From a virus (taxonomy: Duplodnaviria > Heunggongvirae > Uroviricota > Caudoviricetes), in IMG/VR virus record IMGVR_UViG_3300010213_000001, positions 180,701 to 244,700 of that record: 64,000 nucleotides of DNA; one strand, written 5' to 3'. The notes beneath the pieces were generated by a model. It saw only the letters and a list, made by a program, of their open reading frames with translations. It did not search any database and was not told where the DNA came from. Positions 1 through 64,000 of the stretch are shown one piece after another (position 1 is the first letter of the stretch; the number at the start of each line of letters is the position of its first letter). Made by a program: the position numbers and the translations under genes.

Positions 1-1691
1 TCATTCTTTTCTATTTCGCTTCTATGTTTGTATATAGCCCTCCATACGGCTTGTGCTACATAACTATGTGAATCACCATTCAGATGTTCTCTTACATATT
101 TTATACATTGGTCCTTACTTCCACCCTCCATTATTCTTAACTCTGCTCCCGACCAATCTATAGTCATGAGTTTATATCCCTCATTAGCTATAAAAGCATT
201 TCTGTATAGTCCTTTAGATGTTATGTTTTGAGTTTGTACCAATCCATTATTCTTATCGCCACTACTTAATCTACCTGTATCTGTCTTAGTTTGATGGTAT
301 ATAGTATAAACTCTACCTCTTAAATCTTCTCTAGTTTTAGGGCACTGTTGATTTAAATTAGGATGTTCTTTATGATAGAACTTTTCTAACCAAGATAGTC
401 CAGTTTTACTTAGTGCTGATTCTACCTTTTTGTACTTGGAGAATAGGTCAATAAATTCAAAATAAAAACTGTTTGGATTGTTAATTTTCCATTGAGATAA
501 TACATCTTTACTCATAGAAAATTTATACTCTCTACCATCCTTCTTCATTGGAATCTCGTCCACCTCATGCATTCCTATTGAGTATGCTAATGCTTTTAGC
601 TGTTTTGGACTAGACCAATTAATTTTATCAGACTGCTCTAATTTCTCTAATTGAATTTTATATTCTACTATCTTATGCTTATCTCTCTCTATTCCTTCTA
701 CTAAAGAAGTATGCTTTTTAGTTGTATCATTTGTAGTTAGCAGTTGCTGTTCCTTATTAACTATAGCATTTTCAAGTCTTACAATACTTGAATTAGCTTG
801 TCCTATTGACTTGTACAGAGGAACATTAATAGTTGAATAATCTATATCTTCAAAGTGTTCCTTTATATATGCTTCTAGCATACCTTTATTCTCATCTAAA
901 CTTTGTTGGTTTATTTCTATTTGTTTTAACCATATCTCTTTATCAAATCTAATTCCTTTAACTTCTAACTCAACTAGAGTATTTATAACTTCTAACTCAA
1001 CATCAAATATAAAGTCGTACATATCTACTTCCTTCAAATTATCTATTTGAAGCATCATTATATCTGGCAGTAGTATAGTATCTAAGGCTGTATATATTAT
1101 TTGTTCCTTGTTAGGAATGAACTTACCTTCTCTTTGTATTTTTTCTCTAGATTCTTCAGAATAGAATGTTGACCTAACATCTTTTTTTAGATTGGTTCTT
1201 AATCTAAAAATACTTATATCTTCCAAAGAACCTTTCTTATCTAAACCTTGAAATAGTTTAGACTCTACTATAAATGTACAATAGATATGAGTAAACATAT
1301 CTACTCTCATATCTCTGTGATATGATATTCCATTGAGATTGTCTAATATATCTAAATTATTAATATTATCAAGTTTATATTTATAATACTTGTAGTACAT
1401 CATTCTTAAGTCAAATGATATATTTTGTCCAATCCATATCGGACTCTTAGTTTTATCTATATATAATAAGAAATCTATCAACTTTACAGCCATATCATTA
1501 TTATATACATTGATAACCCAGGATATATTATTATAATATAAACTAAATAATAATATATCATCATCTATAAAACTCAATCCTGTAGTTTCTAAGTCTATAG
1601 CAACATAATCGCCAAAACTTATACTAAGTATGGAATCTTTAAGACGATGAAAATTATTATTATTTAAGTCTATATATTTGGTTTTGTTCAT
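1..1691 (-). CDS. polA: DNA polymerase I (family A), N-terminal portion including 3'-5' exonuclease domain; gene continues beyond window start
   Basis: Absent from ORF track because it runs off the edge. Minus-strand ATG at 1691..1689 overlaps the TGA stop of the lysozyme gene (ATGA). Hand translation: MNKTKYIDLNNNNFHRLKDSILSISFGDYVAIDLETTGL... (DnaQ-like ExoI DxE motif). Further on: ...TDTGRLSSG... and ...LMTIDWSGAELRIMEG (family-A motif A, DYSQIELR-like). Frame stays open to position 1. Confidence 0.75.
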   Translation of the reverse strand, partial: MNKTKYIDLNNNNFHRLKDSILSISFGDYVAIDLETTGLSFIDDDILLFSLYYNNISWVINVYNNDMAVKLIDFLLYIDKTKSPIWIGQNISFDLRMMYYKYYKYKLDNINNLDILDNLNGISYHRDMRVDMFTHIYCTFIVESKLFQGLDKKGSLEDISIFRLRTNLKKDVRSTFYSEESREKIQREGKFIPNKEQIIYTALDTILLPDIMMLQIDNLKEVDMYDFIFDVELEVINTLVELEVKGIRFDKEIWLKQIEINQQSLDENKGMLEAYIKEHFEDIDYSTINVPLYKSIGQANSSIVRLENAIVNKEQQLLTTNDTTKKHTSLVEGIERDKHKIVEYKIQLEKLEQSDKINWSSPKQLKALAYSIGMHEVDEIPMKKDGREYKFSMSKDVLSQWKINNPNSFYFEFIDLFSKYKKVESALSKTGLSWLEKFYHKEHPNLNQQCPKTREDLRGRVYTIYHQTKTDTGRLSSGDKNNGLVQTQNITSKGLYRNAFIANEGYKLMTIDWSGAELRIMEGGSKDQCIKYVREHLNGDSHSYVAQAVWRAIYKHRSEIEKN

Positions 1692-2464
1692 TCTGCAATA
1701 AATAGATTATATTCAAATTCTCTCATTTTTAATAAATTACTATTCTTCTTCCCGTCTATCCTACACCACATTAAAAAATGTTCCTTTTTAATTTTGTCTA
1801 TATTATTATTACGTATATGCTTATATATAGTAGATTTCATAAAGTTACCTATACCTAAAGCATAGATAAAGTGTGCTAAAGCAATCCTCTCATTCCTACT
1901 TAGTTTTTCAGTTCCTTTCAATTTTAAAAGTTCTGTATAACTTATTACTAAGTCTTCAAATAGGAGTTTTTCAGCCTGTTGTTTAGATATTCCTTTGTAT
2001 AAATGACTCTCACCAGATTTTATAACATGACCATAGCCAATAGTATAAAACTTACTTTTCTTCTTTTTATTTAAAGAGCCTAAACACTCATAAGGTGTCA
2101 ACCTTAATCCTTCATGATCTATTATATAACTTCTTAAATTGTTATTTATATCATCTATAACATTTTTATCTATGTTATAAGACACTGATTTTGCTCTCTC
2201 CAACTTAATAGGTTTTTCTTTTATTTTAGATGGAGTAGTTACATTAATGACATTGTCAGCAACGTTTTGATCGGTGCCTTGGGAGCATTCTACTGTTATA
2301 GGATTAAAATCATTTCTACTTTCAATAGAGCTAGTATTGGTATTAGATATCTCTACTTTATTAGCTACTATTTGTGCTTCACTGACTTGATCCACATCTT
2401 TTTTATTTTTGATATAACTAGGGAAAACTCCACAGACAATTAAAATAACTAATATATTTTTCAT
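1688..2464 (-). CDS. GH24 lysozyme / endolysin (T4 lysozyme-like) with N-terminal hydrophobic signal or signal-anchor
   Basis: Segment IIDHEGLRLTPYECLGSLNKKKKSKFYTIGYGH aligns with T4 lysozyme [25 protein letters not shown] (catalytic E/D/T context). N-terminus MKNILVILIVCGVFPSYI is hydrophobic (secretory or SAR-type). Confidence 0.8.
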   Translation of the reverse strand: MKNILVILIVCGVFPSYIKNKKDVDQVSEAQIVANKVEISNTNTSSIESRNDFNPITVECSQGTDQNVADNVINVTTPSKIKEKPIKLERAKSVSYNIDKNVIDDINNNLRSYIIDHEGLRLTPYECLGSLNKKKKSKFYTIGYGHVIKSGESHLYKGISKQQAEKLLFEDLVISYTELLKLKGTEKLSRNERIALAHFIYALGIGNFMKSTIYKHIRNNNIDKIKKEHFLMWCRIDGKKNSNLLKMREFEYNLFIAE

Positions 2465-2504
2465 AATATTTGTTTTTAGTTAAACATATCTTTACTGTAA
2501 TAAC

Positions 2505-2556
2505 AGTACTTTCTATTTAAAAAAGAATCGCACTAATTTTATATAGTGCGATTAAG
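2505..2556 (-). terminator. putative rho-independent terminator after lysozyme-adjacent gene
   Basis: Inverted repeat aatcgcacta/tagtgcgatt (2526..2554), followed on the minus strand by a T-run (plus-strand A-run 2509..2521). Lies just downstream of the stop of ORF 2586..3008. Confidence 0.45.
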
Positions 2557-2585
2557 ATTCTTAAATTTAAGAATATAATTCCTAA

Positions 2586-3008
2586 TTACGAATTATTTGA
2601 CAATTCCTGCTCTATTTCCTTGGCTCTAACCTCTTTGTTTATAGTGCTAATAGTATCAATTAAAGCGACTAGTTCCAGGTTTTTGTCTTTTACTCTTTTG
2701 TATTGAGAGTGCATACTTCTAATTACATCTAATAAGACTAAGCCTTTTTTAGAAATAGGTTTAGATAAATCTTCATCAGTAAGAGTTGTGCTGGTTCTCA
2801 GTGTCTGTATGGCAGAAGCTACCTCAATATATAGTTTAGTTACTGCAACAAGCATTCTACTTCTGATATCAGCAAACTTTAGTAGTAGCTTTTTTTCTTC
2901 GATGATCTGATTAAATCTATCTTCTCCTAAAGCAAGATAATCATAAACTACAGTATCTACTGTAATCTCTTCAATTTCTACAACAGGCTTCTTTGAATTG
3001 TCTAACAT
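2586..3008 (-). CDS. hypothetical protein
   Basis: ORF track; minus strand like all neighbours; tight packing; no recognisable motif. Confidence 0.5.
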   Translation of the reverse strand: MLDNSKKPVVEIEEITVDTVVYDYLALGEDRFNQIIEEKKLLLKFADIRSRMLVAVTKLYIEVASAIQTLRTSTTLTDEDLSKPISKKGLVLLDVIRSMHSQYKRVKDKNLELVALIDTISTINKEVRAKEIEQELSNNS

Positions 3009-3020
3009 GTTTTTGTGATT

Positions 3021-3626
3021 TTAGTTTTTAATAGAAGAATTTAATGTAGCTAGCTTGTTATTCAAGTCTTCAGCTACTTGCAACGTTTTACTTTTCTCAC
3101 TATCAAGTAGTGATATAAGTTGTACATACTTATGACTAACTTCTAAGTCTGCTAAATCTACTTCATAACAAACTCTTTCTCCATTTTTTTCAAATTCATT
3201 AAATGATTCATAATATCCATTATTCTTAATGAAATTTGGAGAAGAGTAAGTTCTGATTGTAGTATCAAACTTATTGTCTTTATATATAAATACTAATTTT
3301 ACATTATAAAAGCCTTCTACTAGCTTAGGCTTTGAACTTATAATGTCTTTAATACTACAAGTACCATAATCTTTAAGTTCTACAGTACCAGCCTCATTAT
3401 CTATAGCTATTATTTGATACTTAGGTTGTAATTCAAAATCTTCATCTGTTTCTATACTTTCTTTTAACCATACTTTTTCAAATAAAGATATTGGAATACA
3501 TCTGTCAAATAGTGTATAAACATTAGTACTTTGACTTAATCCTTTTTTAGAGATTAGTTTAACTCCCCATTTATGAATATCTAATTCTTCATTTATTGGG
3601 TACAATTTTATTAATTTGCCGAACAT
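3021..3626 (-). CDS. hypothetical protein
   Basis: ORF track; 13-nt gap to upstream gene; no recognisable motif. Confidence 0.5.
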   Translation of the reverse strand: MFGKLIKLYPINEELDIHKWGVKLISKKGLSQSTNVYTLFDRCIPISLFEKVWLKESIETDEDFELQPKYQIIAIDNEAGTVELKDYGTCSIKDIISSKPKLVEGFYNVKLVFIYKDNKFDTTIRTYSSPNFIKNNGYYESFNEFEKNGERVCYEVDLADLEVSHKYVQLISLLDSEKSKTLQVAEDLNNKLATLNSSIKN

Positions 3627-3661
3627 TGATTATTTTATTAATAGTTAATTAGTTGTACGTA

Positions 3662-4471
3662 TTACACTATAGTTATACCTAAGAGTACTATTTCTGCTAC
3701 ATTTTTACATATTTCATCTATAGCTCTAGCAGTAGTATTTATACATCTACAATTATTGTTTGGGGAGCAAGTTCCTTCATAGCCATGAACAAAACAGTTA
3801 TCTATATGCTCTTTGTTATCATTACCTACAAACATGTGATGTTTATCTACTTCTTCAGCAATTAAAGCTTTAAGGTCTAATTCTCTACTAAGAGAGTTGA
3901 TTGCTCCATATAGAGGTCTAGACTTATTAAAATATGTAAGAATATTGTTATGTATACTCAATATTATATTGTGTCTAGTTTCTATTTTTCTCGTGTATAG
4001 TAGCTTATTACTAATGTTGGAGAACATTGTTCTATACAAATAGTGTTGTATTTGTATCTTTATCAAAACCATCATATAGTCTTTATCACTACAATATGAT
4101 ACAGCTTCCTTATCTCCTATAACTTTGTATTTTGTTGTGTCTAGTACTATTTCAGACATCGACTCTATGTCTGCCAGTCTATAATCTCTGTTCAATATAG
4201 TAGGAAATAGTTTTTTAAGTCTTTCTTGAAATTGAGTTAAGTCAGAATTAAATGATTTTAAATCTCTTTCATCTTTATTAACTCTATTAAAATCTCGAGT
4301 CATGGCTTTAAATTCTCTATTTAAAGTTCTGAATCTATCTGACACTTTCCTATCTTCTTCTAGTAATTCTACTAGTCTAATATGTGCTATATCTTGATAG
4401 ACTTTATTCCACTGATCCTCTTGAGCAAAAACATAGGTAGGTACTATTACTTTATTCTTATTTACTAACAT
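3662..4471 (-). CDS. hypothetical protein (Cys-rich C-terminus)
   Basis: ORF track; C-terminal HGYEGTCSPNNNCRCINTTARAIDEICKN is Cys-rich, possible metal-binding. Confidence 0.5.
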   Translation of the reverse strand: MLVNKNKVIVPTYVFAQEDQWNKVYQDIAHIRLVELLEEDRKVSDRFRTLNREFKAMTRDFNRVNKDERDLKSFNSDLTQFQERLKKLFPTILNRDYRLADIESMSEIVLDTTKYKVIGDKEAVSYCSDKDYMMVLIKIQIQHYLYRTMFSNISNKLLYTRKIETRHNIILSIHNNILTYFNKSRPLYGAINSLSRELDLKALIAEEVDKHHMFVGNDNKEHIDNCFVHGYEGTCSPNNNCRCINTTARAIDEICKNVAEIVLLGITIV

Positions 4472-4497
4472 TATTTTATTAGTTTAATAAACTAATA

Positions 4498-5115
4498 TTA
4501 TGATAAGGATAGGCTAGATAATAAATCTTTATCTAGCCCCAATACATTATCATTAACATGATAACCATATAATAATCCTATTTCAAGATTTAGTTTAGTT
4601 GTGATATTCCTATGTAATAAATTATCTACTGCTCTATTTACTATTAGTATTACCTTAGTAGATAAAACACTAGATTCATGCTGCGAGACGTTAAACATCT
4701 GTATAATAGTATTAATATCGTATAACATATCATTAGATTCAGGATCTAACTGATAGTTTTTACTAGCTACTACTTTTACTTGCATATAAGTTTCATCTGA
4801 TAAATCTAAGTTATTTAGAATAACAGCTTCTACTTCACTGTAGCTTAAATGCATAGATGATATTAAATCTGAAAAATCCAGATCTATTATTACAATATTA
4901 ATAATAAGTACACCTCTTTCTTTCTTCCTAATTGCGTTTATCATTTCAGATAACATATCTACTCCTCTTCTCTCTATTGGAGGCTCTTGATTAATATCAC
5001 CTCCTTCTTGATGGCTCTGTAAATTAACTCTTAAAGATAAAATGACAGATTCTAAAGTAATTAATACATTATCTAATGTTATGAATATATTATAAGTTGT
5101 TGTGGGAAGTACCAT
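4498..5115 (-). CDS. hypothetical protein
   Basis: ORF track; abuts next gene at 5115. Confidence 0.5.
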   Translation of the reverse strand: MVLPTTTYNIFITLDNVLITLESVILSLRVNLQSHQEGGDINQEPPIERRGVDMLSEMINAIRKKERGVLIINIVIIDLDFSDLISSMHLSYSEVEAVILNNLDLSDETYMQVKVVASKNYQLDPESNDMLYDINTIIQMFNVSQHESSVLSTKVILIVNRAVDNLLHRNITTKLNLEIGLLYGYHVNDNVLGLDKDLLSSLSLS

Positions 5116-5537
5116 TACTTTCTTAATTTAAAAATTATATAAATTGGTTTAGAATCCTCCTTATATACTTCTTCTACTAACGCACTATGTTTGTCAAATA
5201 AGGCACTATTTATAGATTGGCAAGATTCCTCAAAGTCATGTGTCCAACTATAACTACCTTTGTAGTACGTGTCATAAAGCTTAAATTTTTCAATGTGAAT
5301 ACCATTGTCCATATGAAGCTTCTCAACATGTCTAGTATCTAGTGATTTAGAATCTATTTTAGAGTTGTATAAATTTAACTTATTGTTTATAAGATAATCA
5401 CCTATACCATGTATTGTAACTCTAGCTAATATATCTTGAACTAAGCTTTCAACTCTATGCTGATTTTTTCTTGCACAAATTACTACACTAATATTAAATG
5501 ATATACCTTTTTGCAATATAATTATAGGTAATTTCAT
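5115..5537 (-). CDS. hypothetical protein
   Basis: ORF track; start/stop overlaps with neighbours typical of phage operons. Confidence 0.5.
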   Translation of the reverse strand: MKLPIIILQKGISFNISVVICARKNQHRVESLVQDILARVTIHGIGDYLINNKLNLYNSKIDSKSLDTRHVEKLHMDNGIHIEKFKLYDTYYKGSYSWTHDFEESCQSINSALFDKHSALVEEVYKEDSKPIYIIFKLRK

Positions 5538-5905
5538 TAATTAAGTTCATAATCTATTTCTTGTACAAAAGCTGCAAAATCCTCAAAGCTAATTATATTA
5601 TTAATATTAGTTATAGGTCTATATGAATCACATATAGCTCCATCAGGCTTTACAGAATATATCTCACTATTATCTAAATTAATATAGCTAGTATTAGAGT
5701 AATCAGCTTCATCTGGGTTTATTATCAAATTCTTTAGATTCTTAACTGTAATAGTTAATGTTACCCTATTTCTTAATTTAAATGGAGTTTGTTTAGATTT
5801 TAAGTCAGCAGTTATATTTCTTCTTAATTCTGCTAATCTTGATTTCTCTAGTTGCAGTGCCAATAAGGAATCATTCATTGACACAATTTTATCCTTCATG
5901 CTCAT
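5537..5905 (-). CDS. hypothetical protein
   Basis: ORF track; overlaps neighbour by 1 nt. Confidence 0.5.
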   Translation of the reverse strand: MSMKDKIVSMNDSLLALQLEKSRLAELRRNITADLKSKQTPFKLRNRVTLTITVKNLKNLIINPDEADYSNTSYINLDNSEIYSVKPDGAICDSYRPITNINNIISFEDFAAFVQEIDYELN

Positions 5906-5937
5906 AGTTTATTTTATCAATTATTTTATATTATATT

Positions 5938-7254
5938 TTATTCTATTATGATAGAGTGTAAACTAACCATATCATTCTCAACAATAGTTAAATCTTCTTG
6001 ATCTATCAACTCATTTATTGCTTTATCTAAATTATTACTTTCTTGTTCTTTCTCTCTATCTTCTTTCATAACTAATTCACTGTTTAACTTATCTAACTTT
6101 GATTTAAAGTATTGATACTTTATGAATTTAGCAGTTTCTTGTAGTTTATTAATTATAGTTAATTCGTGTATACTATCAGTATTAGATAACTTTCTTAACA
6201 GTAATGTTATATGTTCTGTAACAGCCAATAGATCTTTAAATAGTATATGACAAGACTCTCTAGGTCGTGTAGCCTTATAATCTCCTTCTATATATACTAT
6301 CTTGGAACATTCTCTTAATATGACATCACATATCTCAGGATTGTTATACAAATAACAAATCCTATTTGATTCTACAAATTTATTATATTTTCTGTTAGTT
6401 ACCAAAACATCTATCGTTTCAGAACTATAATGTCTGTAAAGTACTTGACTTATTCTAGCTAGAGTCAGCTCAGTTGCTCTAGAGTGTGTAAGCTCTAATA
6501 TTTCAAGTGCTTTTGGAGTTATTACTAATTCTTGACTATCAAAGTTTTCAAAAGTGAATAAATCGCTATTGATAATGTCATTCACTAACAATAGTCTAGA
6601 GTGAGTATCTATATCAGATATAGGTCTCTCTGATGTATTTATACAATCTAATGCGACTATAACACTAATCTTTATAGATTCTATACTTAAGAATTTTCCT
6701 AATATTGCAGCTTTGATTATCATAACTATATAATATGCAGGTATATCATATAGTGCAGCTAATAAAGTGGGTAAATCTGAGCCTCTTGCAACAGTATTCT
6801 GTAGAGATGTAGATTTTTCAAATAGACATCTTACATTATATTCTCCAGCACAGCTAATAAACTTATTATAAAAATACACATGCCCTGGTAATAACTCTAG
6901 TCTCTTAGAACTATAAGCTGATCTAACTGTTACCTCAACTCCATATGCTCTACAAAATCCAAATACTTTAGCATATTCAACTATTAATTTATCTGCTATA
7001 TTATTAGATAAGTTGCTCTGGACTTTAGAGAGTAATAGGTCAGTCATTATAACAACACTGTTATATGTATTTAAATTACATATTTCTTCTATTAAATTAC
7101 ATTCATTAGTAGCAAAATCTATTATCTGTCTTGGAGAAGTATCAAACCAACTCATATCCCAACCACTGTCAAAATCTGATTCTGCTTGTTCTATCATTTT
7201 GATAATATTAGCCTCCAAGGAGTAGAGGCTAATATCTATTAGATATAATGTCAT
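5938..7254 (-). CDS. hypothetical protein (438 aa)
   Basis: Long uninterrupted minus-strand ORF; the plus-strand ORF 7013..7225 inside it is a shadow. Confidence 0.55.
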   Translation of the reverse strand: MTLYLIDISLYSLEANIIKMIEQAESDFDSGWDMSWFDTSPRQIIDFATNECNLIEEICNLNTYNSVVIMTDLLLSKVQSNLSNNIADKLIVEYAKVFGFCRAYGVEVTVRSAYSSKRLELLPGHVYFYNKFISCAGEYNVRCLFEKSTSLQNTVARGSDLPTLLAALYDIPAYYIVMIIKAAILGKFLSIESIKISVIVALDCINTSERPISDIDTHSRLLLVNDIINSDLFTFENFDSQELVITPKALEILELTHSRATELTLARISQVLYRHYSSETIDVLVTNRKYNKFVESNRICYLYNNPEICDVILRECSKIVYIEGDYKATRPRESCHILFKDLLAVTEHITLLLRKLSNTDSIHELTIINKLQETAKFIKYQYFKSKLDKLNSELVMKEDREKEQESNNLDKAINELIDQEDLTIVENDMVSLHSIIIE

Positions 7255-7264
7255 AATTTAGTCA

Positions 7265-7861
7265 TTATTGATCTTTTCTCTTCATTTTCAACTCTCTCCA
7301 AGCTTGGAACGTTTCCTCAAGTCTAGGTAGATAAAAGTTGAGATAATTGGATATCTTATCTTTATACATACCTTTTGCTATTGTAAGGTTGCTCACCCAG
7401 CTTTCTAAGAAAGGGATAATACCCAGATCAACAAACTCAGTTTGGTTTTTAGCTTTTGAGAAGACTACTAACTTCTTTCTAAGCGGTTGATATAAGTAAC
7501 TATAAGATATACCATTAGCAATAACTTCAACTTTAATATTATCCTCATAAAAATATAGAATTAATTTCTCTGTAGTCTTGGAAAACACATCTATAGAGGT
7601 ATTGTTGTGTATACTTTGGACTTTGTTAGCAGTTACTTTGCTAACTACTTCCATTTTTGCCAAGCATTGAGGTTTTGAAGAATCTAAGATACGCCATAAA
7701 AAGTATGGAGCATTTATAAGCATTATATTCTCTAAAATAGTTATATTATTTTTAGTGTTGTGTTTTTCAGAAGTTAGTGGAGTCTTTTTAACTTCTGTAG
7801 AAGTTGTTACTTCTTTTGAATTTTCTTTTTTTACTAATTGAATTGTTTCTTGAGATTGCAT
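7265..7861 (-). CDS. hypothetical protein
   Basis: ORF track; minus-strand operon context. Confidence 0.5.
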   Translation of the reverse strand: MQSQETIQLVKKENSKEVTTSTEVKKTPLTSEKHNTKNNITILENIMLINAPYFLWRILDSSKPQCLAKMEVVSKVTANKVQSIHNNTSIDVFSKTTEKLILYFYEDNIKVEVIANGISYSYLYQPLRKKLVVFSKAKNQTEFVDLGIIPFLESWVSNLTIAKGMYKDKISNYLNFYLPRLEETFQAWRELKMKRKDQ

Positions 7862-7883
7862 AAATTTTAATTTATTTAAAAAG

Positions 7884-8666
7884 TTAATGTTTATATTTAT
7901 ACTTATTTATAATATAATTCTTATCATTTGGGTTAAGAACTATATCATCTATTGCTTGTTCTAGTCGTCTATTAGCATCTAATTTATCAACTAGTCTTGT
8001 AGCAGAAATAAATTTATACGGCAGCTCTACATTTAGATCGCCATATTCTGAAAGTACATGATTCCAATCCTTAAATTTTTCATTGATGCTTGAAATGTGT
8101 ATTAATGTGCTTTTAGATAAATTCAATCGCCTATTTATATTCTTTAATATTGAGAAAATTAAAATAGACAATAAACTTTGTCTGTAAATGATAGGTATAG
8201 AATCTGCTATAATTGGTTTATCCAACTGGTCTGTCTGAGATATATACAATATTGTATTATTATTGTCTAAACGCTCTCTATATCTACGATATTCTTCTAC
8301 CACATCATTATCATATAAATTGCAAATTGTATCTGAGCTATTCATAGAAAAAGTAGCTACATCATCTTCTGGCATATCATGCTGTGAAGTCTCAAAGTCA
8401 TCTTCTATTTCTCTTATCTTAATATAGTATTTGACTTGTAAAGACTTCTCCATTGTTTCTAGTGTAGAAGTTGTAAGTTTTCTATTCTTACAGTCTGACA
8501 GCAGATTATTATAGTATTCTATATCTTGATGTAAGTACTCCTTTGTGGTTACTATATTATTGTAGCTAGTGTCCATAACAGTTATTAAAGTATTAATTTG
8601 GTCCACACTTAGACCTAACTCTAATAATTTAATATATGAATCTATACCGTAGCTATATTTACTCAT
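7884..8666 (-). CDS. hypothetical protein
   Basis: ORF track. Confidence 0.5.
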   Translation of the reverse strand: MSKYSYGIDSYIKLLELGLSVDQINTLITVMDTSYNNIVTTKEYLHQDIEYYNNLLSDCKNRKLTTSTLETMEKSLQVKYYIKIREIEDDFETSQHDMPEDDVATFSMNSSDTICNLYDNDVVEEYRRYRERLDNNNTILYISQTDQLDKPIIADSIPIIYRQSLLSILIFSILKNINRRLNLSKSTLIHISSINEKFKDWNHVLSEYGDLNVELPYKFISATRLVDKLDANRRLEQAIDDIVLNPNDKNYIINKYKYKH

Positions 8667-8701
8667 GTTTACTTTAGTTTATTTTTCACCTATACAGGAA
8701 A

Positions 8702-9238
8702 TTAATTTATAGTAGCTATTGAAATCAAATATAATGAATTAAACTTAATAGTTGCTCCTGGCATATTGTATATATCCAAGCCGCTATCTATAAGACTATG
8801 TTTAGATAATTTAACTATTTTTTCAGCTGGGTTTATGAATGATAATCTAGAATAAGTTCCTCTTTTATTATTCACAGTTATATCCACAAGATATAATATC
8901 TTAATATCCTCTGAATCTATAGTTTCTATCTCTTTATCTGATTCTGTAATATCTATCTTAAAGGTATTAATTCCAAATTCATACAAGATAGATTCCAGTG
9001 TATGGAATATTTTACTTGATATTATAGTTCCATCCTTAGTATCTATTATTTCACTGGGATATAAACAACTTATCTTATCATAGAGTTCTTCAGCTATATA
9101 ATTACTAACGTGTAAAGGATTAGGCTCCAATAAATAATTGACTATTATTTCAAAAGTTGTTAGTATGTTAGCTATTGGATGTGTCTCATTGATATCTGAA
9201 AACTCTATGTTTACCTTCTCATTTCCAATTGTAATCAT
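8702..9238 (-). CDS. hypothetical protein
   Basis: ORF track; 4-nt overlap with downstream gene. Confidence 0.5.
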   Translation of the reverse strand: MITIGNEKVNIEFSDINETHPIANILTTFEIIVNYLLEPNPLHVSNYIAEELYDKISCLYPSEIIDTKDGTIISSKIFHTLESILYEFGINTFKIDITESDKEIETIDSEDIKILYLVDITVNNKRGTYSRLSFINPAEKIVKLSKHSLIDSGLDIYNMPGATIKFNSLYLISIATIN

Positions 9239-9891
9239 CTAGATAATAGGTTTATTTTAATATAATATCCAAATGCAAATACTGCTAATAAACAGAAGAA
9301 TATTACGATATTCTTATTGAATAGCAACTTAGAACTGGGAACATTAGATAAGTTTACAACATTTATTGTTGATCTTCCATGAGAAGATTTATTCAGATCG
9401 TCCTTCAAGTAATCTATTCTAGTATTAGCAGCTCTGCTCAATATATAACTCTGTCTCAACATAGCTACATCCTTCAAGCTAAAATCTTTAATTGTAGCTG
9501 GTATAGATGTTATATTGTCCAAGATAATATAATACGATGTATCTAAACTTGAAATTTGTTCAAATATCATAATATTATACACACTATCTACCTCTACAGA
9601 TACACTTACTATATCTTGACTTTCAGGAGACTTCAATGTGTATACAGCATCTTCCGCTTTAAATATGTTGTTGGATAGGAGTTTGGTATTTGTTACAGAG
9701 TACATTTGTATTCTATAGAAAGCGAAAGCAGCAATAAGTATTGATAATATTCCTACAATAATGTATTTCATAATAAAATTATTAAGTTTAAAAAATAAAA
9801 TAGGTAAGTAACACGTGTTACTTACCCATATGTATATTATGTTAAAGGTTCTTGAGTACCAACTTTTTCCTCTGGTAAATCTCCAACCCAA
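9235..9891 (-). CDS. hypothetical membrane protein
   Basis: Two hydrophobic segments (IIVGILSILIAAFAFY; IVIFFCLLAVFAFGYYI). Confidence 0.5.
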   Translation of the reverse strand: MGWRFTRGKSWYSRTFNIIYIWVSNTCYLPILFFKLNNFIMKYIIVGILSILIAAFAFYRIQMYSVTNTKLLSNNIFKAEDAVYTLKSPESQDIVSVSVEVDSVYNIMIFEQISSLDTSYYIILDNITSIPATIKDFSLKDVAMLRQSYILSRAANTRIDYLKDDLNKSSHGRSTINVVNLSNVPSSKLLFNKNIVIFFCLLAVFAFGYYIKINLLSR

Positions 9892-10346
9892 CTAGAATCA
9901 CTGTCTAACTCACCTTGCAAAACACTAAAATCTTGATCTAGATCTCTTGCATCTAAATTAGAGATCACGAAATCTAGCTTTTCTGCATGATGATCAACAC
10001 CTGTCGACGTATCAACAAGCTCAAGTTGTTCAAAGTGAGAAACATCAGCAAAATCATTAACAAGAGACATTACAGCTTCTATTACATTAGCTGCATAAAC
10101 TAATTCACTTACTGGAGCTCCAGTACTATCTTTACCATAAACTCTAATGATATTCTTGTCTGGAAGATTGTCCAACTTATTTTTACCTATTACAATTTGT
10201 AGGTAAATAGGTAGATCATCATACTCTACAAGCTCAATAGTGGAGCTGACTGGAGTCTCTGTCTGTTTGGGCAATTTGTCTTTAGTTACTTTGCTAGGCT
10301 TGTTAGCCTTACTTATAACCTTAGATTCTTTTTCTTTAGTTTTCAT
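9837..10346 (-). CDS. hypothetical acidic protein
   Basis: ORF track; Asp/Glu-rich C-terminal half; overlaps downstream ORF by 55 nt, so the true start may be internal. Confidence 0.45.
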   Translation of the reverse strand: MKTKEKESKVISKANKPSKVTKDKLPKQTETPVSSTIELVEYDDLPIYLQIVIGKNKLDNLPDKNIIRVYGKDSTGAPVSELVYAANVIEAVMSLVNDFADVSHFEQLELVDTSTGVDHHAEKLDFVISNLDARDLDQDFSVLQGELDSDSSWVGDLPEEKVGTQEPLT

Positions 10347-10384
10347 ATGAACTGAGATTAGATTTAAATGATAATTAGATATTG

Positions 10385-11101
10385 TTATGCTTCTTCCTGT
10401 TCATTGTCATTGAACTTAGATTTGTATATATTATAACCTCTCTCTAAGCCTTTGACAACTGTTAGATTCTCATAGATTGCATAAGCTTCATCAGAAATGA
10501 TATCTGACTCACTCTTAATTCTACGTAAAGCTTTCCATGCTTTTGCTGCTTCTGTCCATTCATCAACAAGTTCAGACTTTACAATCTTGTGGGAATTCTT
10601 CTCAAGATAATTTTTAGCCTTTTCCTTATTATAATGCTCAAATACTACTGATTTTCCGTCAATATAATGAACAGTTAAATATGCTCTGAATATACTTACA
10701 TCTTTACCGTTTCTTTGTCTCATTCTTACGAATTCACCATTCGCATTGACTTCCATCATCTTTTTCTCTATATCATTCAATATAGCATCATTTGTGATAA
10801 GGTCAACTTTCAATAGATTTTCTTTTACCTTTTTCTCTTCTTTCTTTTTAGCTTGCGATAAGGCGCTATTGATTGTATCAATCAAAGTTTTAAATTCTAA
10901 TAATTCATCAGCAGTTGGAATCTGATCATTGTCAGCATCAATACTGTTTAGGATTTCTACACTCTGTTCAAATTCCTTCTTGTAAGAAGGTTTTTCAGTA
11001 ACGAAAGAGTTAATATCCTCTAAAGTTTTCTTAGCTACTTCTTTGATAAATTCCATATCAATTACGCCGCTAGTTGCTAATTTCTGAGCTAATTGTTCCA
11101 T
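10385..11101 (-). CDS. hypothetical protein
   Basis: ORF track; coiled-coil-like, charged composition. Confidence 0.5.
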   Translation of the reverse strand: MEQLAQKLATSGVIDMEFIKEVAKKTLEDINSFVTEKPSYKKEFEQSVEILNSIDADNDQIPTADELLEFKTLIDTINSALSQAKKKEEKKVKENLLKVDLITNDAILNDIEKKMMEVNANGEFVRMRQRNGKDVSIFRAYLTVHYIDGKSVVFEHYNKEKAKNYLEKNSHKIVKSELVDEWTEAAKAWKALRRIKSESDIISDEAYAIYENLTVVKGLERGYNIYKSKFNDNEQEEA

Positions 11102-11128
11102 AATTAGGTGTTTGTTTAAGTTTTAAAT

Positions 11129-11527
11129 TTATATAATAGAATCGAACAGTATTAAAATCTGAGTAAATAACAACATAAACATTAATATTGTTAGAATTAT
11201 CTTTGATGGTAGTACTAATTTATGGCTGTGGTCGTATATCATAACTATAATAACTAATATACTTACCTCTACTATCAATACTACACTTAGATAAAACACA
11301 CTATTTAATACAAGTTCATAATTGTATACTATAAAATTATATAGTTGTATTAGCTTGTTCCGAACTACAATAAGCTCGTTACTACTTAACATATCAAGTA
11401 CATAATTTAATTTTAAATGAAGGTAGTATAATGAATTATACCCTATACTGAAAACTAATGCTAATGATAACAACATTAGTAAGAATGAAATGTCTTTGCT
11501 ATCTGTATCTTCTTTATCTAGAATCAT
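11129..11527 (-). CDS. hypothetical small membrane protein (weak)
   Basis: Very hydrophobic, low-complexity translation; may be a spurious call in an AT-rich intergenic segment. Confidence 0.3.
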   Translation of the reverse strand: MILDKEDTDSKDISFLLMLLSLALVFSIGYNSLYYLHLKLNYVLDMLSSNELIVVRNKLIQLYNFIVYNYELVLNSVFYLSVVLIVEVSILVIIVMIYDHSHKLVLPSKIILTILMFMLLFTQILILFDSII

Positions 11528-11756
11528 ACTCTATAATGTTTATGAAAGTCCATCTATTTGAGCTACTTATATAACCTGATTTTATATAAGTCTCTCTTGT
11601 ATCTATTAGATATACATTAATAGATTTAAAAGTAATTTTTATTTCCGTATCTCCTATTTTTATGCCTGTAGGAACTCCAAAGTAAATTCTATCTTTAACT
11701 CTTTTATAAATTGGAATCTTTCTACCACAAGAAAATTGAATACCATAAATGTTCAT
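11514..11756 (-). CDS. hypothetical protein
   Basis: ORF track. Confidence 0.4.
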   Translation of the reverse strand: MNIYGIQFSCGRKIPIYKRVKDRIYFGVPTGIKIGDTEIKITFKSINVYLIDTRETYIKSGYISSSNRWTFINIIEYDSR

Positions 11757-11773
11757 TAGTTAAGTAGTTAAAA

Positions 11774-12286
11774 TTACTTACCTGTAGATCCTAAACCTCC
11801 TGCTCTTACATCTGATAATGTCTTTACTCCCTCTATCACGAATTGTGGTTTCACACAAATTAAAAGTTGTGATATGCGATCGAATCTTTGTATAGAGTGC
11901 CATCTAGGTGAAGTATTTATAAGTATAGTTTTTAACTCCTCCTTATAGTCACTATCTATAATTCCAGGACTATTAGCAACTACAATACCATTATTGGCAG
12001 CTAGCCCAGATCTACTACATACTTGTGCATAGCAATCCTTGTTCATCTCAACCACAGTACCATTACCACATATAATTCTGTCAAACGGGTAAATAGTAAG
12101 ATGTTCACCATCCTCAAGATTCTGGTTTATTTTACGTATCTTGCTGTCAGATAATTTGAATATACCAAATCTATAAATAGCTGATATAGAATCTAGTTTA
12201 AGATCTATACCAGCTGAAGTTGCAGTAGATTGTTGTGGAATAGAGCTACTGTTTTTATTCTTGAAACTGATTTTATATTCTCTCAT
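11774..12286 (-). CDS. dut: dUTP diphosphatase (dUTPase)
   Basis: Conserved trimeric-dUTPase motifs in order: AGIDL (motif 1), RSGLA (motif 3), GIIDSDYKEE (motif 4), RAGGLGSTGK (motif 5, C-terminal). Confidence 0.8.
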   Translation of the reverse strand: MREYKISFKNKNSSSIPQQSTATSAGIDLKLDSISAIYRFGIFKLSDSKIRKINQNLEDGEHLTIYPFDRIICGNGTVVEMNKDCYAQVCSRSGLAANNGIVVANSPGIIDSDYKEELKTILINTSPRWHSIQRFDRISQLLICVKPQFVIEGVKTLSDVRAGGLGSTGK

Positions 12287-12639
12287 TAATTTAATAAGAA
12301 TTTATTTTGGTTCAATGTTTTAGATACAAGTACTTCTTGAGACTCTGGAAATATAGTATAAAATAGTTTGTCTTTGACACAAACTAGAGTGCCCTCTACA
12401 ATTATATTTTCTGAGACAAGAATAAATAAGTCGTTCTTCTTGGATACTACATCTAATAATGTTGATATACCATCTAATTTTACTATACTATTTTTATTAA
12501 CATATAGTAAAACATATGTGCACTCCTCATTAGATATGCTTTCAATAGCAGTCTTCATATTACTAGTTAAGACTTGCTCATTTGTTTCTATTGCTGATAA
12601 TAGATTATTATACAGAGTTTCTTTCTTGGAATATTTCAT
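12286..12639 (-). CDS. hypothetical protein
   Basis: ORF track; plus-strand ORF 12368..12652 is a shadow. Confidence 0.5.
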   Translation of the reverse strand: MKYSKKETLYNNLLSAIETNEQVLTSNMKTAIESISNEECTYVLLYVNKNSIVKLDGISTLLDVVSKKNDLFILVSENIIVEGTLVCVKDKLFYTIFPESQEVLVSKTLNQNKFLLN

Positions 12640-14014
12640 ATTTTCCTCTTGAATTTTTTATTATGGTTTCTAGATCTTCGTTGTGAATACCTAATATAAA
12701 TCCATGTGTTACAATCTCTGGGGTGTACCTTCTATCGATAGGATCATCTCCATCATTAATTATAACTATTTGACATTTACTTAAATCAGGTTCAAACAAC
12801 TTCTTAATTAATTGAATAGCTTGCTTTAAACAAGATTCAATATTAGTAATTCCTTTTGTAAAAGAGCCAAAGCTTCCTGTCTTTATAAAAGCCAAAGCTT
12901 CATCTCTATTCTCAACTATAATGTGTCTATGTATAGTCTTTTCAAACCAACATATTAATAATCTAGCTTTATTATTAATAACAGCTTCTAATCTATTATA
13001 AACTATGGCTTCAACCCATAACTTCTTCTCAGTTGTGTTCATACTAGAGCTATCATCTATCATTAATAATAGATTCTGCTTATCTTCTGGAATATCTCTA
13101 TTTACTTGTAGTTGATTAGTACATAACTTATATTGGAAGTTAGGTAATACCATAGAGCTAAATGATGCTAGCTTCCCTATTTCTCCAATATGTTCCATCT
13201 GTTGGACTTTTCTAATATTTGGAGACTTAACTACTTTTATATTTCCTCTTGATTTTAGTATAGCCATCTTTTCTAAAAGACGTTTTTGTCTATCTGAAAG
13301 CTTTTGTATATTCTCTTCTGGAGATAGTTTATGATCTCTAAACATGAGATTTTCAATGCTTGATTCACTTCTAAGCATTCCTAATAGCTTCTGTTGTCTA
13401 TTTACAATTACCATAATAGCAGAGACTATACTTGCATCAATTTCTAGATTTTCCTCAGTATCTATAACTATCCCATCTGTTATAAGTTGTCTCTCATCCT
13501 CGAGTCTGATTAATTTCTGATTGATTATATTGATAACTTCGTCATCTTGCTCAGCTTTAATCATAACTCTTAGTTGATTTATAGTTTCGTTAAGTTCTTT
13601 AATCTTCTTCTCATTGTTTATTTTATTTTCTTCTTTTGTCTTATTAGACTTTCTATGTAAGACATCTTTAAATAATGTATAAGCATTTAGTGCTTTATCA
13701 AATGGATTAGATCCAGATATGCAGTTAAAGTTTATACTTAATATTATATCTTGAATGTTTTTATTATACTCATACTCTTCTTGAGTTATAAGACCTTGGT
13801 TTAATAACATAGATAAATCTACTAAACTCTTTTTAACACTAGATCCAAACAGTACATGAGTATAAGCATTACAGAGATCAGCTAGTAGATCAAAGGAATA
13901 ACTATGTTGTTGTTTTGAAGAGATACCATATGTAGTAAGATAATAACTAATTTCTAAGAAAGTAGGCTCTTTAAAGTTTTTATGTGAGACAGTTCTAACT
14001 ATTTTGCTTTCCAT
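12608..14014 (-). CDS. von Willebrand factor A (VWA) domain protein, partner of upstream MoxR-like ATPase
   Basis: C-terminal region LLLMIDDSSSM... carries a MIDAS DxSxS motif followed by a VWA-like hydrophobic pattern. Long coiled-coil N-terminal part. Sits immediately downstream of the MoxR-like gene, the classic MoxR–VWA operon order. Confidence 0.7.
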   Translation of the reverse strand: MESKIVRTVSHKNFKEPTFLEISYYLTTYGISSKQQHSYSFDLLADLCNAYTHVLFGSSVKKSLVDLSMLLNQGLITQEEYEYNKNIQDIILSINFNCISGSNPFDKALNAYTLFKDVLHRKSNKTKEENKINNEKKIKELNETINQLRVMIKAEQDDEVINIINQKLIRLEDERQLITDGIVIDTEENLEIDASIVSAIMVIVNRQQKLLGMLRSESSIENLMFRDHKLSPEENIQKLSDRQKRLLEKMAILKSRGNIKVVKSPNIRKVQQMEHIGEIGKLASFSSMVLPNFQYKLCTNQLQVNRDIPEDKQNLLLMIDDSSSMNTTEKKLWVEAIVYNRLEAVINNKARLLICWFEKTIHRHIIVENRDEALAFIKTGSFGSFTKGITNIESCLKQAIQLIKKLFEPDLSKCQIVIINDGDDPIDRRYTPEIVTHGFILGIHNEDLETIIKNSRGKYEIFQERNSV

Positions 14015-15030
14015 TTATCAAATATTTTCCTTAAGTGAGAAAATCTAGGTTCTCCGCACGCTAATAGTTTATCATATATTTTAGACTCTGCTTTAGATTC
14101 GGAGACTACTAATATATAGTAACCCCATACAGTTGACATAGTACTTGTTAGAATATTAGTAGTATCAGCTAGTAACTTAGCATTTGTAGTAGTAGCTTTG
14201 TATACACTAACAACTTCAAACATATCATTTAGATCTCGTAAGTAACTTTCGATTATTGGAGCTATACTTGGATCATCTATCTTTTTAAGCTGCATAAAAT
14301 CAAGCATATTCTTGCAATCTAAGATCATATCATTAAGTTGTATAGATATCTTTATGTTTTCTATTTCTGTATTAAATCTATCTACTGCAACAGAATACAT
14401 GTAATCAAGATAATCTGTACCGTTCAAGAATTCAAATCCTCCATTCTTAATTGCTGACATATATGTTTTATACGCCATCCTAGGAGGAATTATGTACTTA
14501 GGTCTACCAGGAGCAGGTTCTAAAGAAGCTCTAGAACATATAAAAGATACAGTATTTATATATGCTTCTCTTACCAGCATTTTACTATCTTCCTCATAAG
14601 AAGGAGCCTCTAAACTTAAAGCAGTATGATAATCCTTAAATGTATATGTGTTCCAGCTTATAAGTTGTTGGTAGTAGAATCTTTGCATTAAAGCTTCTAT
14701 ACTATCATCTGTAACTACTTCATGTCTTGATCTGTTTGTACAAGCTACAATCATTCTAGTTTTGAGAGGATGTACTTGATTACCATTCCTAACAATCTTA
14801 GATTGAAGCATATCCTTTAAGATGAGAATAATGTTAGGTACAGCATCCAATATTTCTTCTATGATTACAAATTCATGCTCTACAAATGCATTTGTTAATA
14901 AATATTCTAAGACTCCAGAATCTTGGAATTTCTTGATGTCAATACCTCCAAGTAACTTTTCTTCTGTTAGACCATGCCCAAATGTTATAACAAATGGTGG
15001 AGTTTTAATCTTCCCCGTTTCATATAGGTA
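13999..15030 (-). CDS. MoxR-family AAA+ ATPase, 3' exon (Walker B and sensor 1 region)
   Basis: Track ORF 13999..14850 starts at a TTG. The same frame stays open upstream to about 15060. Extended translation ...YLYETGKIKTPPFVITFGHGLTEEKLLGGIDIKKFQDSGVLEYLLTNAFVEHEFVIIEEILDAVPNIILILKDMLQSKIVRNGNQVHPLKTRMIVACTNRSRHE matches the MoxR pattern: 'IQFTPDLLPSDitG' segment, Walker B hhhhDE + NRA-like, and sensor 1 (ATQNP-like 'ACTNR'). Exon boundary is approximate (±30 nt). Confidence 0.6.
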   Translation of the reverse strand, partial: YLYETGKIKTPPFVITFGHGLTEEKLLGGIDIKKFQDSGVLEYLLTNAFVEHEFVIIEEILDAVPNIILILKDMLQSKIVRNGNQVHPLKTRMIVACTNRSRHEVVTDDSIEALMQRFYYQQLISWNTYTFKDYHTALSLEAPSYEEDSKMLVREAYINTVSFICSRASLEPAPGRPKYIIPPRMAYKTYMSAIKNGGFEFLNGTDYLDYMYSVAVDRFNTEIENIKISIQLNDMILDCKNMLDFMQLKKIDDPSIAPIIESYLRDLNDMFEVVSVYKATTTNAKLLADTTNILTSTMSTVWGYYILVVSESKAESKIYDKLLACGEPRFSHLRKIFDKWKAK

Positions 15031-16024
15031 CTGACCAAACAGCCAAGCAGCGTGGCTTTTCTATTGTTATTATCCCTAGGCTTTTTATCCTAGGCTCTAG
15101 AGGTTTCCCTCATTTGCATCGGTTGGTCAATTCCAACCTAGTATAGCATATATTTTCACCCGCAATACATAATTACATTATGTTTGTTAGGGTGGCGGAC
15201 ACTCGTGGCGGTTTATATTCTTATTTCTAAGTTTCACCCACTATGCGTTACACTAGATAAGAACTTTTAAATTCTTACCTTAGCACGGTACTAGCATACA
15301 TCACTGTTTAGCCTCTACCGTTTTTGCCCACTCATTATCTATAGCATTACTACTATAGACGGCGTATTCTATCTTGTATAATCATGCATCTTTTCAACTT
15401 TTACTGTATTGTACTGGTATTTACTTTTTAAGAATTTCTTCTTTTTAGGTAATGTATTAGTTGAGTTAAGACCTTTTATGTGTTTTTTAATAGTAGTTCT
15501 ATAAACGCCTAATTTATCTACAACTTCTTGTATAGAAATAAATTCATCGTAAAACGTACCATCTCTCTTATAGACGTATATTGTCTTACCTGACGGCTTC
15601 TTTATAGTTCCGTTCTTATATCCTCTCTTTAAAGATTCAGATATTTTTATTTTATCTTCCTCTCTAAATGTTCTTAGAGAGCCTGGACCTTTGTCATAAA
15701 AGTTTGTTAATCTATGTTCGTATTTTTTTATAAGATTTTGTTCTAAAATATACGACTCATTCCAACCTTCTACTTCTGTTAGCTTTCTAACTAATGGTTT
15801 ACAATTTATCTTCAGCAAACTAAGAATCCAATCTCTTTTATGAGTTTTTTCTTTGCCATACTTTGCTCTATGGATATGTTGCGACAACCTAGCTTTAATG
15901 CTAACTTTAGTTCTACCAATATACCGTACTCTACATGTAATTGGGTCTATTAATGCATATATAGTTACTTTCATCCTGTAAACATACAGAATATTCTAGT
16001 AACCTACAAGTTTATAAGAATTTA
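15031..16024 (-). mobile_element. HEG-containing intervening sequence in MoxR-like gene (probable intron, class unresolved)
   Basis: About 1 kb separates the P-loop exon from the rest of the MoxR gene. It contains a GIY-YIG ORF in the same orientation, then a 335-nt ORF-free, GC-richer, hairpin-dense segment (15035..15368) with a P-element-like AAUUGCGGG motif (minus-strand reading of 15153..15166). Canonical R/S elements were not found by eye. Confidence 0.45.
15369..15974 (-). CDS. GIY-YIG homing endonuclease (I-TevI/Seg-like)
   Basis: N-terminus IYALIDPITCRVRYIGRTK...RLSQH is the GIY-YIG motif. Paralogous to the ORF at 31085..32014. Confidence 0.8.
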   Translation of the reverse strand: MKVTIYALIDPITCRVRYIGRTKVSIKARLSQHIHRAKYGKEKTHKRDWILSLLKINCKPLVRKLTEVEGWNESYILEQNLIKKYEHRLTNFYDKGPGSLRTFREEDKIKISESLKRGYKNGTIKKPSGKTIYVYKRDGTFYDEFISIQEVVDKLGVYRTTIKKHIKGLNSTNTLPKKKKFLKSKYQYNTVKVEKMHDYTR

Positions 16025-16237
16025 TTTTCCACCGTAGCCGCCAGGACCGAAGAACATAACATTTTCTTTGGTATTCCACGCATAAGCTAAAGTCTTAGCT
16101 CCACTAAAATTGTGGAGCCTTGAACCTATAACTTGTTGTACTTCAGCTACATCTACCATACTTTCCTTTTCTACAGGATCTACAAGATAGTCCTCTAAGG
16201 ATAAGTTTTTCTTGTTTCTGAAATTTGTAGAAGTCAT
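16025..16237 (-). CDS. MoxR-family AAA+ ATPase, 5' exon (N-terminus and glycine-rich P-loop)
   Basis: ...VAEVQQVIGSRLHNFSGAKTLAYAWNTKENVMFFGPGGYGGK then an in-frame stop. Matches the MoxR N-terminus ('viGq..', 'hvLLeGpPGtGKT'). The P-loop is slightly non-canonical (GPGGYGGK). Exact 5' splice site unresolved. Confidence 0.55.
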
Positions 16238-16239
16238 AA

Positions 16240-17019
16240 CTATTGTAATTTGTATTCTTTTTCCGCTAATAATTTCTCTTCTTCAACTAATATAGAATAT
16301 ACTCTCTGAGCTTCTTTCTTAAGTTGATCAATCTCTAAGTTAGAGTGAAATATAAAATACCAATTATCATCAATAGCTACAATTTCTCCTTTGTGAGAAC
16401 AAATCTCAAATTTACCTATCTGCTCTTCACCGTTCCAAACATTCTTAATTTTTAAATCAATTCTACTTGGACAAAATGCTTCAGCAATTGTTGATCTAAC
16501 AATAAAGGACTTTTGTACACCTTCTTTACTAGATATCTCCTCGTTTTCTATAAAAATTTGTTTAAGCTTTTCATTTACAGTCCCAAACTCTTGCAAAACT
16601 GCATGTTCAAGTTCTTCCTTCAACGAATCCATGATGTCTTTGTATAGCTTGAATTTTCTAGTTTGAAAAGAGTCATTATCTAATACATCTAAAATCTTAT
16701 GATTTGGTGTTACTACTTTTGTACAATTAGAAAATTTTGGACCTTTTCTAGCTACCTTAGGTTTTTCCTCAGCTTGCTTTGCCATTCTTGCAAGTAGCTC
16801 TCCAAGATTGTTTAATGAAGGTTCCTCATCTTGCTCATTAGTATCCCAATTTGGATCATTAGCAAAGTCACGAACTTGCCCGTATAAAAAGGCTGACTTA
16901 GGAACGCCTATCCCCACTTCAAATTTGGAATCTCCTTTGTTTGTTTCTAAGATATACATAGACCAACCATTTTCCAATTGATCTAGAGCAACTATATTTG
17001 TGTTATCTACTAACCTCAT
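16240..17019 (-). CDS. hypothetical protein
   Basis: ORF track; ends 2 nt before the MoxR start. Confidence 0.5.
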   Translation of the reverse strand: MRLVDNTNIVALDQLENGWSMYILETNKGDSKFEVGIGVPKSAFLYGQVRDFANDPNWDTNEQDEEPSLNNLGELLARMAKQAEEKPKVARKGPKFSNCTKVVTPNHKILDVLDNDSFQTRKFKLYKDIMDSLKEELEHAVLQEFGTVNEKLKQIFIENEEISSKEGVQKSFIVRSTIAEAFCPSRIDLKIKNVWNGEEQIGKFEICSHKGEIVAIDDNWYFIFHSNLEIDQLKKEAQRVYSILVEEEKLLAEKEYKLQ

Positions 17020-17254
17020 AATTATTAATTTGCAATTGAGCTAATTTATTATTTACTAGATACATAAATAAATATAGTCTGACTAGACTCTGTTTGTATT
17101 CAGCAAATCTATTTTTGTTTATCCTATCTATGTGGTACTTATATTTATTAATAAGTCTAACACATTGTTTCTCGTTTATAGATTTTAACTTAACTTCTTT
17201 AGAACTTATAGATACCATAAAGTCGTCAGCAACTATGTCTTTAATGTTTACCAT
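17003..17254 (-). CDS. hypothetical protein
   Basis: ORF track. Confidence 0.45.
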   Translation of the reverse strand: MVNIKDIVADDFMVSISSKEVKLKSINEKQCVRLINKYKYHIDRINKNRFAEYKQSLVRLYLFMYLVNNKLAQLQINNYEVSR

Positions 17255-17540
17255 TATTAATAAATCTGTAAGCTAATTCTCTATATTGTAAATAAGTAAA
17301 TAGTCCAAGACCGCTACTAACATCTTTATTAATGTTGTCTAGATTAACAGAAACTATTGCTGCTGCTTTGTTACATAGTACTATGCTACTAGCTAATTGT
17401 TCATCAGTTGCTTCTTTAAAAGCTATATTAGTATCCTTAGCTAAGAGATGCATATCACTCTCCTCGGTTGTTTTAAGTATATTGTTTTCTCTAATTGTAG
17501 AAAATAGCTCACTATACTTAGTAACTAGTTCATCAAACAT
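17241..17540 (-). CDS. hypothetical protein
   Basis: ORF track. Confidence 0.45.
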   Translation of the reverse strand: MFDELVTKYSELFSTIRENNILKTTEESDMHLLAKDTNIAFKEATDEQLASSIVLCNKAAAIVSVNLDNINKDVSSGLGLFTYLQYRELAYRFINNGKH

Positions 17541-17542
17541 AA

Positions 17543-18004
17543 TTAGACATTAAAGTACAATTCACACTTATTAAGATCAATTGGAGGTGAATTATCTATT
17601 ATTGATTCTAATAAGATATTAGTTGCTTTTTTAACTTTGTTAGGAAAATTCATATTTTCAATATTTCTATTGAACGAAATACTACTATTATCCAAGTCTG
17701 CAATTCTTTTTCTATTGTCTTTATAACTATTAGTAACTATATGGAACATATCATATAAGTTAGACATATTAAAGTTATCTTTACTCATATCTCTAGCTAT
17801 ATTATTAATAAGCTTCATCACATAACTATATCTCTTCTCTTTAGGTAGAGACGACATAACTGTATACTCTTCTTTTGAAATTGGATTAAGTAATAGACAA
17901 GAAGCAATTAGGTTTCTTTGTACTTTGTCATTTACAAAATCTAATTGATCTTCTAATCTAACACTTAAATTTTCCAAAGTTGTTTTTAGTTGAGCCTTAT
18001 TCAT
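17543..18004 (-). CDS. hypothetical protein
   Basis: ORF track. Confidence 0.5.
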   Translation of the reverse strand: MNKAQLKTTLENLSVRLEDQLDFVNDKVQRNLIASCLLLNPISKEEYTVMSSLPKEKRYSYVMKLINNIARDMSKDNFNMSNLYDMFHIVTNSYKDNRKRIADLDNSSISFNRNIENMNFPNKVKKATNILLESIIDNSPPIDLNKCELYFNV

Positions 18005-18534
18005 AATGCACTCTTCATTAAATTTTTTAAAGATTGTGTCGATTGTTCTGCAATCGGAGTAAATTCTTCAATAATATCTGACACTTCTTCTGATATAGTC
18101 TTATTATCTACTAGTTCACTCTCAGCAATTAAAATCGTTTCATACTCAATACCTCTATCAATAAAGACCTCCATAGGAAGCAGGAGGAATTCTCCTTTCT
18201 TCACATCATCAACCATGTACTTTTTGATAAAATTATTATTTGGCTTAAGAATAGTAATGAATTCTCCACCTTCTCTCTTTTGTATACTTTCTAGCTTTTT
18301 AACTGTTCCTATATAGAAATTGGTAGCTATGTTAATTGGAATATTTTTTAACATCCACTCTTCATCAAATATAATAGTTGTAGTATTACCTTCTTTTTGA
18401 ACAGTACATGACCTATCAATGCTAATTTGTATTGGAATTGCAGATTGTGGTTTACTAGAAGTTATGAATTCTTCTAATGTTTGCGGATTCAGTTCTATCA
18501 TAGAATAAAAATTAATATTAAAATAGTTTGACAA
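18001..18534 (-). CDS. hypothetical protein
   Basis: ORF track; 4-nt overlap with upstream gene. Confidence 0.5.
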   Translation of the reverse strand: MSNYFNINFYSMIELNPQTLEEFITSSKPQSAIPIQISIDRSCTVQKEGNTTTIIFDEEWMLKNIPINIATNFYIGTVKKLESIQKREGGEFITILKPNNNFIKKYMVDDVKKGEFLLLPMEVFIDRGIEYETILIAESELVDNKTISEEVSDIIEEFTPIAEQSTQSLKNLMKSAL

Positions 18535-18886
18535 AATTGTCTAAAGGCATAGGTTCAATACTACTCTCTATAGTACAATCTAATCTACCATTTATATTTA
18601 ATAGATCATAGAAATATTTCATAGATTTATTAAACATATCAATAGTTATATCTTCCTCTAAATCTTCTTTAATTTTTTGAGGATGTGTACTAGACTCTAG
18701 TAAACTTAATTGTTCATCAAAATCTTCAGCAATATCATTAATAAGTACAAGAGATACAATAGGAGTTAATAACTCCTCTTGGTTTAGACTGTATACTGAA
18801 CACAAAGTTTTCAACACCTCTTTGTAATTCAGTTTATTGTCATTTATATTATGAAATATAATTTCCATATTAAAGTAAAAAAGCAC
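18518..18886 (-). CDS. hypothetical protein
   Basis: ORF track. Confidence 0.45.
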   Translation of the reverse strand: MLFYFNMEIIFHNINDNKLNYKEVLKTLCSVYSLNQEELLTPIVSLVLINDIAEDFDEQLSLLESSTHPQKIKEDLEEDITIDMFNKSMKYFYDLLNINGRLDCTIESSIEPMPLDNFVKLF

Positions 18887-18938
18887 ATAGATATTACTCT
18901 ATGTGCTTATTATTAGAGATTATCGATTTAGAGATAAA

Positions 18939-19199
18939 TTAGTTACCCTTAGGCTTAGTAGCTAAAGTTAATACAATTCTCTCGTTACCTGTCATACTCT
19001 TGTTTTTAATGTTCCCAAAGGTTGTGCGCTCACTAGCAGCTCCGTTGAAGAAGATTGTAATCTCACTATCATCTTTAATGCTAATACCAGCACCATTACT
19101 TCTAGCAGAAGAAATCAATTCTTGATAAGTCATTCCAGGGTGACATATAACTTCTGTAGACTGACTCATTTGACCAACTTTAACTTTGAATGTAGACAT
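18939..19199 (-). CDS. small beta-grasp / ubiquitin-like (ThiS/MoaD-like) protein candidate
   Basis: 86 aa, immediately downstream of the E1-like gene. Pattern KVKVG...TEV...PGMTYQEL......ITIFFNGAAS....NERIVLTL resembles the ThiS/MoaD layout. It ends KPKGN rather than GG, so conjugation competence is uncertain. Confidence 0.35.
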   Translation of the reverse strand: MSTFKVKVGQMSQSTEVICHPGMTYQELISSARSNGAGISIKDDSEITIFFNGAASERTTFGNIKNKSMTGNERIVLTLATKPKGN

Positions 19200-19257
19200 A
19201 ATTTTTGTTTATTTTTTGAGTTTCTTTATAAGAAGTAAATACACAAGTATACATTAA

Positions 19258-19953
19258 CTAAGCTTCTATAGATTGTACTGCCACTCCATCTGGAGCTCCA
19301 ACAGTATATTCTATATATGTACTAAATTTTTTGTCATTGATCATTTTCTTATATTGATCTTCAGCTAAGAGAGCAGCTTGTGCCATTGTACTTGCTACTG
19401 TAATTGGTGTACCACATGGGCTAACTTCTCTAGCTTCTGCCTCTTCATCAGTATAAAGAAAATTCTCATATGTCTTACAGCTTTCCATCTTCTGTGGAAT
19501 TATTGATAGAACAACTCCAGAGTATAAACCAACTCTAGTGTCTATAAACCCAAGAACTTTTCTATTTAGTTTGCATTTACTAAATATAAACTTTCTAGTT
19601 TCCATGCTATCAACTAAACAAAATACAAAACTGTCTTCCTTGGTAAGCTCACTTATATTATCCTCATCAATATGTCCTCTTGTTTCAACATTTACTGCTG
19701 GATTTATAGCAACCATAGCTCTTTTTACGGCTTCGCTTTTCTGGTTACCAATATCCTCATAGTTGAATAATTGATTTGGTTGATTTTCTGGTCCTACTAT
19801 GTCTTTATCCCAGAGAACAAAATTATCACATCCTAATCTAGTTAGTTGGTGTGCAATTCTGCTTCCTGTAGCACCACATCCAATAATGTGTATCTTGTGC
19901 GATTTAGTTTTTGAATAATCAAATATTGTGAAATGTCTTGAGATATCAATCAT
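19258..19953 (-). CDS. E1-like (ThiF/MoeB family) adenylyltransferase
   Basis: KIHIIGCGATGSRIAHQLTRLGCDNFVLWDKDIVGPENQPNQLF...GNQKSEAVKRAMVAINPAVNVE is the ThiF/E1 Rossmann signature (GxGxxG, acidic residue after beta2, NQxxQ, NP..V). Confidence 0.75.
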   Translation of the reverse strand: MIDISRHFTIFDYSKTKSHKIHIIGCGATGSRIAHQLTRLGCDNFVLWDKDIVGPENQPNQLFNYEDIGNQKSEAVKRAMVAINPAVNVETRGHIDEDNISELTKEDSFVFCLVDSMETRKFIFSKCKLNRKVLGFIDTRVGLYSGVVLSIIPQKMESCKTYENFLYTDEEAEAREVSPCGTPITVASTMAQAALLAEDQYKKMINDKKFSTYIEYTVGAPDGVAVQSIEA

Positions 19954-19955
19954 GA

Positions 19956-20807
19956 TTATATAATTTTAGATTCTGTTTTTGGTGTAGTTACGACTGTGGA
20001 GGTAGTGTTTTTATTGGATGATACAAGACTCAGCACTTCTGTAGAAAGAGAAGTGAATGTCTCATATACAAAATCTTTTTCACTGATAATCACATCATCA
20101 AGATAGCCTTCTCGTTTGGCTTGTGGGTGCGAATGCCAGTAATTGTTATTATCTATCCAAACACTGTATAGATGATTGAAAGAATCTTGGATTGTCTCTG
20201 TTTGGTCTTCACTTAATAGATTATCAATGGCATATTTTATCTCACCATCTTTGTACTCTAGTACTTCATTATAAAGCTTAACCATTAGATCATTTCCATC
20301 TTTTGTTTTTGCGTTTTCCTTTGTCTTTTCCTTTTCTTGCTTTTTTTCTTTTTTTGAACTTTTGCTGGTCCAGATGTCCAAGATTGAGTTGTTTACTTCT
20401 TTTGCCTGATCTTTTGTTATTATACTGGAGCTGTTTGATTCTTTTGATAGCGTCTTCGATTTCTCGTTTCCCTTATCTCCTCCATCAGTTTGAAAGCCTA
20501 TATTAGAAGCAGTAGAAGGACGATTGTTGTAACTGTAACCAGTATTGCTATTCCAAGAGCCGAAGGTGGAATATGCCATTCTTCCAATTCTAGATATTGC
20601 CTCTTCTATCTCTTTAGCTGTTTCAAGGACAATCTTAGGCTCCATATCACACTCATAGTTTGGCGTTTTAAATCTGATAGTTATATCATTACGTTTATTT
20701 ACGATCATCATGATATACCACTTATCATCATCTGGTTCTAAGTCCAAGAATTTTTGTATCATTGTTACATCTTGACCAGAAGGACTAACTCCCATATTGA
20801 CATGACT
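19956..20807 (-). CDS. JAB/MPN (JAMM) metalloprotease, 3' exon
   Basis: Track ORF starts at a TTG (20810..20808). Exon begins SHVNMGVSPSGQD... Joined to exon 1 (...WGH) it gives HSHVNMGVSPSGQD, an exact JAMM HxHx7Sx2D motif. Long Lys/Glu-rich low-complexity middle and a C-terminal WHSHP segment. Confidence 0.7.
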   Translation of the reverse strand, partial: SHVNMGVSPSGQDVTMIQKFLDLEPDDDKWYIMMIVNKRNDITIRFKTPNYECDMEPKIVLETAKEIEEAISRIGRMAYSTFGSWNSNTGYSYNNRPSTASNIGFQTDGGDKGNEKSKTLSKESNSSSIITKDQAKEVNNSILDIWTSKSSKKEKKQEKEKTKENAKTKDGNDLMVKLYNEVLEYKDGEIKYAIDNLLSEDQTETIQDSFNHLYSVWIDNNNYWHSHPQAKREGYLDDVIISEKDFVYETFTSLSTEVLSLVSSNKNTTSTVVTTPKTESKII

Positions 20808-21235
20808 CAAACATTACGTAATAGTTCGCTAGACTATTATCCGTCCTTTCGGTAAATGCTTTAACGTAAGCAACGGTATCGGACTATATCATCATCAATT
20901 AGTACTATATAGTACTAATTGAGTTCCGTGCTTCCACTCGCTTGAGTGTATAGATTTCATCTTCCTATTTATTTTATTAGGATGGTATATCTTAGTCTCT
21001 GAACCTTCTACCTATTACTAGGCAGGACGGCTGCGGATTGTCCATTGTAATATCTTTAACCTTTTTACCTTACCAAGATAGTTAATCTTGCCATTTACTT
21101 ATATTACTATAGTAAACTTGGTAGTTAAAGCTTTAGGAGTTCCCCGCAATTCTCGGAATTTAACTTATACCTATTACTAGGTATGGGTCACAGTCATTAT
21201 TTCTTTATTATTTAATAAGAAAATATTGTAGTTTT
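20808..21235 (-). mobile_element. group I intron (ORF-less, ~428 nt) in JAB gene
   Basis: Minus-strand reading shows P (AAUUGCGGGGAAC, from 21139..21156), Q (AAUCCGCAGCC, 21029..21043), R (GGUUCAGAGACUAAG, 20991..21005) and S (GAUAUAGUCC, 20881..20893) in the correct 5'-3' order. Exon 1 ends in U (…GGGUCAU). An internal guide GUGACCC about 45 nt into the intron pairs with GGGUCAU with a U•G at the splice site. The intron ends in G (…AAUGUUUG). Confidence 0.8.
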
Positions 21236-21508
21236 ATGACCCCAGCACTTTGGTGGAATAGCAGAATGCATCATAATTTCCGCTTCACCTTCTTCTGTAA
21301 CTTCTGTAGTTACTCCAGAACAACGTTGTGATGGAACATATGCATCAGTCACAATAAAAGATTTTTCATTTATTCGTTTTACCCAATAGAAAAAAGTGTA
21401 CTCTATATCAACTTTCTGTGTCATAGTTTGTACATATACAGCCTTGTCATATGGAATGAGCAATTCTAGTTCTTGAAATTTTGGAGCTATTTTGTTTAAA
21501 TTGTACAT
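21236..21508 (-). CDS. JAB/MPN (JAMM) metalloprotease, 5' exon
   Basis: ATG at 21508. ...TEVTEEGEAEIMMHSAIPPKCWGH supplies the upstream Glu and the first part of the JAMM motif. The track ORF reads through into the intron (…KTTIFSY*). Confidence 0.7.
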
Positions 21509-21551
21509 AATTGTGATTTAATTAATACAATTAAATACAATTAAATATTTT

Positions 21552-23276
21552 CTATTCAGTTACCTCACACCAATTTTTATATTTTCTACCTGCAGGATCT
21601 TGCGTATTTACAGACTTGAGCCACATGATAATATATATAAATAAATCAGGGTAGTTCTTTTCAGCTACAAGTTTGGGAATCTCAGAACTATAAATGTTTC
21701 CCCAGCAACTCTTGAAAGAAGCTACAACTATATCTTTAGTTGCCTCTGTACCTACCGGTACAATTGTTGTCTCACCAATAGGACTTATGCAATGTGGATG
21801 TGGTAACTTTTTATTATCCCATCCAGTAATTAACTGTTTAGGATCACATAGAATTAAAACTTCATTGTTACTTTCTTTAATACAGATATATAAATTTTCT
21901 GGTAATTTAAACTTTTTACCCGCTTCTTCAAAGTACATATCTTTTAGTTTAAAACATATGTTACCCCCAGCTTTAGTTTGAAATAGTCCATCAAAGTGCT
22001 CATTCTGGATAATATCTTTGGACAATCTTTCATTTACAGATTCTTGTTCCTTAACAGCTAATTGATTTACAAGTGCTGTCTTTGTTTCTGTATATTGAAC
22101 TAGAGTTTTATGATAACTAGTCATATTGTTTTCTAGCTGTTGTATATTTGATACTGTTGTTGCAATGCTAGAGTCAACGTTAGCTAGTTGCTTCTTTATC
22201 TCTAAAAGCCTAATATCGTTCAACTTTCTAGTTAAGTGAGCTATCTGTTCTTGTCTTTCTCTTTCTTTAGCGCTAATAAGAAACTTATTAAATTTCTCTC
22301 TAAAGCTTTCATAAAGCTGAGTCATAGCCTTCATATCAATCTTTTTTTCTTTGTCTAGCCCTGCTATAAGTTTATCTAGTGCTGGACCTCTAAAAGAAGG
22401 GAACGGTATATCTCCAACACGTGCAATATATAAAATATTATCTATAAATACTATATCGCTACTTATAATACTTATAGAACAATCTTTAATATCCTTATAG
22501 AAAACTTCTCCTCCTTCTACTCTAGCTTGCTTCAAGTCTTTATATTCTTCAAGGTTAGTTTCAGCTATTTCTTCTTCTAAGTTTGTTATAGTCTTTGCTA
22601 TATTCTCTGCCATTAGCTTGTCATTCTGCATTGTAGCTAATCTTAATGAAGAATAACTTCTTGGATCTTCCAGACCTTCTGCGTGAGATATTAAGTCCTC
22701 AATAGCTTTATCAAGCTTAGCAATATCAAAGTCTTTCAACTCTTTCTGTAGAATAGAGATGTGATTAATCTTGTTAGTTCGATCGTTTAGTTTCTTTATT
22801 TTTTTAGTAAATTCTTTATCATACAAAAAAGCTAGCTTATTTACTACATGAATTCTATCTTTACTAAGAGTAGTTTTAATTTTATTGAAAAATAAACCAG
22901 GTAACAATTCAACTTTTTCTACATCAATATCATCTTTACATAATGTGTAATCTAAAACAGCGAGGTTTGTACTACTTTCTTCTTTATGAAGTTCAGAAAC
23001 AATTAAATCATCATCTTTTATGTGTATTCTTAGAGGCATCTTCTCTACAGGCTTTACAGATATATTTTCTAGCACTTTATCTTTTTTAGAGAAGGAAGTT
23101 ACTCTAAGGACACCTGGCTCTACTTCATAACAACCGTCAATAACTAATTTAGTGTTGAAGTCATCAATGTAGACAGCTTCTACATCCTCTCCATCCACAT
23201 GTACCCTAAATTTAGTGATATCTTTGAGCTCTGGAAGTTCTGACAAAGGTTTGCCGCGTCCTAATGTTATAATCAT
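21552..23276 (-). CDS. large hypothetical protein (574 aa), central coiled-coil, Cys/His-rich C-terminal domain
   Basis: First gene of the JAB–E1–Ubl run. C-terminus ...KKLPHPHCISPIGETTIVPVG...SFKSCWGN is a possible E2-like (HPN-Cys-like) or other Cys-His fold. No firm assignment. Confidence 0.55.
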   Translation of the reverse strand: MIITLGRGKPLSELPELKDITKFRVHVDGEDVEAVYIDDFNTKLVIDGCYEVEPGVLRVTSFSKKDKVLENISVKPVEKMPLRIHIKDDDLIVSELHKEESSTNLAVLDYTLCKDDIDVEKVELLPGLFFNKIKTTLSKDRIHVVNKLAFLYDKEFTKKIKKLNDRTNKINHISILQKELKDFDIAKLDKAIEDLISHAEGLEDPRSYSSLRLATMQNDKLMAENIAKTITNLEEEIAETNLEEYKDLKQARVEGGEVFYKDIKDCSISIISSDIVFIDNILYIARVGDIPFPSFRGPALDKLIAGLDKEKKIDMKAMTQLYESFREKFNKFLISAKERERQEQIAHLTRKLNDIRLLEIKKQLANVDSSIATTVSNIQQLENNMTSYHKTLVQYTETKTALVNQLAVKEQESVNERLSKDIIQNEHFDGLFQTKAGGNICFKLKDMYFEEAGKKFKLPENLYICIKESNNEVLILCDPKQLITGWDNKKLPHPHCISPIGETTIVPVGTEATKDIVVASFKSCWGNIYSSEIPKLVAEKNYPDLFIYIIMWLKSVNTQDPAGRKYKNWCEVTE

Positions 23277-23278
23277 TT

Positions 23279-23929
23279 TTAAAAGTCAAGTATTTGTTTT
23301 TCCAGTTCTGATAGCCTTTGTACTCTGCTTTGTGGTTTTTGTACTGATTGGGTTTTTGAAGATTGAAGTAGAACGTCTTCTAACTCTCTTCTTAGAAGAT
23401 CATTTTCTGTCTCGACATCATTTTTTCTTTCTTTAGCTACATGTAGTTCGTTCTGAGTTTCAGATAAGCTTTTTCTAAGAATATTTAGTTCCATCTCTAA
23501 TAAACTTTGCTTATTCTTTAGATTCTCAACTTCTTGACTATCAGTACTATTCTTTATAGCTCCTAAGTTAGTACTTATCTTTGCTATTGCCTCTTCTAGT
23601 GATTGTTGTCTTGTATCGTTTTCTACAGGTGATACTGCCTTTATTACTCCGCTAGTACCAGGTAGGAATGCCTTACCAAGCTCTACTTCATTAGATTTTA
23701 CCATTTGATACATTTTACGTTTAACATCATCACTTCCTGGTATGTCTGTGTTGAAACTTTCTTGTTTTGTAGATGTGTTGCTAATTTGTTCTAGTATAAA
23801 TTCAACAGAATGATAATCTATTTCATTTGTAGAACAATTCCTAACAATAACTATATTACTATCATATGAAATGTCATCAATCTGCCAAGATTGACCCTTC
23901 ATCGTTATTATTTGTCCAATATCTAACAT
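23279..23929 (-). CDS. hypothetical coiled-coil protein
   Basis: ORF track; heptad-rich charged C-terminus. Confidence 0.5.
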   Translation of the reverse strand: MLDIGQIITMKGQSWQIDDISYDSNIVIVRNCSTNEIDYHSVEFILEQISNTSTKQESFNTDIPGSDDVKRKMYQMVKSNEVELGKAFLPGTSGVIKAVSPVENDTRQQSLEEAIAKISTNLGAIKNSTDSQEVENLKNKQSLLEMELNILRKSLSETQNELHVAKERKNDVETENDLLRRELEDVLLQSSKTQSVQKPQSRVQRLSELEKQILDF

Positions 23930-23966
23930 AAGATTAAAATATAAAAGAGGGGAGAAATCCCCTCTT
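23925..23966 (-). terminator. putative rho-independent terminator
   Basis: Perfect 7-bp stem gagggga / tcccctc with a GAAA tetraloop (23947..23964). A/T-rich tract downstream on the minus strand. Lies between the stop of 23995..24591 and the start of 23279..23929. Confidence 0.55.
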
Positions 23967-23994
23967 AAATTGAAACAAATAAATACTAGAAAGA

Positions 23995-24591
23995 TTAACC
24001 TTCTACAGGCGGCTCAGGCTGAATTTCTGAAAAGTTCAATTCTTGTGAATCGGCAAGCAACTGCTCAATAGACTCAATCTTCTCACGTAACGTCTTGATT
24101 TTAGCTTCAAGAGCTGTAACTTCAGGACTGTTGACAATTCTAGCAAGAGCTTTCTTTCTACGATCAACTTCTCGCTGATAAGGGATCAGTGCAGGCGTAT
24201 TGTAATTCTTTTTCGCCTTGATCAAGTTAGAAAGCTCCAAGGTAAAGTTTGTAGATCTGTCCATCATCTTTTGAACAAGGCTTTCTTCAGCAGCTTCGAT
24301 TAGACTTACTCTAGCTAGTCTCAAATCTTCTTCAGCTTTAGAAACCTCAAGTTCTAGAGCCTTGATAGTTGACTTCTTGACTTTGTTTTCCTCTAAAGTC
24401 TCTTGTTTCTGCAATTCTAGAATTTCTAACTCTGCTTTGGCATTACTCAACATTGCATTAAGCTCAGAGTGAAAGTTGTCAACTGCCTTAACAACGTACT
24501 TTTCAGCAAATTGTGTTGGCTCTAATTTTTGGTCAGCTACTCTTGAAGATACTAATGATACTAGATTTGCAACGATTGAATTTTTAGACAT
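23995..24591 (-). CDS. hypothetical coiled-coil protein
   Basis: ORF track; long heptad repeats. Confidence 0.5.
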   Translation of the reverse strand: MSKNSIVANLVSLVSSRVADQKLEPTQFAEKYVVKAVDNFHSELNAMLSNAKAELEILELQKQETLEENKVKKSTIKALELEVSKAEEDLRLARVSLIEAAEESLVQKMMDRSTNFTLELSNLIKAKKNYNTPALIPYQREVDRRKKALARIVNSPEVTALEAKIKTLREKIESIEQLLADSQELNFSEIQPEPPVEG

Positions 24592-24649
24592 GATTTGTTT
24601 GGTTTTTTTGGGTTTTAATAGAATTAAGTACTATCATTTTAAGTATCAA

Positions 24650-24895
24650 TTAATATGTACTATTAGATAATGCATCTTTCACAGCCTCACTGAATTCAGT
24701 ATAGCCAAAAGTATTCACGTATTGTCTTATGACACCGTCTCTCTTGTCACATCCATAAGTCTTAGTCATATTAACACTACTAATACTACTAACATTGAAA
24801 ACTCTTATAATGTTAAGTATAGTATTATATTTGTCAATATCTAAGATACGTAATAAACTCATAGCTACTTCAAAGGGCAATTCTATATTATTCAT
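24650..24895 (-). CDS. hypothetical protein
   Basis: ORF track. Confidence 0.45.
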   Translation of the reverse strand: MNNIELPFEVAMSLLRILDIDKYNTILNIIRVFNVSSISSVNMTKTYGCDKRDGVIRQYVNTFGYTEFSEAVKDALSNSTY

Positions 24896-24897
24896 AC

Positions 24898-25773
24898 CTA
24901 CTTTGTATCTTCTGTTGCTCCAGCCAGTATTGTTTTATCTTCGACATCTACAGGTTCCATAACATAGCTCTCTAACAACCTTACTGTCGCCATCTTGATA
25001 TCATCAACAGTTGGAGAAGCATCTAGATTAGCTACTATACTTTCTGCTCGACCAATTATCTCATTCTTAGTTTTGAACAGTTTTGATTTAGCTAGTATTG
25101 ATTCACAAATTTCTAAGCATTCACTTTCCGACAAGCTTCCAATACTAATAGAATATTGAATTCTAGATGGTCTAAATCTGATAGTGTTAGGTATCTCCTC
25201 AACATGATTTGTCATAAATAGATAGAAGCAATCATCTAATGTGTTTGGACCATCAAGCAAATTCTTCATAAAAGAAGAGCTATTCTTCATAATGTATTCA
25301 CATTCATCAACTATAATTATAGCTTTAAAATGTTCAGTTTTACGTCGTATAACAGGGATTATACTAACAATAGCTCTCAATTCATCTGTATTATCCACTT
25401 CGAATATACAAGCATCAAACTTGTCTGATAAATATGCAGCTACTGTTTGCGCTATGGTTGTTTTTCCTGTTCCTTGAGGACCGTGCAATAATAAAGCTCT
25501 ACTATTTTTGATATCTAGGGCTCTATATAGATCTATAACTTGAGGACAAAACATGTTCAGTATTCTTTCTTTGTCTTCTCCAAGTTTCTCCAAACTTCTT
25601 TGTTTGATTATATGTTCTCTATTTTCATAGACTCTTTTCAATATCCAACCAGTAGTCATAGAGTATTCTGCCTTATATCTATCTTTTGGCAGTTTGGTAT
25701 GGATAACCCCGTCCTTTCCAATTAGATTAACATAGTCGTCCACAATGAGGTGGTGAGTGTTTTCTGCTGACAT
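24898..25773 (-). CDS. AAA+ ATPase, clamp-loader-like (RFC / gp44-like) candidate
   Basis: Walker A LLLHGPQGTGKTT, Walker B IIIVDECE, sensor-1-like FMTNH, SRC-like PSRIQ. Confidence 0.55.
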   Translation of the reverse strand: MSAENTHHLIVDDYVNLIGKDGVIHTKLPKDRYKAEYSMTTGWILKRVYENREHIIKQRSLEKLGEDKERILNMFCPQVIDLYRALDIKNSRALLLHGPQGTGKTTIAQTVAAYLSDKFDACIFEVDNTDELRAIVSIIPVIRRKTEHFKAIIIVDECEYIMKNSSSFMKNLLDGPNTLDDCFYLFMTNHVEEIPNTIRFRPSRIQYSISIGSLSESECLEICESILAKSKLFKTKNEIIGRAESIVANLDASPTVDDIKMATVRLLESYVMEPVDVEDKTILAGATEDTK

Positions 25774-25789
25774 AATAAAATAAATTATA

Positions 25790-26203
25790 TTAAAGATGTA
25801 TTACATCTTTAATTGGTGGTTTAATATTCTTTTTAATTTTGTTTTTAACTTTAGAAGTATTGACTACCTCTTCTGGGATTGTGTATCCCAAATAAGTCAG
25901 AAATTGAATATATGTCACTTGAGTGAATCTATCCACAACAGGACCAGTACTCTTCATACTAACTAGAAATTTATACCTCCCTAGGTATAAATAAACAGCT
26001 AATAGAATGTCTTTGCTTCCTTTCTTACCTTTGTAGAATCTATAACTAGCTTTGTTATGGACAATTTCTTCTAAGAATAGATTGTCCACACAGGATAGAT
26101 ATCTTTCAAATGCATCATTCCTTTTCTTTTTTGCCGCTATAGCTATTCTATTAATAATTACACATATAGTTATTAATAAAGCTATTATTAATAATAAGAT
26201 CAT
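25790..26203 (-). CDS. hypothetical membrane protein
   Basis: N-terminal TM helix MILLLIIALLITICVIINRIAIA. Confidence 0.45.
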   Translation of the reverse strand: MILLLIIALLITICVIINRIAIAAKKKRNDAFERYLSCVDNLFLEEIVHNKASYRFYKGKKGSKDILLAVYLYLGRYKFLVSMKSTGPVVDRFTQVTYIQFLTYLGYTIPEEVVNTSKVKNKIKKNIKPPIKDVIHL

Positions 26204-26610
26204 ATTATTTTATCTGTTGCTTTTTGTAGACTGTATTTTAATAGTGTTATATTATTGTCTCTCAATCCTGAAATTAAATTGTTTAAGTTTTGTTTCTCAG
26301 TAAATTGAGAATCAAAATTATACCAATTTATGGTTACAAAATTAGTGACTACATCTATACCTATTACTATAAACCCACTTGTGTATCCTGATATCTCACA
26401 ACTAATTATGTTATATCTGATATTGTTTATCAACACATTTGATTTGAACTTCTTATTTATTTTTGCAGCTTCAATTAGACAATTTACCTCCTTTAGGTAT
26501 ATGTCTGTATTCTTTGCTTTTTTAGTAGTGCTAGAATTGAATTTTTTGTAGCTTAATAATAGTAAGGATAATAATATAATTCCTACTATTAAAATATATA
26601 AATTTATCAT
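26200..26610 (-). CDS. hypothetical membrane protein
   Basis: N-terminal TM helix; 4-nt overlap with neighbour. Confidence 0.45.
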   Translation of the reverse strand: MINLYILIVGIILLSLLLLSYKKFNSSTTKKAKNTDIYLKEVNCLIEAAKINKKFKSNVLINNIRYNIISCEISGYTSGFIVIGIDVVTNFVTINWYNFDSQFTEKQNLNNLISGLRDNNITLLKYSLQKATDKII

Positions 26611-26612
26611 AG

Positions 26613-26987
26613 TTATTCTGAATCTAAATAAGCTGGATCAAAATAAACTCGTTTATTGAACTTGGCTATGGCTTCCTCACACAATTTGAAATTAGTAATA
26701 TCCAATTGATAGTTTGACAAGTCATCAAACATATTGTGAATCTCATCACTAATACTACATTCTTTTGGTTCTGTATCATAATGTGAAATTCCTGTAAATT
26801 GTTCTACAGTCTCTGGCACTTCTCTACCAGCTTTGTATATCTTATATTCTATTAGGTCAGAATAGGTTGGCTTGATGAGCTGTTTAGTAGCTGGATCATA
26901 GATAGAATCTATTTCTCCTAACAATAAGTTAGTTACAGAATTCAACATCTTTGGATTCTTTACAAGTTCGATTATTTGTACGCGCAT
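26613..26987 (-). CDS. hypothetical protein
   Basis: ORF track. Confidence 0.5.
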   Translation of the reverse strand: MRVQIIELVKNPKMLNSVTNLLLGEIDSIYDPATKQLIKPTYSDLIEYKIYKAGREVPETVEQFTGISHYDTEPKECSISDEIHNMFDDLSNYQLDITNFKLCEEAIAKFNKRVYFDPAYLDSE

Positions 26988-27079
26988 TTTATTTTGAGTT
27001 AAAAGTTTATAATTAATATAAAATTGAAAGGTCTAATTTTACTAGACCTTTCAAAATAAAGGATTGTGATCAATAGAAA

Positions 27080-28294
27080 TTAAAACACATTAGGTTTTAT
27101 TACGATTTCAAACCTAACTCTTACTCCAGACCTTGTAAGTCCTTCATAGATAGTTTTGCCTCCTACTTTCTTATCATCTAAATCTCTACTTATGTAGCTG
27201 ATAGATTCGTAAGTAACAATTTTAGTGTAGTCTGTATCGTCGTCAGTTTCTTCTCCTCGCTCTCTAATAATACTCTTGAATGCCTCATTATTGAGAACAC
27301 TCTGTCCAGTCTTCAAGCTTCCAAATAATACACTAGAAGGACTTCCAAATCCGATTGAACTGTAACATAGAACATCATTAGCGTATATCTTATATTCTAA
27401 AGTGTTTACAGTACTAGAATTAGTAAAGCGTGCAATGTTATATGAATTTAGTAGTTCCTCAAATCCTTCTTCACCAATAGCTTTTAGGAACTCTTCATCG
27501 TAGTTATTTATTAGTTTTACTAGATCAACTACACCATTAACAGTAATTAGTTTATCTACTCTACTAACAAAGTAATCTTTTACTGTTTCTACAAAATCAG
27601 GTTTAAGATGAGTTTCAAGATATGCACTCACTTCATCTATAGGCATTTCCCCATATTCAAATACAAAGGCAATTCGACCTGGTCTATCTCTGAAGTACTG
27701 ACTAAATCTCATGTTATTAGATGTTAGTAAGAATAGAGCAGAAGACTTGTAGTCTGGTTCCAGCAGCTTTAGGAAATGGATTGTTTTGTTATCAATAGAT
27801 TCATCGTCATCATACATAGATGAGTTAATGATTTTCTCAAATTCGTCAATATAAACAATGAATTGTTGATTGACATCAGACAACTGTCTGATACAATCTC
27901 CTAGATCAGCAAGATTAGTTGTATTAGTAACAACAATTACAGGATGTTGACTAGTTGCAATAATGTATTTACAGATAGTTGTTTTGCCTGATCCTGCTAC
28001 TCCATTAAATAGAACAGCCATAGTTTTTCCAACTTCTTTATGTTTCTGCCAAGACTGTTCAACAATTGCAGAACGTAATTTGATTTTGTCTTCCTGATAT
28101 AGAGAATCTGGTAATGTTGGCGGAGAGATTGGCTTTAGGCTGTATGGTCGACCAGTCATTGGATCACTGTTTACAAACTTGTATACAGTATTATCTTCGA
28201 GTCCGTTTGTATTTGGTAACGCTGGTTTATTCAAGAAGTAAACTTCACCTGATGCATCCTTTTGCCAAGCTACCGTATTTTGAGTATTTTCCAT
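27080..28294 (-). CDS. AAA+ ATPase domain protein
   Basis: Walker A MAVLFNGVAGSGKTT, Walker B FIVYIDEFE, sensor 1 LLTSNN, Arg-finger region RPGRIAFVFEY. Confidence 0.6.
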   Translation of the reverse strand: MENTQNTVAWQKDASGEVYFLNKPALPNTNGLEDNTVYKFVNSDPMTGRPYSLKPISPPTLPDSLYQEDKIKLRSAIVEQSWQKHKEVGKTMAVLFNGVAGSGKTTICKYIIATSQHPVIVVTNTTNLADLGDCIRQLSDVNQQFIVYIDEFEKIINSSMYDDDESIDNKTIHFLKLLEPDYKSSALFLLTSNNMRFSQYFRDRPGRIAFVFEYGEMPIDEVSAYLETHLKPDFVETVKDYFVSRVDKLITVNGVVDLVKLINNYDEEFLKAIGEEGFEELLNSYNIARFTNSSTVNTLEYKIYANDVLCYSSIGFGSPSSVLFGSLKTGQSVLNNEAFKSIIRERGEETDDDTDYTKIVTYESISYISRDLDDKKVGGKTIYEGLTRSGVRVRFEIVIKPNVF

Positions 28295-28296
28295 TT

Positions 28297-28527
28297 TTAA
28301 ATTGAATTGATAATAGTGTTTATTATATACTTAATCTCAGATTCAGTTGGAATATATCCCATATCACAACCACCTTTCATAAATAGCTTAGAATGAATAA
28401 TATTATTAGTATTATCTCTAATTACTTCAATAGAAAAAGATTTAGGATCTTTTATTCCATTAACAATCAGATCAAAACTAATAATATTATTCAATATTTT
28501 TGTTATCTTTACTTCAAGTTTGTTCAT
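28297..28527 (-). CDS. hypothetical protein
   Basis: ORF track. Confidence 0.4.
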   Translation of the reverse strand: MNKLEVKITKILNNIISFDLIVNGIKDPKSFSIEVIRDNTNNIIHSKLFMKGGCDMGYIPTESEIKYIINTIINSI

Positions 28528-29129
28528 TCTACACTAACAAAGCTAGCTGTAAATGGACCAATTGGATTTGGAGTTGAAATGCCATTGTACTTCGTATAAG
28601 ATAGTTCTATGACATAATTGCCATTAGCCCAAGTATTAAAGTTATTAGCCCTATTTACTACTTTGTATTCAACTTCCCACTCTAAGTCTGACAATTTATC
28701 ATAGATAGTTAGAGTTCCTGTAGTGAGAGAAGACGGAACAGCTTTCCAACTTAATTCATATGGACCAATACCTCTAAATGGGGACTCTGCAGGTAATCTA
28801 GTAACTAATCTTTTATTATCAATATAGTCGTATCCAATTTGGAATATAACATTTGATCTATTCTTGTAATAGTCTTCTTCAACGTCCCTATATTCCTCTC
28901 CAGGAATCCAGCATAACTGCACTGATTTTTTCTCATTTCTTGGTGTAGGTCTATTTCCAACACCTCTGTATTCAATAGTACCTCTGCTAAAAATACTGTC
29001 GTGAGTATTTAATACACTTCGATCAGCGCTATCGTTAAGCACAAACTCTTCAGATGGGTCGTTACAGCTTGTAAACAGTGATACAATAACAAATAGTGAA
29101 AATAACAATAATGCTTTGAATGGTTTCAT
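28524..29129 (-). CDS. putative lipoprotein
   Basis: Signal peptide with lipobox MKPFKALLLFSLFVIVSLFTSC. Confidence 0.55.
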   Translation of the reverse strand: MKPFKALLLFSLFVIVSLFTSCNDPSEEFVLNDSADRSVLNTHDSIFSRGTIEYRGVGNRPTPRNEKKSVQLCWIPGEEYRDVEEDYYKNRSNVIFQIGYDYIDNKRLVTRLPAESPFRGIGPYELSWKAVPSSLTTGTLTIYDKLSDLEWEVEYKVVNRANNFNTWANGNYVIELSYTKYNGISTPNPIGPFTASFVSVE

Positions 29130-29174
29130 AGTGTTTTTAAAATTAAAAGTTTAACAAATTGATACAAATAAAAC

Positions 29175-29789
29175 TTACTCTGCAATATCTACTACATTCT
29201 GTGGAGAAACACTTTCTGGTTCTTGTTTAGAATCAAAGATTCTTTGCTTGAATTCCTCAGACATTTCATTAACTTCTTTTAGATCGAATCCTAGTTCATG
29301 TAATCTACTCCCATATAAGTCGACTACACTTGGAAACATGATAAAATATATTAATAATAAAAATAGAATGTTATAGATATAAGCTAGTAAACATAAAATA
29401 ATAATAAGTAGGATAGACCCAAATAATGGAGCCATAGCTATATAATAAGCTATCCTTGACTTCTTTTTGATAGACTCTTCTGTTTCAGAATCTGATATAA
29501 GTATACTATATTGTACGTGGGCGTGGTTATTTTTAATAACTTTAAAGCTTCTTGATGTATTATCTAGTAATACATTCTCGTCGAAACTAGCTTTAAATAT
29601 ACTGTTTATGTGAATAGTTGGAAATGTACAATATTTAAAATAGTACGCTACTACAGCAAATATCCAATGACATATTTCATGATATATCATTAAAGGTAGT
29701 TGAACCACATAAGCAAATACATTTAAAATTAATATCTCTAGCTTTATAGAAAATTTTACCATATTATTTACTATGATATTAATAAACAA
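29175..29789 (-). CDS. hypothetical polytopic membrane protein
   Basis: Several hydrophobic helices. Confidence 0.45.
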   Translation of the reverse strand: MFINIIVNNMVKFSIKLEILILNVFAYVVQLPLMIYHEICHWIFAVVAYYFKYCTFPTIHINSIFKASFDENVLLDNTSRSFKVIKNNHAHVQYSILISDSETEESIKKKSRIAYYIAMAPLFGSILLIIILCLLAYIYNILFLLLIYFIMFPSVVDLYGSRLHELGFDLKEVNEMSEEFKQRIFDSKQEPESVSPQNVVDIAE

Positions 29790-29808
29790 ATAAATACTGT
29801 ATTTGCTA

Positions 29809-38843: not shown

Positions 38844-39227
38844 TTAATTATACTTGTCTTTTAAATACTTTAATCCCCATAATAAGGTTCCAATGTCTTC
38901 ATCAATATACTCAACATTTAATTTACCATTGCTATCAACAACAATAAAATCTGCTTTTATTCTATTAAAATGTATGCTTGATCTAAAATCACAATTATAT
39001 TCATCAGCAACCTTAGCCCAAAATTGGTGACCTTCTTTAGTCTTGCTCCAACTAAATGCTGAGGATATTCCTGGGTTTGTATCCCGACTATTAGAAGAAG
39101 CATAGTTTTCTCTTCTGTCTTTAGCTAACATCTTTAAATAGTGTGGTAGATCTTCTATTTTTATGCATTTATGCGGAACATCAGCTAAATTACTGAGACA
39201 TGTACGTAATATTTCTTTATTAGTCAT
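38844..39227 (-). CDS. hypothetical protein
   Basis: ORF track. Confidence 0.5.
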   Translation of the reverse strand: MTNKEILRTCLSNLADVPHKCIKIEDLPHYLKMLAKDRRENYASSNSRDTNPGISSAFSWSKTKEGHQFWAKVADEYNCDFRSSIHFNRIKADFIVVDSNGKLNVEYIDEDIGTLLWGLKYLKDKYN

Positions 39228-39585
39228 TGTATAAGTATTTTAGCCATACTGTAGACCAGAAAGATTTAGCTATTTCTTTATCTACCCTAACCAAATCATT
39301 ACCATCATAAATATACGGGAATGCACCATCCATTAAGTTTTTCATACTAAAGCACTGTAATGTTGCCAACGGTTTTTTATGTAGACAGTTTTTAGTAGCT
39401 TTACTAGAGTGACCAGGGAGAGCATCTATTATTCTTCCCAGGGAATAATCAACAAATGATGCTACTCCCACATGAGAGAAGTAACTATCTCTTAAACCAA
39501 GAGCAATATCTTTTAGAGTACTTGGTAATTGAGATATATAAACCGATTGCATAATCTCATTTATGTCTATTTTTTTCTTTTTCAT
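39220..39585 (-). CDS. hypothetical protein
   Basis: ORF track; 8-nt overlap with neighbour. Confidence 0.5.
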   Translation of the reverse strand: MKKKKIDINEIMQSVYISQLPSTLKDIALGLRDSYFSHVGVASFVDYSLGRIIDALPGHSSKATKNCLHKKPLATLQCFSMKNLMDGAFPYIYDGNDLVRVDKEIAKSFWSTVWLKYLYND

Positions 39586-39919
39586 TATCTAAAATGTATA
39601 GAGTTATCATCAAACTTACTAGATGTAGGACTATACCTACTCCTATATAATGAGATATGTCTAATAAGTATATATGATATGTTATAGCAATTAGGAGGTA
39701 TAGTAGAATAAAGAATAATTTATTTAGTCTGGAATCTTTACCAAATGCAGCAGCCAAGAAACAGGTTAGTATACTAAGAGCTGAAAAACTAAATAGCTCG
39801 TTTGTAATACTATCATAATTTACAATTTGTAATTGTATAAATGAGATCCTAGCTATTAGCTCAATACTTAATCCTATTACAAACATTCTCATTTGTATAG
39901 CAGCTAATTTTTCAAACAT
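39557..39919 (-). CDS. hypothetical membrane protein
   Basis: 3–4 hydrophobic helices. Confidence 0.45.
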   Translation of the reverse strand: MFEKLAAIQMRMFVIGLSIELIARISFIQLQIVNYDSITNELFSFSALSILTCFLAAAFGKDSRLNKLFFILLYLLIAITYHIYLLDISHYIGVGIVLHLVSLMITLYILDNEKEKNRHK

Positions 39920-39976
39920 ATATTTTTATATTTGTAGAGTATAGACAACTAAATAATTATCTATACTCTAGATTAT

Positions 39977-40171
39977 TTATTCTATTACTATTCCTAAGGT
40001 ATTGAGACCCAAGTACCTGTAAAACTCATACTCACTAGGAGTAACAGCATATACATATCCTTGATCATCTTCCTTTACTACACTGATTATGACCTCTTCC
40101 TTATATATAGTCTGATTTTTATTTATTCTATCCATTAGACTAGCCCAATTACTATTAGGTTTAAAGTGCAT
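39977..40171 (-). CDS. hypothetical small protein
   Basis: ORF track. Confidence 0.35.
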   Translation of the reverse strand: MHFKPNSNWASLMDRINKNQTIYKEEVIISVVKEDDQGYVYAVTPSEYEFYRYLGLNTLGIVIE

Positions 40172-40355
40172 AGTGAATCTAACTGACCTAGTTTCTTCAG
40201 TGTAGAATAAAACTTGAATAGATGAATCAGCACTAATAATGGTATAAGGAATATTTGGATCGTCCTTAGCTGAGCAACTGAATGCAAAGCTTAATAAACA
40301 TAAAAAGCAAGCAAAAATCTGAAAGGTTTCATAGTATTTTGTAATTATGATTTAC

Positions 40356-41204
40356 TTATTTTCTTAAAAGTAAAGGTGAGCTACCAGATCCAAATTGTAG
40401 AACATTATTAGATCCATAAGGAGATACTCCTTTCTTAGCCCACTCTCTTTCTGTTTCAGCCCTATATAACTCTAAGTATCTTGGGTCACTTAGCAATTCT
40501 TTAGTCTTACTATCAAACTTTGCTGCTTCGTATTCTCCTTTAGCTCTAGCTACTTCAGAGTCTGCATCTCCTTTGGCTTTAGCAATCCTAGCTTGAGCTA
40601 GAGCAACTTGTTCAGCTTCTTTCTTAGATGCTAGCTCATTCCTACCTAGTTGAACAGCTGTTTCCTCTGCAAGCTTAGACACAGAATTTGGGATGTCTAC
40701 ATCTGTCATTTGTAATCGCTTGAACTCAATAAAGAATTCTGGTAACTCTGAAGCAATTAGCTTACTAAGCTTTTGTTCAGCTTCATTCCTCTTAGTTATA
40801 TTCAACTCAACAGCAGAGTATTGAGGTATGACTTCTTTACAAGCAGACTTTACAGTCTTAACCAATTTAGTTTGATAGTCACTAATCTTTACATGAAGAA
40901 GATTTACCTTATCTGGATCCAAATTATAATCCAATGACACTTCAACTTGTGTAAGCATATTATTGATATCATTGAATTCAAATTTCTCCACTAGTGTTTG
41001 TTCTCGAACATCATATTCGACCATATTCGCACCGAATAAGAACTCAATTCCTCCAGTGATTCCTTCAGGGTAAACTTGAGTTGTGTCTGTCTCACCTCCA
41101 AAGCTGACTTTGACCCCTTTATGTCCAGAGTCTACACTAGTGCAGCTGATTAGCGTAGTTATAAAAAACAAAACAGATAATAATTTAAAGATGTTAAATT
41201 TCAT
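40356..41204 (-). CDS. SPFH / band-7 (prohibitin/HflKC/stomatin-like) domain lipoprotein
   Basis: Lipobox signal MKFNIFKLLSVLFFITTLISC. Ala/Glu/Lys-rich coiled coil ...ELASKKEAEQVALAQARIAKAKGDADSEVARAKGEYEAAK, typical of the SPFH C-terminal region. Confidence 0.55.
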   Translation of the reverse strand: MKFNIFKLLSVLFFITTLISCTSVDSGHKGVKVSFGGETDTTQVYPEGITGGIEFLFGANMVEYDVREQTLVEKFEFNDINNMLTQVEVSLDYNLDPDKVNLLHVKISDYQTKLVKTVKSACKEVIPQYSAVELNITKRNEAEQKLSKLIASELPEFFIEFKRLQMTDVDIPNSVSKLAEETAVQLGRNELASKKEAEQVALAQARIAKAKGDADSEVARAKGEYEAAKFDSKTKELLSDPRYLELYRAETEREWAKKGVSPYGSNNVLQFGSGSSPLLLRK

Positions 41205-41612
41205 AAAATTAATAATTAGTGATTGACGATTAATTAAAATTACCTATAATATACATTAGTGTACCCAAATATATTAGTACTGACAACTTTGGTAAGCTTT
41301 TTCACCTTTAGTTGTTTGTTTCTATCTCTATTATATTTAGATAGTAATATATCAAGTTCTTCTTGAGACATTACTACGATAGAGTTCTCATTGACTTTAA
41401 CTCTAGAAGATACCTTGTATGAGTAAGCTCTTTTATAAACTGGAACTGCAATATACTGAGGAACCTTATCTATATATGGAATCTGAACAGTTTTATACTT
41501 TGGTTCTTTTTCTGTATAATTAACTGTTTTATATTTATCTTCACATTTTTTCTCATATACAGTTTTGGGAACCTGTTTAGTTTTTCCTGGGATAACAATG
41601 TCACTACACTTC

Positions 41613-41894
41613 TTAAATTTCTGGAATGTAAACTAATGTAAGTATGTTGCTAGTAGCTATAACTTTACATTCTTTACCTACATTAGAAATATCATTCCAT
41701 ATACAAGCCCAATTTATAGTAGTGTCTTTATCAAACTCCAAAAGTTCAGACGTTTTAAAATCAGAAGCTGGAATAGTACTTAGAATCTTATCTAGTACAT
41801 AATCAAGAAAGTTTGATACTTCCTTTATGAAATCTTCTGACTTTTCATTTCCAGATTTAAGTTTAAACTCAATATCTTTAATGATTATATTCAT
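41613..41894 (-). CDS. hypothetical protein
   Basis: ORF track. Confidence 0.45.
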   Translation of the reverse strand: MNIIIKDIEFKLKSGNEKSEDFIKEVSNFLDYVLDKILSTIPASDFKTSELLEFDKDTTINWACIWNDISNVGKECKVIATSNILTLVYIPEI

Positions 41895-41916
41895 AAATAA
41901 TTATGTTTATAGTTGA

Positions 41917-42126
41917 TTACGATTTTAATATTACAATTTCCTTATTTATCCGCTTGATATCACTATCAGTTAAAGGAATTTGCTTGTTTGTTTTCTTTTC
42001 CGTTTTAGTGCCAGCTTTTAACTGATTTTCTAATCTAATTAAGGCGCCTGCACGACGTTGTTGTTTTTGATTACTCATTTTGTTTTTAATTAGAATTATT
42101 ACAAATAAATCAAGAATAGATATCAA
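41917..42126 (-). CDS. hypothetical small protein
   Basis: ORF track. Confidence 0.35.
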   Translation of the reverse strand: MISILDLFVIILIKNKMSNQKQQRRAGALIRLENQLKAGTKTEKKTNKQIPLTDSDIKRINKEIVILKS

Positions 42127-42317
42127 TCACTATCTTTTTCATTATTACCTATTCTCAATACCCAATAATATAAAAATAGAAAGGCTAAGATTCCAAAGCC
42201 TGTACCACTAGCAATACTTAATAGGATTCCATTACCTTTGATTAGGAACGCAACAGTACCCATTACTGCCAAGGGTATACTCAAAGTTAGAGCTGTACGT
42301 AATGTGTTATATGTCAT
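42123..42317 (-). CDS. hypothetical small membrane protein
   Basis: Two hydrophobic helices in 64 aa. Confidence 0.4.
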   Translation of the reverse strand: MTYNTLRTALTLSIPLAVMGTVAFLIKGNGILLSIASGTGFGILAFLFLYYWVLRIGNNEKDSD

Positions 42318-43062
42318 CTTTTGTTTGATTTTGGTGAATACATTCTTTTATTTTAGATAAATGGAATTGTCTTTGTTCTTCATTATCAAATTCCCCTTGA
42401 AATCCATCATTAAAATCAAATGAATAGACTACTTTACCACCAAAAGGCATTTCACATTTCAGTGAACCATAACGTAACCTTATATAAGCTATACGACTTT
42501 GCTTTCCTAGATTAAGATTATATGCTTCCTCTGATTCATAGACATCATATTGTTCTGGACAAGCAAGACTTGTTTGTTTAAGGAAATAGTTTGGCGTATT
42601 ACTTTTTAGTCTTTCTGAACTAGCAGTAGCAATATCAATAATAGATTTAATTCCTTCTGATAACCTTTTATTAAATTCATTAGAACTGATTTCTTTAAGT
42701 TCTTGTAATTTAAAGAAAGGAACAAACTCATAATCAATAGAATGTATTTCATACACGTCTTGCTCATCTCTAGAAAATAACATTCTTATAACTTTAAATG
42801 CTGGATTTGTCTGTAATACCACATGTCCAGTCCCTATATTTATAATTTTGTATATTGTTACATCAACTGATTTCCCCTCATCTTGATAGTCTTCATCAGA
42901 AAAGCATTTACCTATATAGGACTTAAAGTCTATGTTCTTGAACTTTTCTTCAGCTATCTTAGAACTAATCTTTACTATCTTAGCATTAATACTTCTGGCT
43001 TCTTTTCTAGCCTGCTTAAGTTCTTCAGTCAGCTCATCAAGAGATTTTTTGTTTTCTTCCAT
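42307..43062 (-). CDS. hypothetical protein
   Basis: ORF track. Confidence 0.5.
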   Translation of the reverse strand: MEENKKSLDELTEELKQARKEARSINAKIVKISSKIAEEKFKNIDFKSYIGKCFSDEDYQDEGKSVDVTIYKIINIGTGHVVLQTNPAFKVIRMLFSRDEQDVYEIHSIDYEFVPFFKLQELKEISSNEFNKRLSEGIKSIIDIATASSERLKSNTPNYFLKQTSLACPEQYDVYESEEAYNLNLGKQSRIAYIRLRYGSLKCEMPFGGKVVYSFDFNDGFQGEFDNEEQRQFHLSKIKECIHQNQTKDDI

Positions 43063-43067
43063 TGTGT

Positions 43068-43520
43068 TTATATTTTTTCCAACTTACTTACATCAATTTT
43101 ATTAATAGCTCTGTCGTATCTCTCTTGAAGTAATACTTTTATTTCTTCTATTTCTTCATCTAGCAAGAATTCTGGTTGTCGATCATTCACTAATAATCTA
43201 GATAGTTCTTTAGATTTAATTGTACCATGCTCGAGATAATAAACTTCTTTATTCTCTGCAAAACTCCAACGCTTAAATAATACTGGAAAGATAGGCTTCT
43301 CTTTAGCTTTATCTATCCTTTCTAATATATCTGAAAGTGTTAATACTGTACATACAAATACAAATATAAAATGTAATATAATTGCCCAATTTACAGTGGA
43401 TAGTAACATGGCTATAGTATTTATTACTGCGCCACACACAGTAGCAATTAATGGACCTAATGGTTCCTTTTTATACTCATCTGGATAGTAGTTTACCGTG
43501 AGTTCAGATTTGTTTAACAT
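43068..43520 (-). CDS. hypothetical membrane protein
   Basis: Two TM helices after the N-terminal region. Confidence 0.45.
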   Translation of the reverse strand: MLNKSELTVNYYPDEYKKEPLGPLIATVCGAVINTIAMLLSTVNWAIILHFIFVFVCTVLTLSDILERIDKAKEKPIFPVLFKRWSFAENKEVYYLEHGTIKSKELSRLLVNDRQPEFLLDEEIEEIKVLLQERYDRAINKIDVSKLEKI

Positions 43521-43782
43521 ATTAAATAGGTTAATAGAATAAATAAAATAGGGTATAAGAATATACCCAATAAAATATGCAATAATGTTTTCATTTCAAT
43601 TGTTTATAATGTTCCTATTACTCCCCTTTTACAATGTGTTACAATATATACATCTCTTTCTTCTTTACTATTAAAGAATAATGTATATTGATTATTACCA
43701 AGTTCTTTATGAGGAGTTTTTAGAACTTTGTTTCTTCTTCTTTTAGAAACATTTGGTAATATCTTTAAAGTTAATTCGTACA

Positions 43783-44088
43783 TCAGCTATTACCTCTAGT
43801 TACAATCAACTCACTGTTCACAGATACTTCCTCTTTATAGAGATTATAAACTATTAAGCTTTGAAATACATCTAGTGTAGTATGATCTTTAACAAGAATA
43901 ACACTAATTAGTATTTCGTTGTTCTCGCTAGTACCTCTCTTAACAGAAGTTACTTTATAGATTGGTTTTGGTTTATTCTTAAACTTTTCTTTCAATCTAC
44001 TATTAAATTCACTAAGTAAGAGTCCCTCACTCATGTGTAAATCTTGTAATGTTAGTAAGCTTAACACTAGTTCACTTAGTTCTTTCAT
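43783..44088 (-). CDS. hypothetical protein
   Basis: ORF track. Confidence 0.45.
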   Translation of the reverse strand: MKELSELVLSLLTLQDLHMSEGLLLSEFNSRLKEKFKNKPKPIYKVTSVKRGTSENNEILISVILVKDHTTLDVFQSLIVYNLYKEEVSVNSELIVTRGNS

Positions 44089-44152
44089 GTTTATTTATAT
44101 TTAAAAGTTAAAGGTAGACAGTAGTTGTCTATTGTCTACCTAAAAGCAAAGA

Positions 44153-44407
44153 TCAAGAGATACCAAGCATTCTAACTCCATCATCTATGGTAGAGTTAAT
44201 TGTTATTGGTCTGTTAGAAGATATTGTAGCATCTATAATGCGAGCTAGCTCAAGTAAATTGTCCTGATTATCATCAGATTCAATAACAAATCCCATACTT
44301 GATCTATTTAGTACAATTAATCCTTTGTCAGAAGGAGTAACTAGAACAATAGACTTTAAAGGTATCTGAATAGCTGGTTCTTGATCACAAACAATTGTTA
44401 AATACAT
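44153..44407 (-). CDS. hypothetical protein
   Basis: ORF track. Confidence 0.45.
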   Translation of the reverse strand: MYLTIVCDQEPAIQIPLKSIVLVTPSDKGLIVLNRSSMGFVIESDDNQDNLLELARIIDATISSNRPITINSTIDDGVRMLGIS

Positions 44408-44437
44408 AATATTAAAAATTAAGAGTTGAAGATTGAA

Positions 44438-45019
44438 TTAAATAATAAATCTGTCTGGAATAGCGTATATAGCACTAAATATTTCAGATCGTATATGAGT
44501 CAAAACATTTACCATAAATAAATCTATAGTGTATTGATTCCATACAGCATCATCTATATTTACTAATATAGTATCTCCAGATATTAGCTTTTTATTTAAA
44601 ATTAATTGCTTATTCGTTCTGTATATCTTGGAAGTGCTCAGTTCAGTGTAAAGCGTATGGTTATGACTACAATAGTTATCTATAAGCTTTATAAGATTAT
44701 GAGCGTTAATAAAAGTGATCTTATTAGTTAAGATAGATTTCTCAATTCTACATATAACTTTGAATATATCTATCTCTTCTTCAATTGTTGAAGCTTTAAG
44801 ATCTTTCAGAAATTGAAATATGAAATCTCTACTGACTTCTGATAATCCTAATACAGCTACAACAGTATTAGCAGTTTCTACTTCTTCTGTATATATAATA
44901 ATAGGTTGATCATCAGATTGATTTGTTGCTGCTTCGGCAACTAACACATTTTCCATTTCAGGCTTTTGAGTATTCTCAACTGCCTCTTTGGATTCTTCAA
45001 GTTGTTCTTTTAGTTTCAT
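44438..45019 (-). CDS. hypothetical protein
   Basis: ORF track. Confidence 0.5.
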   Translation of the reverse strand: MKLKEQLEESKEAVENTQKPEMENVLVAEAATNQSDDQPIIIYTEEVETANTVVAVLGLSEVSRDFIFQFLKDLKASTIEEEIDIFKVICRIEKSILTNKITFINAHNLIKLIDNYCSHNHTLYTELSTSKIYRTNKQLILNKKLISGDTILVNIDDAVWNQYTIDLFMVNVLTHIRSEIFSAIYAIPDRFII

Positions 45020-45030
45020 GAAAAGATAAA

Positions 45031-45585
45031 TTAAAATTGTTTTCGTGAGAATAAATCAAAGTCTTTGATAGACATTAATTTATTTAGTGCACTAGTCAGT
45101 ATATTTAAAGTACCACTATTTCTCAGTACACTATATAGCTCTTTTATCTTAATAAATAAAGCTATCTTAGCCTCATAAGAAATGTGATCTAAGTTACAGT
45201 CGTTAGCTATCATATTGATAAGTGAATCTTCAAAAGTATCTGTTTGCTTATCGTATAATAGTTGTATATCGTCAAAAGATATATTATCTATACTTATATC
45301 TTTATTAGATAAATGAAGCTCTACTAGGACAGCTTTGTCTTGATGAGACAGTCGTCTCCACCAATCTCTTACAACATTAACTTCTTCTAAATTGTAATCA
45401 ATTATTGTAAATTCTTCAGGTGAATTATCTACTAGAGAATCTAACCATTTGAATTGTTCAGGAGTACTTGCAAGACATCTAGATTCAAGTTCACGAATCC
45501 ACGTACCAACACTTGTACCATTGACTACCATATACTCACATACTTTACCAGCTAATGCTTTACGTGATATAGCTTTTAGTATCAT
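45031..45585 (-). CDS. hypothetical protein
   Basis: ORF track; 4-nt overlap with upstream gene. Confidence 0.5.
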   Translation of the reverse strand: MILKAISRKALAGKVCEYMVVNGTSVGTWIRELESRCLASTPEQFKWLDSLVDNSPEEFTIIDYNLEEVNVVRDWWRRLSHQDKAVLVELHLSNKDISIDNISFDDIQLLYDKQTDTFEDSLINMIANDCNLDHISYEAKIALFIKIKELYSVLRNSGTLNILTSALNKLMSIKDFDLFSRKQF

Positions 45586-46112
45586 GCGCTTATGTATTTT
45601 ATTTTGTTAAAAATTTTAGTGAATCTATTGACAAGAAATTCTGGTATTCCATCAGTGATGACAATATCTACTTGTCCGCCTTCAAATGAACTAAAAGATT
45701 GATTCTTCTCATTCAATTGGTTCAACATATGCTTAATAGTAGCTCCACTCTCTACAAAATCATCAACAATTACATTGTGATCATCAGTATAGATGCTGTA
45801 ATGTTTACTTTTATGACTTTCTTCAGTAACTTTATCTATATATAATATAGATAAATGCTTGTATCTTTTGAGAAAGAAGAACTTTTTAGTTTGTAAATAA
45901 TGAACTATACCAGCAGCAATGATAGCACCACTACTTCCAGTACATATAAGTCGTAATTCACAATCTCTTTTAAGAAGTTTACTCTTAATATGCTTCTTTT
46001 TTAGAATTAAGATAGCTTCAGCCATTTTCTTAATTAGTGGAGCATTATGCTCTATATTTTTACCAACAGGATAATACATTCTGTTGATATTGTTATCTAC
46101 GATTTCTGTCAT
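45582..46112 (-). CDS. phosphoribosyltransferase (PRTase)-fold protein candidate
   Basis: PRPP-binding-like motif NVIVDDFVESGATIKHM (hhhhDDhh.sGxT). Confidence 0.4.
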   Translation of the reverse strand: MTEIVDNNINRMYYPVGKNIEHNAPLIKKMAEAILILKKKHIKSKLLKRDCELRLICTGSSGAIIAAGIVHYLQTKKFFFLKRYKHLSILYIDKVTEESHKSKHYSIYTDDHNVIVDDFVESGATIKHMLNQLNEKNQSFSSFEGGQVDIVITDGIPEFLVNRFTKIFNKIKYISA

Positions 46113-46124
46113 TGTGCTAGAAGA

Positions 46125-46412
46125 TTAAATTTGAGGATCATCATATTCTAATGGAGTTCGGATACATATAAAACGGTTAGGAGCTAGTCCCTCTAAAGAA
46201 ATCTCCACAGTTTTACCTTCTGCTAATAATTTCTTAGCTAGAGTAATAATACTCATTACCTTTTTAGGAGAATCAGTTGTATCGTAGTAATGGTAGCTAC
46301 CTTTAACACTAAATGTTATCCTGCCATTTGAGTAAGATATTGACTTAACATTCTTATTAGGTATGTTATGGATAGTATCTTTTGCTAGGTTATATAATAC
46401 TAAGTAATTCAT
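46125..46412 (-). CDS. hypothetical protein
   Basis: ORF track. Confidence 0.45.
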   Translation of the reverse strand: MNYLVLYNLAKDTIHNIPNKNVKSISYSNGRITFSVKGSYHYYDTTDSPKKVMSIITLAKKLLAEGKTVEISLEGLAPNRFICIRTPLEYDDPQI

Positions 46413-46444
46413 AGAGATAGTTATTTAGAGTGAATGAAAATCAG

Positions 46445-46512
46445 TTCTTTCATCAGGAATCGAACCTGATATTGGAGTGATAGCTCCCGTGTTACCATTA
46501 CACTATGAAAGA
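46445..46512 (-). tRNA. tRNA-like gene with truncated anticodon arm (possible pseudo-tRNA)
   Basis: Minus reading: UCUUUCA-UA-GUGU-AAUGGUA-ACAC-G-GGAG-CUAUCA-CUCC-AAUA-UCAGG-UUCGAUU-CCUGA-UGAAAGA-A. Perfect 7-bp acceptor stem, 4-bp D stem and canonical T-arm. The anticodon arm has only 4 bp with a 6-nt loop (67 nt total), so decoding function is doubtful. Confidence 0.45.
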
Positions 46513-46522
46513 AGCCATTACC

Positions 46523-46750
46523 TTAAACAATATATTTATATAAATCATTTAAGATTGTTTTTGCGCACGAATGTTTTGATTGTAATTTAAATCCAGATAA
46601 TTGACCTTCAAATATACTTGAGCAGCCTAACTGCATAAGTTTACAAGATAGTCTATCATATCTTTGTTTGTTATTATTTATCCATACTTGTGGAAATAAT
46701 ATAGTTGCGGTATCTTTACTTCCTTTAACGATTACTTGATTTGAGTTCAT
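46523..46750 (-). CDS. hypothetical protein
   Basis: ORF track. Confidence 0.4.
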   Translation of the reverse strand: MNSNQVIVKGSKDTATILFPQVWINNNKQRYDRLSCKLMQLGCSSIFEGQLSGFKLQSKHSCAKTILNDLYKYIV

Positions 46751-46986
46751 AGTTTTGAAATTTTTGACTCTATAAAATCTTCAATGCATTGTAGACTAGA
46801 AGGTTTTAAATCTATTATAGAGAACTTCTGTCCTTTTATAGATATATCTCCTCCCCAAGCTTTGATATGTTTGCCACTTAGATTAATAAGAGTAATAGTT
46901 ACATCTCTAGCTTCATCTATCTTAATAAATACATTGGGAAATTTATATAAGTAGCCTGTGAAACATAAAATTGTTGGACTAATCAT
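46747..46986 (-). CDS. hypothetical protein
   Basis: ORF track. Confidence 0.4.
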   Translation of the reverse strand: MISPTILCFTGYLYKFPNVFIKIDEARDVTITLINLSGKHIKAWGGDISIKGQKFSIIDLKPSSLQCIEDFIESKISKL

Positions 46987-46992
46987 TAGTTT

Positions 46993-47412
46993 CTAGTTAT
47001 CACTTAGTCTTGATATTATAGACACTATTGCTTGTTTCTCAGACATAAGAAATAGTGTATTATCTTCTAACTCTGATAAGCTTTTTAGCCGCACTGTAGG
47101 ACTGTTCTGTATATAAGATAGTTTATTCTCTTCAGTCTTAGGTACCAAATAGTAGCTTGTGTGAAGTAGGCTTTGCTTCTTAATACAATTATAATTAGTT
47201 GGAATAAGTACATACTTTACTCCCTCTAATGTGTTGTCTACTGCTACATCTTGAAATACCACAGGAACATTCTCCTGATCAAGAATAGTGTATTTATCAG
47301 TAGTTAATATTACAGCGGCTAATAATATTATAAGCCCAACGAGTATCAATCTTATTGATATCTTCATAATTAATTTATTATTAATAAGGTAATTAAATAT
47401 ACAATACTGCAC
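46993..47412 (-). CDS. hypothetical protein with N-terminal signal-anchor
   Basis: Hydrophobic segment ISIRLILVGLIILLAAVILT. Confidence 0.45.
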   Translation of the reverse strand: MQYCIFNYLINNKLIMKISIRLILVGLIILLAAVILTTDKYTILDQENVPVVFQDVAVDNTLEGVKYVLIPTNYNCIKKQSLLHTSYYLVPKTEENKLSYIQNSPTVRLKSLSELEDNTLFLMSEKQAIVSIISRLSDN

Positions 47413-47720
47413 AAAAGTGTAGTAAGGAATACTTTAATATATAAAGTATTGTGATTTGAGCCAGCACTTAGTATTCCTAATACTGACAAGATTACTAGAC
47501 ATACTGATGATTCTACTAACAATTCAAAGTAAACAAAACCAGTTGTTAGTACTATCAATGCTAGTATTAGATAGACAACAAAAGAATCTATTGATCTTGA
47601 TCTTTTTAGATCTCTTATATCTTCTATTATTCTACTTCTAATTAAAGCATTTGATGCATCAATCATTTTTTGTCTAGCAGCTTCTTTTTGTTTTTGCTGC
47701 TGGTTTAGTTTATTAGCCAT
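47370..47720 (-). CDS. hypothetical membrane protein
   Basis: Two TM helices. Confidence 0.45.
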   Translation of the reverse strand: MANKLNQQQKQKEAARQKMIDASNALIRSRIIEDIRDLKRSRSIDSFVVYLILALIVLTTGFVYFELLVESSVCLVILSVLGILSAGSNHNTLYIKVFLTTLLCSIVYLITLLIIN

Positions 47721-48043
47721 GACAGATAAATTTTACAGATTAGTACACAAATTAATATGAGTAGTTGTATAGCCGACAATTGCCTGAGATATTTAAATCC
47801 GACTTCTGTTGGACAATTATCATCCAATCTATTGTATTTTAGATATATTTCTTCATAGAAGAAGGCTATCACAAATTGAACTAGAAATAATCCCCAGTAA
47901 ATTGTAAATAATCCTCCAACATACACCACAAAGAGTACAAAGTTAAAAGGCTTAAGATTATAACTAGTCCATTCAGGATTTAAAACCCAACATATTTCTA
48001 CTATAATAGCTATCACTAGTAATAAATAGAATAACTCTTCCAT
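47705..48043 (-). CDS. hypothetical membrane protein
   Basis: Three hydrophobic helices. Confidence 0.45.
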   Translation of the reverse strand: MEELFYLLLVIAIIVEICWVLNPEWTSYNLKPFNFVLFVVYVGGLFTIYWGLFLVQFVIAFFYEEIYLKYNRLDDNCPTEVGFKYLRQLSAIQLLILICVLICKIYLSWLIN

Positions 48044-48348
48044 TATTCTATACTATATATAACATAACCATAGCCATAGTCCTCATAATCAAGATTATAG
48101 AATATTACATAATCTCCATCTTCTTGATCATATTGTTCAGCTATGTTCATGATGTCCTTTAACTTGTTAGCATGGGTCAATCCCTTTACTTCAGTTAAAG
48201 TATTAGTACATATACTTGTATCACAAGCATTATCTACTTTATAGACTCCGTTAGCTATTAGCTTAACACTATCTTCATCAATGTTCAACTGCTTACGCAA
48301 TTTGGTTTGTTTGATGCCTTGTCTTTTTATTGAGATATTTTTCAACAT
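48043..48348 (-). CDS. hypothetical protein
   Basis: ORF track. Confidence 0.45.
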   Translation of the reverse strand: MLKNISIKRQGIKQTKLRKQLNIDEDSVKLIANGVYKVDNACDTSICTNTLTEVKGLTHANKLKDIMNIAEQYDQEDGDYVIFYNLDYEDYGYGYVIYSIE

Positions 48349-48350
48349 AA

Positions 48351-48680
48351 TTAGTTAGATTTAATATTGCCAGTTCTTGTAGTTACTGAGCCTTTTATTG
48401 ACCCACCTGCTTTGACATTCCCACTATTAGTGGTAACATTACCAGATATGTCCCCTTCAATAGCAACGTTACCACTTCTAGTTTCTACAGTTCCAACATT
48501 ACCATTAACAGTTACATTAGTGGCTTTGAGATCAAGTACATCTACATTACCATTAATTATAACTGTAATATTATTGTTGTTTGTTGGGTTACCAGAAGCT
48601 AATTTTCCATCGATATATACATTACCATCTATAATAGATAGTGCTCCATCAGGATAGTCAACTCCATTAACGGTTATCAT
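48351..48680 (-). CDS. bactofilin-like beta-helical repeat protein
   Basis: 109 aa of short Gly/Asn/Val repeats: NGNVDVLDLKATNVTVNGNVGTVETRSGNVAIEGDISGNVTTNSGNVKAGGSIKGSVTTRTGNI. This is the DUF583/bactofilin-type beta-helix pattern. The plus-strand ORF 48367..48657 is its shadow. Confidence 0.45.
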   Translation of the reverse strand: MITVNGVDYPDGALSIIDGNVYIDGKLASGNPTNNNNITVIINGNVDVLDLKATNVTVNGNVGTVETRSGNVAIEGDISGNVTTNSGNVKAGGSIKGSVTTRTGNIKSN

Positions 48681-48988
48681 TGTTTTATATAATATGTTAG
48701 ATGTGGATAATTTTTAGAAACATATAATTGTAATTTCAATCTATGCTTAAGTGGTAAGATAGATAAGTACCACTTTATAGTAGCTATTCTCTGAGAATCA
48801 TCCTCACATTGATGAATATTTACAATAACAATTCTGTACATTGCATCATAATCTATCTTATGAGTTGGTACTTTTTCTACTTCCTTTGAGGCAGTATAAA
48901 GTGTTTGAGTTGTATCGTCTTGAGCTACAACCTTAGGAGCTACTAAAGACAACATTACAATTATTATAAATACTAGATTCTTTGTCAT
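48677..48988 (-). CDS. hypothetical secreted protein
   Basis: Signal peptide MTKNLVFIIIVMLSLVAPKVVAQ. Confidence 0.5.
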   Translation of the reverse strand: MTKNLVFIIIVMLSLVAPKVVAQDDTTQTLYTASKEVEKVPTHKIDYDAMYRIVIVNIHQCEDDSQRIATIKWYLSILPLKHRLKLQLYVSKNYPHLTYYIKQ

Positions 48989-48995
48989 AATTAGT

Positions 48996-49277
48996 TTATT
49001 TGTTTAGCTTTTTGATAGTTTCATTATTCTGCTTGATATCCTTACGAACCTCTTCAGCAGCTTTTTGTAATTTGTCTATTGTCTCTTGATTAGAGTCAAT
49101 AAACTTTTTAAGTTTTTTACTGTTCGTTTTTCTCTTCGGTTTTTTTGACGTCAAGTTTGTACTTTTGATCAAATTTACTCTTAGGCAGAAACCACTTATC
49201 CGCGCTATCAACCCAACCAAGGAATGTATTAAATACAATATAGCCTCCATCAGTATTATTATAGCTGATTGTACCAT
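48996..49277 (-). CDS. hypothetical basic protein (start uncertain)
   Basis: Overlaps 49117..49581 by about 160 nt in another frame; one of the two probably starts later. Confidence 0.3.
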   Translation of the reverse strand: MVQSAIIILMEAILYLIHSLVGLIARISGFCLRVNLIKSTNLTSKKPKRKTNSKKLKKFIDSNQETIDKLQKAAEEVRKDIKQNNETIKKLNK

Positions 49278-49581
49278 CTAAAGTATCTAATTCAAACTCT
49301 CCTTCTGGAGCAGGAATTACAGCAACAATGTTCTTTTCAGCTAATACTAATCCTCCAGGAAGATTTCTTTCTATAACTCTCCATCCTTTTGGATGCGTCA
49401 TATTGCCTTGAACTATATGTGTACTATCGTCAGAGTTTAGGGCGAGCCAGCAACCATCATCAGCTCCTGTCTGAAGCTTCTTACTTGTACCATCAGGTAA
49501 TTCCAAAGTGATTTTTTCTTTGATAAATTTGAAGTAACGGCTTTCCTGTTTAGGAATACCAGTCATATATCTTACGCTCAT
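49117..49581 (-). CDS. hypothetical protein
   Basis: Balanced composition over 154 aa. Confidence 0.5.
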   Translation of the reverse strand: MSVRYMTGIPKQESRYFKFIKEKITLELPDGTSKKLQTGADDGCWLALNSDDSTHIVQGNMTHPKGWRVIERNLPGGLVLAEKNIVAVIPAPEGEFELDTLDGTISYNNTDGGYIVFNTFLGWVDSADKWFLPKSKFDQKYKLDVKKTEEKNEQ

Positions 49582-49676
49582 ATTAATCTTAGTTTAGATT
49601 GGAAAGTGATTTATTAAGGTTGAATCTACTTAGCTCCTTATCTATATCAGCTATACTTTTCTCAAGTTCTAACTGC

Positions 49677-50459
49677 TTAGCAACTAATAGGAAATGTATA
49701 TAGTGTTCCAACTTCTAATTCAGATATATCAATATCTTTACCGAAGATTATATCATACAATCTTGATTGAGATTCTGTGCAATCTTGTCTCAGTTTTCTG
49801 TAAAATTCTAAATTAACCTCAACAAATTTATTATATAATATAGATGACCATGCTGCTGCTAGTTTTGGTTTCTGTTCTACTGGTGCGGCATTAATAATGA
49901 TTTGAGCATCTTGTTTACTTAATGTAAAAGGAAATCTGTGTGTATTATATACAGTACTACTGTTAGTCTTAAATAGATCAGCTACTTCTATTACTTCATA
50001 AGATTGATCGATGAAGTATTCCAAATCTGAATACTGACCTTCTACTATAAGATAACATGTCTTATTTTTATAATTTTGCCAGCTATCATGTTTTAAATAC
50101 CTCTGCCCACCACTCCAAGTATAACCTTGTCTATCAGCTTCCTCTAGTAACATCTTAGCCTCTTCAAGAGTTTTTGCATGATAAGCAGTGTTACTTTTAA
50201 ATATTATACCTGGCTTATGTATTATCTCTGAATTATATGTTTTGAAGAACACATCAAATCTTCTATATGTTATCACTTCCTCCCAGAAATCAAGTCCTTC
50301 TGTAGTAAAAGTCCAATCAAATCCTCCTTCTTGAGAGGTTGATTTTATATCTTTTTCAAATATTGTGATATCTTTTGTGCCTGTATGCTGTTCCTGATAG
50401 TAGAGCATCTTTTCTAGTATTACTTCAGGAAATCCAAAAATTTCTCCTTTATATGACAT
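49677..50459 (-). CDS. hypothetical protein
   Basis: ORF track. Confidence 0.5.
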   Translation of the reverse strand: MSYKGEIFGFPEVILEKMLYYQEQHTGTKDITIFEKDIKSTSQEGGFDWTFTTEGLDFWEEVITYRRFDVFFKTYNSEIIHKPGIIFKSNTAYHAKTLEEAKMLLEEADRQGYTWSGGQRYLKHDSWQNYKNKTCYLIVEGQYSDLEYFIDQSYEVIEVADLFKTNSSTVYNTHRFPFTLSKQDAQIIINAAPVEQKPKLAAAWSSILYNKFVEVNLEFYRKLRQDCTESQSRLYDIIFGKDIDISELEVGTLYTFPISC

Positions 50460-50471
50460 AGTAATTTAGAT

Positions 50472-50810
50472 TTATTTCCATAAATATTTATCACATAGAT
50501 AGTTTGTCACTACTATTGATGATATACTCTGGAGTATTAATCCCCAACCATTTACACAATAACCTGATGAAAATCCAGCTACTTGAATATTATCGTAACA
50601 GCTGTCACTTAAGATAATGAAGATAGTACTTATAATACCAATTACTATTATCAGTCCAAGTAACTTTACAACGATCTTGATAAACTCTGGTATATGTGCA
50701 TGCTTGAAGCGTTCTACAATCTTGTATACCATAATACACAACAATGCCCCAAAAGTACCCATAACAGCACCAATCAATATATTTAAAATTATAGCGATGA
50801 TTGTTCCCAT
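50472..50810 (-). CDS. hypothetical membrane protein
   Basis: Three hydrophobic helices. Confidence 0.45.
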   Translation of the reverse strand: MGTIIAIILNILIGAVMGTFGALLCIMVYKIVERFKHAHIPEFIKIVVKLLGLIIVIGIISTIFIILSDSCYDNIQVAGFSSGYCVNGWGLILQSISSIVVTNYLCDKYLWK

Positions 50811-51112
50811 AATTGTTTATGTTTTTGATTAATTTTATTAATAGCTTCATTTAAATACTCAATTTTAGAATTTGATGGATACCAACCTTTAATTAGGCTT
50901 ATCATCATCCTATTCCTTTCATCCTCTAAGGTAGTGGACATAATACATAACTCACGCAACGATTTAATATTATCTATACTATCTAGAAACTTCATTTGCT
51001 CTGGCGTATACACTACTTTATTCTTAAGTTTAGTGTACTTAGACTTAACTCTTCTAAATAATAGATAATCTAAAGCTCCATCACATATAGCACACATGAT
51101 ACTATATATCAT
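50789..51112 (-). CDS. hypothetical protein
   Basis: ORF track. Confidence 0.45.
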   Translation of the reverse strand: MIYSIMCAICDGALDYLLFRRVKSKYTKLKNKVVYTPEQMKFLDSIDNIKSLRELCIMSTTLEDERNRMMISLIKGWYPSNSKIEYLNEAINKINQKHKQLWEQSSL

Positions 51113-51339
51113 TACTTTAGAAGTTTAGAGTGAGCGCAGAGATCATATGATTTATAATGACAAACATCTATTAATCCTTTGTGATGTATATGCCTGACTA
51201 CAATCTTAGTATCTTGATTGCCTTGCTTATAAGATATCTTTAAGACCTCAACCCCAAGAAATGATACTTGAGTAGGTTGTGTTACAATAAATACTAATGC
51301 TATAAGACTTAGCACGAAAGTTATAATTACTGTTCTCAT
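51112..51339 (-). CDS. hypothetical protein with N-terminal TM helix
   Basis: MRTVIITFVLSLIALVFIVTQ. Confidence 0.4.
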   Translation of the reverse strand: MRTVIITFVLSLIALVFIVTQPTQVSFLGVEVLKISYKQGNQDTKIVVRHIHHKGLIDVCHYKSYDLCAHSKLLK

Positions 51340-51344
51340 AAAAA

Positions 51345-51866
51345 TTAAGTTAAAGGAGATTCTTCATAAAGATAAGCTAGTTCATCAAGAACTATACATT
51401 CTTTATTTAATATTAATACAGATTCGCAATCCCAACCATATAGATTAGGTAAAGATAGGTGTGTTTCGGATAATCCATTAGTAGTAAGATGTACAGCATC
51501 ATAATCTTTAGTCATACTCTCAAAGTCAAGACATTCTGCGAGCTTTATTCTTATTAGCATATTAAACATTCTTGATTGTTCAGAAATATCTTTAAGATTA
51601 TACTTATCTAATAACTTTATTAAGTCAGAAAGGCAATCTATAGTACATATCTTACTATTCTCAGATAAGTTTAATTCAAAAGAATTTTCTTTCTCACAAG
51701 TTCTAAATGATGAGTCCTTACACCAGTCTTTCCACCCATACTTTGAATCTATTGGAGATGTCCACAATCCACCAATAGGTTTATTTACTATTGGTAAAGG
51801 TACATTCTTTATAGGTACAAACTTTTCATCTATAAATGATTTGCTTCCGTAATGTATTAATTTCAT
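51345..51866 (-). CDS. hypothetical protein
   Basis: ORF track. Confidence 0.5.
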   Translation of the reverse strand: MKLIHYGSKSFIDEKFVPIKNVPLPIVNKPIGGLWTSPIDSKYGWKDWCKDSSFRTCEKENSFELNLSENSKICTIDCLSDLIKLLDKYNLKDISEQSRMFNMLIRIKLAECLDFESMTKDYDAVHLTTNGLSETHLSLPNLYGWDCESVLILNKECIVLDELAYLYEESPLT

Positions 51867-51880
51867 TTGTATGTTTTAAG

Positions 51881-51994
51881 AGAGTCCAAGGGGAATCGAA
51901 CCCCTGCTTATTCACCTTATATCCTATCTAGAATAGGAAGGTTCTCTTTCTCCTGGGATTTGGAGCGTGCTACCACTACACTATAGACTCTTAC
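51881..51994 (-). ncRNA. tRNA-like element with ~45-nt insertion and non-canonical anticodon arm
   Basis: Minus reading: acceptor GAGUCUA…UGGACUC (6 WC pairs plus 1 G•U), D-arm GUG-UAGUGGUAG-CAC, T-arm AGGGG-UUCGAUU-CCCCU. Between them lie a 4-bp stem with 8-nt loop (CUCC-AAAUCCCA-GGAG) and an extra hairpin UCCUAU-UCUAG-AUAGGA. Total about 113 nt. Confidence 0.4.
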
Positions 51995-51996
51995 CA

Positions 51997-52500
51997 CTAG
52001 AACTTTGTACTATAGAAGTTGAATACTTCTTTAGCGACATCAATTAAATGACTATCGTTATTGTATACTCCACTAAAAACTATTTTTGGATTCTCGACTA
52101 AAGCAGTTTTAGGTATTGTACACATAGTATATGAAAAGAATCCCTCTCTATCAAACATTCTAGTATTTATAGGGATACTTAATACATCATCTTTAGACGT
52201 CAGTACTATTCCAATATGTTGATCCAATCTTTCCCCAACTATTACAGCATAATGCTTCAAGCCTTTAATATATACTATATCTCCAAACCCTAAATATTGA
52301 GGTACAAACATATATCCATGTTCATATACTCTAGCTTTGTAACTAGCCTCTTGTGTTACATCTTCAAAACTCTTATTCTTTTCTAGAATAGTTTCTATGT
52401 GAGTTAGAAAGTTAGTAACTATATTAGAGTGTATAGTATCTTTATCCAGCTTTTCTTGGAAATAATCTTGAATAAGATTTCTAAATTTCTTTACATTCAT
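51997..52500 (-). CDS. hypothetical protein
   Basis: ORF track. Confidence 0.5.
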   Translation of the reverse strand: MNVKKFRNLIQDYFQEKLDKDTIHSNIVTNFLTHIETILEKNKSFEDVTQEASYKARVYEHGYMFVPQYLGFGDIVYIKGLKHYAVIVGERLDQHIGIVLTSKDDVLSIPINTRMFDREGFFSYTMCTIPKTALVENPKIVFSGVYNNDSHLIDVAKEVFNFYSTKF

Positions 52501-52764
52501 AATTTGAAAAGTTTATCAAACAACTTCTGACTACCTAATACCTTGTCAGCAGTATTGCTCATCAGATTGTAAAACGCAACATTTTAGTTCAATAGCCTAC
52601 TAATCTTACTTAATGTTAGGAAGAGTGATTTCCAACCACTTAACGTTGACATGAATCTTCTATATTAAATAACTGTTCGCACGTCATCTTGAACTATTTT
52701 AGTACTGCTGAGCAGATTTACTACGTATTTATTTTTGTTTGCTGTAAGTTGTTTTATATAAAAA

Positions 52765-52800
52765 TAATAAAGGGTACACTCAATAGAATGTACCTTTTAT
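52765..52800. terminator. putative bidirectional rho-independent terminator
   Basis: Hairpin ggtaca-ctcaatagaa-tgtacc, flanked by T/A runs on both strands, in a 465-nt intergenic region. Confidence 0.4.
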
Positions 52801-52965
52801 AAACTCGCATAACAAATATAAAAATAATTATTTTATAATATCTTATACAGTTATAATATACTTGGCAGTAATAGTGCTAAAATATAGATTATTCCTGCAA
52901 TCATTCCTGCAATTATACTATTCCTTTTATTTTGAGTGGTAGCATAATATATTATAAAGCATGTA

Positions 52966-53466
52966 CTATAATACATCACAGCTCCAATTAAAGATAATAA
53001 TAATCACTGCTTTACTACTCTCCTTATTAATATAAGGCAATACTAATGAGATTGGGAGTGTTATTATATATCCAGTTGTATTACCCTTGACTATATCGAG
53101 GGAACTGTCTGGCTTGCCAGCATTGCAGGAATATAATTCTATTGTCTTATCTTGAACAGAAGTAAAACTCAATCCACAGCTTCCATATCTATTACCATGA
53201 CCCCAAAATATAATGGTATCATATAGACTATAATCTATATCATTCTTAATAGTTGTAGGTTCTAAAGGAATTGGGCAGAAGAATCTAATAATACTAGGCC
53301 CTTCATCTACTAGTAACAAGGTCTTAGTTCTTGTAGAATACTCATAAGGATCAAACAACTTGAACGAGTATGCTGCAAGAAATGTAGAAAGAGCCATACA
53401 AGATAGAACAAAAGCAATCTTTACATGAGTTTTGAAAATTTTCATAATTGTGTTTTTATGTGACAT
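52966..53466 (-). CDS. hypothetical membrane / secreted protein
   Basis: N-terminal TM helix and a C-terminal hydrophobic stretch. Confidence 0.45.
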   Translation of the reverse strand: MSHKNTIMKIFKTHVKIAFVLSCMALSTFLAAYSFKLFDPYEYSTRTKTLLLVDEGPSIIRFFCPIPLEPTTIKNDIDYSLYDTIIFWGHGNRYGSCGLSFTSVQDKTIELYSCNAGKPDSSLDIVKGNTTGYIITLPISLVLPYINKESSKAVIIIIFNWSCDVL

Positions 53467-53849
53467 AATTCTAGTGCATTATATACAAATGGATAGTTCC
53501 ACAGTTCTTTCAGTTCCTTATTATTTACAAAACCTTTTACTACTACATTACTTTGCGGCGTAAGCATAGCAAATCTATTATAAATAAATCTACTACTATT
53601 AAAATTTGTAACAGACTCATAATCTACCAATACTGATACCTTCCTTTGTTGTTTTACACCGTTTCTATAAACATTATAAACAACTGTTTTGGTAGTTGGT
53701 GATACAATAATAGTATCCAGCTCAAATGAATGCTCGTCAGGATTTAAGTCAATAGTTCCAGATGACGGACTAGGTGGATTGTTTGCAGCAGCTACTGACA
53801 CAATAAATAAAATAAATAAACCGAAGAATAACAAAAATAAATTTTTCAT
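53442..53849 (-). CDS. hypothetical secreted protein
   Basis: Signal peptide MKNLFLLFFGLFILFIVSVAAA. Confidence 0.5.
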   Translation of the reverse strand: MKNLFLLFFGLFILFIVSVAAANNPPSPSSGTIDLNPDEHSFELDTIIVSPTTKTVVYNVYRNGVKQQRKVSVLVDYESVTNFNSSRFIYNRFAMLTPQSNVVVKGFVNNKELKELWNYPFVYNALELCHIKTQL

Positions 53850-53942
53850 ATGATATACAGTTAAAAAATAAAAATAAATAAAAACAAAGTTTTGGTGCGA
53901 GACTGGGACTCGAACCTACGACCTTCCTTATTATACTATTAG

Positions 53943-55271
53943 TTATATACTTAAAACTTTAAACCAATTGTCTTGATTGAGACCACCTGATAACTGAAGT
54001 TTATAAGCTTCTTTTATCAACTGTCCCATTTTAGGACCTGGTTGGATACCTCTTTCCATAAGTAGTCTAGAATTGACAATAGGTATAAACCTACCTTGTG
54101 CCATCATACTACTAACTCTATCATTCATATCATTTATGAATGTAAAGTCTGGAACTATAGGAGGTCTTCCCGATTCATCAGCTTTCATTGCTTTAACTAA
54201 ATCATTAAAAGTAAGTCCAGCCTTGAATAACTTATCTGCTTTGTGCGCCAACTTCTTATCTTTAATAGATTTAGAAGTATGTAACATATGCATTTCAACT
54301 AGTACTAGAATCTTATCAATCTCCTTTCTACCTCCAAATCCTGGAGCTGCTTCCAACATTACTCTACTAAGCATAATATCAGCTAATGGAACAGAATCAT
54401 CTTCATGTCCAATAGCTTGTATCTTTCCAGTTACAGGATGGATAGTAGTAGTCACAGATTTACCTAGGTCATGACACATCATAACTATTCTAGTAAAATA
54501 GTCATTAGCTGCATCTATACAGTGCATAGTATGTGAATAAGCATCTCCTTCTGGATGGTGTGTAGGATCTTGAGGTATACCTTTTAAGTCGTATAACTCA
54601 GGGAATATGTTATCCCAACCTACTTCATATATAAAATTGAAGAACATGCTAGGTTTGACAGCTTGCTTCATAGCTTTATATAATTCCATACCAAACCTTT
54701 CAGCTGGTAGATTGTCACTATTAAGACTCTTACACATATCAATCAACTCTTGGGTAGGAGTTAGATTGAACCTAGATATAAATCTAGCAGCTCTTAATAC
54801 TCGTAGTGGATCTTCAGCAAATGCTGCTGATACAGGTCTTGCAATCCTATTCTTTAAATCTCGAAGACCTCCATAAGGGTCTATCAACTCTCCTGTCAAT
54901 ACATTTTTAGCAATTGCATTGATAGTCAAGTCGCGTCTTAATAAGTCATCTAGAATAGAGGCATTAAATATTACCTCAAAGTCTTGATGTTTATTACCAA
55001 TCTTTTTCTCTCCTCTACATAAAGCAAAATCATACTCTTGGTTGTCTATTACAGCCTTTACGACTGCTAATGAACCTCCAACAGCTTCCTTTGTAATATG
55101 AGAAGAGAATGGTGTTAGGTACTCAACCAGTGTGTTGAAATTACAGTTTTCAACTGCAATATCAATATCATCACAAGGAATACCTAGAATTTCATCTCTA
55201 ACACACCCTCCTACATAATATAGGTTAATGTTTTTAGCTACTAGAGTCTTAGCTATGTTTGTAATAGACAT
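53943..55271 (-). CDS. cca: tRNA nucleotidyltransferase (CCA-adding enzyme) with C-terminal HD domain
   Basis: Pol-beta-like head domain YYVGGCVRDEILGIPCDDIDIAV (GG..RD....D.D motif). Then RRDLTINAIA and EDPLRVLRAARF motifs. C-terminal HD motif MMCHDLGK. Confidence 0.75.
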   Translation of the reverse strand: MSITNIAKTLVAKNINLYYVGGCVRDEILGIPCDDIDIAVENCNFNTLVEYLTPFSSHITKEAVGGSLAVVKAVIDNQEYDFALCRGEKKIGNKHQDFEVIFNASILDDLLRRDLTINAIAKNVLTGELIDPYGGLRDLKNRIARPVSAAFAEDPLRVLRAARFISRFNLTPTQELIDMCKSLNSDNLPAERFGMELYKAMKQAVKPSMFFNFIYEVGWDNIFPELYDLKGIPQDPTHHPEGDAYSHTMHCIDAANDYFTRIVMMCHDLGKSVTTTIHPVTGKIQAIGHEDDSVPLADIMLSRVMLEAAPGFGGRKEIDKILVLVEMHMLHTSKSIKDKKLAHKADKLFKAGLTFNDLVKAMKADESGRPPIVPDFTFINDMNDRVSSMMAQGRFIPIVNSRLLMERGIQPGPKMGQLIKEAYKLQLSGGLNQDNWFKVLSI

Positions 55272-55350
55272 AATAAGTTTATTTTACATTATTGAATAAA
55301 TTCCATATCTTATGAATATAATAGAAAGTATTGTAACTATTATACCAGTT

Positions 55351-55788
55351 CTAAACTAGTTCTAAAGTGATTGTATTGCCTCCTATAATCTTCTCAGTTC
55401 TACCAAACTCAATTACTTTAAGTATTAGTATTTGTATAGCAGGAATATGAGAAGATTTAATCTTCCCAGTGTACATACTATCGTACATATGATAGAATAG
55501 ATCTTTAACTCCTACAACAGTTATATCTTTAACTGTAGAAGAATTATCAGAGTGAACTAATCTAAACTTGTGACCATCTGGTTTAGTCATATAAACCTTT
55601 GTCTCTTTTCCATGCTTAGTTTTCTCTTGTACGTGCCACAATAAGTAGCCTGAATCAAGCAGCTCTAAAGCTAATTCAGTGAATTGAGAATCAGACAAAT
55701 GTTTAACAGCGAATGTCATACCTACAATGTTTCTGTTGTAGGTATTGATTACACTTCTGTAATGATTGATTAATTTACTTTTGCTCAT
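55351..55788 (-). CDS. hypothetical protein
   Basis: ORF track. Confidence 0.5.
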   Translation of the reverse strand: MSKSKLINHYRSVINTYNRNIVGMTFAVKHLSDSQFTELALELLDSGYLLWHVQEKTKHGKETKVYMTKPDGHKFRLVHSDNSSTVKDITVVGVKDLFYHMYDSMYTGKIKSSHIPAIQILILKVIEFGRTEKIIGGNTITLELV

Positions 55789-55816
55789 GACGAATAAATA
55801 TTTAAGTATTGAAAAA

Positions 55817-56035
55817 TTAAAATTGGTACTTTAGTATAAATATAGACACTGCATGTCTAGCCGCCTTCTTAAAGTACCTTCTTCTTTGGCGTTTAGTACT
55901 AGAATTTCTTATATAAGATCTGTACTCACCTCCCTTACGAGGTAGTTGTCCTATACAAGATTTTCTAGCAGTCTTTTGCATGTCGAGTATATCATTGTAC
56001 TCTTCAAACTTTTTGTTTCTGCCGTATGGAACCAT
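55817..56035 (-). CDS. hypothetical small basic protein
   Basis: Arg/Lys-rich 72 aa. Confidence 0.4.
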   Translation of the reverse strand: MVPYGRNKKFEEYNDILDMQKTARKSCIGQLPRKGGEYRSYIRNSSTKRQRRRYFKKAARHAVSIFILKYQF

Positions 56036-56371
56036 AAGTTTGCTTTTATTTAAACAAATAAAAGTTGCACCAAGACTCGAACTTGGATGTATCTATTATC
56101 TACCCACACTAAACTACCTTACTAACTTCCGTTATCAGATATTGACTACGATTGCTCCTCACACTTACCCATTACTGCTATACAGTAATATTGATCGTAG
56201 GTTTACTGAACATTGCTCTCCAAAAGCTTTCATTCAATAAGTTTAGTTGCATTTTTAAGACAGTAAGGCGAAGAAGAGAACAAAGTCCCGAGCCCTAGTA
56301 ATCCGCAGTTATGTATTATATGGTACAATAGATATGCATTACCAATTATGCTATGCAGCTGTAAATATTAA

Positions 56372-58342
56372 TTATATTCTTATTGACAATTCACAATTTC
56401 CCAATTCGTAGACATTTACTTTAACGCCATCATCAGATCTATATTCTTTACTTACTGTGAATAAGCTTGGATCTAGATTGAATACTGATCTTAATATAGA
56501 TTGATCAAAGTATGTAACATTTTCTAGGAATGTAGCTTTCTTTATAGTAGTAACTACTCCTGTGGCGTTGGTATAATATCTATCTCTTGAACTAGAAAAT
56601 GGTGATACTTTGTTATTATATCCCACTCTATGCGATGGACATCCGTTAGCAGCAACTATTACAGTTGATACTAAAGTCTCATTTACTTGCACACTATCTT
56701 TCTTGTATCCTAGTCTAGCTAAGATATGGGATAGTTTTCTATACCCTTCAATAGCTTGTTGTTCAGCCATAAAGAAAGTTATAGATTTCTTACTAAGAGC
56801 TTTATTTATTTTTTCCAGCTCTTTTGATACACTAGAGAAATCTTTAGTGTCTTTGTCTGCAAGCTTATCCATAAGGTCACTCTTTCTATTCTTCAAGTTT
56901 ATACGCTTTACTATACTGTTAAACAGTTTAATATTAGCATAAGATGTAGAAGTATAATTGGAGAAGAATGATCTTACCTTATCTTCATCAGCTAATTTAT
57001 CTACTACAGTACCAAATTTAGTATAAGCTTCTATTGCTAGAAACTTAATTGCTTCTTTAGCAATTCCTAATTTGATAGAGTAATATACAATAAGTGCTTG
57101 ACTATATTCCAACATAGTTAAGAGTGGAGCTATCTTCTTACCTTTGTCAGTAAATCGATTACTCTCATCTATAACATTATTGTTACGGAGTTCCTCAAGG
57201 ATATTATTATACAGTCCTTGATCGTATGGAGTTATAAGTTTATCGTTATCAATATTCTGTGCTATTGTATTAACAACAAACTCTCTAGCATCTAATAAAT
57301 CTATGGCTCTTAGAGGATAATCTTTACGATTATCATATGAGCCAATTAGAGTATACTTGTAAGGAAGAGAATCTTCCTCTAATGCAATTCTACCTATACG
57401 ACCTGCGGCTTGAATTATCTCTGCTTTAGATACATCAAAGTCTGTAAGATCTTTCACACCCTTATTATTAACCAGGTGTCTAATAACACCTAAATCAACA
57501 ACAGCTTTTATCCAACTAGGATATGTAAGACCAGTACGTCCAATATTAGTCGCAACTATAACAGCTTGACCATCTTCCTCTTTATGTTGAAGATAAGCCA
57601 TTCTCTCTTTGTTATCTAACTCTCCATGCATCACATATACAGACACTTTATTAGCTGTCTTATTTGTATATGTAGTAATCATATCTACTACTTCTTTTAT
57701 TTCTCCTTTGCCTGGACAAATAGTAATAAAAGAATATCCTTCTTGCAATCTAGTATTGATAACACTTCTTAAATCGTGTGTTGAATCAATCTTACCAAAT
57801 ACAGGACTGCCTTCAACATGATGGGATGTTGTTGTAGCTTCTATTATTGAACACGACAAATAGTCAGCAAACATACTTCCTTGTACTGTTGCAGATGTAA
57901 CTAATACTTTACATCCTAATATCATACATTTGTACAAATTAACAACAGTATTAAATTCTAATTGATGTGCTTCATCAATTATAACAAGAACATCTGACAT
58001 ATCCTCTTTATCTAGTTTAGATGTCAGGATACCTTCTGTCATATATACTATCTGTGCATTAGTATTGGAACTAGTGCCACGACCAGTGATATGACCAATC
58101 AATTGTGATTGTCCACTACCCTCTATTGCAGTTGCAGCGTTTGATTCTGCTTGAGCAACACGAGGTTGGGACACATATACCTTACTTATTCCTTTAACTG
58201 TTTGTCTTAGGTAGTAAGGCAGATAAATTGTCTTACCAGTTCCTGTCGCACTAGTTAAGACGCATCTACCATTATCATTTAGTTGATTAGCAATAGCATC
58301 AACATAACTAGATATAGGTAGATTTAAATACCAATCTTTCAT
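56372..58342 (-). CDS. DEAH/DExH-box (HrpA-like) RNA helicase
   Basis: Motif I TSATGTGKT, II IIDEAH, III SAT, V VATNIGRTGLTYP, VI QAAGRIGR. Confidence 0.7.
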   Translation of the reverse strand: MKDWYLNLPISSYVDAIANQLNDNGRCVLTSATGTGKTIYLPYYLRQTVKGISKVYVSQPRVAQAESNAATAIEGSGQSQLIGHITGRGTSSNTNAQIVYMTEGILTSKLDKEDMSDVLVIIDEAHQLEFNTVVNLYKCMILGCKVLVTSATVQGSMFADYLSCSIIEATTTSHHVEGSPVFGKIDSTHDLRSVINTRLQEGYSFITICPGKGEIKEVVDMITTYTNKTANKVSVYVMHGELDNKERMAYLQHKEEDGQAVIVATNIGRTGLTYPSWIKAVVDLGVIRHLVNNKGVKDLTDFDVSKAEIIQAAGRIGRIALEEDSLPYKYTLIGSYDNRKDYPLRAIDLLDAREFVVNTIAQNIDNDKLITPYDQGLYNNILEELRNNNVIDESNRFTDKGKKIAPLLTMLEYSQALIVYYSIKLGIAKEAIKFLAIEAYTKFGTVVDKLADEDKVRSFFSNYTSTSYANIKLFNSIVKRINLKNRKSDLMDKLADKDTKDFSSVSKELEKINKALSKKSITFFMAEQQAIEGYRKLSHILARLGYKKDSVQVNETLVSTVIVAANGCPSHRVGYNNKVSPFSSSRDRYYTNATGVVTTIKKATFLENVTYFDQSILRSVFNLDPSLFTVSKEYRSDDGVKVNVYELGNCELSIRI

Positions 58343-58369
58343 AAAAATTAAATTTAAAGTGATTTACCG

Positions 58370-58443
58370 TGGATCAGCTAGGACTCGAACCTAGGACTTC
58401 GATATTATGAGTATCGCACTCTAACCAACTGAGTTACAGATCC
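58370..58443 (-). tRNA. tRNA-Met/Ile2 (anticodon CAT)
   Basis: Minus reading folds canonically: acceptor GGAUCUG/CUGAUCC (6 of 7 pairs), D-arm ACUC-AGUUGGUUA-GAGU, anticodon arm CGAUA-CUCAUAA-UAUCG (U33, A37), variable AAGUC, T-arm CUAGG-UUCGAGU-CCUAG, discriminator A. CCA not encoded. 74 nt. Confidence 0.8.
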
Positions 58444-58834
58444 AGCCTTAACTATTCTTCATTACTATCTACTTCATCGAGCATCCTCTCTATATCTTCA
58501 AGAGGTAAGCTCTTCTGTAGCTCTTCTATCTTCTCTTCCCTCTTTACTTCAGTCAGAGGAATTAGCGAAACTATAGTCTAGGCTAAGATAAAAAGTCCCA
58601 AGATAATGTATAATAGTATCATAAATAATTAATTTAGTTTTAGCACCCTCTATTACTAGTAGGGTCACAAGTAGTCTCTAGAAAACTACTTTTGCTGGGA
58701 ACTCATTCATACCGTAACTCATACTTGCTTACGCAGAGGCTTTGTTATCCTAACCCTTTCCCAAGAGGTCGATATGTAGTAGATTTCGCTACTCATTCTT
58801 ATTTTACTTCGTGTCAATGTTTTCCGAAGTGTTA

Positions 58835-59251
58835 TTATATTATATGCAAGCCAATTACCTGTTCAACAACTGGCTTTATCTTATTCCAATCTACACTTAG
58901 TTCTACTGGTTTGTAGATTGAAACTTGATCTATAAATAATATACCAGAGTCTCCTTGCTTTACAGCATCCTGTAGAACTATCTTTTGTCTACTAGAATTA
59001 TAAGTGATTATTATTGAAAACTCTTGCGCAACTTCAGATTGTAAAATCTTGAAGTTAAGAATTGTTTCTGTCTCTGTCTCAACTCTATCTATCAAAGATA
59101 AGGTGGATTTGCTGTCTCTCCAATTCTGAGCTGTAGCAAATGAAACAATAAATAATAAGACTAAAGTTAAAATGGTATTTTTCATATAAATTAAATTAGA
59201 TAGTAAGTAATGATTTAGTTGGGAAGAGAGGATTCGAACCTCCAATTTCAC
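58835..59251 (-). CDS. hypothetical secreted protein
   Basis: Signal peptide …MKNTILTLVLLFIVSFATAQ. Confidence 0.5.
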   Translation of the reverse strand: MKLEVRILSSQLNHYLLSNLIYMKNTILTLVLLFIVSFATAQNWRDSKSTLSLIDRVETETETILNFKILQSEVAQEFSIIITYNSSRQKIVLQDAVKQGDSGILFIDQVSIYKPVELSVDWNKIKPVVEQVIGLHII

Positions 59252-59338
59252 TGCGCTTTCGTCCTAATTTAATAAGAATTTGCTTATAGCTACAGACCCT
59301 CCTTAACAAGGGCGGTTCTACCAATTCACCTACTCCCC
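59219..59338 (-). ncRNA. tRNA-like element with ~50-nt insertion (non-canonical)
   Basis: Minus reading: tRNA-like D region GGU-GAAUUGGUAGA-ACC, stem GCCCU with 8-nt loop UGUUAAGG, then about a 53-nt insert sharing the 12-mer CUGUAGCUAUAA and CGAAAGCG with the P9 region of the AAA intron 2. Then T-arm GGAGG-UUCGAAU-CCUCU. Acceptor pairing is imperfect. Confidence 0.3.
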
Positions 59339-59347
59339 CATATTACA

Positions 59348-59527
59348 GTGAACTTAAATACTATTATTAATAAAGTTAGTACACTCTTCTAAAGTACCAG
59401 TAAACAGTACCTCATTGTCGTATCTTTCTTTATTGTATACAGCTACTGATACGGTACTCAGAGAACCTATTGCAGTCTTTATAACCGCATACTTTACTTC
59501 TTGTTCCCATTCCCAGTTGAATTCTTT
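59348..59527 (-). CDS. small hypothetical protein (59 aa, not in ORF track)
   Basis: Hand translation MDKEFNWEWEQEVKYAVIKTAIGSLSTVSVAVYNKERYDNEVLFTGTLEECTNFINNSI*. Fills the gap between flanking minus-strand genes. Confidence 0.35.
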
Positions 59528-59537
59528 ATCCATATAT

Positions 59538-59825
59538 TTAAATAAAAAGTGAGAAGTAAGCTTTACCAGCTCTCCAATATCTTTTCTTTGATTTATTTGA
59601 AAGCTTTATTGTCCAAATACAAGATCCTATAGTAGCTGAATTTATATTGGACCAATGACTAGAGAATCGTATTACAAACTCACCTCCTTCATCCTCCCCA
59701 AAATAATATTTAGAGCTAACATTGCCATGTCTATCAAAAGAAGTATAGTCTGGCTTTGTTAATGGAAGTTCACATTCTACAAATTCAGCAATAGTTCTAT
59801 ACGAAAAATTAGTTCTATTATACAT
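59538..59825 (-). CDS. hypothetical protein, paralogue of 62458..62814
   Basis: PDYTSFDRHGNVSSKYYFGEDEGGEFVIRFSSHWSN...SCIWTIKLSNKSKKRYWRAGKAYFSLF aligns with PDYISYNQWGTVSSSYYYGSDKNGAYVIRVSDHWSK...SCVWVLKTNNIGYKRAGKCYFSDF. Confidence 0.55.
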   Translation of the reverse strand: MYNRTNFSYRTIAEFVECELPLTKPDYTSFDRHGNVSSKYYFGEDEGGEFVIRFSSHWSNINSATIGSCIWTIKLSNKSKKRYWRAGKAYFSLFI

Positions 59826-61088
59826 ACTAATTTACATACTAAAGATAAAAAGTAAATAAAAGAGAGGCAGTAATTGGATTCAAACCAATCCTATCAAAAC
59901 TTCATGATAGCTCCTGTTCCCTCCATAAGATTCTTCCCTTATGTTAAGTACTGCCTAGTTGTTTTAGAATCTTGAGTGATGGGATTCTGTAGTTTCATTT
60001 ATAAGACTCTTTGTGAATCTAACACACACTTATCCTTTCGGCAAGTAGAAACCAAGTCAGACATTTAAAGTGTTGCCCACACTACTATCCTAGACCTTAC
60101 TATGTACTCGTTTCATCTATATCCTCCTTGCGGGATAAAGAGAATGCCTTCTCTTAGATATAAATTACTCCATTTTCATTACTATTTTCCTTGCGGTACT
60201 CATAGTATCTCTGTATTACAAGAGAACAAGACTTTTTAAGTCATAGGATGCCAATCTGTTTTTGCTTTTAGTTTTGTTGACTATAACAAAATTGGTTTTT
60301 GATAAGGTAGAAGAAGCCGATCAGCTTGTTGTCTTCACTAGCTTTGGACTAGTTACATACACATCTCCTCCCTTCTTTCAGCTTGCGGCTTACTCGATTC
60401 TTGATAGTTTGGATTTTATCCACAAGTTAGTATTTCTACAACAGGTTGCAAGCCTGCAAGATATTAGCTTACCTTTAACTTGAACTATCTTAATTAATAA
60501 CACACTTGATTTGCGGTCTCATGTATTAAAACAAAAGATTTCTATTGTGTCGCCACTCAACAGGATTATCATCTCCTGTCATTATTACCAGCCCTCAGCA
60601 GTTGCCCTTGGATTTACATAATAATGGTATCTCTTGACTTTCTTATGTATTGGTATTTCTACCAACGCAATTGACCTTAAACCAAAGCCAATCACTTTAT
60701 AACTGTTACCAGTCTTATACTGACGAGAAGAAGCCTCCCGTATTCCTTGGTTCATATCCGAAGATACTTAACGCTATAACCTTGAGTATTTTACAACTCT
60801 GTAGGTGGAATATTATAGCTTATAATATGAGGGATTAGATGTATCATTCCATCCAACTGGGAAAATCAATCTACTATTAATATAATTATACTAATCCCTC
60901 GTGTTCTATTCTATCTAGCTACATAGCACTTAGTAGCCTACACTTCTATATCTTACTCTTGTACTAGCTTCTTCACCTACTTAGGCACTTGTTCTACTAA
61001 TAAGTAATATACATAGACCTTAACGATAATATAGATTAACGGACTATTCAATACGGAATAATCAAACGGCTTGACTCTAGTATTTTGG

Positions 61089-61349
61089 CTATACTAGAAT
61101 CCACTTACCATTAGTACTTGGATTGTAATGGTATGTATCTCCGTTCTCAAAACGGATTACACCATATACATCTCCCTCGATACCTACTAAGCTTTGATGG
61201 AACTCTGAGAAAGTTCTATCGTTGGCTTGGATATCGAATGTACTAATAGTTTTTCTCTTATTGTCTTTAAGTGTATACACAACACCATCGACAAGCTTAC
61301 ATTGTGCTTGTCCAATAGCATCAGCAACACTCTTTCTTAAATCCTTCAT
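61089..61349 (-). CDS. hypothetical protein
   Basis: ORF track; less AT-biased codon usage than the rest of the window. Confidence 0.45.
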   Translation of the reverse strand: MKDLRKSVADAIGQAQCKLVDGVVYTLKDNKRKTISTFDIQANDRTFSEFHQSLVGIEGDVYGVIRFENGDTYHYNPSTNGKWILV

Positions 61350-61542
61350 AGTGAAGTAAATAGGATTAAGATAGTAAAGAGAATAAAGGACACAGGATTT
61401 AACCTACTCTTATACACCTGATAGATTCAATAGGAAGCATAACCATTAGGTATTTTGCCATAATACAAGTTAATATAAAAAGTCTTAGAACAATAATAAA
61501 GGACTTATAGTTAGTAGGTCCTTTATTAGTCAGATATAACTG

Positions 61543-61818
61543 TTAGCTCTTTTGTACTCTAAAGCACTCCAAGCTCTTATATTTCTCCCATTCTTCCTCA
61601 GTCATTGGACGGAAAGAATGTTTGGAGTCACAATATTCAGATTGGTCAGTTGGACAATACCAACCGAACTTTTGACCAGAGATTCCTGCCCAATCTCCAG
61701 TTTCTAACCATCTGTCAGAGGCAAAGTAGCCACCTCTAACTAGAGCAGGATAAGATTCGGTCTGCCCCACAAACATCGCAGCGAATGTAGGGACTTTTGA
61801 ATTTGGGTATGTTTTCAT
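61543..61818 (-). CDS. hypothetical protein (Trp/Cys-rich)
   Basis: ORF track; atypical composition (GGYFASDRWLETGDWAGISGQKFGWYCP). Confidence 0.45.
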   Translation of the reverse strand: MKTYPNSKVPTFAAMFVGQTESYPALVRGGYFASDRWLETGDWAGISGQKFGWYCPTDQSEYCDSKHSFRPMTEEEWEKYKSLECFRVQKS

Positions 61819-61857
61819 AACAATAATAATTAAATATGGTGATAAAATACTACTAAC

Positions 61858-62205
61858 CTAATATACAATTTGTATATTTAAATCAGCAGCTACTCTGTCA
61901 AGTAACTCCCTATACTGAAAGTAGTCTTGACGTCTAACTATGCGGACCAAGTTACCTTTCTCTAAGAAAAGTGTAACATAATCTGCTTTAACAATTGTTA
62001 GATCTTGCCTTGGGTTCTTACCGTAAGATACCCAATTAAAAGTTACTGTAAAGGTCCAGCCATCTCCAAGCTGTCCTTTAGCAGTACTTGTATCCGCAAT
62101 CTTATCTTCAATAAGAGTTTGCAGATTGTAGTCCTGACCATAGCAATTAGATTTAACTGCTAGTGATAGGACTACTAATAGTAATAATACAATTGTACTT
62201 TTCAT
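61858..62205 (-). CDS. hypothetical secreted protein
   Basis: Signal peptide MKSTIVLLLLVVLSLAVKSNCYGQ. Confidence 0.5.
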   Translation of the reverse strand: MKSTIVLLLLVVLSLAVKSNCYGQDYNLQTLIEDKIADTSTAKGQLGDGWTFTVTFNWVSYGKNPRQDLTIVKADYVTLFLEKGNLVRIVRRQDYFQYRELLDRVAADLNIQIVY

Positions 62206-62457
62206 ATTTTGCCATTAAAATTTAATTAGTGGTACCTTTACCAAGCATAGACTGATTCCGTATCGTCTCCATACGCTTATATAGTGTGAGTTCACTATAC
62301 AAGTTATTAAATCCTAATAGTAAAGACTTCTCTTTATTTGGTATAACATTTCATAGAGTATAATAATAACCTTGTTATTAAATTATACTCCTGCTTCTAC
62401 CCTTTACTATTATTTGTAAGTTTTGATAAAGGTAAAACAAACATAAACCCTCTTCAA

Positions 62458-62814
62458 CTATATAGGTTTGAAGTCTGAGAAGTAACACTTCCCTGCTCTC
62501 TTGTAACCTATATTGTTGGTCTTCAACACCCATACGCAAGATGCTATATTATTACAGCCTCTTGTTGTATCGTTGTTGAAGTTATAGAGCTTAGACCAAT
62601 GGTCTGAAACTCTAATCACGTAAGCTCCATTCTTATCACTACCGTAGTAGTAAGAAGAGCTTACAGTTCCCCATTGATTATATGAAATATAATCTGGGGC
62701 TCTCTTAGGTATCTTACAGCCTTTGAATTTAGCCTTAGTACCTAAGAAGAAATTATCCTTGTTGTATTCCATAATAATAAATAAGATGTTGTTAGTGGGA
62801 AATCCCACCTGCAC
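62458..62814 (-). CDS. hypothetical protein, paralogue of 59538..59825
   Basis: See the paralogue alignment under 59538..59825. Confidence 0.55.
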   Translation of the reverse strand: MQVGFPTNNILFIIMEYNKDNFFLGTKAKFKGCKIPKRAPDYISYNQWGTVSSSYYYGSDKNGAYVIRVSDHWSKLYNFNNDTTRGCNNIASCVWVLKTNNIGYKRAGKCYFSDFKPI

Positions 62815-63126
62815 AATATAGGTATTACCTACAAGTTAATAGCCAAGCTTAAGCTATTAAAATCCAACCTTTCATAGACTACCCATAGACTGGGTTCTAC
62901 TTATGGTTAAGTTCAAAGAACACATTACCTTTATAATAATTCAGACTAACAGTTTCATTATACTAAGATAAGAGGAGTTACTGTCGATAACGGTAAGTAA
63001 TATGTCTTCCTGCAAGTATCCAACTTGCTGCCTTCGATTGAGTATAGGATGTTATCAGTGCAACTAAGTTGCTGAATTTCACAGGACTGATTTAACTCAA
63101 ACTTATCTCCTTTTGGAGCACACCGA

Positions 63127-63777
63127 CTATGTTTCCATGTCATGTTTATATTTCCAAATAAATCCGTATGCTGTTTTTCTTTTTCCTTTACAGCATTTGG
63201 ACAATTCACTTGCATTTTTATTAGTTAATCCGATTGATTTACACGCTTCTGTTAAACTTGGAAAAATGTTTATGAGTGTTAAATCAAGCGAATATTGAAC
63301 AACCTCTACCTGTTTATAATCAAAACTATTTTTCTTTTGTGGTACAAACAAGCCTTTCTCTTTTAAAATATTACGAACTGTGATTCGAGATATTTTTAAA
63401 TAATTCGCTACTTTCTCAGTAGATTTTAATTCTTTATAAAGTTTAGGTACTATATCTTCACATTTCTTTTTTCTTTTACCTCCCTTATTCCCTTCCCCTC
63501 CTATTGTATTGTTATATCCTTTGTTAAAAGAATCAAATAACAAAATAAAAAATTGTTCTTTTTCATTTAATAATTCGTTTTCTATTTCTTCTATTACTTC
63601 AAATGTAAAACAATCTATACCATATTTTTGTATAGCACTATATAGTTTACTTTTATATCGTACTCCCTTTCTACTGTAATATTTATGTTGGTACCAGCGT
63701 ACGTTAGGTTGTTTGATTGTCTGACCGATGTAACACTTATTATTTTTAGTATTTGTAATTTTATATATGACTCCCAT
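63127..63777 (-). CDS. GIY-YIG homing endonuclease (free-standing, Seg-like)
   Basis: N-terminus GVIYKITNTKNNKCYIGQT...RWYQH is the GIY-YIG motif. No intron core elements recognised around it. Lies next to a tRNA-like element. Confidence 0.7.
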   Translation of the reverse strand: MGVIYKITNTKNNKCYIGQTIKQPNVRWYQHKYYSRKGVRYKSKLYSAIQKYGIDCFTFEVIEEIENELLNEKEQFFILLFDSFNKGYNNTIGGEGNKGGKRKKKCEDIVPKLYKELKSTEKVANYLKISRITVRNILKEKGLFVPQKKNSFDYKQVEVVQYSLDLTLINIFPSLTEACKSIGLTNKNASELSKCCKGKRKTAYGFIWKYKHDMET

Positions 63778-63942
63778 AGTGTAATATTTTATTTACAATA
63801 ATAAAATGAACGTATAAAATTACCAAATAACTTATCCCATTTAAGGGCTTACACTCTCACTTTCGTGGAGTATTATAAAAGTACCATAAATCCAAAAGAC
63901 TTACAGTACTTGTCTATGTTTTACCTTAAAACTAGCGACCAC

Positions 63943-64000
63943 ACCTAGAATCGAACTAGGTTATATCTTACTAGGTGTGAGATATGTATATTATATCCCA
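63943..64000 (-). ncRNA. partial tRNA-like element at window edge
   Basis: Minus reading shows T-arm CCUAG-UUCGAUU-CUAGG, then a GUGGUCG acceptor-like 3' strand. The 5' part runs off the window and no anticodon stem is recognisable in the available sequence. Confidence 0.25.

Follow-up and report, generated by a model that had tools for sequence, protein, structure and literature searches.

The window, a 64,000-nucleotide stretch of viral DNA, carries between positions 12608 and 16237 a series of genes that all lie on the minus strand (Table 1). Judged from its sequence, this region is a two-gene operon of a large uncultured phage, encoding a MoxR-type AAA+ ATPase and a VWA partner. The earlier note had recognized both the pair and a roughly 1-kb, endonuclease-bearing insertion within the P-loop codons of the ATPase gene, and the evidence below bears out both readings.

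Table 1. Features of the ATPase/VWA region (positions counted in the window; RNA elements in the sense of the minus strand)
Feature	Position	Strand	Description or basis
Exon 1, MoxR-type ATPase	16031..16237	-	69 codons, ending ...FFGPGGYG; ORF call and colinearity with N termini of uninterrupted homologues
In-frame UAA	16022..16024	-	Two codons into the intron; predicted to stop ribosomes reading out of exon 1
Group I intron (assigned)	15061..16030	-	970 nt, GGAAAAUAA... to ...AACAAUAG; junction from protein alignment and intron-less alleles
P1 extension helices, 5' strands	16005..16021	-	AUUCU and CUUGUA; complementary to AGAAU and UACAAG at 15366-15378
GIY-YIG homing endonuclease ORF	15369..15974	-	201 aa, in P1 loop; C-terminal NUMOD1/HTH-like DNA-binding region
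P1 extension helices, 3' strands	15366..15378	-	UACAAG and AGAAU; overlap endonuclease stop codon
Internal guide sequence	15359..15363	-	GCCGU; pairs with exon ACGGU, G15363 opposite U16031 (G.U at splice site)
P2 hairpin	15339..15358	-	CUAUAG/CUAUAG, conserved GUAA in 8-nt loop; compensatory changes in 7/8 pairs
P3 5' strand, J3/4, P4, P5/P5a, P6/P6a	15253..15331	-	GUGGGC (P3), CGGUA/UACCG (P4); RNAalifold and pair counts
P7 5' strand	15242..15246	-	GCAUA, within R-like element UAACGCAUAG; 100% paired with UAUGC
P7.1/P7.2 insertion	15208..15241	-	GUGG..CCGC around CUUA-GAAA-UAAG; typical of IA-type introns; compensatory in 4/5 (P7.1) and 3/4 (P7.2) pairs
Joiner and P3 3' strand	15195..15207	-	CACGAG (conserved) and GUCCGC; P3 crosses P7 (pseudoknot)
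P8 hairpin	15157..15194	-	CACCC...GGGUG, holds AAUUGCGGG; 6/6 pairs compensatory
J8/7 and P7 3' strand	15146..15156	-	AAAAUA and UAUGC, S-like element AAAAUAUAUGCUA; structure model
P9 three-way junction and P9.1	15075..15141	-	CUA/UAG closing GGUUGG/CCAACC and GAGG-GAAA-CCUC; P9.1 CCUAGG/CCUAGG; 88% identity to AR9/PBS1 introns; helices covary
3' tail	15061..15074	-	GAUAAUAACAAUAG; terminal G is omega G (15061); G ending shared with relatives
Exon 2, MoxR-type ATPase	13999..15060	-	353 codons, KSHAAWLFGQ... first; Walker B VIIEE, ACTNRS, EALMQRF
VWA partner gene	12608..14014	-	468 aa; overlaps ATPase stop by 16 nt; MIDAS D320-x-S322-x-S324, T390, D421

The open frame of exon 2 (15060 to 13999) matches the Pfam models bpMoxR and AAA_5. 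Joined to exon 1, the bpMoxR score rises from 34.8 to 41.7 bits (cut-off, 27), and the AAA_5 match (32.6 bits; cut-off, 22) runs from profile position 1. The family alignment conserves the Walker A, Walker B, sensor 1, and arginine motifs (GPGGYGKS, VIIEE, ACTNRS, and EALMQRF), and the ATPase family profile finds RavA (E value of 8e-10); the window ATPase is not a RavA equivalog (34.5 bits versus a cut-off of 681). Taken alone, the window VWA protein matches VWA_2 and VWA_CoxE weakly and below the Pfam cut-off (21.4 versus 27). Both models are matched by five of the six VWA homologues, the MIDAS residues D320, S322, S324, T390, and D421 are invariant in all six (DDSSS...T...D; DDSSSM in the window), and a partner profile finds solved VWA domains (E value of 1e-5). 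We regard the VWA assignment as firm at the family level. No recognized domain was seen in the C-terminal half of the ATPase or the N-terminal half of its partner.

The VWA gene follows the ATPase gene in four relatives (L129, L130, L133, and L134), and this two-gene core is all that the relatives have in common. The Pfam bpMoxR model stands for MoxR-vWA-beta-propeller ternary conflict systems, in which a beta-propeller gene is the third member of the operon. Near the window pair, we saw no third component (beta-propeller, VMAP, iSTAND, or FtsH). Pfam finds no beta-propeller domain in the upstream gene, and of the flanking ORFs only a dUTPase matches a PHROG. A tblastn search of 50,697 phage records found no homologue. 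Most likely, the two proteins form a RavA/ViaA-like pair that would remodel a phage or host protein, a function drawn from family knowledge only.

The exon junction was placed by protein alignment. Exon 1 lies within a 71-amino-acid ORF (16022-16237, minus strand) that has its own start and stop and ends in FFGPGGYGGK; the earlier note had closed exon 1 after GGK and described a noncanonical P-loop, GPGGYGGK. The 14 uninterrupted homologues, however, read FGPGGYGKSDAA at this point, so exon 1 ends at ...GPGGYG (16031) and exon 2 begins at KSHAAW... (15060). With the junction thus at GPGGYG^KS (^ marks the junction), two codons upstream of GGK, the spliced P-loop is canonical (GxxGxGKS: GPGGYGKS), and we read the GGK tail of the ORF as read-through into the intron. 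The spliced product aligns with the 14 homologues without gaps; G64, G66, G67, and G69 of exon 1 and K70 and S71 of exon 2 are invariant. The predicted insertion point lies between the G and K codons of the Walker A motif. Two intron-less alleles read GGCTACGGT^AAATCT (L129) and GGATTTGGT^AAATCA (L130), and the joined window exons read GGCTACGGT^AAAAGC. At the RNA level, the splice sites are GGU^GGAAAA ... CAAUAG^AAAAGC, with a U preceding the 5' site and a final G in the intron, a U/G combination that the earlier note had not found. A UAA shortly after exon 1 also occurs in the same-site introns of L132 (AGC UAA) and L134 (AGA UAA).

Because exon 1 forms a complete ORF that both starts and stops, the endonuclease gene could instead have cut the ATPase into two polypeptides, translated separately and then reassembled. 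Split genes separated by endonucleases do occur in phages; in phage Aeh1, mobE is reported to divide nrdA in this way. In the window, however, the earliest in-frame start of exon 2 is a TTG at 14850, 70 codons past the junction and downstream of Walker B, while homology to intact proteins starts at the first codon after the in-frame UAG. Moreover, the conserved ribozyme fold of ~300 nt would have no role. We therefore consider two reassembling polypeptides very unlikely.

The ORF within the insertion shows the motifs IYAL...RYIGRT...R..H...E...N, and its N-terminal 99 amino acids match the Pfam GIY-YIG domain, as the earlier note had proposed (23.0 bits; cut-off, 22.6; E value of 1e-4). The match is marginal, as a full-length scan left the domain unlisted. 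NUMOD1 falls just under its cut-off (21.8 bits), TIGR01453 (group I intron endonuclease) matches weakly, and Shine-Dalgarno spacing at the start codon is poor (AGGAUG). Two other MoxR homologues carry an intron of this RNA family at exactly the same codon, with a LAGLIDADG ORF as cargo in one (L132/L133) and a GIY-YIG ORF, 63% identical to that of the window, in the other (L134). The intron is thus present in some ATPase homologues and absent from others at a single codon position, a polymorphism that lends indirect support to homing.

The ~310 nt of RNA 3' of the endonuclease ORF are highly structured (z = -5.1), in agreement with the hairpin-rich segment described earlier. In P1, a helix of only 5 bp, the 5' strand consists of the last exon 1 bases, ACGGU. 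Their partner, the guide GCCGU, lies 3' of the GIY-YIG ORF, and the ORF therefore falls within the P1 loop. All five seed introns and 14 of the 15 full-length members listed retain GCCG(U), and every family intron whose junction is fixed by protein homology is inserted after GGU. Two flanking helices close this loop. The minimum-energy fold of a mini-construct of L134 contains equivalents of both, and that of the window construct recovered only CUUGUA/UACAAG. The window intron shows no evident P10 pairing with exon 2.

Covariation supports the remaining helices. In a five-sequence alignment, 94.9% of cells were paired, compared with 32 to 46% in slid controls, and 32 of 67 pairs showed compensatory changes, a count matched by 0 of 500 shuffles. 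In a 22-sequence alignment, pairing in P7 is complete (100%) and includes a change of A-U to G-C (GCGUA/UACGC in L132, L002, and L008), and P7.1, P7.2, and P8 covary. A G-C pair in P7 is presumed to be the guanosine-binding site. R-like and S-like elements, which had been reported as not cleanly recognizable, are present (Table 1). The segment proposed as P-like, AAUUGCGGG, was rejected as P4; the sequence there is UAUUGCGGGUG and forms the 3' strand of P8. In protein-defined 3' junctions, a terminal G directly precedes exon 2 in the window, both AR9 introns, BpSp, phiR1-37, L132, and L134. Michel and Westhof reportedly defined subgroup IA in 1990 by extra P7.1/P7.2 helices between P7 and P3', and this mark is present and covarying in the window intron. 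On this structure, we assign the intervening sequence to the group I introns, as a member of the phage IA type.

By eye, J2/3 (UUAUUA) can pair with the 3' tail (UAAUAA) in AR9, BpSp, phiR1-37, L132, L068, and L039. The loss of this complementarity from the window copy, together with the lack of an Rfam match to the intron, would fit an intron that has decayed into a relic and lost splicing, leaving the ATPase gene as an inactivated pseudogene with a selfish endonuclease. Nevertheless, the core helices P1 to P9.1 are all intact, both exons lack stops and frameshifts and keep every invariant family residue, and the VWA partner is intact. The pairing is likewise broken in L134, and yet the exons of that gene are intact. 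Thus, we consider a relic unlikely.

The Rfam scan that the earlier note had suggested returned neither a group I nor a group II match to the insertion. RF00028 did not match the 1.3 kb around the window intron even at E values of ≤10, an ORF-less relative in AR9, or any of 18 loci carrying family members. Because RF00028 is silent, membership in group I rests on our own structural model and on cross-matching rather than on a curated model. A leave-one-out profile built from four introns of other phages finds window positions 15065-15364 at an E value of 2.7e-39. A covariance model covering P7 to P7' matches, over its full length, both Rfam-certified group I introns of the window (30389-30630 and 30829-31116; E values of 0.006 and 0.044); in the alignment with the first, P7, P7.1, the joiner CCACGA, P8, and J8/7 (AAGAUAUAGUC) line up. 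Together with the covariation, these matches vindicate the divergent group I intron that the earlier note had listed as one option.

Intervening sequences similar to the 340 nt 3' of the GIY-YIG ORF occur in split genes of AR9/PBS1, BpSp, phiR1-37, Clostridium, Staphylococcus, and crAss-like phages, and sequence-pattern matches to the family occur in at least 120 IMG/VR stretches. In AR9, BpSp, and phiR1-37, the family interrupts gyrase/topoisomerase genes; when these genes are joined at the matching U^ and G^ positions, intact ORFs result that resemble GyrA and contain GEYHPHG and HGNFGS, and the AR9 RefSeq coding sequence is annotated as a three-piece join.

The silence of the Rfam group I model could also point to another class of insertion (a group II intron, an intein, or a translational bypass element), and AR9-like phages do harbor group II introns with homing endonucleases (PMC12350094). 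However, no Rfam group II model matches the intervening sequence, its ends are not GUGYG...AY, and domains V and VI are absent. In-frame stops on both sides exclude an intein. The bypass of T4 gene 60 spans 50 nt, far less than the 970 nt found here. Since the helix order with a P3/P7 pseudoknot is specific to group I, any other class is extremely improbable.

We consider it highly probable that a mobile group I intron with a GIY-YIG ORF invaded the Walker A codons of this large-phage MoxR-ATPase/VWA operon, and we infer that it splices. Ribosomes leaving exon 1 would halt at the UAA, and the two helices flanking the endonuclease ORF would bring the guide sequence, 667 nt downstream, beside the 5' splice site. 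Free guanosine would then attack after U16031, the terminal G15061 would dock in P7, and the exons would be joined as GGU^AAA, restoring GPGGYGKS and a 422-amino-acid ATPase. In co-infecting relatives, the endonuclease may cut intron-less alleles near the P-loop codons, and repair of the cut allele would copy the intron in.

Like RavA-ViaA of Escherichia coli and CoxD/CoxE, the window pair joins an AAA_5/MoxR-class ATPase to a neighboring VWA protein with an intact MIDAS, and, as in MoxR-VWA chaperone pairs, the genes are adjacent and translationally coupled. The earlier note held that such pairs are not a standard phage module; precedents are orf66/orf63 of phage 0305phi8-36 (PMC2147016) and, in a passage of PMC7159879 that cites Scheele et al. 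(2011), an archaeal phage-tail assembly system named among the studied MoxR-vWA couples.

The closest counterparts of the intron lie in gyrase A/topoisomerase II genes, rather than a MoxR-type ATPase gene, of Bacillus phages AR9/PBS1 and BpSp and Yersinia phage phiR1-37. Their cores are ~79 to 81% identical to that of the window intron, with 88% identity over the 3' 95 nt for the AR9/PBS1 type, and they share the guide GCCGU, insertion after a GGU glycine codon, P7 (GCAUA/UAUGC), P7.1/P7.2, the P9 three-way junction, and the 3' tail. As in the window, an endonuclease ORF separates the 5' splice site of the phiR1-37 intron from its guide sequence; the AR9 and BpSp introns lack an ORF and have in its place a ~60-nt stretch with stem-forming potential by eye. 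The window intron differs in its longer P5 and P8 and in lacking J2/3-to-tail complementarity.

With canonical phage IA introns (T4 td/nrdB, Twort, and SPO1; RF00028), the window intron shares the 5' U, the 3' G, GIY-YIG cargo, the helix order P1-P2-P3-P4-P5-P6-P7-P7.1/7.2-P3'-P8-P7'-P9, and a J8/7 similar to AAGAUAU. The certified intron at 30389-30630 also has the CCACGA joiner, the P9.1 hairpin, and the GAUAACAAAUUUG tail. In contrast, P7 is GCAUA/UAUGC rather than GACUA/UAGUC, and RF00028 gives the ATPase intron no score. Canonical IA introns are known to carry their endonuclease ORF in P6, P8, or P9, whereas that of the ATPase intron lies in the P1 loop. The intron is a further example of a well-known kind of element rather than a new kind.

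On its sequence features, the element interrupting the MoxR-type ATPase gene of this phage is predicted to be a group I intron that bears a homing endonuclease. Every ORF of the ATPase region is carried on the minus strand. A protein search with exon 2 retrieved 19 clusters, most of them uninterrupted proteins of ∼375 to 428 aa reading ...AWAWNSxENxIxFGPGGYGKSDAAxLF.... Exon 1 is colinear with the N termini of these homologues as far as GPGGYG, and the exon-2 frame, from the first codon past an in-frame UAG, begins KSHAAWLFGQYL, the counterpart of which in the homologues is KSDAAILFHEYL. Joining 16031 to 15060 yields a 422-aa protein with no gap at the junction relative to 14 homologues, and G64, G66, G67, G69, K70, and S71 are invariant across the spliced product and these homologues. 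The joined protein scores better than exon 2 alone against the Pfam family bpMoxR (41.7 versus 34.8 bits); exon 2 alone matches AAA_5, and the joined protein is aligned from position 1 of that profile. Taken together, the gapless alignment, invariant residues, and improved Pfam score indicate a canonical Walker A motif, GPGGYGKS, once the exons are joined. Homologue alignment and intron-less alleles thus bear out the interruption by an endonuclease-bearing insert proposed in an earlier note. The noncanonical P-loop described there was incorrect, as was its junction, which lay two codons downstream of the break after GPGGYG defined by the 14 homologues. The GGK* tail of the exon-1 ORF arises because the frame continues through two codons of the intron before reaching UAA. 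A junction yielding GPGGYGGKS was rejected, as it breaks the Walker A spacing invariant in all homologues and offers no splice-site U.

The intron so delimited is 970 nt long (15061-16030), with U preceding its 5' end and G as its last nucleotide. With the junction marked by a caret, the window exons read GGCTACGGT^AAAAGC, and two intron-less alleles on related contigs read GGCTACGGT^AAATCT (L129) and GGATTTGGT^AAATCA (L130). The predicted spliced RNA is ...GGCUACGGU^AAAAGCCAC..., and the intron-less site of L129 is TTCGGTCCTGGTGGCTACGGTAAATCTGACGCT. The Walker A serine codon (within 15055-15060) is AGC in the window and TCT or TCA in intron-less and other intron-containing alleles, which could be a change shielding the site from the endonuclease or could be chance. 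Separate translation of the two parts of an unspliced gene is unlikely, given that the first start codon available in exon 2 lies past Walker B. Gene callers report the ATPase as two pieces, a 71-aa stub and a 270- to 283-aa fragment without either Walker motif, and the relatives P0011 and P0018 are affected likewise; with correct splicing, the 422-aa enzyme regains a normal ATP-binding loop.

Features of the interrupted ATPase gene, its intron family, and related elements (positions are window coordinates unless another sequence is named; ^, junction)
Feature	Position or junction	Strand	Basis or detail
259-aa ORF, first in transcription order	16240-17019	-	ORF listing
71-aa ORF, C terminus FFGPGGYGGK*	16022-16237	-	ORF listing
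201-aa ORF (endonuclease)	15369-15974	-	ORF listing
ORF-free stretch, ∼310 nt	between 201-aa ORF and exon-2 frame	-	ORF listing
Open frame, exon 2	15060 to 13999	-	ORF listing
468-aa ORF (VWA partner)	12608-14014	-	ORF listing; 16-nt overlap with preceding stop
Group I introns found by Rfam	30389-30630 and 30829-31116		window
J2/3-tail complementarity	A2 columns 30-36 and 348-354		
L132 and L133, MoxR homologue	L132, 3554-6023 (Logan SRR13799155); L133 (Logan SRR13799154)		intron at same Walker A codon
AR9/PBS1, topoisomerase II/gyrase A			CDS annotated as three-piece join
AR9 junctions	...IIG^EYHPHG and ...AHG^NFGS		protein homology
BpSp, gyrase A			blastn match in split gene
BpSp junction	...VVG^EYHPHG		protein homology
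phiR1-37, topoisomerase II			gp327, endonuclease gp328, gp329 in order
phiR1-37 junction	...TIG^RYHPHG		protein homology
Clostridium phage, large terminase			blastn match in split gene
Staphylococcus phage, major tail protein			blastn match in split gene
crAss-like phage	gap upstream of DNA helicase gene		blastn match
Caldibacillus phage	tape-measure-repeat region		blastn match

The class of the intron was not apparent from Rfam. The group I model RF00028 gave no match at the locus, even at an E value of ≤10; the two group I introns that Rfam reports for the window lie elsewhere. Neither gathering nor permissive thresholds yielded any Rfam group I or group II match to the family (window, 1.3-kb region, AR9, Clostridium phage, and phiR1-37 loci, an ORF-less AR9 intron, and 18 family loci). 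A group II intron, intein, or bypass element fails as an explanation, since the basic features do not fit. The ORF-free stretch folds much more strongly than shuffled sequence (z = -5.1), and a sensitive blastn search with the 340 nt past the endonuclease ORF retrieved intervening sequences of split genes in other phages (table). According to the statement in Korn et al. (10.1101/2020.12.14.422802), the AR9 introns are experimentally verified. A profile built from four other-phage introns alone retrieved window positions 15065-15364 (E = 2.7e-39).

Because the AR9 and BpSp copies lack an ORF, the whole ribozyme could be aligned. In the resulting alignment of five introns (A2; 70% column identity), RNAalifold recovered P2, P3, P4, P5, P6a, P8, P9a, P9b, and P9.1, to which a full structural model adds P6, P7 (crossing P3), P7.2, and P9. 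Under this model 94.9% of positions are paired, versus 32 to 46% with partners slid, and compensatory changes occur in 32/67 pairs, a number reached by none of 500 shuffles. P7 is the most diagnostic helix of group I introns. It is GCAUA/UAUGC in most members and GCGUA/UACGC in three loci (L132, L002, and L008), none of which was chosen via its P7 sequence. Across a 22-sequence alignment from P7 to P7', P7 is 100% paired, with compensatory pairs in P7.1 (4/5), P7.2 (3/4), and P8 (6/6). A 95-position covariance model from this alignment (R1), searched over the whole window with filters off, scores the ATPase-gene intron at 79 bits and matches both Rfam-certified introns full-length (E = 0.006 and 0.044). 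In its alignment to the first of these, P7 (GACUA), P7.1, the CCACGA joiner, P8, and J8/7 AAGAUAUAGUC correspond; a P9.1 hairpin and GAUAACAAAUUUG tail are also common to the family and one certified intron. We conclude that the ATPase-gene intron falls among IA-type group I introns as a divergent member. The covariation-backed helices, P7 included, and the R1 match to certified introns uphold the group I option that the earlier note had raised; its reading of AAUUGCGGG as P4 was mistaken, this segment being the 3' strand of P8. With all helices and both exons intact, a dead intron that no longer splices is unlikely.

In AR9, BpSp, phiR1-37, L132, L068, and L039, the J2/3 sequence UUAUUA is the complement of UAAUAA in the 3' tail, immediately preceding the terminal G; the pairing is disrupted in the window copy (15332-15338/15067-15073) and in L134. 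This complementarity could form a tertiary helix or could reflect chance in AU-rich sequence.

A GCCGU sequence immediately 5' of P2 is conserved across the family and pairs with the exon end ACGGU, its G facing the splice-site U. All family introns with a protein-defined junction are inserted after a GGU glycine codon, and in silico splicing after GGU gives intact GyrA-like ORFs in AR9, BpSp, and phiR1-37. The guide of the window intron is found 667 nt past the 5' splice site, placing the endonuclease ORF in the P1 loop, which would be closed by AUUCU/AGAAU and CUUGUA/UACAAG flanking the ORF. Equivalent pairings occur in the minimum-energy fold of L134, a related locus; folding the window construct recovered CUUGUA/UACAAG only. 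An alternative P1 built with CUUGUAG, immediately past the 5' splice site, was rejected, as the base facing the splice-site U would then be C instead of G; this P1 is further disfavored by the conserved GCCGU beside P2, which suits all relatives. The N-terminal 99 aa of the endonuclease narrowly pass the Pfam GIY-YIG cutoff (23.0 versus 22.6 bits), its C terminus gives NUMOD1/HTH-like matches slightly under cutoffs, and TIGR01453 (group I intron endonuclease) is weakly matched. A PDB sequence search with the endonuclease returned nothing useful.

Two shorter ATPase homologues proved to represent the second exons of interrupted genes. L132/L133 has LYGPGGYG^S* at the end of exon 1 and KSEAAVMFHE at the start of exon 2; exon 1 is followed by a member of the same RNA family (nhmmer E = 9e-40), and the P1-loop ORF, which extends ∼50 nt into the P2/P3 region, encodes a LAGLIDADG endonuclease. 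The corresponding exon ends in L134 are LYGRGGHG^R* and KSEMAIEFF, and its ORF encodes a GIY-YIG protein with 63% identity to that of the window. The intron thus occupies the identical codon in at least three lineages of the ATPase family and is absent from many; judged by sequence comparison, such presence and absence at one codon would be the pattern expected of homing. Intron cores are ∼76 to 85% identical in all pairs, so intron versus exon identity is uninformative on recent transfer. The polymorphic site with two endonuclease families offers a tidy natural system for homing and cargo exchange.

At least 120 IMG/VR stretches fit the family sequence pattern in a pattern scan, nearly all of them verified by sequence profile, and RF00028 detects 0/18 family loci. 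A survey of Bastillevirinae introns likewise described the Rfam group I model as incomplete and phage intron diversity as extending beyond current subgroups (PMC11878797). The family is frequent in phage metagenomes and unseen by RF00028; pipelines reliant on this model will mis-call many phage genes. A broader reading, which we regard as possible but rather doubtful, is that the intron is one member of a large and structurally distinct phage group I clade (GCCGU guide to GGU glycine codons; P7 GCAUA/UAUGC; endonuclease either in the P1 loop or at another position) wholly missed by current Rfam, with endonuclease exchange inside one intron. If so, Rfam-based surveys would undercount the clade systematically, and the pairing of one ribozyme at one site with two unrelated endonuclease families, GIY-YIG and LAGLIDADG, would be a clear natural example of such exchange. 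In Staphylococcus phage vB-SscS-F1 (L006, 900-2094), the profile match is broken into two parts (positions 2-175 and 185-280) by an 888-nt ORF; cargo there lies near P8, not in the P1 loop, and cargo position is therefore variable within the family.

The Rfam-detected introns split a second AAA+ ATPase gene (phrog_10440; 29809-32840, minus strand) into three exons. The first intron contains a 309-aa GIY-YIG ORF (31085-32014). One junction interrupts Walker A (LFSGRYG^TGKSLL), once more following a GGT codon, and the other interrupts Walker B (ILFLED^IDQVARG); the actual 3' end of each intron is ∼40 to 70 nt past that of its Rfam match. Elsewhere, two tRNA-like genes (51881-51990 and 59219-59339, minus strand) exceed the Rfam tRNA threshold (43.3 and 29.4 bits) and were not called by ARAGORN. 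These genes are 110 and 121 nt long and have 39 to 47 additional nucleotides past the anticodon arm, which could represent very long variable arms or short insertions. A tRNA called by ARAGORN at 46444-46512 (minus strand) has a two-base "anticodon" (at) and no assigned amino-acid identity, and Rfam reported no tRNA there. All window ORFs of ≥150 aa are on the minus strand, GC content is ∼30%, and tRNA genes, a CCA-adding enzyme, several AAA+ ATPases, and a dUTPase are encoded. A JGI contig of 244.7 kb carries an identical ATPase fragment, making this probably a jumbo phage. A tblastn search with its 656-aa helicase gave no match at an E value of ≤1e-10, indicating no close cultured relative.

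The ATPase family profile retrieves RavA, the Escherichia coli MoxR ATPase (E = 8e-10); by the equivalog model, the enzyme is not a RavA equivalog. Neither tblastn of exon 2 nor megablast of the whole locus gave a match in 50,697 phage records, and PHROG "ATPase" relatives of the subfamily are only distant. The 468-aa partner contains LLLMIDDSSSM and weakly matches VWA_2 and VWA_CoxE; 5/6 partner homologues match both families, and MIDAS residues D320, S322, S324, T390, and D421 are invariant in all six. A PDB sequence search with the window protein alone returned nothing useful, and a partner profile retrieved solved VWA domains (E = 1e-5). The partner adjoins the ATPase in L129, L130, L133, and L134, and the wider gene order of L130 is that of the window, dUTPase included. 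No third conserved component was seen around the pair. By analogy with family knowledge only, the pair may carry out ATP-driven remodeling of a target recruited via the VWA metal site. A few viruses are known to encode MoxR-VWA pairs (PMC2147016; PMC7159879), and this pair adds a rare chaperone-like module to the large-phage gene repertoire. Both the intron and the ATPase belong to known kinds, leaving the current understanding of introns and MoxR proteins unchanged.

Follow-up and report, generated by a model that had tools for sequence, protein, structure and literature searches.

The locus analyzed here lies on the minus strand of a 64,000-nt stretch of DNA (hereafter the window; IMG/VR record IMGVR_UViG_3300010213_000001, positions 180,701 to 244,700) from a large uncultured phage, and consists of four tightly packed genes separated by gaps of 2 to 58 nt, which suggests cotranscription. 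The phage origin is inferred from introns, a homing endonuclease, tRNAs, gene packing and homologues on viral contigs, since no capsid or terminase gene was identified in the window. In the order in which they are transcribed, the features are as follows.

21552..23276, minus strand: gene for a 574-aa protein, with an N-terminal region and a long helical middle part of unknown function, followed by a C-terminal E2-like domain.
21555..22034, minus strand: predicted E2/UBC-like domain (residues 415-574), containing HPH at residues 493-495 (21792..21800), the invariant Cys524 (21705..21707) and an N..D.AG motif (21588..21608).
21236..21508, minus strand: exon 1 of a JAB/JAMM protease (residues 1-91), containing the catalytic Glu36 (21401..21403) and ending with His91, the first His of HxH.
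20808..21235, minus strand: group I intron of 428 nt between codons 91 and 92 (phase 0), with no endonuclease ORF (longest internal open segment, 38 aa).
21186..21197, minus strand: internal guide sequence of the intron, AUGACU/GUGACC.
19956..20807, minus strand: JAB exon 2 (residues 92-374 plus the stop codon), starting with SHVNMGVSPSGQD (Ser92, His93, Ser101, Asp104), followed by a low-complexity linker and a C-terminal extension.
19258..19953, minus strand: E1-like adenylating enzyme of 231 aa, consisting of a ThiF domain only, with GxGxxG at residues 25-30 and the invariant crossover-loop Cys180 (19414..19416).
18939..19199, minus strand: ubiquitin-like (Ubl) beta-grasp protein of 86 aa, with the C-terminal tail Lys-Gly-Asn (18942..18950).

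In the unspliced sequence the JAB gene appears as two separate ORFs, of 98 aa (21212..21508) and 284 aa (19956..20810). Joining 21508..21236 to 20807..19956 is in frame (273 + 852 nt) and gives a 374-aa protein that contains HSHVNMGVSPSGQD, an exact HxHx7Sx2D motif that is continuous and invariant in 21 homologues. The intervening 428 nt match the full length of the Rfam Intron_gpI model (RF00028) in a local scan, with 39.1 bits and E = 2.6e-8; this is below the gathering score of 50, and whole-window Rfam scans (gathering and E <= 0.01) do not list the element. Nevertheless, the P3, P4, P6 and P7 core sequences are all present, exon 1 ends in U and the intron ends in G. The P10 half of the guide sequence pairs with the exon-2 start AGUCAU (6 bp) and the P1 half pairs with the exon-1 end GGGUCAU (7 bp, with U.G at the splice site), an arrangement equaled by 114 of 200,000 shuffles. 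Additionally, the element folds better than all 100 shuffles (z = -3.8) and is the only part of the region with DNA similarity to known phages, those matches being intron-bearing phages. Thus, the intron position and exact junction given in the earlier note are confirmed by comparative and RNA evidence, although the evidence for splicing itself is indirect.

The spliced JAB protein carries the catalytic signature of JAMM/MPN+ metalloproteases, and E36, H91, H93, S101 and D104 are invariant in 22 aligned sequences. Profile similarity is weaker: Pfam Prok-JAB scores 17.3 bits, below its cutoff of 25, PADLOC JAB models match at 3e-4, and the family profile hits only JAMM deubiquitinases in the PDB but weakly, the best being RPN11 (E = 0.0056), JAMM1 and AMSH-LP. 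The 231-aa protein matches PF00899 at E = 3e-28 (98.9 bits against a cutoff of 28.1) and its adenylation-site residues are conserved. PDB matches include Uba1, Uba5, MccB and ThiF, and PADLOC Cap2 "E1-E2" models match at 1.7e-19. Cys180 (SPCG), which probably corresponds to C184 of ThiF and C250 of Uba5, is present in 67 of 67 distinct family sequences, as expected for the Cys of an E1~Ubl thioester.

The 86-aa protein is the only ORF of the window that matches the KGN-type Ubl HMM (E = 1.5e-4), and the profile of the family that includes it hits SAMP2 at 4.4e-4, followed by PF1061, RnfH and ThiS. These E-values are modest and unsupported by a structure, but they are consistent with a beta-grasp modifier of the ThiS/MoaD/SAMP type. 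Notably, the tail is not Gly-Gly. In relatives it is KGN, DNA, SNA, NNA or GAN, it is never Gly-Gly in 82 viral loci examined, and one relative out of more than 100 ends in GG (KAYGG).

The earlier note tentatively proposed that the HPH-Cys C-terminus of the 574-aa protein is E2-like, an idea supported by family conservation and by fold comparison, at moderate model confidence. A family HMM iterated over the flanks of the 82 JAB loci finds the 574-aa protein at E = 8e-30, and this family sits mostly in the position just upstream of JAB. The family shows (H)PH, then an invariant Cys, then N..D.AG, which hhalign places on HPN, Cys85 and PNPDDP, albeit at probabilities of only 30% and 1.8%. A His replaces the catalytic Asn, and the window protein has an insertion of about 24 residues between HPH and the Cys. 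There was no Pfam, PADLOC or NCBIfam hit for the window protein or for any of 18 family members, including the curated E2 models (UQ_con, Prok-E2_A to E and the E2 half of Cap2), and no hit in PHROGs or PDB sequences. A word-indexed protein search with the window's domain found nothing, and with the family alignment it found only one divergent subfamily. The single-sequence AlphaFold model of the domain was unusable (pLDDT 38), and Foldseek against the PDB gave no significant match.

The four genes recur as a unit. The JAB family is on 203 IMG/VR viral contigs, and of the 82 loci, 80 have the E1, 77 the E2-like gene and 69 the Ubl, several of the loci that lack one being cut at contig ends. 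The same module is found in 31 further loci, with ThiF in 28, the E2-like gene in 29 and the Ubl in 26, and the gene order of the window (E2-like, JAB, E1, Ubl) is shared with four loci (L008, L011, L018 and L045). By contrast, tblastn of the window JAB against 50,697 GenBank phage records found nothing, and a more typical family member found a single unannotated faecal phage record. Pfam and PHROGs have no model for the Ubl or the E2-like domain, and no description of the module was found.

Collectively, and in the absence of experimental evidence for splicing, adenylation, thioesters or conjugates, it is likely that these genes encode a phage ubiquitin-like conjugation and deconjugation module. 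In the inferred mechanism, the E1 uses ATP to adenylate the C-terminus of the Ubl and takes it onto Cys180 as a thioester, after which the Ubl is passed to Cys524 of the UBC-like domain and ends up on a target protein. The large N-terminal and helical part of the 574-aa protein probably chooses this target, since no separate E3 is present. The JAMM protease would trim Ubl precursors and remove conjugates; in agreement with this hypothesis, relatives have tandem Ubl repeats that each end in KGN, as well as tails that extend past the KGN or DNA motif, which implies trimming. As the protease can only be made once the intron is removed from between His91 and Ser92-His93, protease activity, and with it Ubl maturation and recycling, would depend on splicing. 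Ubiquitin-like conjugation in bacteria has so far been described as a host weapon against phages (CBASS Cap2/Cap3, Bil, Bub), and a complete set carried by the phages themselves would show that the virus side uses the same chemistry, as eukaryotic viruses do with ubiquitin. The non-Gly-Gly tails and the His-for-Asn E2 motif may point to different activation or transfer chemistry. It is about as likely as not that this is the first recognized complete ubiquitin-like conjugation system encoded by prokaryotic viruses, a distinct family of hundreds of uncultured phages (gut, termite and other metagenomes) used to tag host or viral proteins during infection, as a mirror image of Bil and CBASS, and additionally gated here by a self-splicing intron. 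The roles suggested in the earlier note, namely modification of virion or host proteins or an anti-defense decoy, likewise stay hypotheses.

One of the closest known systems is the Bil system (BilA Ubl, BilB E2, BilC E1 and BilD JAB deubiquitinase; operon type 6d of Iyer et al. 2006), which also encodes the four activities as separate genes and in which some Ubl precursors have short C-terminal overhangs that need trimming. Bil is host-encoded as an anti-phage defense and BilA ends in a conserved Gly; the present module is on phage contigs, its tails are KGN or DNA, and its E2-like domain is the C-terminal end of a 400-570-aa protein. Membership of Bil, raised in the earlier note, is not shown beyond functional analogy, and no sequence-level membership was detected, although no Bil models or sequences were available for a direct test. 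In type II CBASS, the E2 and E1 are fused in Cap2, Cap3 is the JAB, and the cGAS-like enzyme itself is conjugated without a free Ubl, whereas here the genes are separate, a dedicated Ubl is present and no CD-NTase was recognized among the flanking genes scanned. Bub (bacterial ubiquitination-like) pathways work through oxyesters with Ser and use a serine protease, whereas here Cys is invariant in both the E1 and the E2-like domain and the protease is a JAMM metalloenzyme. Archaeal sampylation (SAMP/UbaA/JAMM1) also has a small ThiS-like Ubl, a single-domain E1 and a JAMM protease, and the SAMP2 and JAMM1 hits described above are chains of the same PDB entry, 5lda; however, sampylation has no E2, its tails are Gly-Gly and it is cellular. 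The only previously described Ubl plus JAB pairing in phages that was found is that of the lambda/T1-type tail assembly proteins TAPI (Ubl) and TAPK (JAB-NlpC/P60), which lacks an E1 and an E2, is located in the tail gene cluster and involves different JAB and Ubl families.

A possible, though less likely, alternative is that the same machinery serves counter-defense or inter-phage warfare rather than modification of the phage's own proteins. The JAB could strip host Bil or CBASS conjugates while the E1, E2 and Ubl tag and inactivate host immune proteins, or the module could be a phage-carried defense island that excludes rival phages. All characterized bacterial relatives act in phage-host conflict, the E1 and JAB are closest to CBASS Cap2 and Cap3 models, and Hor et al. 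speculate that phage DUB domains counter Bil. Interestingly, in one subtype the module sits beside a retron-type reverse transcriptase, a typical defense gene, in 30 of 37 loci, but this link is absent from the window and is seen in 1 of 21 loci of its subtype, so the reverse transcriptase was rejected as part of the system in the window. Moreover, a simple decoy or deconjugase would not need its own Ubl, E1 and E2, yet most of the 82 loci keep all four genes; no target information exists either way.

It is more doubtful that the C-terminal chemistry is non-canonical, with the conserved Asn of the tails as the reactive residue (for example through E1-driven succinimide formation as in MccB) and a product other than a standard Gly-Lys isopeptide. 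The tails almost always carry Asn in the last two positions, MccB, which acts on a C-terminal Asn, is among the PDB relatives of the E1 (3.6e-7), and Bub systems show that bacterial relatives can use unexpected chemistry. However, the invariant Cys in both the E1 and the E2-like domain fits a normal thioester relay, the MccB match covers only the Rossmann core (residues 14-91) without an MccB-type peptide-clamp domain, one relative ends in KAYGG, and variants with DGA or DSA lack the Asn.

A sulfur-carrier system of the ThiS/MoaD or CysO-Mec+-MoeZ type, an analogy drawn in the earlier note, is unlikely. In this reading, the E1 would make the small protein a thiocarboxylate sulfur donor for a cofactor, a thionucleoside or a DNA/RNA modification, and the JAB would release the product or trim the carrier. 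The best NCBIfam names for the E1 are indeed ThiF and MoeB, the Ubl profile also hits ThiS and MoaD-type proteins, and the pairing of a ThiS-like carrier with JAB is known (Iyer et al. 2006). Nevertheless, the E1 scores far below every ThiF or MoeB cutoff (89 against 159 bits), matches Cap2, Uba1 and Uba5 better and has no rhodanese domain, and no sulfurtransferase or biosynthetic partner was recognized among the flanking genes scanned. Furthermore, a conserved partner with a UBC-like fold and an invariant Cys has no role in sulfur transfer, the tails are not Gly-Gly and poly-Ubl fusions exist.

Finally, that the interrupted JAB is a dead gene whose insert does not splice is very improbable despite the subthreshold Rfam score, given that both exons are in frame and keep every invariant catalytic residue, that the intron has all core elements, a correct U/G splice-site pair and a two-sided guide sequence, and that the same window has two other group I introns above threshold and a homing endonuclease.

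A search for close relatives with or without the intron found none in IMG/VR, a 244-kb MAG contig considered as a possible sister genome proved unrelated, and metagenomes gave one relative at 37% identity, without the intron. As in known self-splicing introns of phages (T4 td/nrdB, SPO1-like DNA polymerase, Staphylococcus Kayvirus lysin), the conserved catalytic core matches and the insertion lies in the most conserved, catalytically essential codons of a protein gene, although a JAMM protease of a Ubl system is, as far as could be found, a new host gene for a group I intron. The core shows DNA similarity to the Staphylococcus PALS_1 lysin intron and to Bacillus and Vibrio phage introns.

The window is AT-rich (31% GC), and its genes are densely packed on the minus strand. 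Five ORFs make up the region of interest, and the gaps between the genes are 2 to 58 nt, which fits one transcription unit:

21552..23276, minus strand, ORF of 574 aa with an E2-like C-terminal domain
21212..21508, minus strand, ORF of 98 aa containing JAB exon 1
19956..20810, minus strand, ORF of 284 aa containing JAB exon 2
19258..19953, minus strand, ORF of 231 aa encoding the E1
18939..19199, minus strand, ORF of 86 aa encoding the Ubl

The exon-2 ORF is recorded on a 244.7-kb JGI contig, and no cultured phage is close to the window. A jumbo-phage origin is therefore likely but inferred, as no capsid or terminase gene was found inside the window. In addition to these ORFs, the window holds tRNAs, AAA ATPases, a helicase, a GIY-YIG/NUMOD1 homing endonuclease (31085..32014, minus strand) and two group I introns that score above the Rfam threshold, located at 30829..31116 (92 bits) and 30389..30630 (51 bits). 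These two introns lie next to the endonuclease ORF, and the ORF just downstream (29809..30354) is only the C-terminal part of an AAA ATPase, so that gene looks split into several exons.

Joining 21508..21236 to 20807..19956 is in frame and gives a 374-aa JAB protein that contains HSHVNMGVSPSGQD, with the predicted ligated exons reading ...TGGGGTCAT|AGTCATGTC... The intervening 428 nt match the Rfam Intron_gpI model over its whole length at 39.1 bits, which is below the gathering score of 50, although the E-value is 2.6e-8 in a local scan and the conserved P3, P4, P6 and P7 strings are recognisable (AAUUGCGGG, AAUCCGCAGCC, GUUCAGAGACUA, GAUAUAGUC). This core is the only part of 18900..23300 with DNA similarity to GenBank phages, and the matches are introns or intron-bearing genomes, namely the Staphylococcus PALS_1 lysin gene, Bacillus SPO1-like phages and Vibrio phages. 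Exon 1 ends in U and the intron ends in G. Moreover, at 21186..21197 the intron reads AUGACU|GUGACC, a guide sequence whose 3' half pairs with the exon-1 end GGGUCAU (7 bp, with U.G at the splice site) to form P1, and whose 5' half pairs with the exon-2 start AGUCAU (6 bp) to form P10; only 114 of 200,000 shuffles give such a two-sided guide. The RNA folds with z = -3.8 against shuffles, and it carries no endonuclease-sized ORF. The strongest evidence is comparative: all 21 database homologues have an uninterrupted ...GHSHVNMGVSPSGxD..., the residues E36, H91, S92, H93, S101 and D104 are invariant, and the proposed junction restores exactly the most conserved motif of the family. Short of an RNA experiment, the intron and its boundaries can be regarded as established.

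The E1 is a plain ThiF domain (PF00899, 3e-28), whose nearest solved relatives are the active adenylation domain of Uba1 and Uba5, followed by MccB, ThiF and MoeB. Its best matches in a defence-system library are the E1 half of CBASS Cap2 models (1.7e-19), whereas it falls far below every NCBIfam ThiF or MoeB equivalog cutoff. Cys180, located in the crossover loop, is present in all 67 distinct family members. The JAB is weak against Pfam (17.3 bits against a cutoff of 25); however, the family profile hits only JAMM deubiquitinases in the PDB, though weakly, including RPN11 (0.0056), PSMD14, archaeal JAMM1, AMSH-LP and BRCC36. A second HSH motif, HSHPQAKREGYLDD, occurs in the C-terminal extension of the window JAB (residues 316-329, about 19860..19901), and reads HxHx7-Y-x2-D with Tyr in place of Ser. 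It is found in none of 71 other family members, and a pattern allowing any residue at the Ser/Tyr position appears in 0.2% of shuffles; it may be a degenerate second MPN-like element or chance. As for the Ubl, the 86-aa protein has no library match on its own. It is nevertheless the only ORF of the window that matches an HMM of small proteins found beside these genes elsewhere (E = 1.5e-4; the next ORF scores 3.5), and the family profile hits SAMP2 (4.4e-4), PF1061, RnfH and ThiS. The alignment has the ThiS-like ...DGD.V...G.KGN end.

The remaining component is the 574-aa protein. An HMM iterated from this protein over the flanks of 82 JAB loci recovers a family present in 77 to 79 of them, mostly immediately upstream of JAB. 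Only the C-terminal ~200 residues are shared, and their signature is (H)PH(V/I)-x2-G-x2-C-(L/F)-G, then a helix, then N-x2-D-x-AG. When these motifs were aligned with those of E2 enzymes by hhalign, the probability was only 30% with one alignment and 1.8% with an independent one, though the register is the same in both. The domain is concluded, at moderate confidence, to be UBC-like with an active-site Cys (Cys524). The window protein has an extra ~24 residues between HPH and the Cys, and because its sequence reads PHPH, it is ambiguous whether the invariant His is H493 or H495. Directly upstream of the module, only 2 nt from the 574-aa gene, lie two proteins of 216 and 198 aa (23279..24591, minus strand) that have no library match and look helix-rich by eye, and that have no counterpart in the other loci.

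The module is recurrent. The JAB family is on 203 IMG/VR contigs, and in 82 viral loci the E1 is present in 80, the E2-like gene in 77 and the Ubl in 69, with several of the loci that lack a component being truncated at a contig end. The same set is found in 31 more loci, which come from 30 of 185,579 GTDB species genomes, all of them MAGs and mostly gut Clostridia and Bacteroidales, plus one metagenome contig (the HSHVNMG search pattern excludes by design JAB homologues interrupted at the same codon). In contrast, only one unannotated GenBank phage record has a JAB homologue, and PHROGs has no family for the JAB, E2-like or Ubl parts.

The Ubls of these loci fall into two subtypes. One ends in KGN and includes the window protein, versions that continue past KGN, and tandem Ubls whose repeats each end in KGN. 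Among the latter, a 210-aa ORF three genes upstream of JAB in locus L064 and a 148-aa ORF in locus L054 carry three and two repeats, respectively, and the last repeat ends in KGNN, reminiscent of eukaryotic polyubiquitin precursors. The other subtype (KADNA) ends in K-x-x-N-A with 0 to 3 extra residues. None of the viral Ubls ends in Gly-Gly; the one family Ubl found with a canonical ...KAYGG end belongs to L088, a locus of the MAG Candidatus Alloclostridium intestinigallinarum, and aligns GG with the NA and GN of the other tails. The tandem repeats and extensions argue that the JAB processes precursors, with a mature end in the window protein that could be either ...KG or ...KGN. In some loci (the 206-aa ORF two genes upstream of JAB in L015/L017, and L085:2116-2727) the Ubl is fused in frame, right after its KADNA-type tail, to a ~130-aa domain, which in most KADNA-subtype loci is a separate gene next to the Ubl with no Pfam match. 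This domain could be a built-in substrate or a co-factor released by the JAB. Additionally, a retron-type reverse transcriptase (PADLOC RT_II-A, E = 4e-47) lies 1-4 genes downstream of the E1 in L003, L012, L038, L085 and about 35 other loci. It follows the module in 30 of 37 loci of the KADNA subtype but in only 1 of 21 loci of the KGN subtype, and it is absent from the window; in L003 and L004 an RNase H gene follows it.

These data suggest a path in which the E1 adenylates the Ubl, the Ubl moves to a thioester on Cys180, is transferred to Cys524 of the E2-like domain, and is then transferred to a target probably chosen by the large N-terminal and helical part of the 574-aa protein, since no E3 is seen. 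In this inferred scheme, the JAB matures and recycles the Ubl, and in this genome the JAB needs the intron removed. A counter-defence or inter-phage role is compatible with the same mechanism and cannot be separated from self-modification. Unusual Asn-based chemistry is a minority possibility. A sulfur-carrier role is unlikely, as there is no rhodanese domain, the E1 is not a ThiF or MoeB orthologue, and an E2-like partner is conserved.

Among known systems, the module works like Bil, in which the components are also four separate genes, but it is encoded by phage rather than host and its tail is not Gly-terminal. In sequence it is nearest to CBASS Cap2 and Cap3, but there is no E2-E1 fusion, and no CD-NTase was recognised among the flanking genes scanned. 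Bub uses Ser oxyesters and a serine protease, and sampylation lacks an E2. The only phage Ubl plus JAB pair found in the literature is the lambda-type TAPI/TAPK, which has no E1 or E2. No description of a phage-borne Ubl, E2, JAB and E1 module was found, although the literature surveyed was incomplete and a prior description elsewhere cannot be excluded.

Elsewhere in the window, the phage encodes a PolyA_pol-head nucleotidyltransferase, probably a CCA-adding enzyme (53943..55271, minus strand; 2.6e-25), and a DUF2828 protein (36572..37993, minus strand). Rfam also reports tRNA matches at 51881..51990 and 59219..59339 (minus strand) that are 110 and 121 nt long, far longer than a normal tRNA. 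These are not called by ARAGORN, which instead reports an odd tRNA with a 2-base anticodon at 46444..46512. These could be intron-containing or otherwise unusual tRNA genes.

Follow-up and report, generated by a model that had tools for sequence, protein, structure and literature searches.

The genome of a jumbo phage (~244 kb) carries five tRNA-type genes of which just one is a standard tRNA, which raises the question of what the other four are. All five lie on the minus strand of the window, the 64,000-nucleotide stretch of this genome that was analysed. The standard gene, at 58370-58443, is read by ARAGORN as tRNA-Met (CAT) and matches Rfam RF00005 with 65.3 bits, in agreement with the first-pass annotation, which had named it the sole canonical tRNA. 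Its anticodon, CAU, would fit tRNA-Met or possibly, if lysidine-modified, tRNA-Ile2; AUA is the most frequent Ile codon (795 of 1538). The T-loop motif GGTTCRAWTCC, with at most one mismatch, occurs 9 times in the window against 1.33 expected, a count reached in none of 100 shuffles and thus above chance. The remaining four genes, termed E1 to E4, were not folded as canonical tRNAs by ARAGORN or Rfam, and the core claim of the annotation, that they are abnormal tRNA-like elements, therefore stands.

The four look-alikes have in common a 7-bp acceptor stem, U8, A14, G18, G19, A21, a UUCGANU T loop and the G53-C61 pair, and the 15-48 Levitt pair is present in E2, E3 and E4. Their defects lie only in the anticodon or variable region, and the D and T arms are intact. 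E1-E4 thus retain the features that make a tRNA L-shaped and processable, with the anticodon or variable region remodelled. The matches to RF00005 point to tRNA ancestry for E1, E2 and E3. E4 points the same way, its 5' half supplying the D arm and one acceptor strand and its 3' half the T arm and the pairing strand.

E1 (46445-46512, 68 nt) scores 47.6 bits against RF00005 but has 6 nt where the model has 9. Its anticodon arm, GGAG-CUAUCA-CUCC, consists of a 4-bp stem and the 6-nt loop CUAUCA, in line with the short stems and altered loops first annotated; ARAGORN reports a 'tRNA-???' with a 2-nt anticodon (at). The acceptor stem is paired at 7 of 7 positions, the T arm is normal, as is the D arm with its A14, G18, G19 and A21, and the RNA folds as a cloverleaf (z = -2.5 versus shuffles). 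E2 (51881-51990, 110 nt; RF00005, 43.3 bits) has 52 nt where the model has 13. It has an anticodon-arm analogue, CUCC-AAAUCCCA-GGAG, with 4 bp and the 8-nt loop AAAUCCCA, followed by a 44-nt extra arm that contains an 11-bp hairpin. The minimum-energy fold agrees with the 4-bp stems and 8-nt loops originally proposed among these elements. The acceptor stem is complete (GAGUCUA/UGGACUC, 7/7) with discriminator U, the D and T arms are normal, and the cloverleaf is both the minimum-energy and the centroid fold (z = -2.1). A small unconventional intron is rejected for E2: whichever segment is removed, a canonical arm does not result, and the closest attempt restores 3 of 5 stem pairs.

E3 (59219-59339, 121 nt) is a class-II, Leu-type look-alike that matches RF00005 with 29.4 bits and carries a 62-nt insert relative to the model. 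It had been annotated as an abnormal tRNA-like element with an 8-nt loop. The abnormality holds, but a canonical register is also available for the anticodon arm (CCCUU / GUUAAGG / AGGGU, with U33, anticodon UAA and G37), so that the abnormal part is the variable region, which measures 51 nt, and not the loop. With an undamaged anticodon arm and the additional RNA placed in the variable region, the small unconventional intron suggested for such elements is needless here. The D arm is GGU-GAAUUGGUAGA-ACC, the discriminator is A73, and the acceptor stem pairs at 6 of 7 positions with a G1-A72 mismatch; the fold is no better than that of shuffles (z = -0.2). UUA is the most frequent Leu codon (674 of 1628). 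From these sequence features, E3 most likely still acts as a tRNA-Leu(UAA) with an oversized variable arm.

In E4 (56062-56360) an insert interrupts a tRNA body of Thr(UGU) type. The element at 56040 had been thought to lack its 5' half; that half is found 228 nt upstream, at 56360-56323, and contains the acceptor strand AGCUGCA, UA (with U8), the D arm GCAU-AAUUGGUA-AUGC, A26, UAUCU and the loop AUUGUAC. The 3' half (56094-56062) consists of AGAUA, CAU, the T arm CCAAG-UUCGAGU-CUUGG, UGCAACU and discriminator U, and the 228-nt insert between them (56322-56095) is situated in the anticodon loop at 37/38 or 38/39. ARAGORN detects E4 only with its intron option, the default run rejecting E2, E3 and E4, and a custom detector finds its acceptor pairing (6/7) together with the D arm. 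A C3-A70 mismatch and a 3-nt variable loop are present. The D arm is identical in canonical tRNA-Thr(UGU) and tRNA-Cys genes, and the loop AUUGUAC is that of the tRNA-Thr(UGU) genes which share this D arm. Joining the exons restores a stem of 5 bp and a loop of 7 nt that carries U33, UGU and A37, which favours the small-intron reading; against it, the insert matches no Rfam family (56000-56400, E up to 10). The search for a group I intron (RF00028) in the insert returned nothing under the same lax settings that score 41.4 bits on the group I intron in a related phage's tRNA (L074, 2873-3140). The E4 fold is no more stable than shuffles (z = -1.4). The insert may be either spliced by an unrecognised route or retained as cargo, and E4 may possibly still decode.

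Two further features listed in the first-pass annotation do not qualify as tRNA-like genes. The fragment at 53887-53925 (minus strand), which ends in CACCA, is an orphan T-arm-like piece in which 3 of 5 T-stem pairs form and the fold z is -1.2, and no D-arm-bearing 5' partner lies within 3 kb of it; it is probably a remnant and was left out of the count. The element at 63943 is a T-arm-like hairpin, CCUAG-UUCGAUU-CUAGG (63937-63965, minus strand), ~60 nt from the contig end. It belongs to an intron-like structured RNA around a GIY-YIG homing endonuclease gene (63127-63777); two parts of this RNA, 63930-63815 and 63107-63030, have their homologue in L002 12590-12840. The annotation is thus confirmed in part, with E3 and E4 corrected and the two protein genes described next upheld, and its interpretation as a whole is partly supported.

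The protein genes are a CCA-adding enzyme and a DEAH helicase, whose assignments are secured by Pfam, phrog_2244 and structure matches. The former (tRNA nucleotidyltransferase; 53943-55271, minus strand, 442 aa) matches PF01743 (E = 2.6e-25) and phrog_2244 (E = 2.1e-75), and its relatives are named CCA-adding enzyme by JGI. The latter (DEAH/RHA-type RNA helicase; 56372-58342, minus strand, 656 aa) contains Pfam DEAD and Helicase_C domains, and the solved structures that it matches best are those of HrpA, Prp2, Prp22 and DHX8 (E ~1e-18). Its C-terminus is ~300 aa shorter than in its two closest relatives, P0122 (939 aa) and P0123 (1009 aa), of which only the first ~620-650 residues align. The helicase-to-CCA-enzyme order recurs in L410 and, together with a Y-RNA-type permuted tRNA mimic at ~35040-35105, upholds the annotated RNA-metabolism neighbourhood. 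The CCA-enzyme gene is 0.8 to 7.5 kb from the five tRNA-type genes, none of which encodes CCA (the 3' flank of the CAU tRNA is ACGG). The tie between look-alikes and CCA enzyme is not general, because a strict custom detector run on the surroundings of 86 other CCA-enzyme genes came up with next to none of them.

The exact elements E1-E4 occur in one genome only, so that covariation support cannot come from the elements themselves. Among relatives, L002 7172-7245 starts its acceptor with GAGUCU as E2 does and its anticodon arm is degenerate, the loop of the element at L007 16487-16564 measures 12 nt, and mini tRNA-likes are found at L409 9926 and L007 1227. In pattern scans of IMG/VR, look-alikes of comparable short or long form were recovered at >270 phage loci, on contigs of uncultured phages and usually within tRNA arrays, counts that are not frequencies because the matches were chosen by patterns built from E1-E4. 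The D and T arms are 36-66 nt apart at no fewer than 119 loci. At 36 loci the arm is shortened, in several cases with a GNRA or UUCG tetraloop as its cap. A Leu-type body with 58-88 nt occurs at 119 or more loci; the D-loop/T-arm spacing of E3 fits the pattern defining this long class, in which 6 or 7 of 7 acceptor pairs form in 90 of 99 distinct sequences and A73 is present in 80 of 107. The E2 geometry of 4 bp and an 8-nt loop is seen again in L002 12739-12815 and in IMG/VR family B, where 10 base pairs show compensatory changes and the 8-nt loop is invariant. This points to selection on the structure of family B. By nhmmer, E2 is related to family B with E-values of only ~1e-3, and the IMG/VR families are analogues, not orthologues, of E1-E4.

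We give an even chance to the reading in which the four look-alikes are matured like tRNAs, E3 and possibly E4 decode, and E1 and E2 are non-decoding mimics. For expression, processing, aminoacylation and function, we infer the following course from the sequences. The elements would be transcribed along with neighbouring genes and excised from the transcript by host RNase P and 3' nucleases, and a host or phage CCA-adding enzyme would be needed to finish the 3' ends because no element encodes CCA. The products would be stable L-shaped RNAs. E3, to judge from A73, the Leu-type D arm and the intact UAA arm, would read the Leu codon that the phage uses most. E1 and E2 cannot present a normal anticodon and are probably tRNA mimics that do not decode; they may bind, titrate or be modified by proteins that recognise the acceptor/T-arm half of tRNA, candidate partners being CCA-end-targeting defence toxins, synthetases and processing enzymes. 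Among the roles first proposed for E1 and E2, tRNA mimic or decoy appears the best fit. A decoy for anticodon nucleases is less plausible because the anticodon loops are the altered part.

It is unlikely that all four are working decoding tRNAs of odd architecture, with E4 a spliced tRNA-Thr(UGU), E3 a tRNA-Leu(UAA), E2 a tRNA-Gly reading its codon via the 8-nt loop (U-CCC-A) and E1 decoding with a 6-nt loop. Heavy use of UUA and ACA codons, the intact arm of E3 and the stem-loop rebuilt by the E4 exons fit such a role, and U73, G1-C72, G3-C70 and the CCC triplet after U in E2 resemble the bacterial Gly identity set. A natural tRNA of yeast mitochondria, tRNA-Thr1, likewise decodes triplets with an 8-nt loop like that of E2 (PMC3113583). 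However, that tRNA and the frameshift-suppressor tRNAs have a 5-bp stem with the anticodon in its normal place, whereas E2 has 4 bp in its stem, an extra arm of 44 nt and a triplet out of place, with four nucleotides 5' and one 3' of it in the loop; GGG is also the rarest Gly codon (48 of 670). The E1 arm lacks three nucleotides, and decoding is impossible for those comparable phage elements whose arms end in tetraloops. The E4 insert has no match among self-splicing intron families, and the window yielded no splicing enzyme.

It is quite unlikely that the look-alikes are decaying pseudogenes, left from an earlier tRNA cluster that insertions and deletions disrupted in a genome with many homing endonucleases and introns. 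Such decay would accommodate the homing-endonuclease genes of the window (at least four) and its two group I introns, the orphan fragment at 53887, the E3 and E4 inserts that fold no better than shuffles, and the confinement of the elements to one genome. The damage is nevertheless restricted to the anticodon/variable region, leaving 15-16 other stem pairs per element, in essentially perfect acceptor, D and T stems, and all conserved tertiary nucleotides intact; the E2 insert makes an 11-bp hairpin; and short and long architectures recur in hundreds of unrelated phage contigs, one family showing compensatory changes. Moreover, virulent phage genomes seldom retain dead DNA. The near-perfect stems, the confined defects and the recurrence likewise make the earlier pseudo-tRNA reading unlikely. 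A role mainly as processing signals (tRNA punctuation) is very unlikely; here RNase P and 3' nucleases would cleave at tRNA-shaped sites so that long early transcripts are cut or stabilised, and the released RNA would have no function. This role suits the single-strand gene layout with short spacers, the helicase gene placed between the CAU tRNA, which lies 28 nt upstream, and E4, which begins 12 nt past the helicase stop codon, and the mini tRNA-like of L409 ~25 nt upstream of a homologous helicase; yet punctuation requires only an acceptor stem and T arm, and the D arms, the Levitt pairs, the E3 UAA arm and the elaborate conserved inserts of comparable families are left unexplained. That the 6-nt and 8-nt loops would drive programmed -1/+1 frameshifting or quadruplet decoding at specific phage genes is hardly credible: expanded-loop frameshift suppressor tRNAs are well known and the loop sizes fit, but the stems are cut to 4 bp, unlike those of classical suppressors, and codon counts show all three stop codons in normal use.

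RNAC and RNAD of phage T4 (species 1 and 2), whose biological roles are unknown (PMC3014915, PMC9697503), are the closest described precedent for the look-alikes. Like E1-E4, they are small RNAs from a phage tRNA gene region, those of T4 being stable, and the T4 tRNA cluster also holds a GIY-YIG homing endonuclease gene, segB, as the window holds the one noted above. T4 RNAC ends in a perfect T arm (CCGGG-UUCGAAU-CCCGG) and an acceptor-like 3' strand after ~110 nt of non-tRNA structure, without a D arm or full 7-bp acceptor stem, and E1-E4 are far nearer to complete tRNAs; nhmmer found no sequence similarity to RNAC/RNAD at E up to 10. In the group I intron tRNAs (cyanobacterial tRNA-Leu(UAA), Azoarcus tRNA-Ile, L074), as in E4, an anticodon-loop insert of ~200-230 nt separates exons that rebuild the stem, although the best P1-like pairing of E4 puts U-A rather than U-G at the junction. 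The phage that carries E4 also holds two genuine group I introns.

RNAs that do not decode but are built on a tRNA body are also known: mascRNA (from MALAT1) and gammaherpesvirus 68 tRNA-like RNAs, small RNAs released from longer transcripts, and engineered tRNA-scaffold RNAs all owe RNase P processing, CCA addition and stability to that body. Such systems are of eukaryotic or synthetic origin and lack homology to E1-E4, and membership is not claimed; E2 matches the mascRNA model weakly (27.2 bits, gathering score 42.5). The bacterial Y RNA YrlA (RF02553), a tRNA mimic and the partner of Ro60/Rsr, is non-decoding and retains a tRNA T arm, D arm and acceptor-like stem. It is circularly permuted, with its ends on the anticodon side and the acceptor stem closed by a loop, whereas E1-E4 have normal tRNA topology and gave no match in the RF02553 search. 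The window's candidate of the YrlA type is the permuted mimic at ~35040-35105, and one of the proteins encoded by this phage is TROVE-like (DUF2828, phrog_850 'RNA-binding protein').

The window carries four tRNA-derived genes (E1 to E4, all on the minus strand) whose bodies are intact and whose anticodon or variable regions have been remodelled. The CCA-adding enzyme of the phage (53943-55271) and its 656-aa DEAH/RHA helicase (56372-58342, minus strand) are located among these genes and a fifth tRNA-type gene, a canonical tRNA with the anticodon CAU at 58370-58443 (minus strand). Uncultured phages carry many comparable elements, one family of which shows covariation.

Under default settings ARAGORN finds two genes in the window, the CAU tRNA (58369-58443) and a "tRNA-???" with a two-base anticodon (46444-46512). 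The tRNA model RF00005 matches four places, namely the canonical tRNA (65.3 bits), E1 (46445-46512; 47.6 bits), E2 (51881-51990; 43.3 bits) and E3 (59219-59339; 29.4 bits); 6 nt are present in E1 where the model expects 9, 52 nt in E2 instead of 13, and 62 nt in E3 instead of 15. The window contains 9 copies of the T-loop motif, where 1.3 would be expected. Together these results uphold the central claim of the first-pass annotation, that one standard tRNA stands among several elements whose acceptor, D and T arms are good and whose middle is abnormal; neither ARAGORN nor RF00005 gives the look-alikes the canonical folds that the annotation had named as evidence against itself. The feature is real, in some respects more unusual than could be seen at first pass and in others less. 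Acceptor pairing is 7/7 in E1 and E2 and 6/7 in E3 and E4, and in all four the D arm carries G18 G19 and the T arm a UUCRANY loop. A 5-bp anticodon stem with a 7-nt loop (U33, purine 37) is absent from E1 (4 bp/6 nt) and E2 (4 bp/8 nt), is obtained in E4 only after removal of 228 nt, and is present in E3 in one register, 4 of its stem positions being paired and one a C-U mismatch. The variable region lies outside 4-5 nt or the class-II length of up to ~21 nt in E2 (44 nt), E3 (51 nt) and E4 (3 nt). All five tRNA-type genes lack an encoded CCA.

E1 (46512-46445, minus strand) reads UCUUUCA-UA-GUGU-AAUGGUA-ACAC-G-GGAG-CUAUCA-CUCC-AAUA-UCAGG-UUCGAUU-CCUGA-UGAAAGA-A, and its abnormality is confined to the anticodon arm, which is three nucleotides short. 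E2 (51990-51881) forms a cloverleaf in both the minimum-energy and the centroid fold, with the arm CUCC-AAAUCCCA-GGAG and an 11-bp hairpin inside an extra arm of 44 nt. All single excisions from E2 that leave an arm of standard length were enumerated, and since the best of them restores 3/5 stem pairs, E2 is not an interrupted normal tRNA. E3 (59339-59219) has a class-II, Leu-type D arm, GGU-GAAUUGGUAGA-ACC, and the discriminator A73. In one register it shows a regular arm, CCCUU-GUUAAGG-AGGGU, with U33, the anticodon UAA and G37, and its oddities are the 51-nt variable region and a G1-A72 mismatch.

The window forms the final 64 kb of a 244.5-kb metagenomic contig (JGI 3300010223, Ga0136270_1000003), its position 64000 lying ~26 nt short of the contig end. 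It has ~30% G+C, every gene is on the minus strand, and the gene content is jumbo-phage-like (lysozyme, AAA ATPases, ThiF, phosphoribosyltransferase), with a DUF2828/TROVE-like RNA-binding protein and several GIY-YIG and LAGLIDADG homing endonucleases. A megablast search of the GenBank phages with the region returned no match, and no cultured phage in that set resembles it. The promoter and terminator scan of this AT-rich DNA performed no better than on shuffles. Stop-codon recoding was rejected for the window phage, as all three stops are used. Over 79 window ORFs, AUA is the top Ile codon (795/1538) and UUA the top Leu codon (674/1628). Because AUA is the commonest Ile codon, the single CAU tRNA, annotated at first pass as tRNA-Met, may instead be a lysidine-dependent tRNA-Ile2.

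E4 (56360-56062) corresponds to an element placed at 56040 by the first-pass annotation, which saw only its 3' half; the 5' half begins 12 nt past the helicase stop codon. This half reads AGCUGCA-UA-GCAU-AAUUGGUA-AUGC-A-UAUCU-AUUGUAC, and is followed by 228 nt and then by AGAUA-CAU-CCAAG-UUCGAGU-CUUGG-UGCAACU-U. A metagenome scan for the D arm of E4 retrieved ordinary tRNA-Thr(UGU) and tRNA-Cys(GCA) genes, and the E4 loop AUUGUAC (U33, UGU, A37) agrees with the tRNA-Thr(UGU) genes. A group I intron was rejected for the insert, as a narrow Rfam scan of 56000-56400 with lax filters and E up to 10 yielded no family, RF00028 included, while at identical settings the positive control, a tRNA with a group I intron on the phage contig L074, scored 41.4 bits. 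The group I core of RF00028 is likewise not found in E4 against 92.2 bits (30829-31116, minus strand) and 50.8 bits (30389-30630, minus strand) for the window's own group I introns. These two introns lie close together, and one adjoins a GIY-YIG ORF (31085-32014). In the control locus (L074 and L075, 2873-3140), from a distantly related jumbo phage, the tRNA anticodon loop is interrupted by the intron of ~195 nt, and the L074 score is under the RF00028 gathering score of 50.

A search by nhmmer with the E4 insert against the DNA collected in the analysis gave only the self-match. The best P1-like pairing at the junction is U-A, not U-G; several junctions follow the U/G rule, with U ahead of the 5' splice site and G closing the intron, and each time the resulting tRNA is atypical, with 3 nt or 10 nt in the variable region or as a Leu(taa) forced by ARAGORN. 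ARAGORN took hundreds of arbitrary E4 junctions and was uninformative, and under a strict enumeration of junctions E2 had no solution whatever, while E4 had none of class I whose variable loop measures 4-5 nt. In the predicted precursor fold, A32, U33 and U34 would pair with the last three bases of the insert (AAU) and extend the anticodon stem to 8 bp, which fits either an intron-anticodon helix or a cargo mounted on the stem. Position 37/38, the site of endonuclease-spliced introns of archaeal or eukaryal type, is compatible with the E4 sequence; no splicing endonuclease or ligase was found among the ~40 window ORFs scanned. That the exons rebuild a needed tRNA speaks for an intron; the insert may be either an intron of unrecognised type or permanent. 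E4 may thus hide an unrecognised mode of interrupting a bacterial-type tRNA.

The helicase is closest to HrpA and the spliceosomal Prp2, Prp22 and DHX8. Its two nearest relatives, of 939 and 1009 aa, are ~300 residues longer at the C-terminus; these C-terminal ~300 aa were sought by tblastn downstream of E4 and gave no match. Helicase and CCA enzyme stand side by side once more on the phage contig L410, and on L409 a 52-nt mini tRNA-like element (acceptor stem, one hairpin and T arm) lies just upstream of the helicase homologue, in the place of the window's CAU tRNA. We also note that the mini tRNA-like elements L409 9926-9977 and L007 1227-1274 consist of a 7-bp acceptor stem, a short hairpin and a T arm, with neither D nor anticodon arm. 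Searching IMG/VR for the CCA enzyme by single-protein patterns returned nothing, and a profile search found only relatives of up to 45% identity. The nearest phage, L002, has a CCA enzyme that is 68% identical, yet only ~3 of 38 ORFs are common. Its tRNA-like elements include one at 7172-7245 with the acceptor start of E2 (GAGUCU) and a degenerate anticodon arm, and one at 12739-12815 that combines a 4-bp stem and 8-nt loop with an extra hairpin; L007 carries a tRNA-like element with a 12-nt loop. A 171-nt RNA of L002 (8658-8828) matches both ends of the tmRNA model at 34.5 bits (gathering score 47), with a G3-U70 acceptor stem, a middle of only ~100 nt and no evident tag reading frame, and may be a miniature tmRNA-like RNA or an Ala-type tRNA mimic. 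Across 86 unselected CCA-enzyme neighbourhoods (1.6 Mb), a strict detector found 55 ordinary tRNAs and only 2-3 genuine long forms; four non-canonical genes of five therefore appear unusual for the window.

Three pattern scans of IMG/VR, whose patterns were built from the D and T arms of the window elements and whose counts are biased and not frequencies, gave at least 119 loci with 36-66 nt between the arms (most with 7/7 acceptor pairs), 36 loci with a gap too short for an anticodon arm, and at least 119 loci with a Leu-type D loop and 58-88 nt. In several loci of the second scan, the arm is replaced by a GNRA/UUCG tetraloop hairpin or by a 6-nt loop like that of E1. The third scan delimits a long Leu-type class, defined here by the D loop AAUUGGUAGA and, 58-88 nt further on, the T arm GGUUCRAAUCC, with a paired acceptor stem and A73; among the matches listed, acceptor pairing is 6-7/7 in 90 of 99 distinct sequences and A73 is present in 80 of 107. 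E3 fits this class (73-nt gap, 6/7 acceptor pairs, A73) and, unlike most of its members, keeps a readable anticodon arm. The long forms are located inside large tRNA arrays, and tRNA is their only Rfam match. ARAGORN in intron mode assigned random anticodons to 92 such elements (Leu in 7/69), so they are not interrupted tRNA-Leu genes.

Among loci L243-L359 one Leu-type scaffold is nearly invariant, AGUCAGG-UG-GCG-GAAUUGGUAGA-CGC ... ACAGG-UUCGAAU-CCUGU-CCUGACU-A. This AGUCAGG...CCUGACU-A frame is filled by at least 25 inserts, 36-86 nt long and unrelated to one another, whose genome contexts are non-homologous; L301 has two that differ. A hypervariable cassette was considered and rejected: the flanks are non-homologous between loci, and the scaffold is thus not one locus diversifying. 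Among the GenBank phages the Leu scaffold matches only the D arms of ordinary tRNA-Leu genes, and blastn with E2, E4 and family A, a group of IMG/VR look-alikes, found no matches. Family B, another such group, is nearest to E2 by nhmmer; its fold is a cloverleaf of five arms in which one stem has 4 bp, the 8-nt loop does not vary and 10 pairs show compensatory changes. Family A (within L088-L206; for example L096 8640-8737 and L168 2619-2713) comprises at least 20 distinct phage tRNA-like elements whose inserts share the motif AGGAAGUCCGAGA-[GNRA hairpin]-GGAGUAGGCA-[hairpin], which a covarying stem closes. Any resemblance of this motif to CR-I of RNase P (GGAAAGUCC) is superficial only, and it has no Rfam family and no GenBank phage match. 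In L115 a GOLLD RNA (844-1304; 195 bits) shares a tRNA array with a long tRNA-like element (160-257). Class-II-shaped suppressor tRNAs with long variable arms and the same D arm as the search pattern were seen in L140, L147 and L104 (UCA) and in L183, L113 and L166 (CUA); they presumably come from stop-codon-recoded phages unrelated to the window.

The closest described precedent is provided by RNAC and RNAD of phage T4, which are encoded in the T4 tRNA cluster beside the GIY-YIG gene segB; the 3' end of RNAC has a perfect T arm and an acceptor-like strand. The window elements share with them the location in a phage tRNA cluster and the tRNA-like T arm and acceptor end; compared with the T4 tRNA region by nhmmer, E1-E4 have no match at E up to 10. 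According to PMC3014915 and PMC9697503, RNAC and RNAD have no known biological role. No paper on these elements or architectures was found in the literature; nearest is a 2023 IMG/VR survey that lists "tRNAs or tRNA-like structures", uncharacterised, among thousands of candidate structured RNAs (PMC10690425), and CCA-adding enzymes and TROVE proteins figure among the RNA-repair components in a jumbo-phage review (PMC7824862). In contrast to tmRNA, E1-E4 all have D stems and none has G3-U70, and ARAGORN reports no tmRNA in the window. YrlA-type Y RNAs are permuted tRNA mimics, whereas E1-E4 have open acceptor ends, are not permuted and do not match RF02553.

The usual explanations for tRNA genes in phages are codon supply or escape from tRNA-cutting host nucleases. 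Here, most tRNA-type genes of one jumbo phage cannot decode normally, yet the tRNA body looks selected, and look-alikes with the same logic are dispersed over hundreds of uncultured phage genomes. We infer that E1 and E2 would be non-decoding mimics, that E3 probably still serves UUA codons, and that decoding by E4 would require removal of its insert. RNase P and 3' nucleases would cut the elements out, CCA would be added, and L-shaped RNAs would accumulate. Alternatively, all four may be unusual but working decoders, a reading that agrees with the UAA arm of E3 and the Thr-like exons of E4 and is opposed by the shortened arm of E1. The elements may also be frameshift-promoting tRNAs, which the 6-nt and 8-nt loops of E1 and E2 would suit and their 4-bp stems would not. 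They may instead be pseudogenes, against which stand the paired acceptor stems and the compensatory changes of family B. A function as transcript-processing signals would suit the position of E4 directly behind the helicase gene, and leaves the D arms and the UAA arm of E3 unexplained. The elements are best filed as a new variant among phage tRNA-like RNAs, with a predicted function.

A wider proposal, which we consider rather unlikely in its entirety, is that the elements belong to an uncharacterised RNA class that is widespread in phages and that accounts here for four of five tRNA-type genes, has maturation enzymes of its own and plays a decoy role. Such RNAs would keep a conserved, processable and possibly aminoacylatable body, often of Leu type with A73 as in the recurrent AGUCAGG...CCUGACU-A, in which a shortened, tetraloop-capped or highly variable module would replace the anticodon domain. 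The phage's own CCA-adding enzyme and DEAH/RHA helicase would mature or remodel them, and as decoys or sponges they could draw off host factors or defence toxins that attack the acceptor/CCA end. If this wider proposal is true, RNAC and RNAD of T4 gain a functional family. Expression and maturation of the elements would by themselves make them a viral tRNA-mimic family and would open the 50-year-old RNAC/RNAD question to comparative analysis. Standard tRNA finders miss or mislabel such genes.

Two further elements counted as tRNA-like at first pass are withdrawn. The fragment at 53887 has 3/5 T-stem pairs, and a search for its 5' partner found none, so it is treated as a remnant. The hairpin at 63943 lies within a structured RNA homologous to L002 12590-12840, which is split in the window by a GIY-YIG gene (63127-63777) and resumes at GAUAAGUUUGAGUUA past the gene; this resembles an intron carrying a homing-endonuclease gene more than it does a tRNA, and the contig ends there. 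The conserved RNA (window 63930-63815 and 63107-63030, minus strand) shares with its L002 homologue the motifs ACGAAAGU and AAGCCCUUAAAUGGGAUAAGUU as well as the long-range helix UUUGAGU/ACUCAAA, and is probably an intron outside the recognition of Rfam. The L002 copy is uninterrupted (fold z = -3.4), with a tRNA-like module embedded at the same place. A permuted tRNA-like module was seen by eye at 35040-35105 (minus strand), where the order is T arm (GAAGG-UUCGAAU-CCUUC), closed acceptor hairpin (UUGACUA-CUUAG-UAGUCAA) and D arm (UGGUGGAAUGGUAGACAC). This is the topology of YrlA-type Y RNAs; the module scores below threshold with the Rfam YrlA model, and lies near a LAGLIDADG gene (35635-36369) and the DUF2828/TROVE-like gene (36572-37993).
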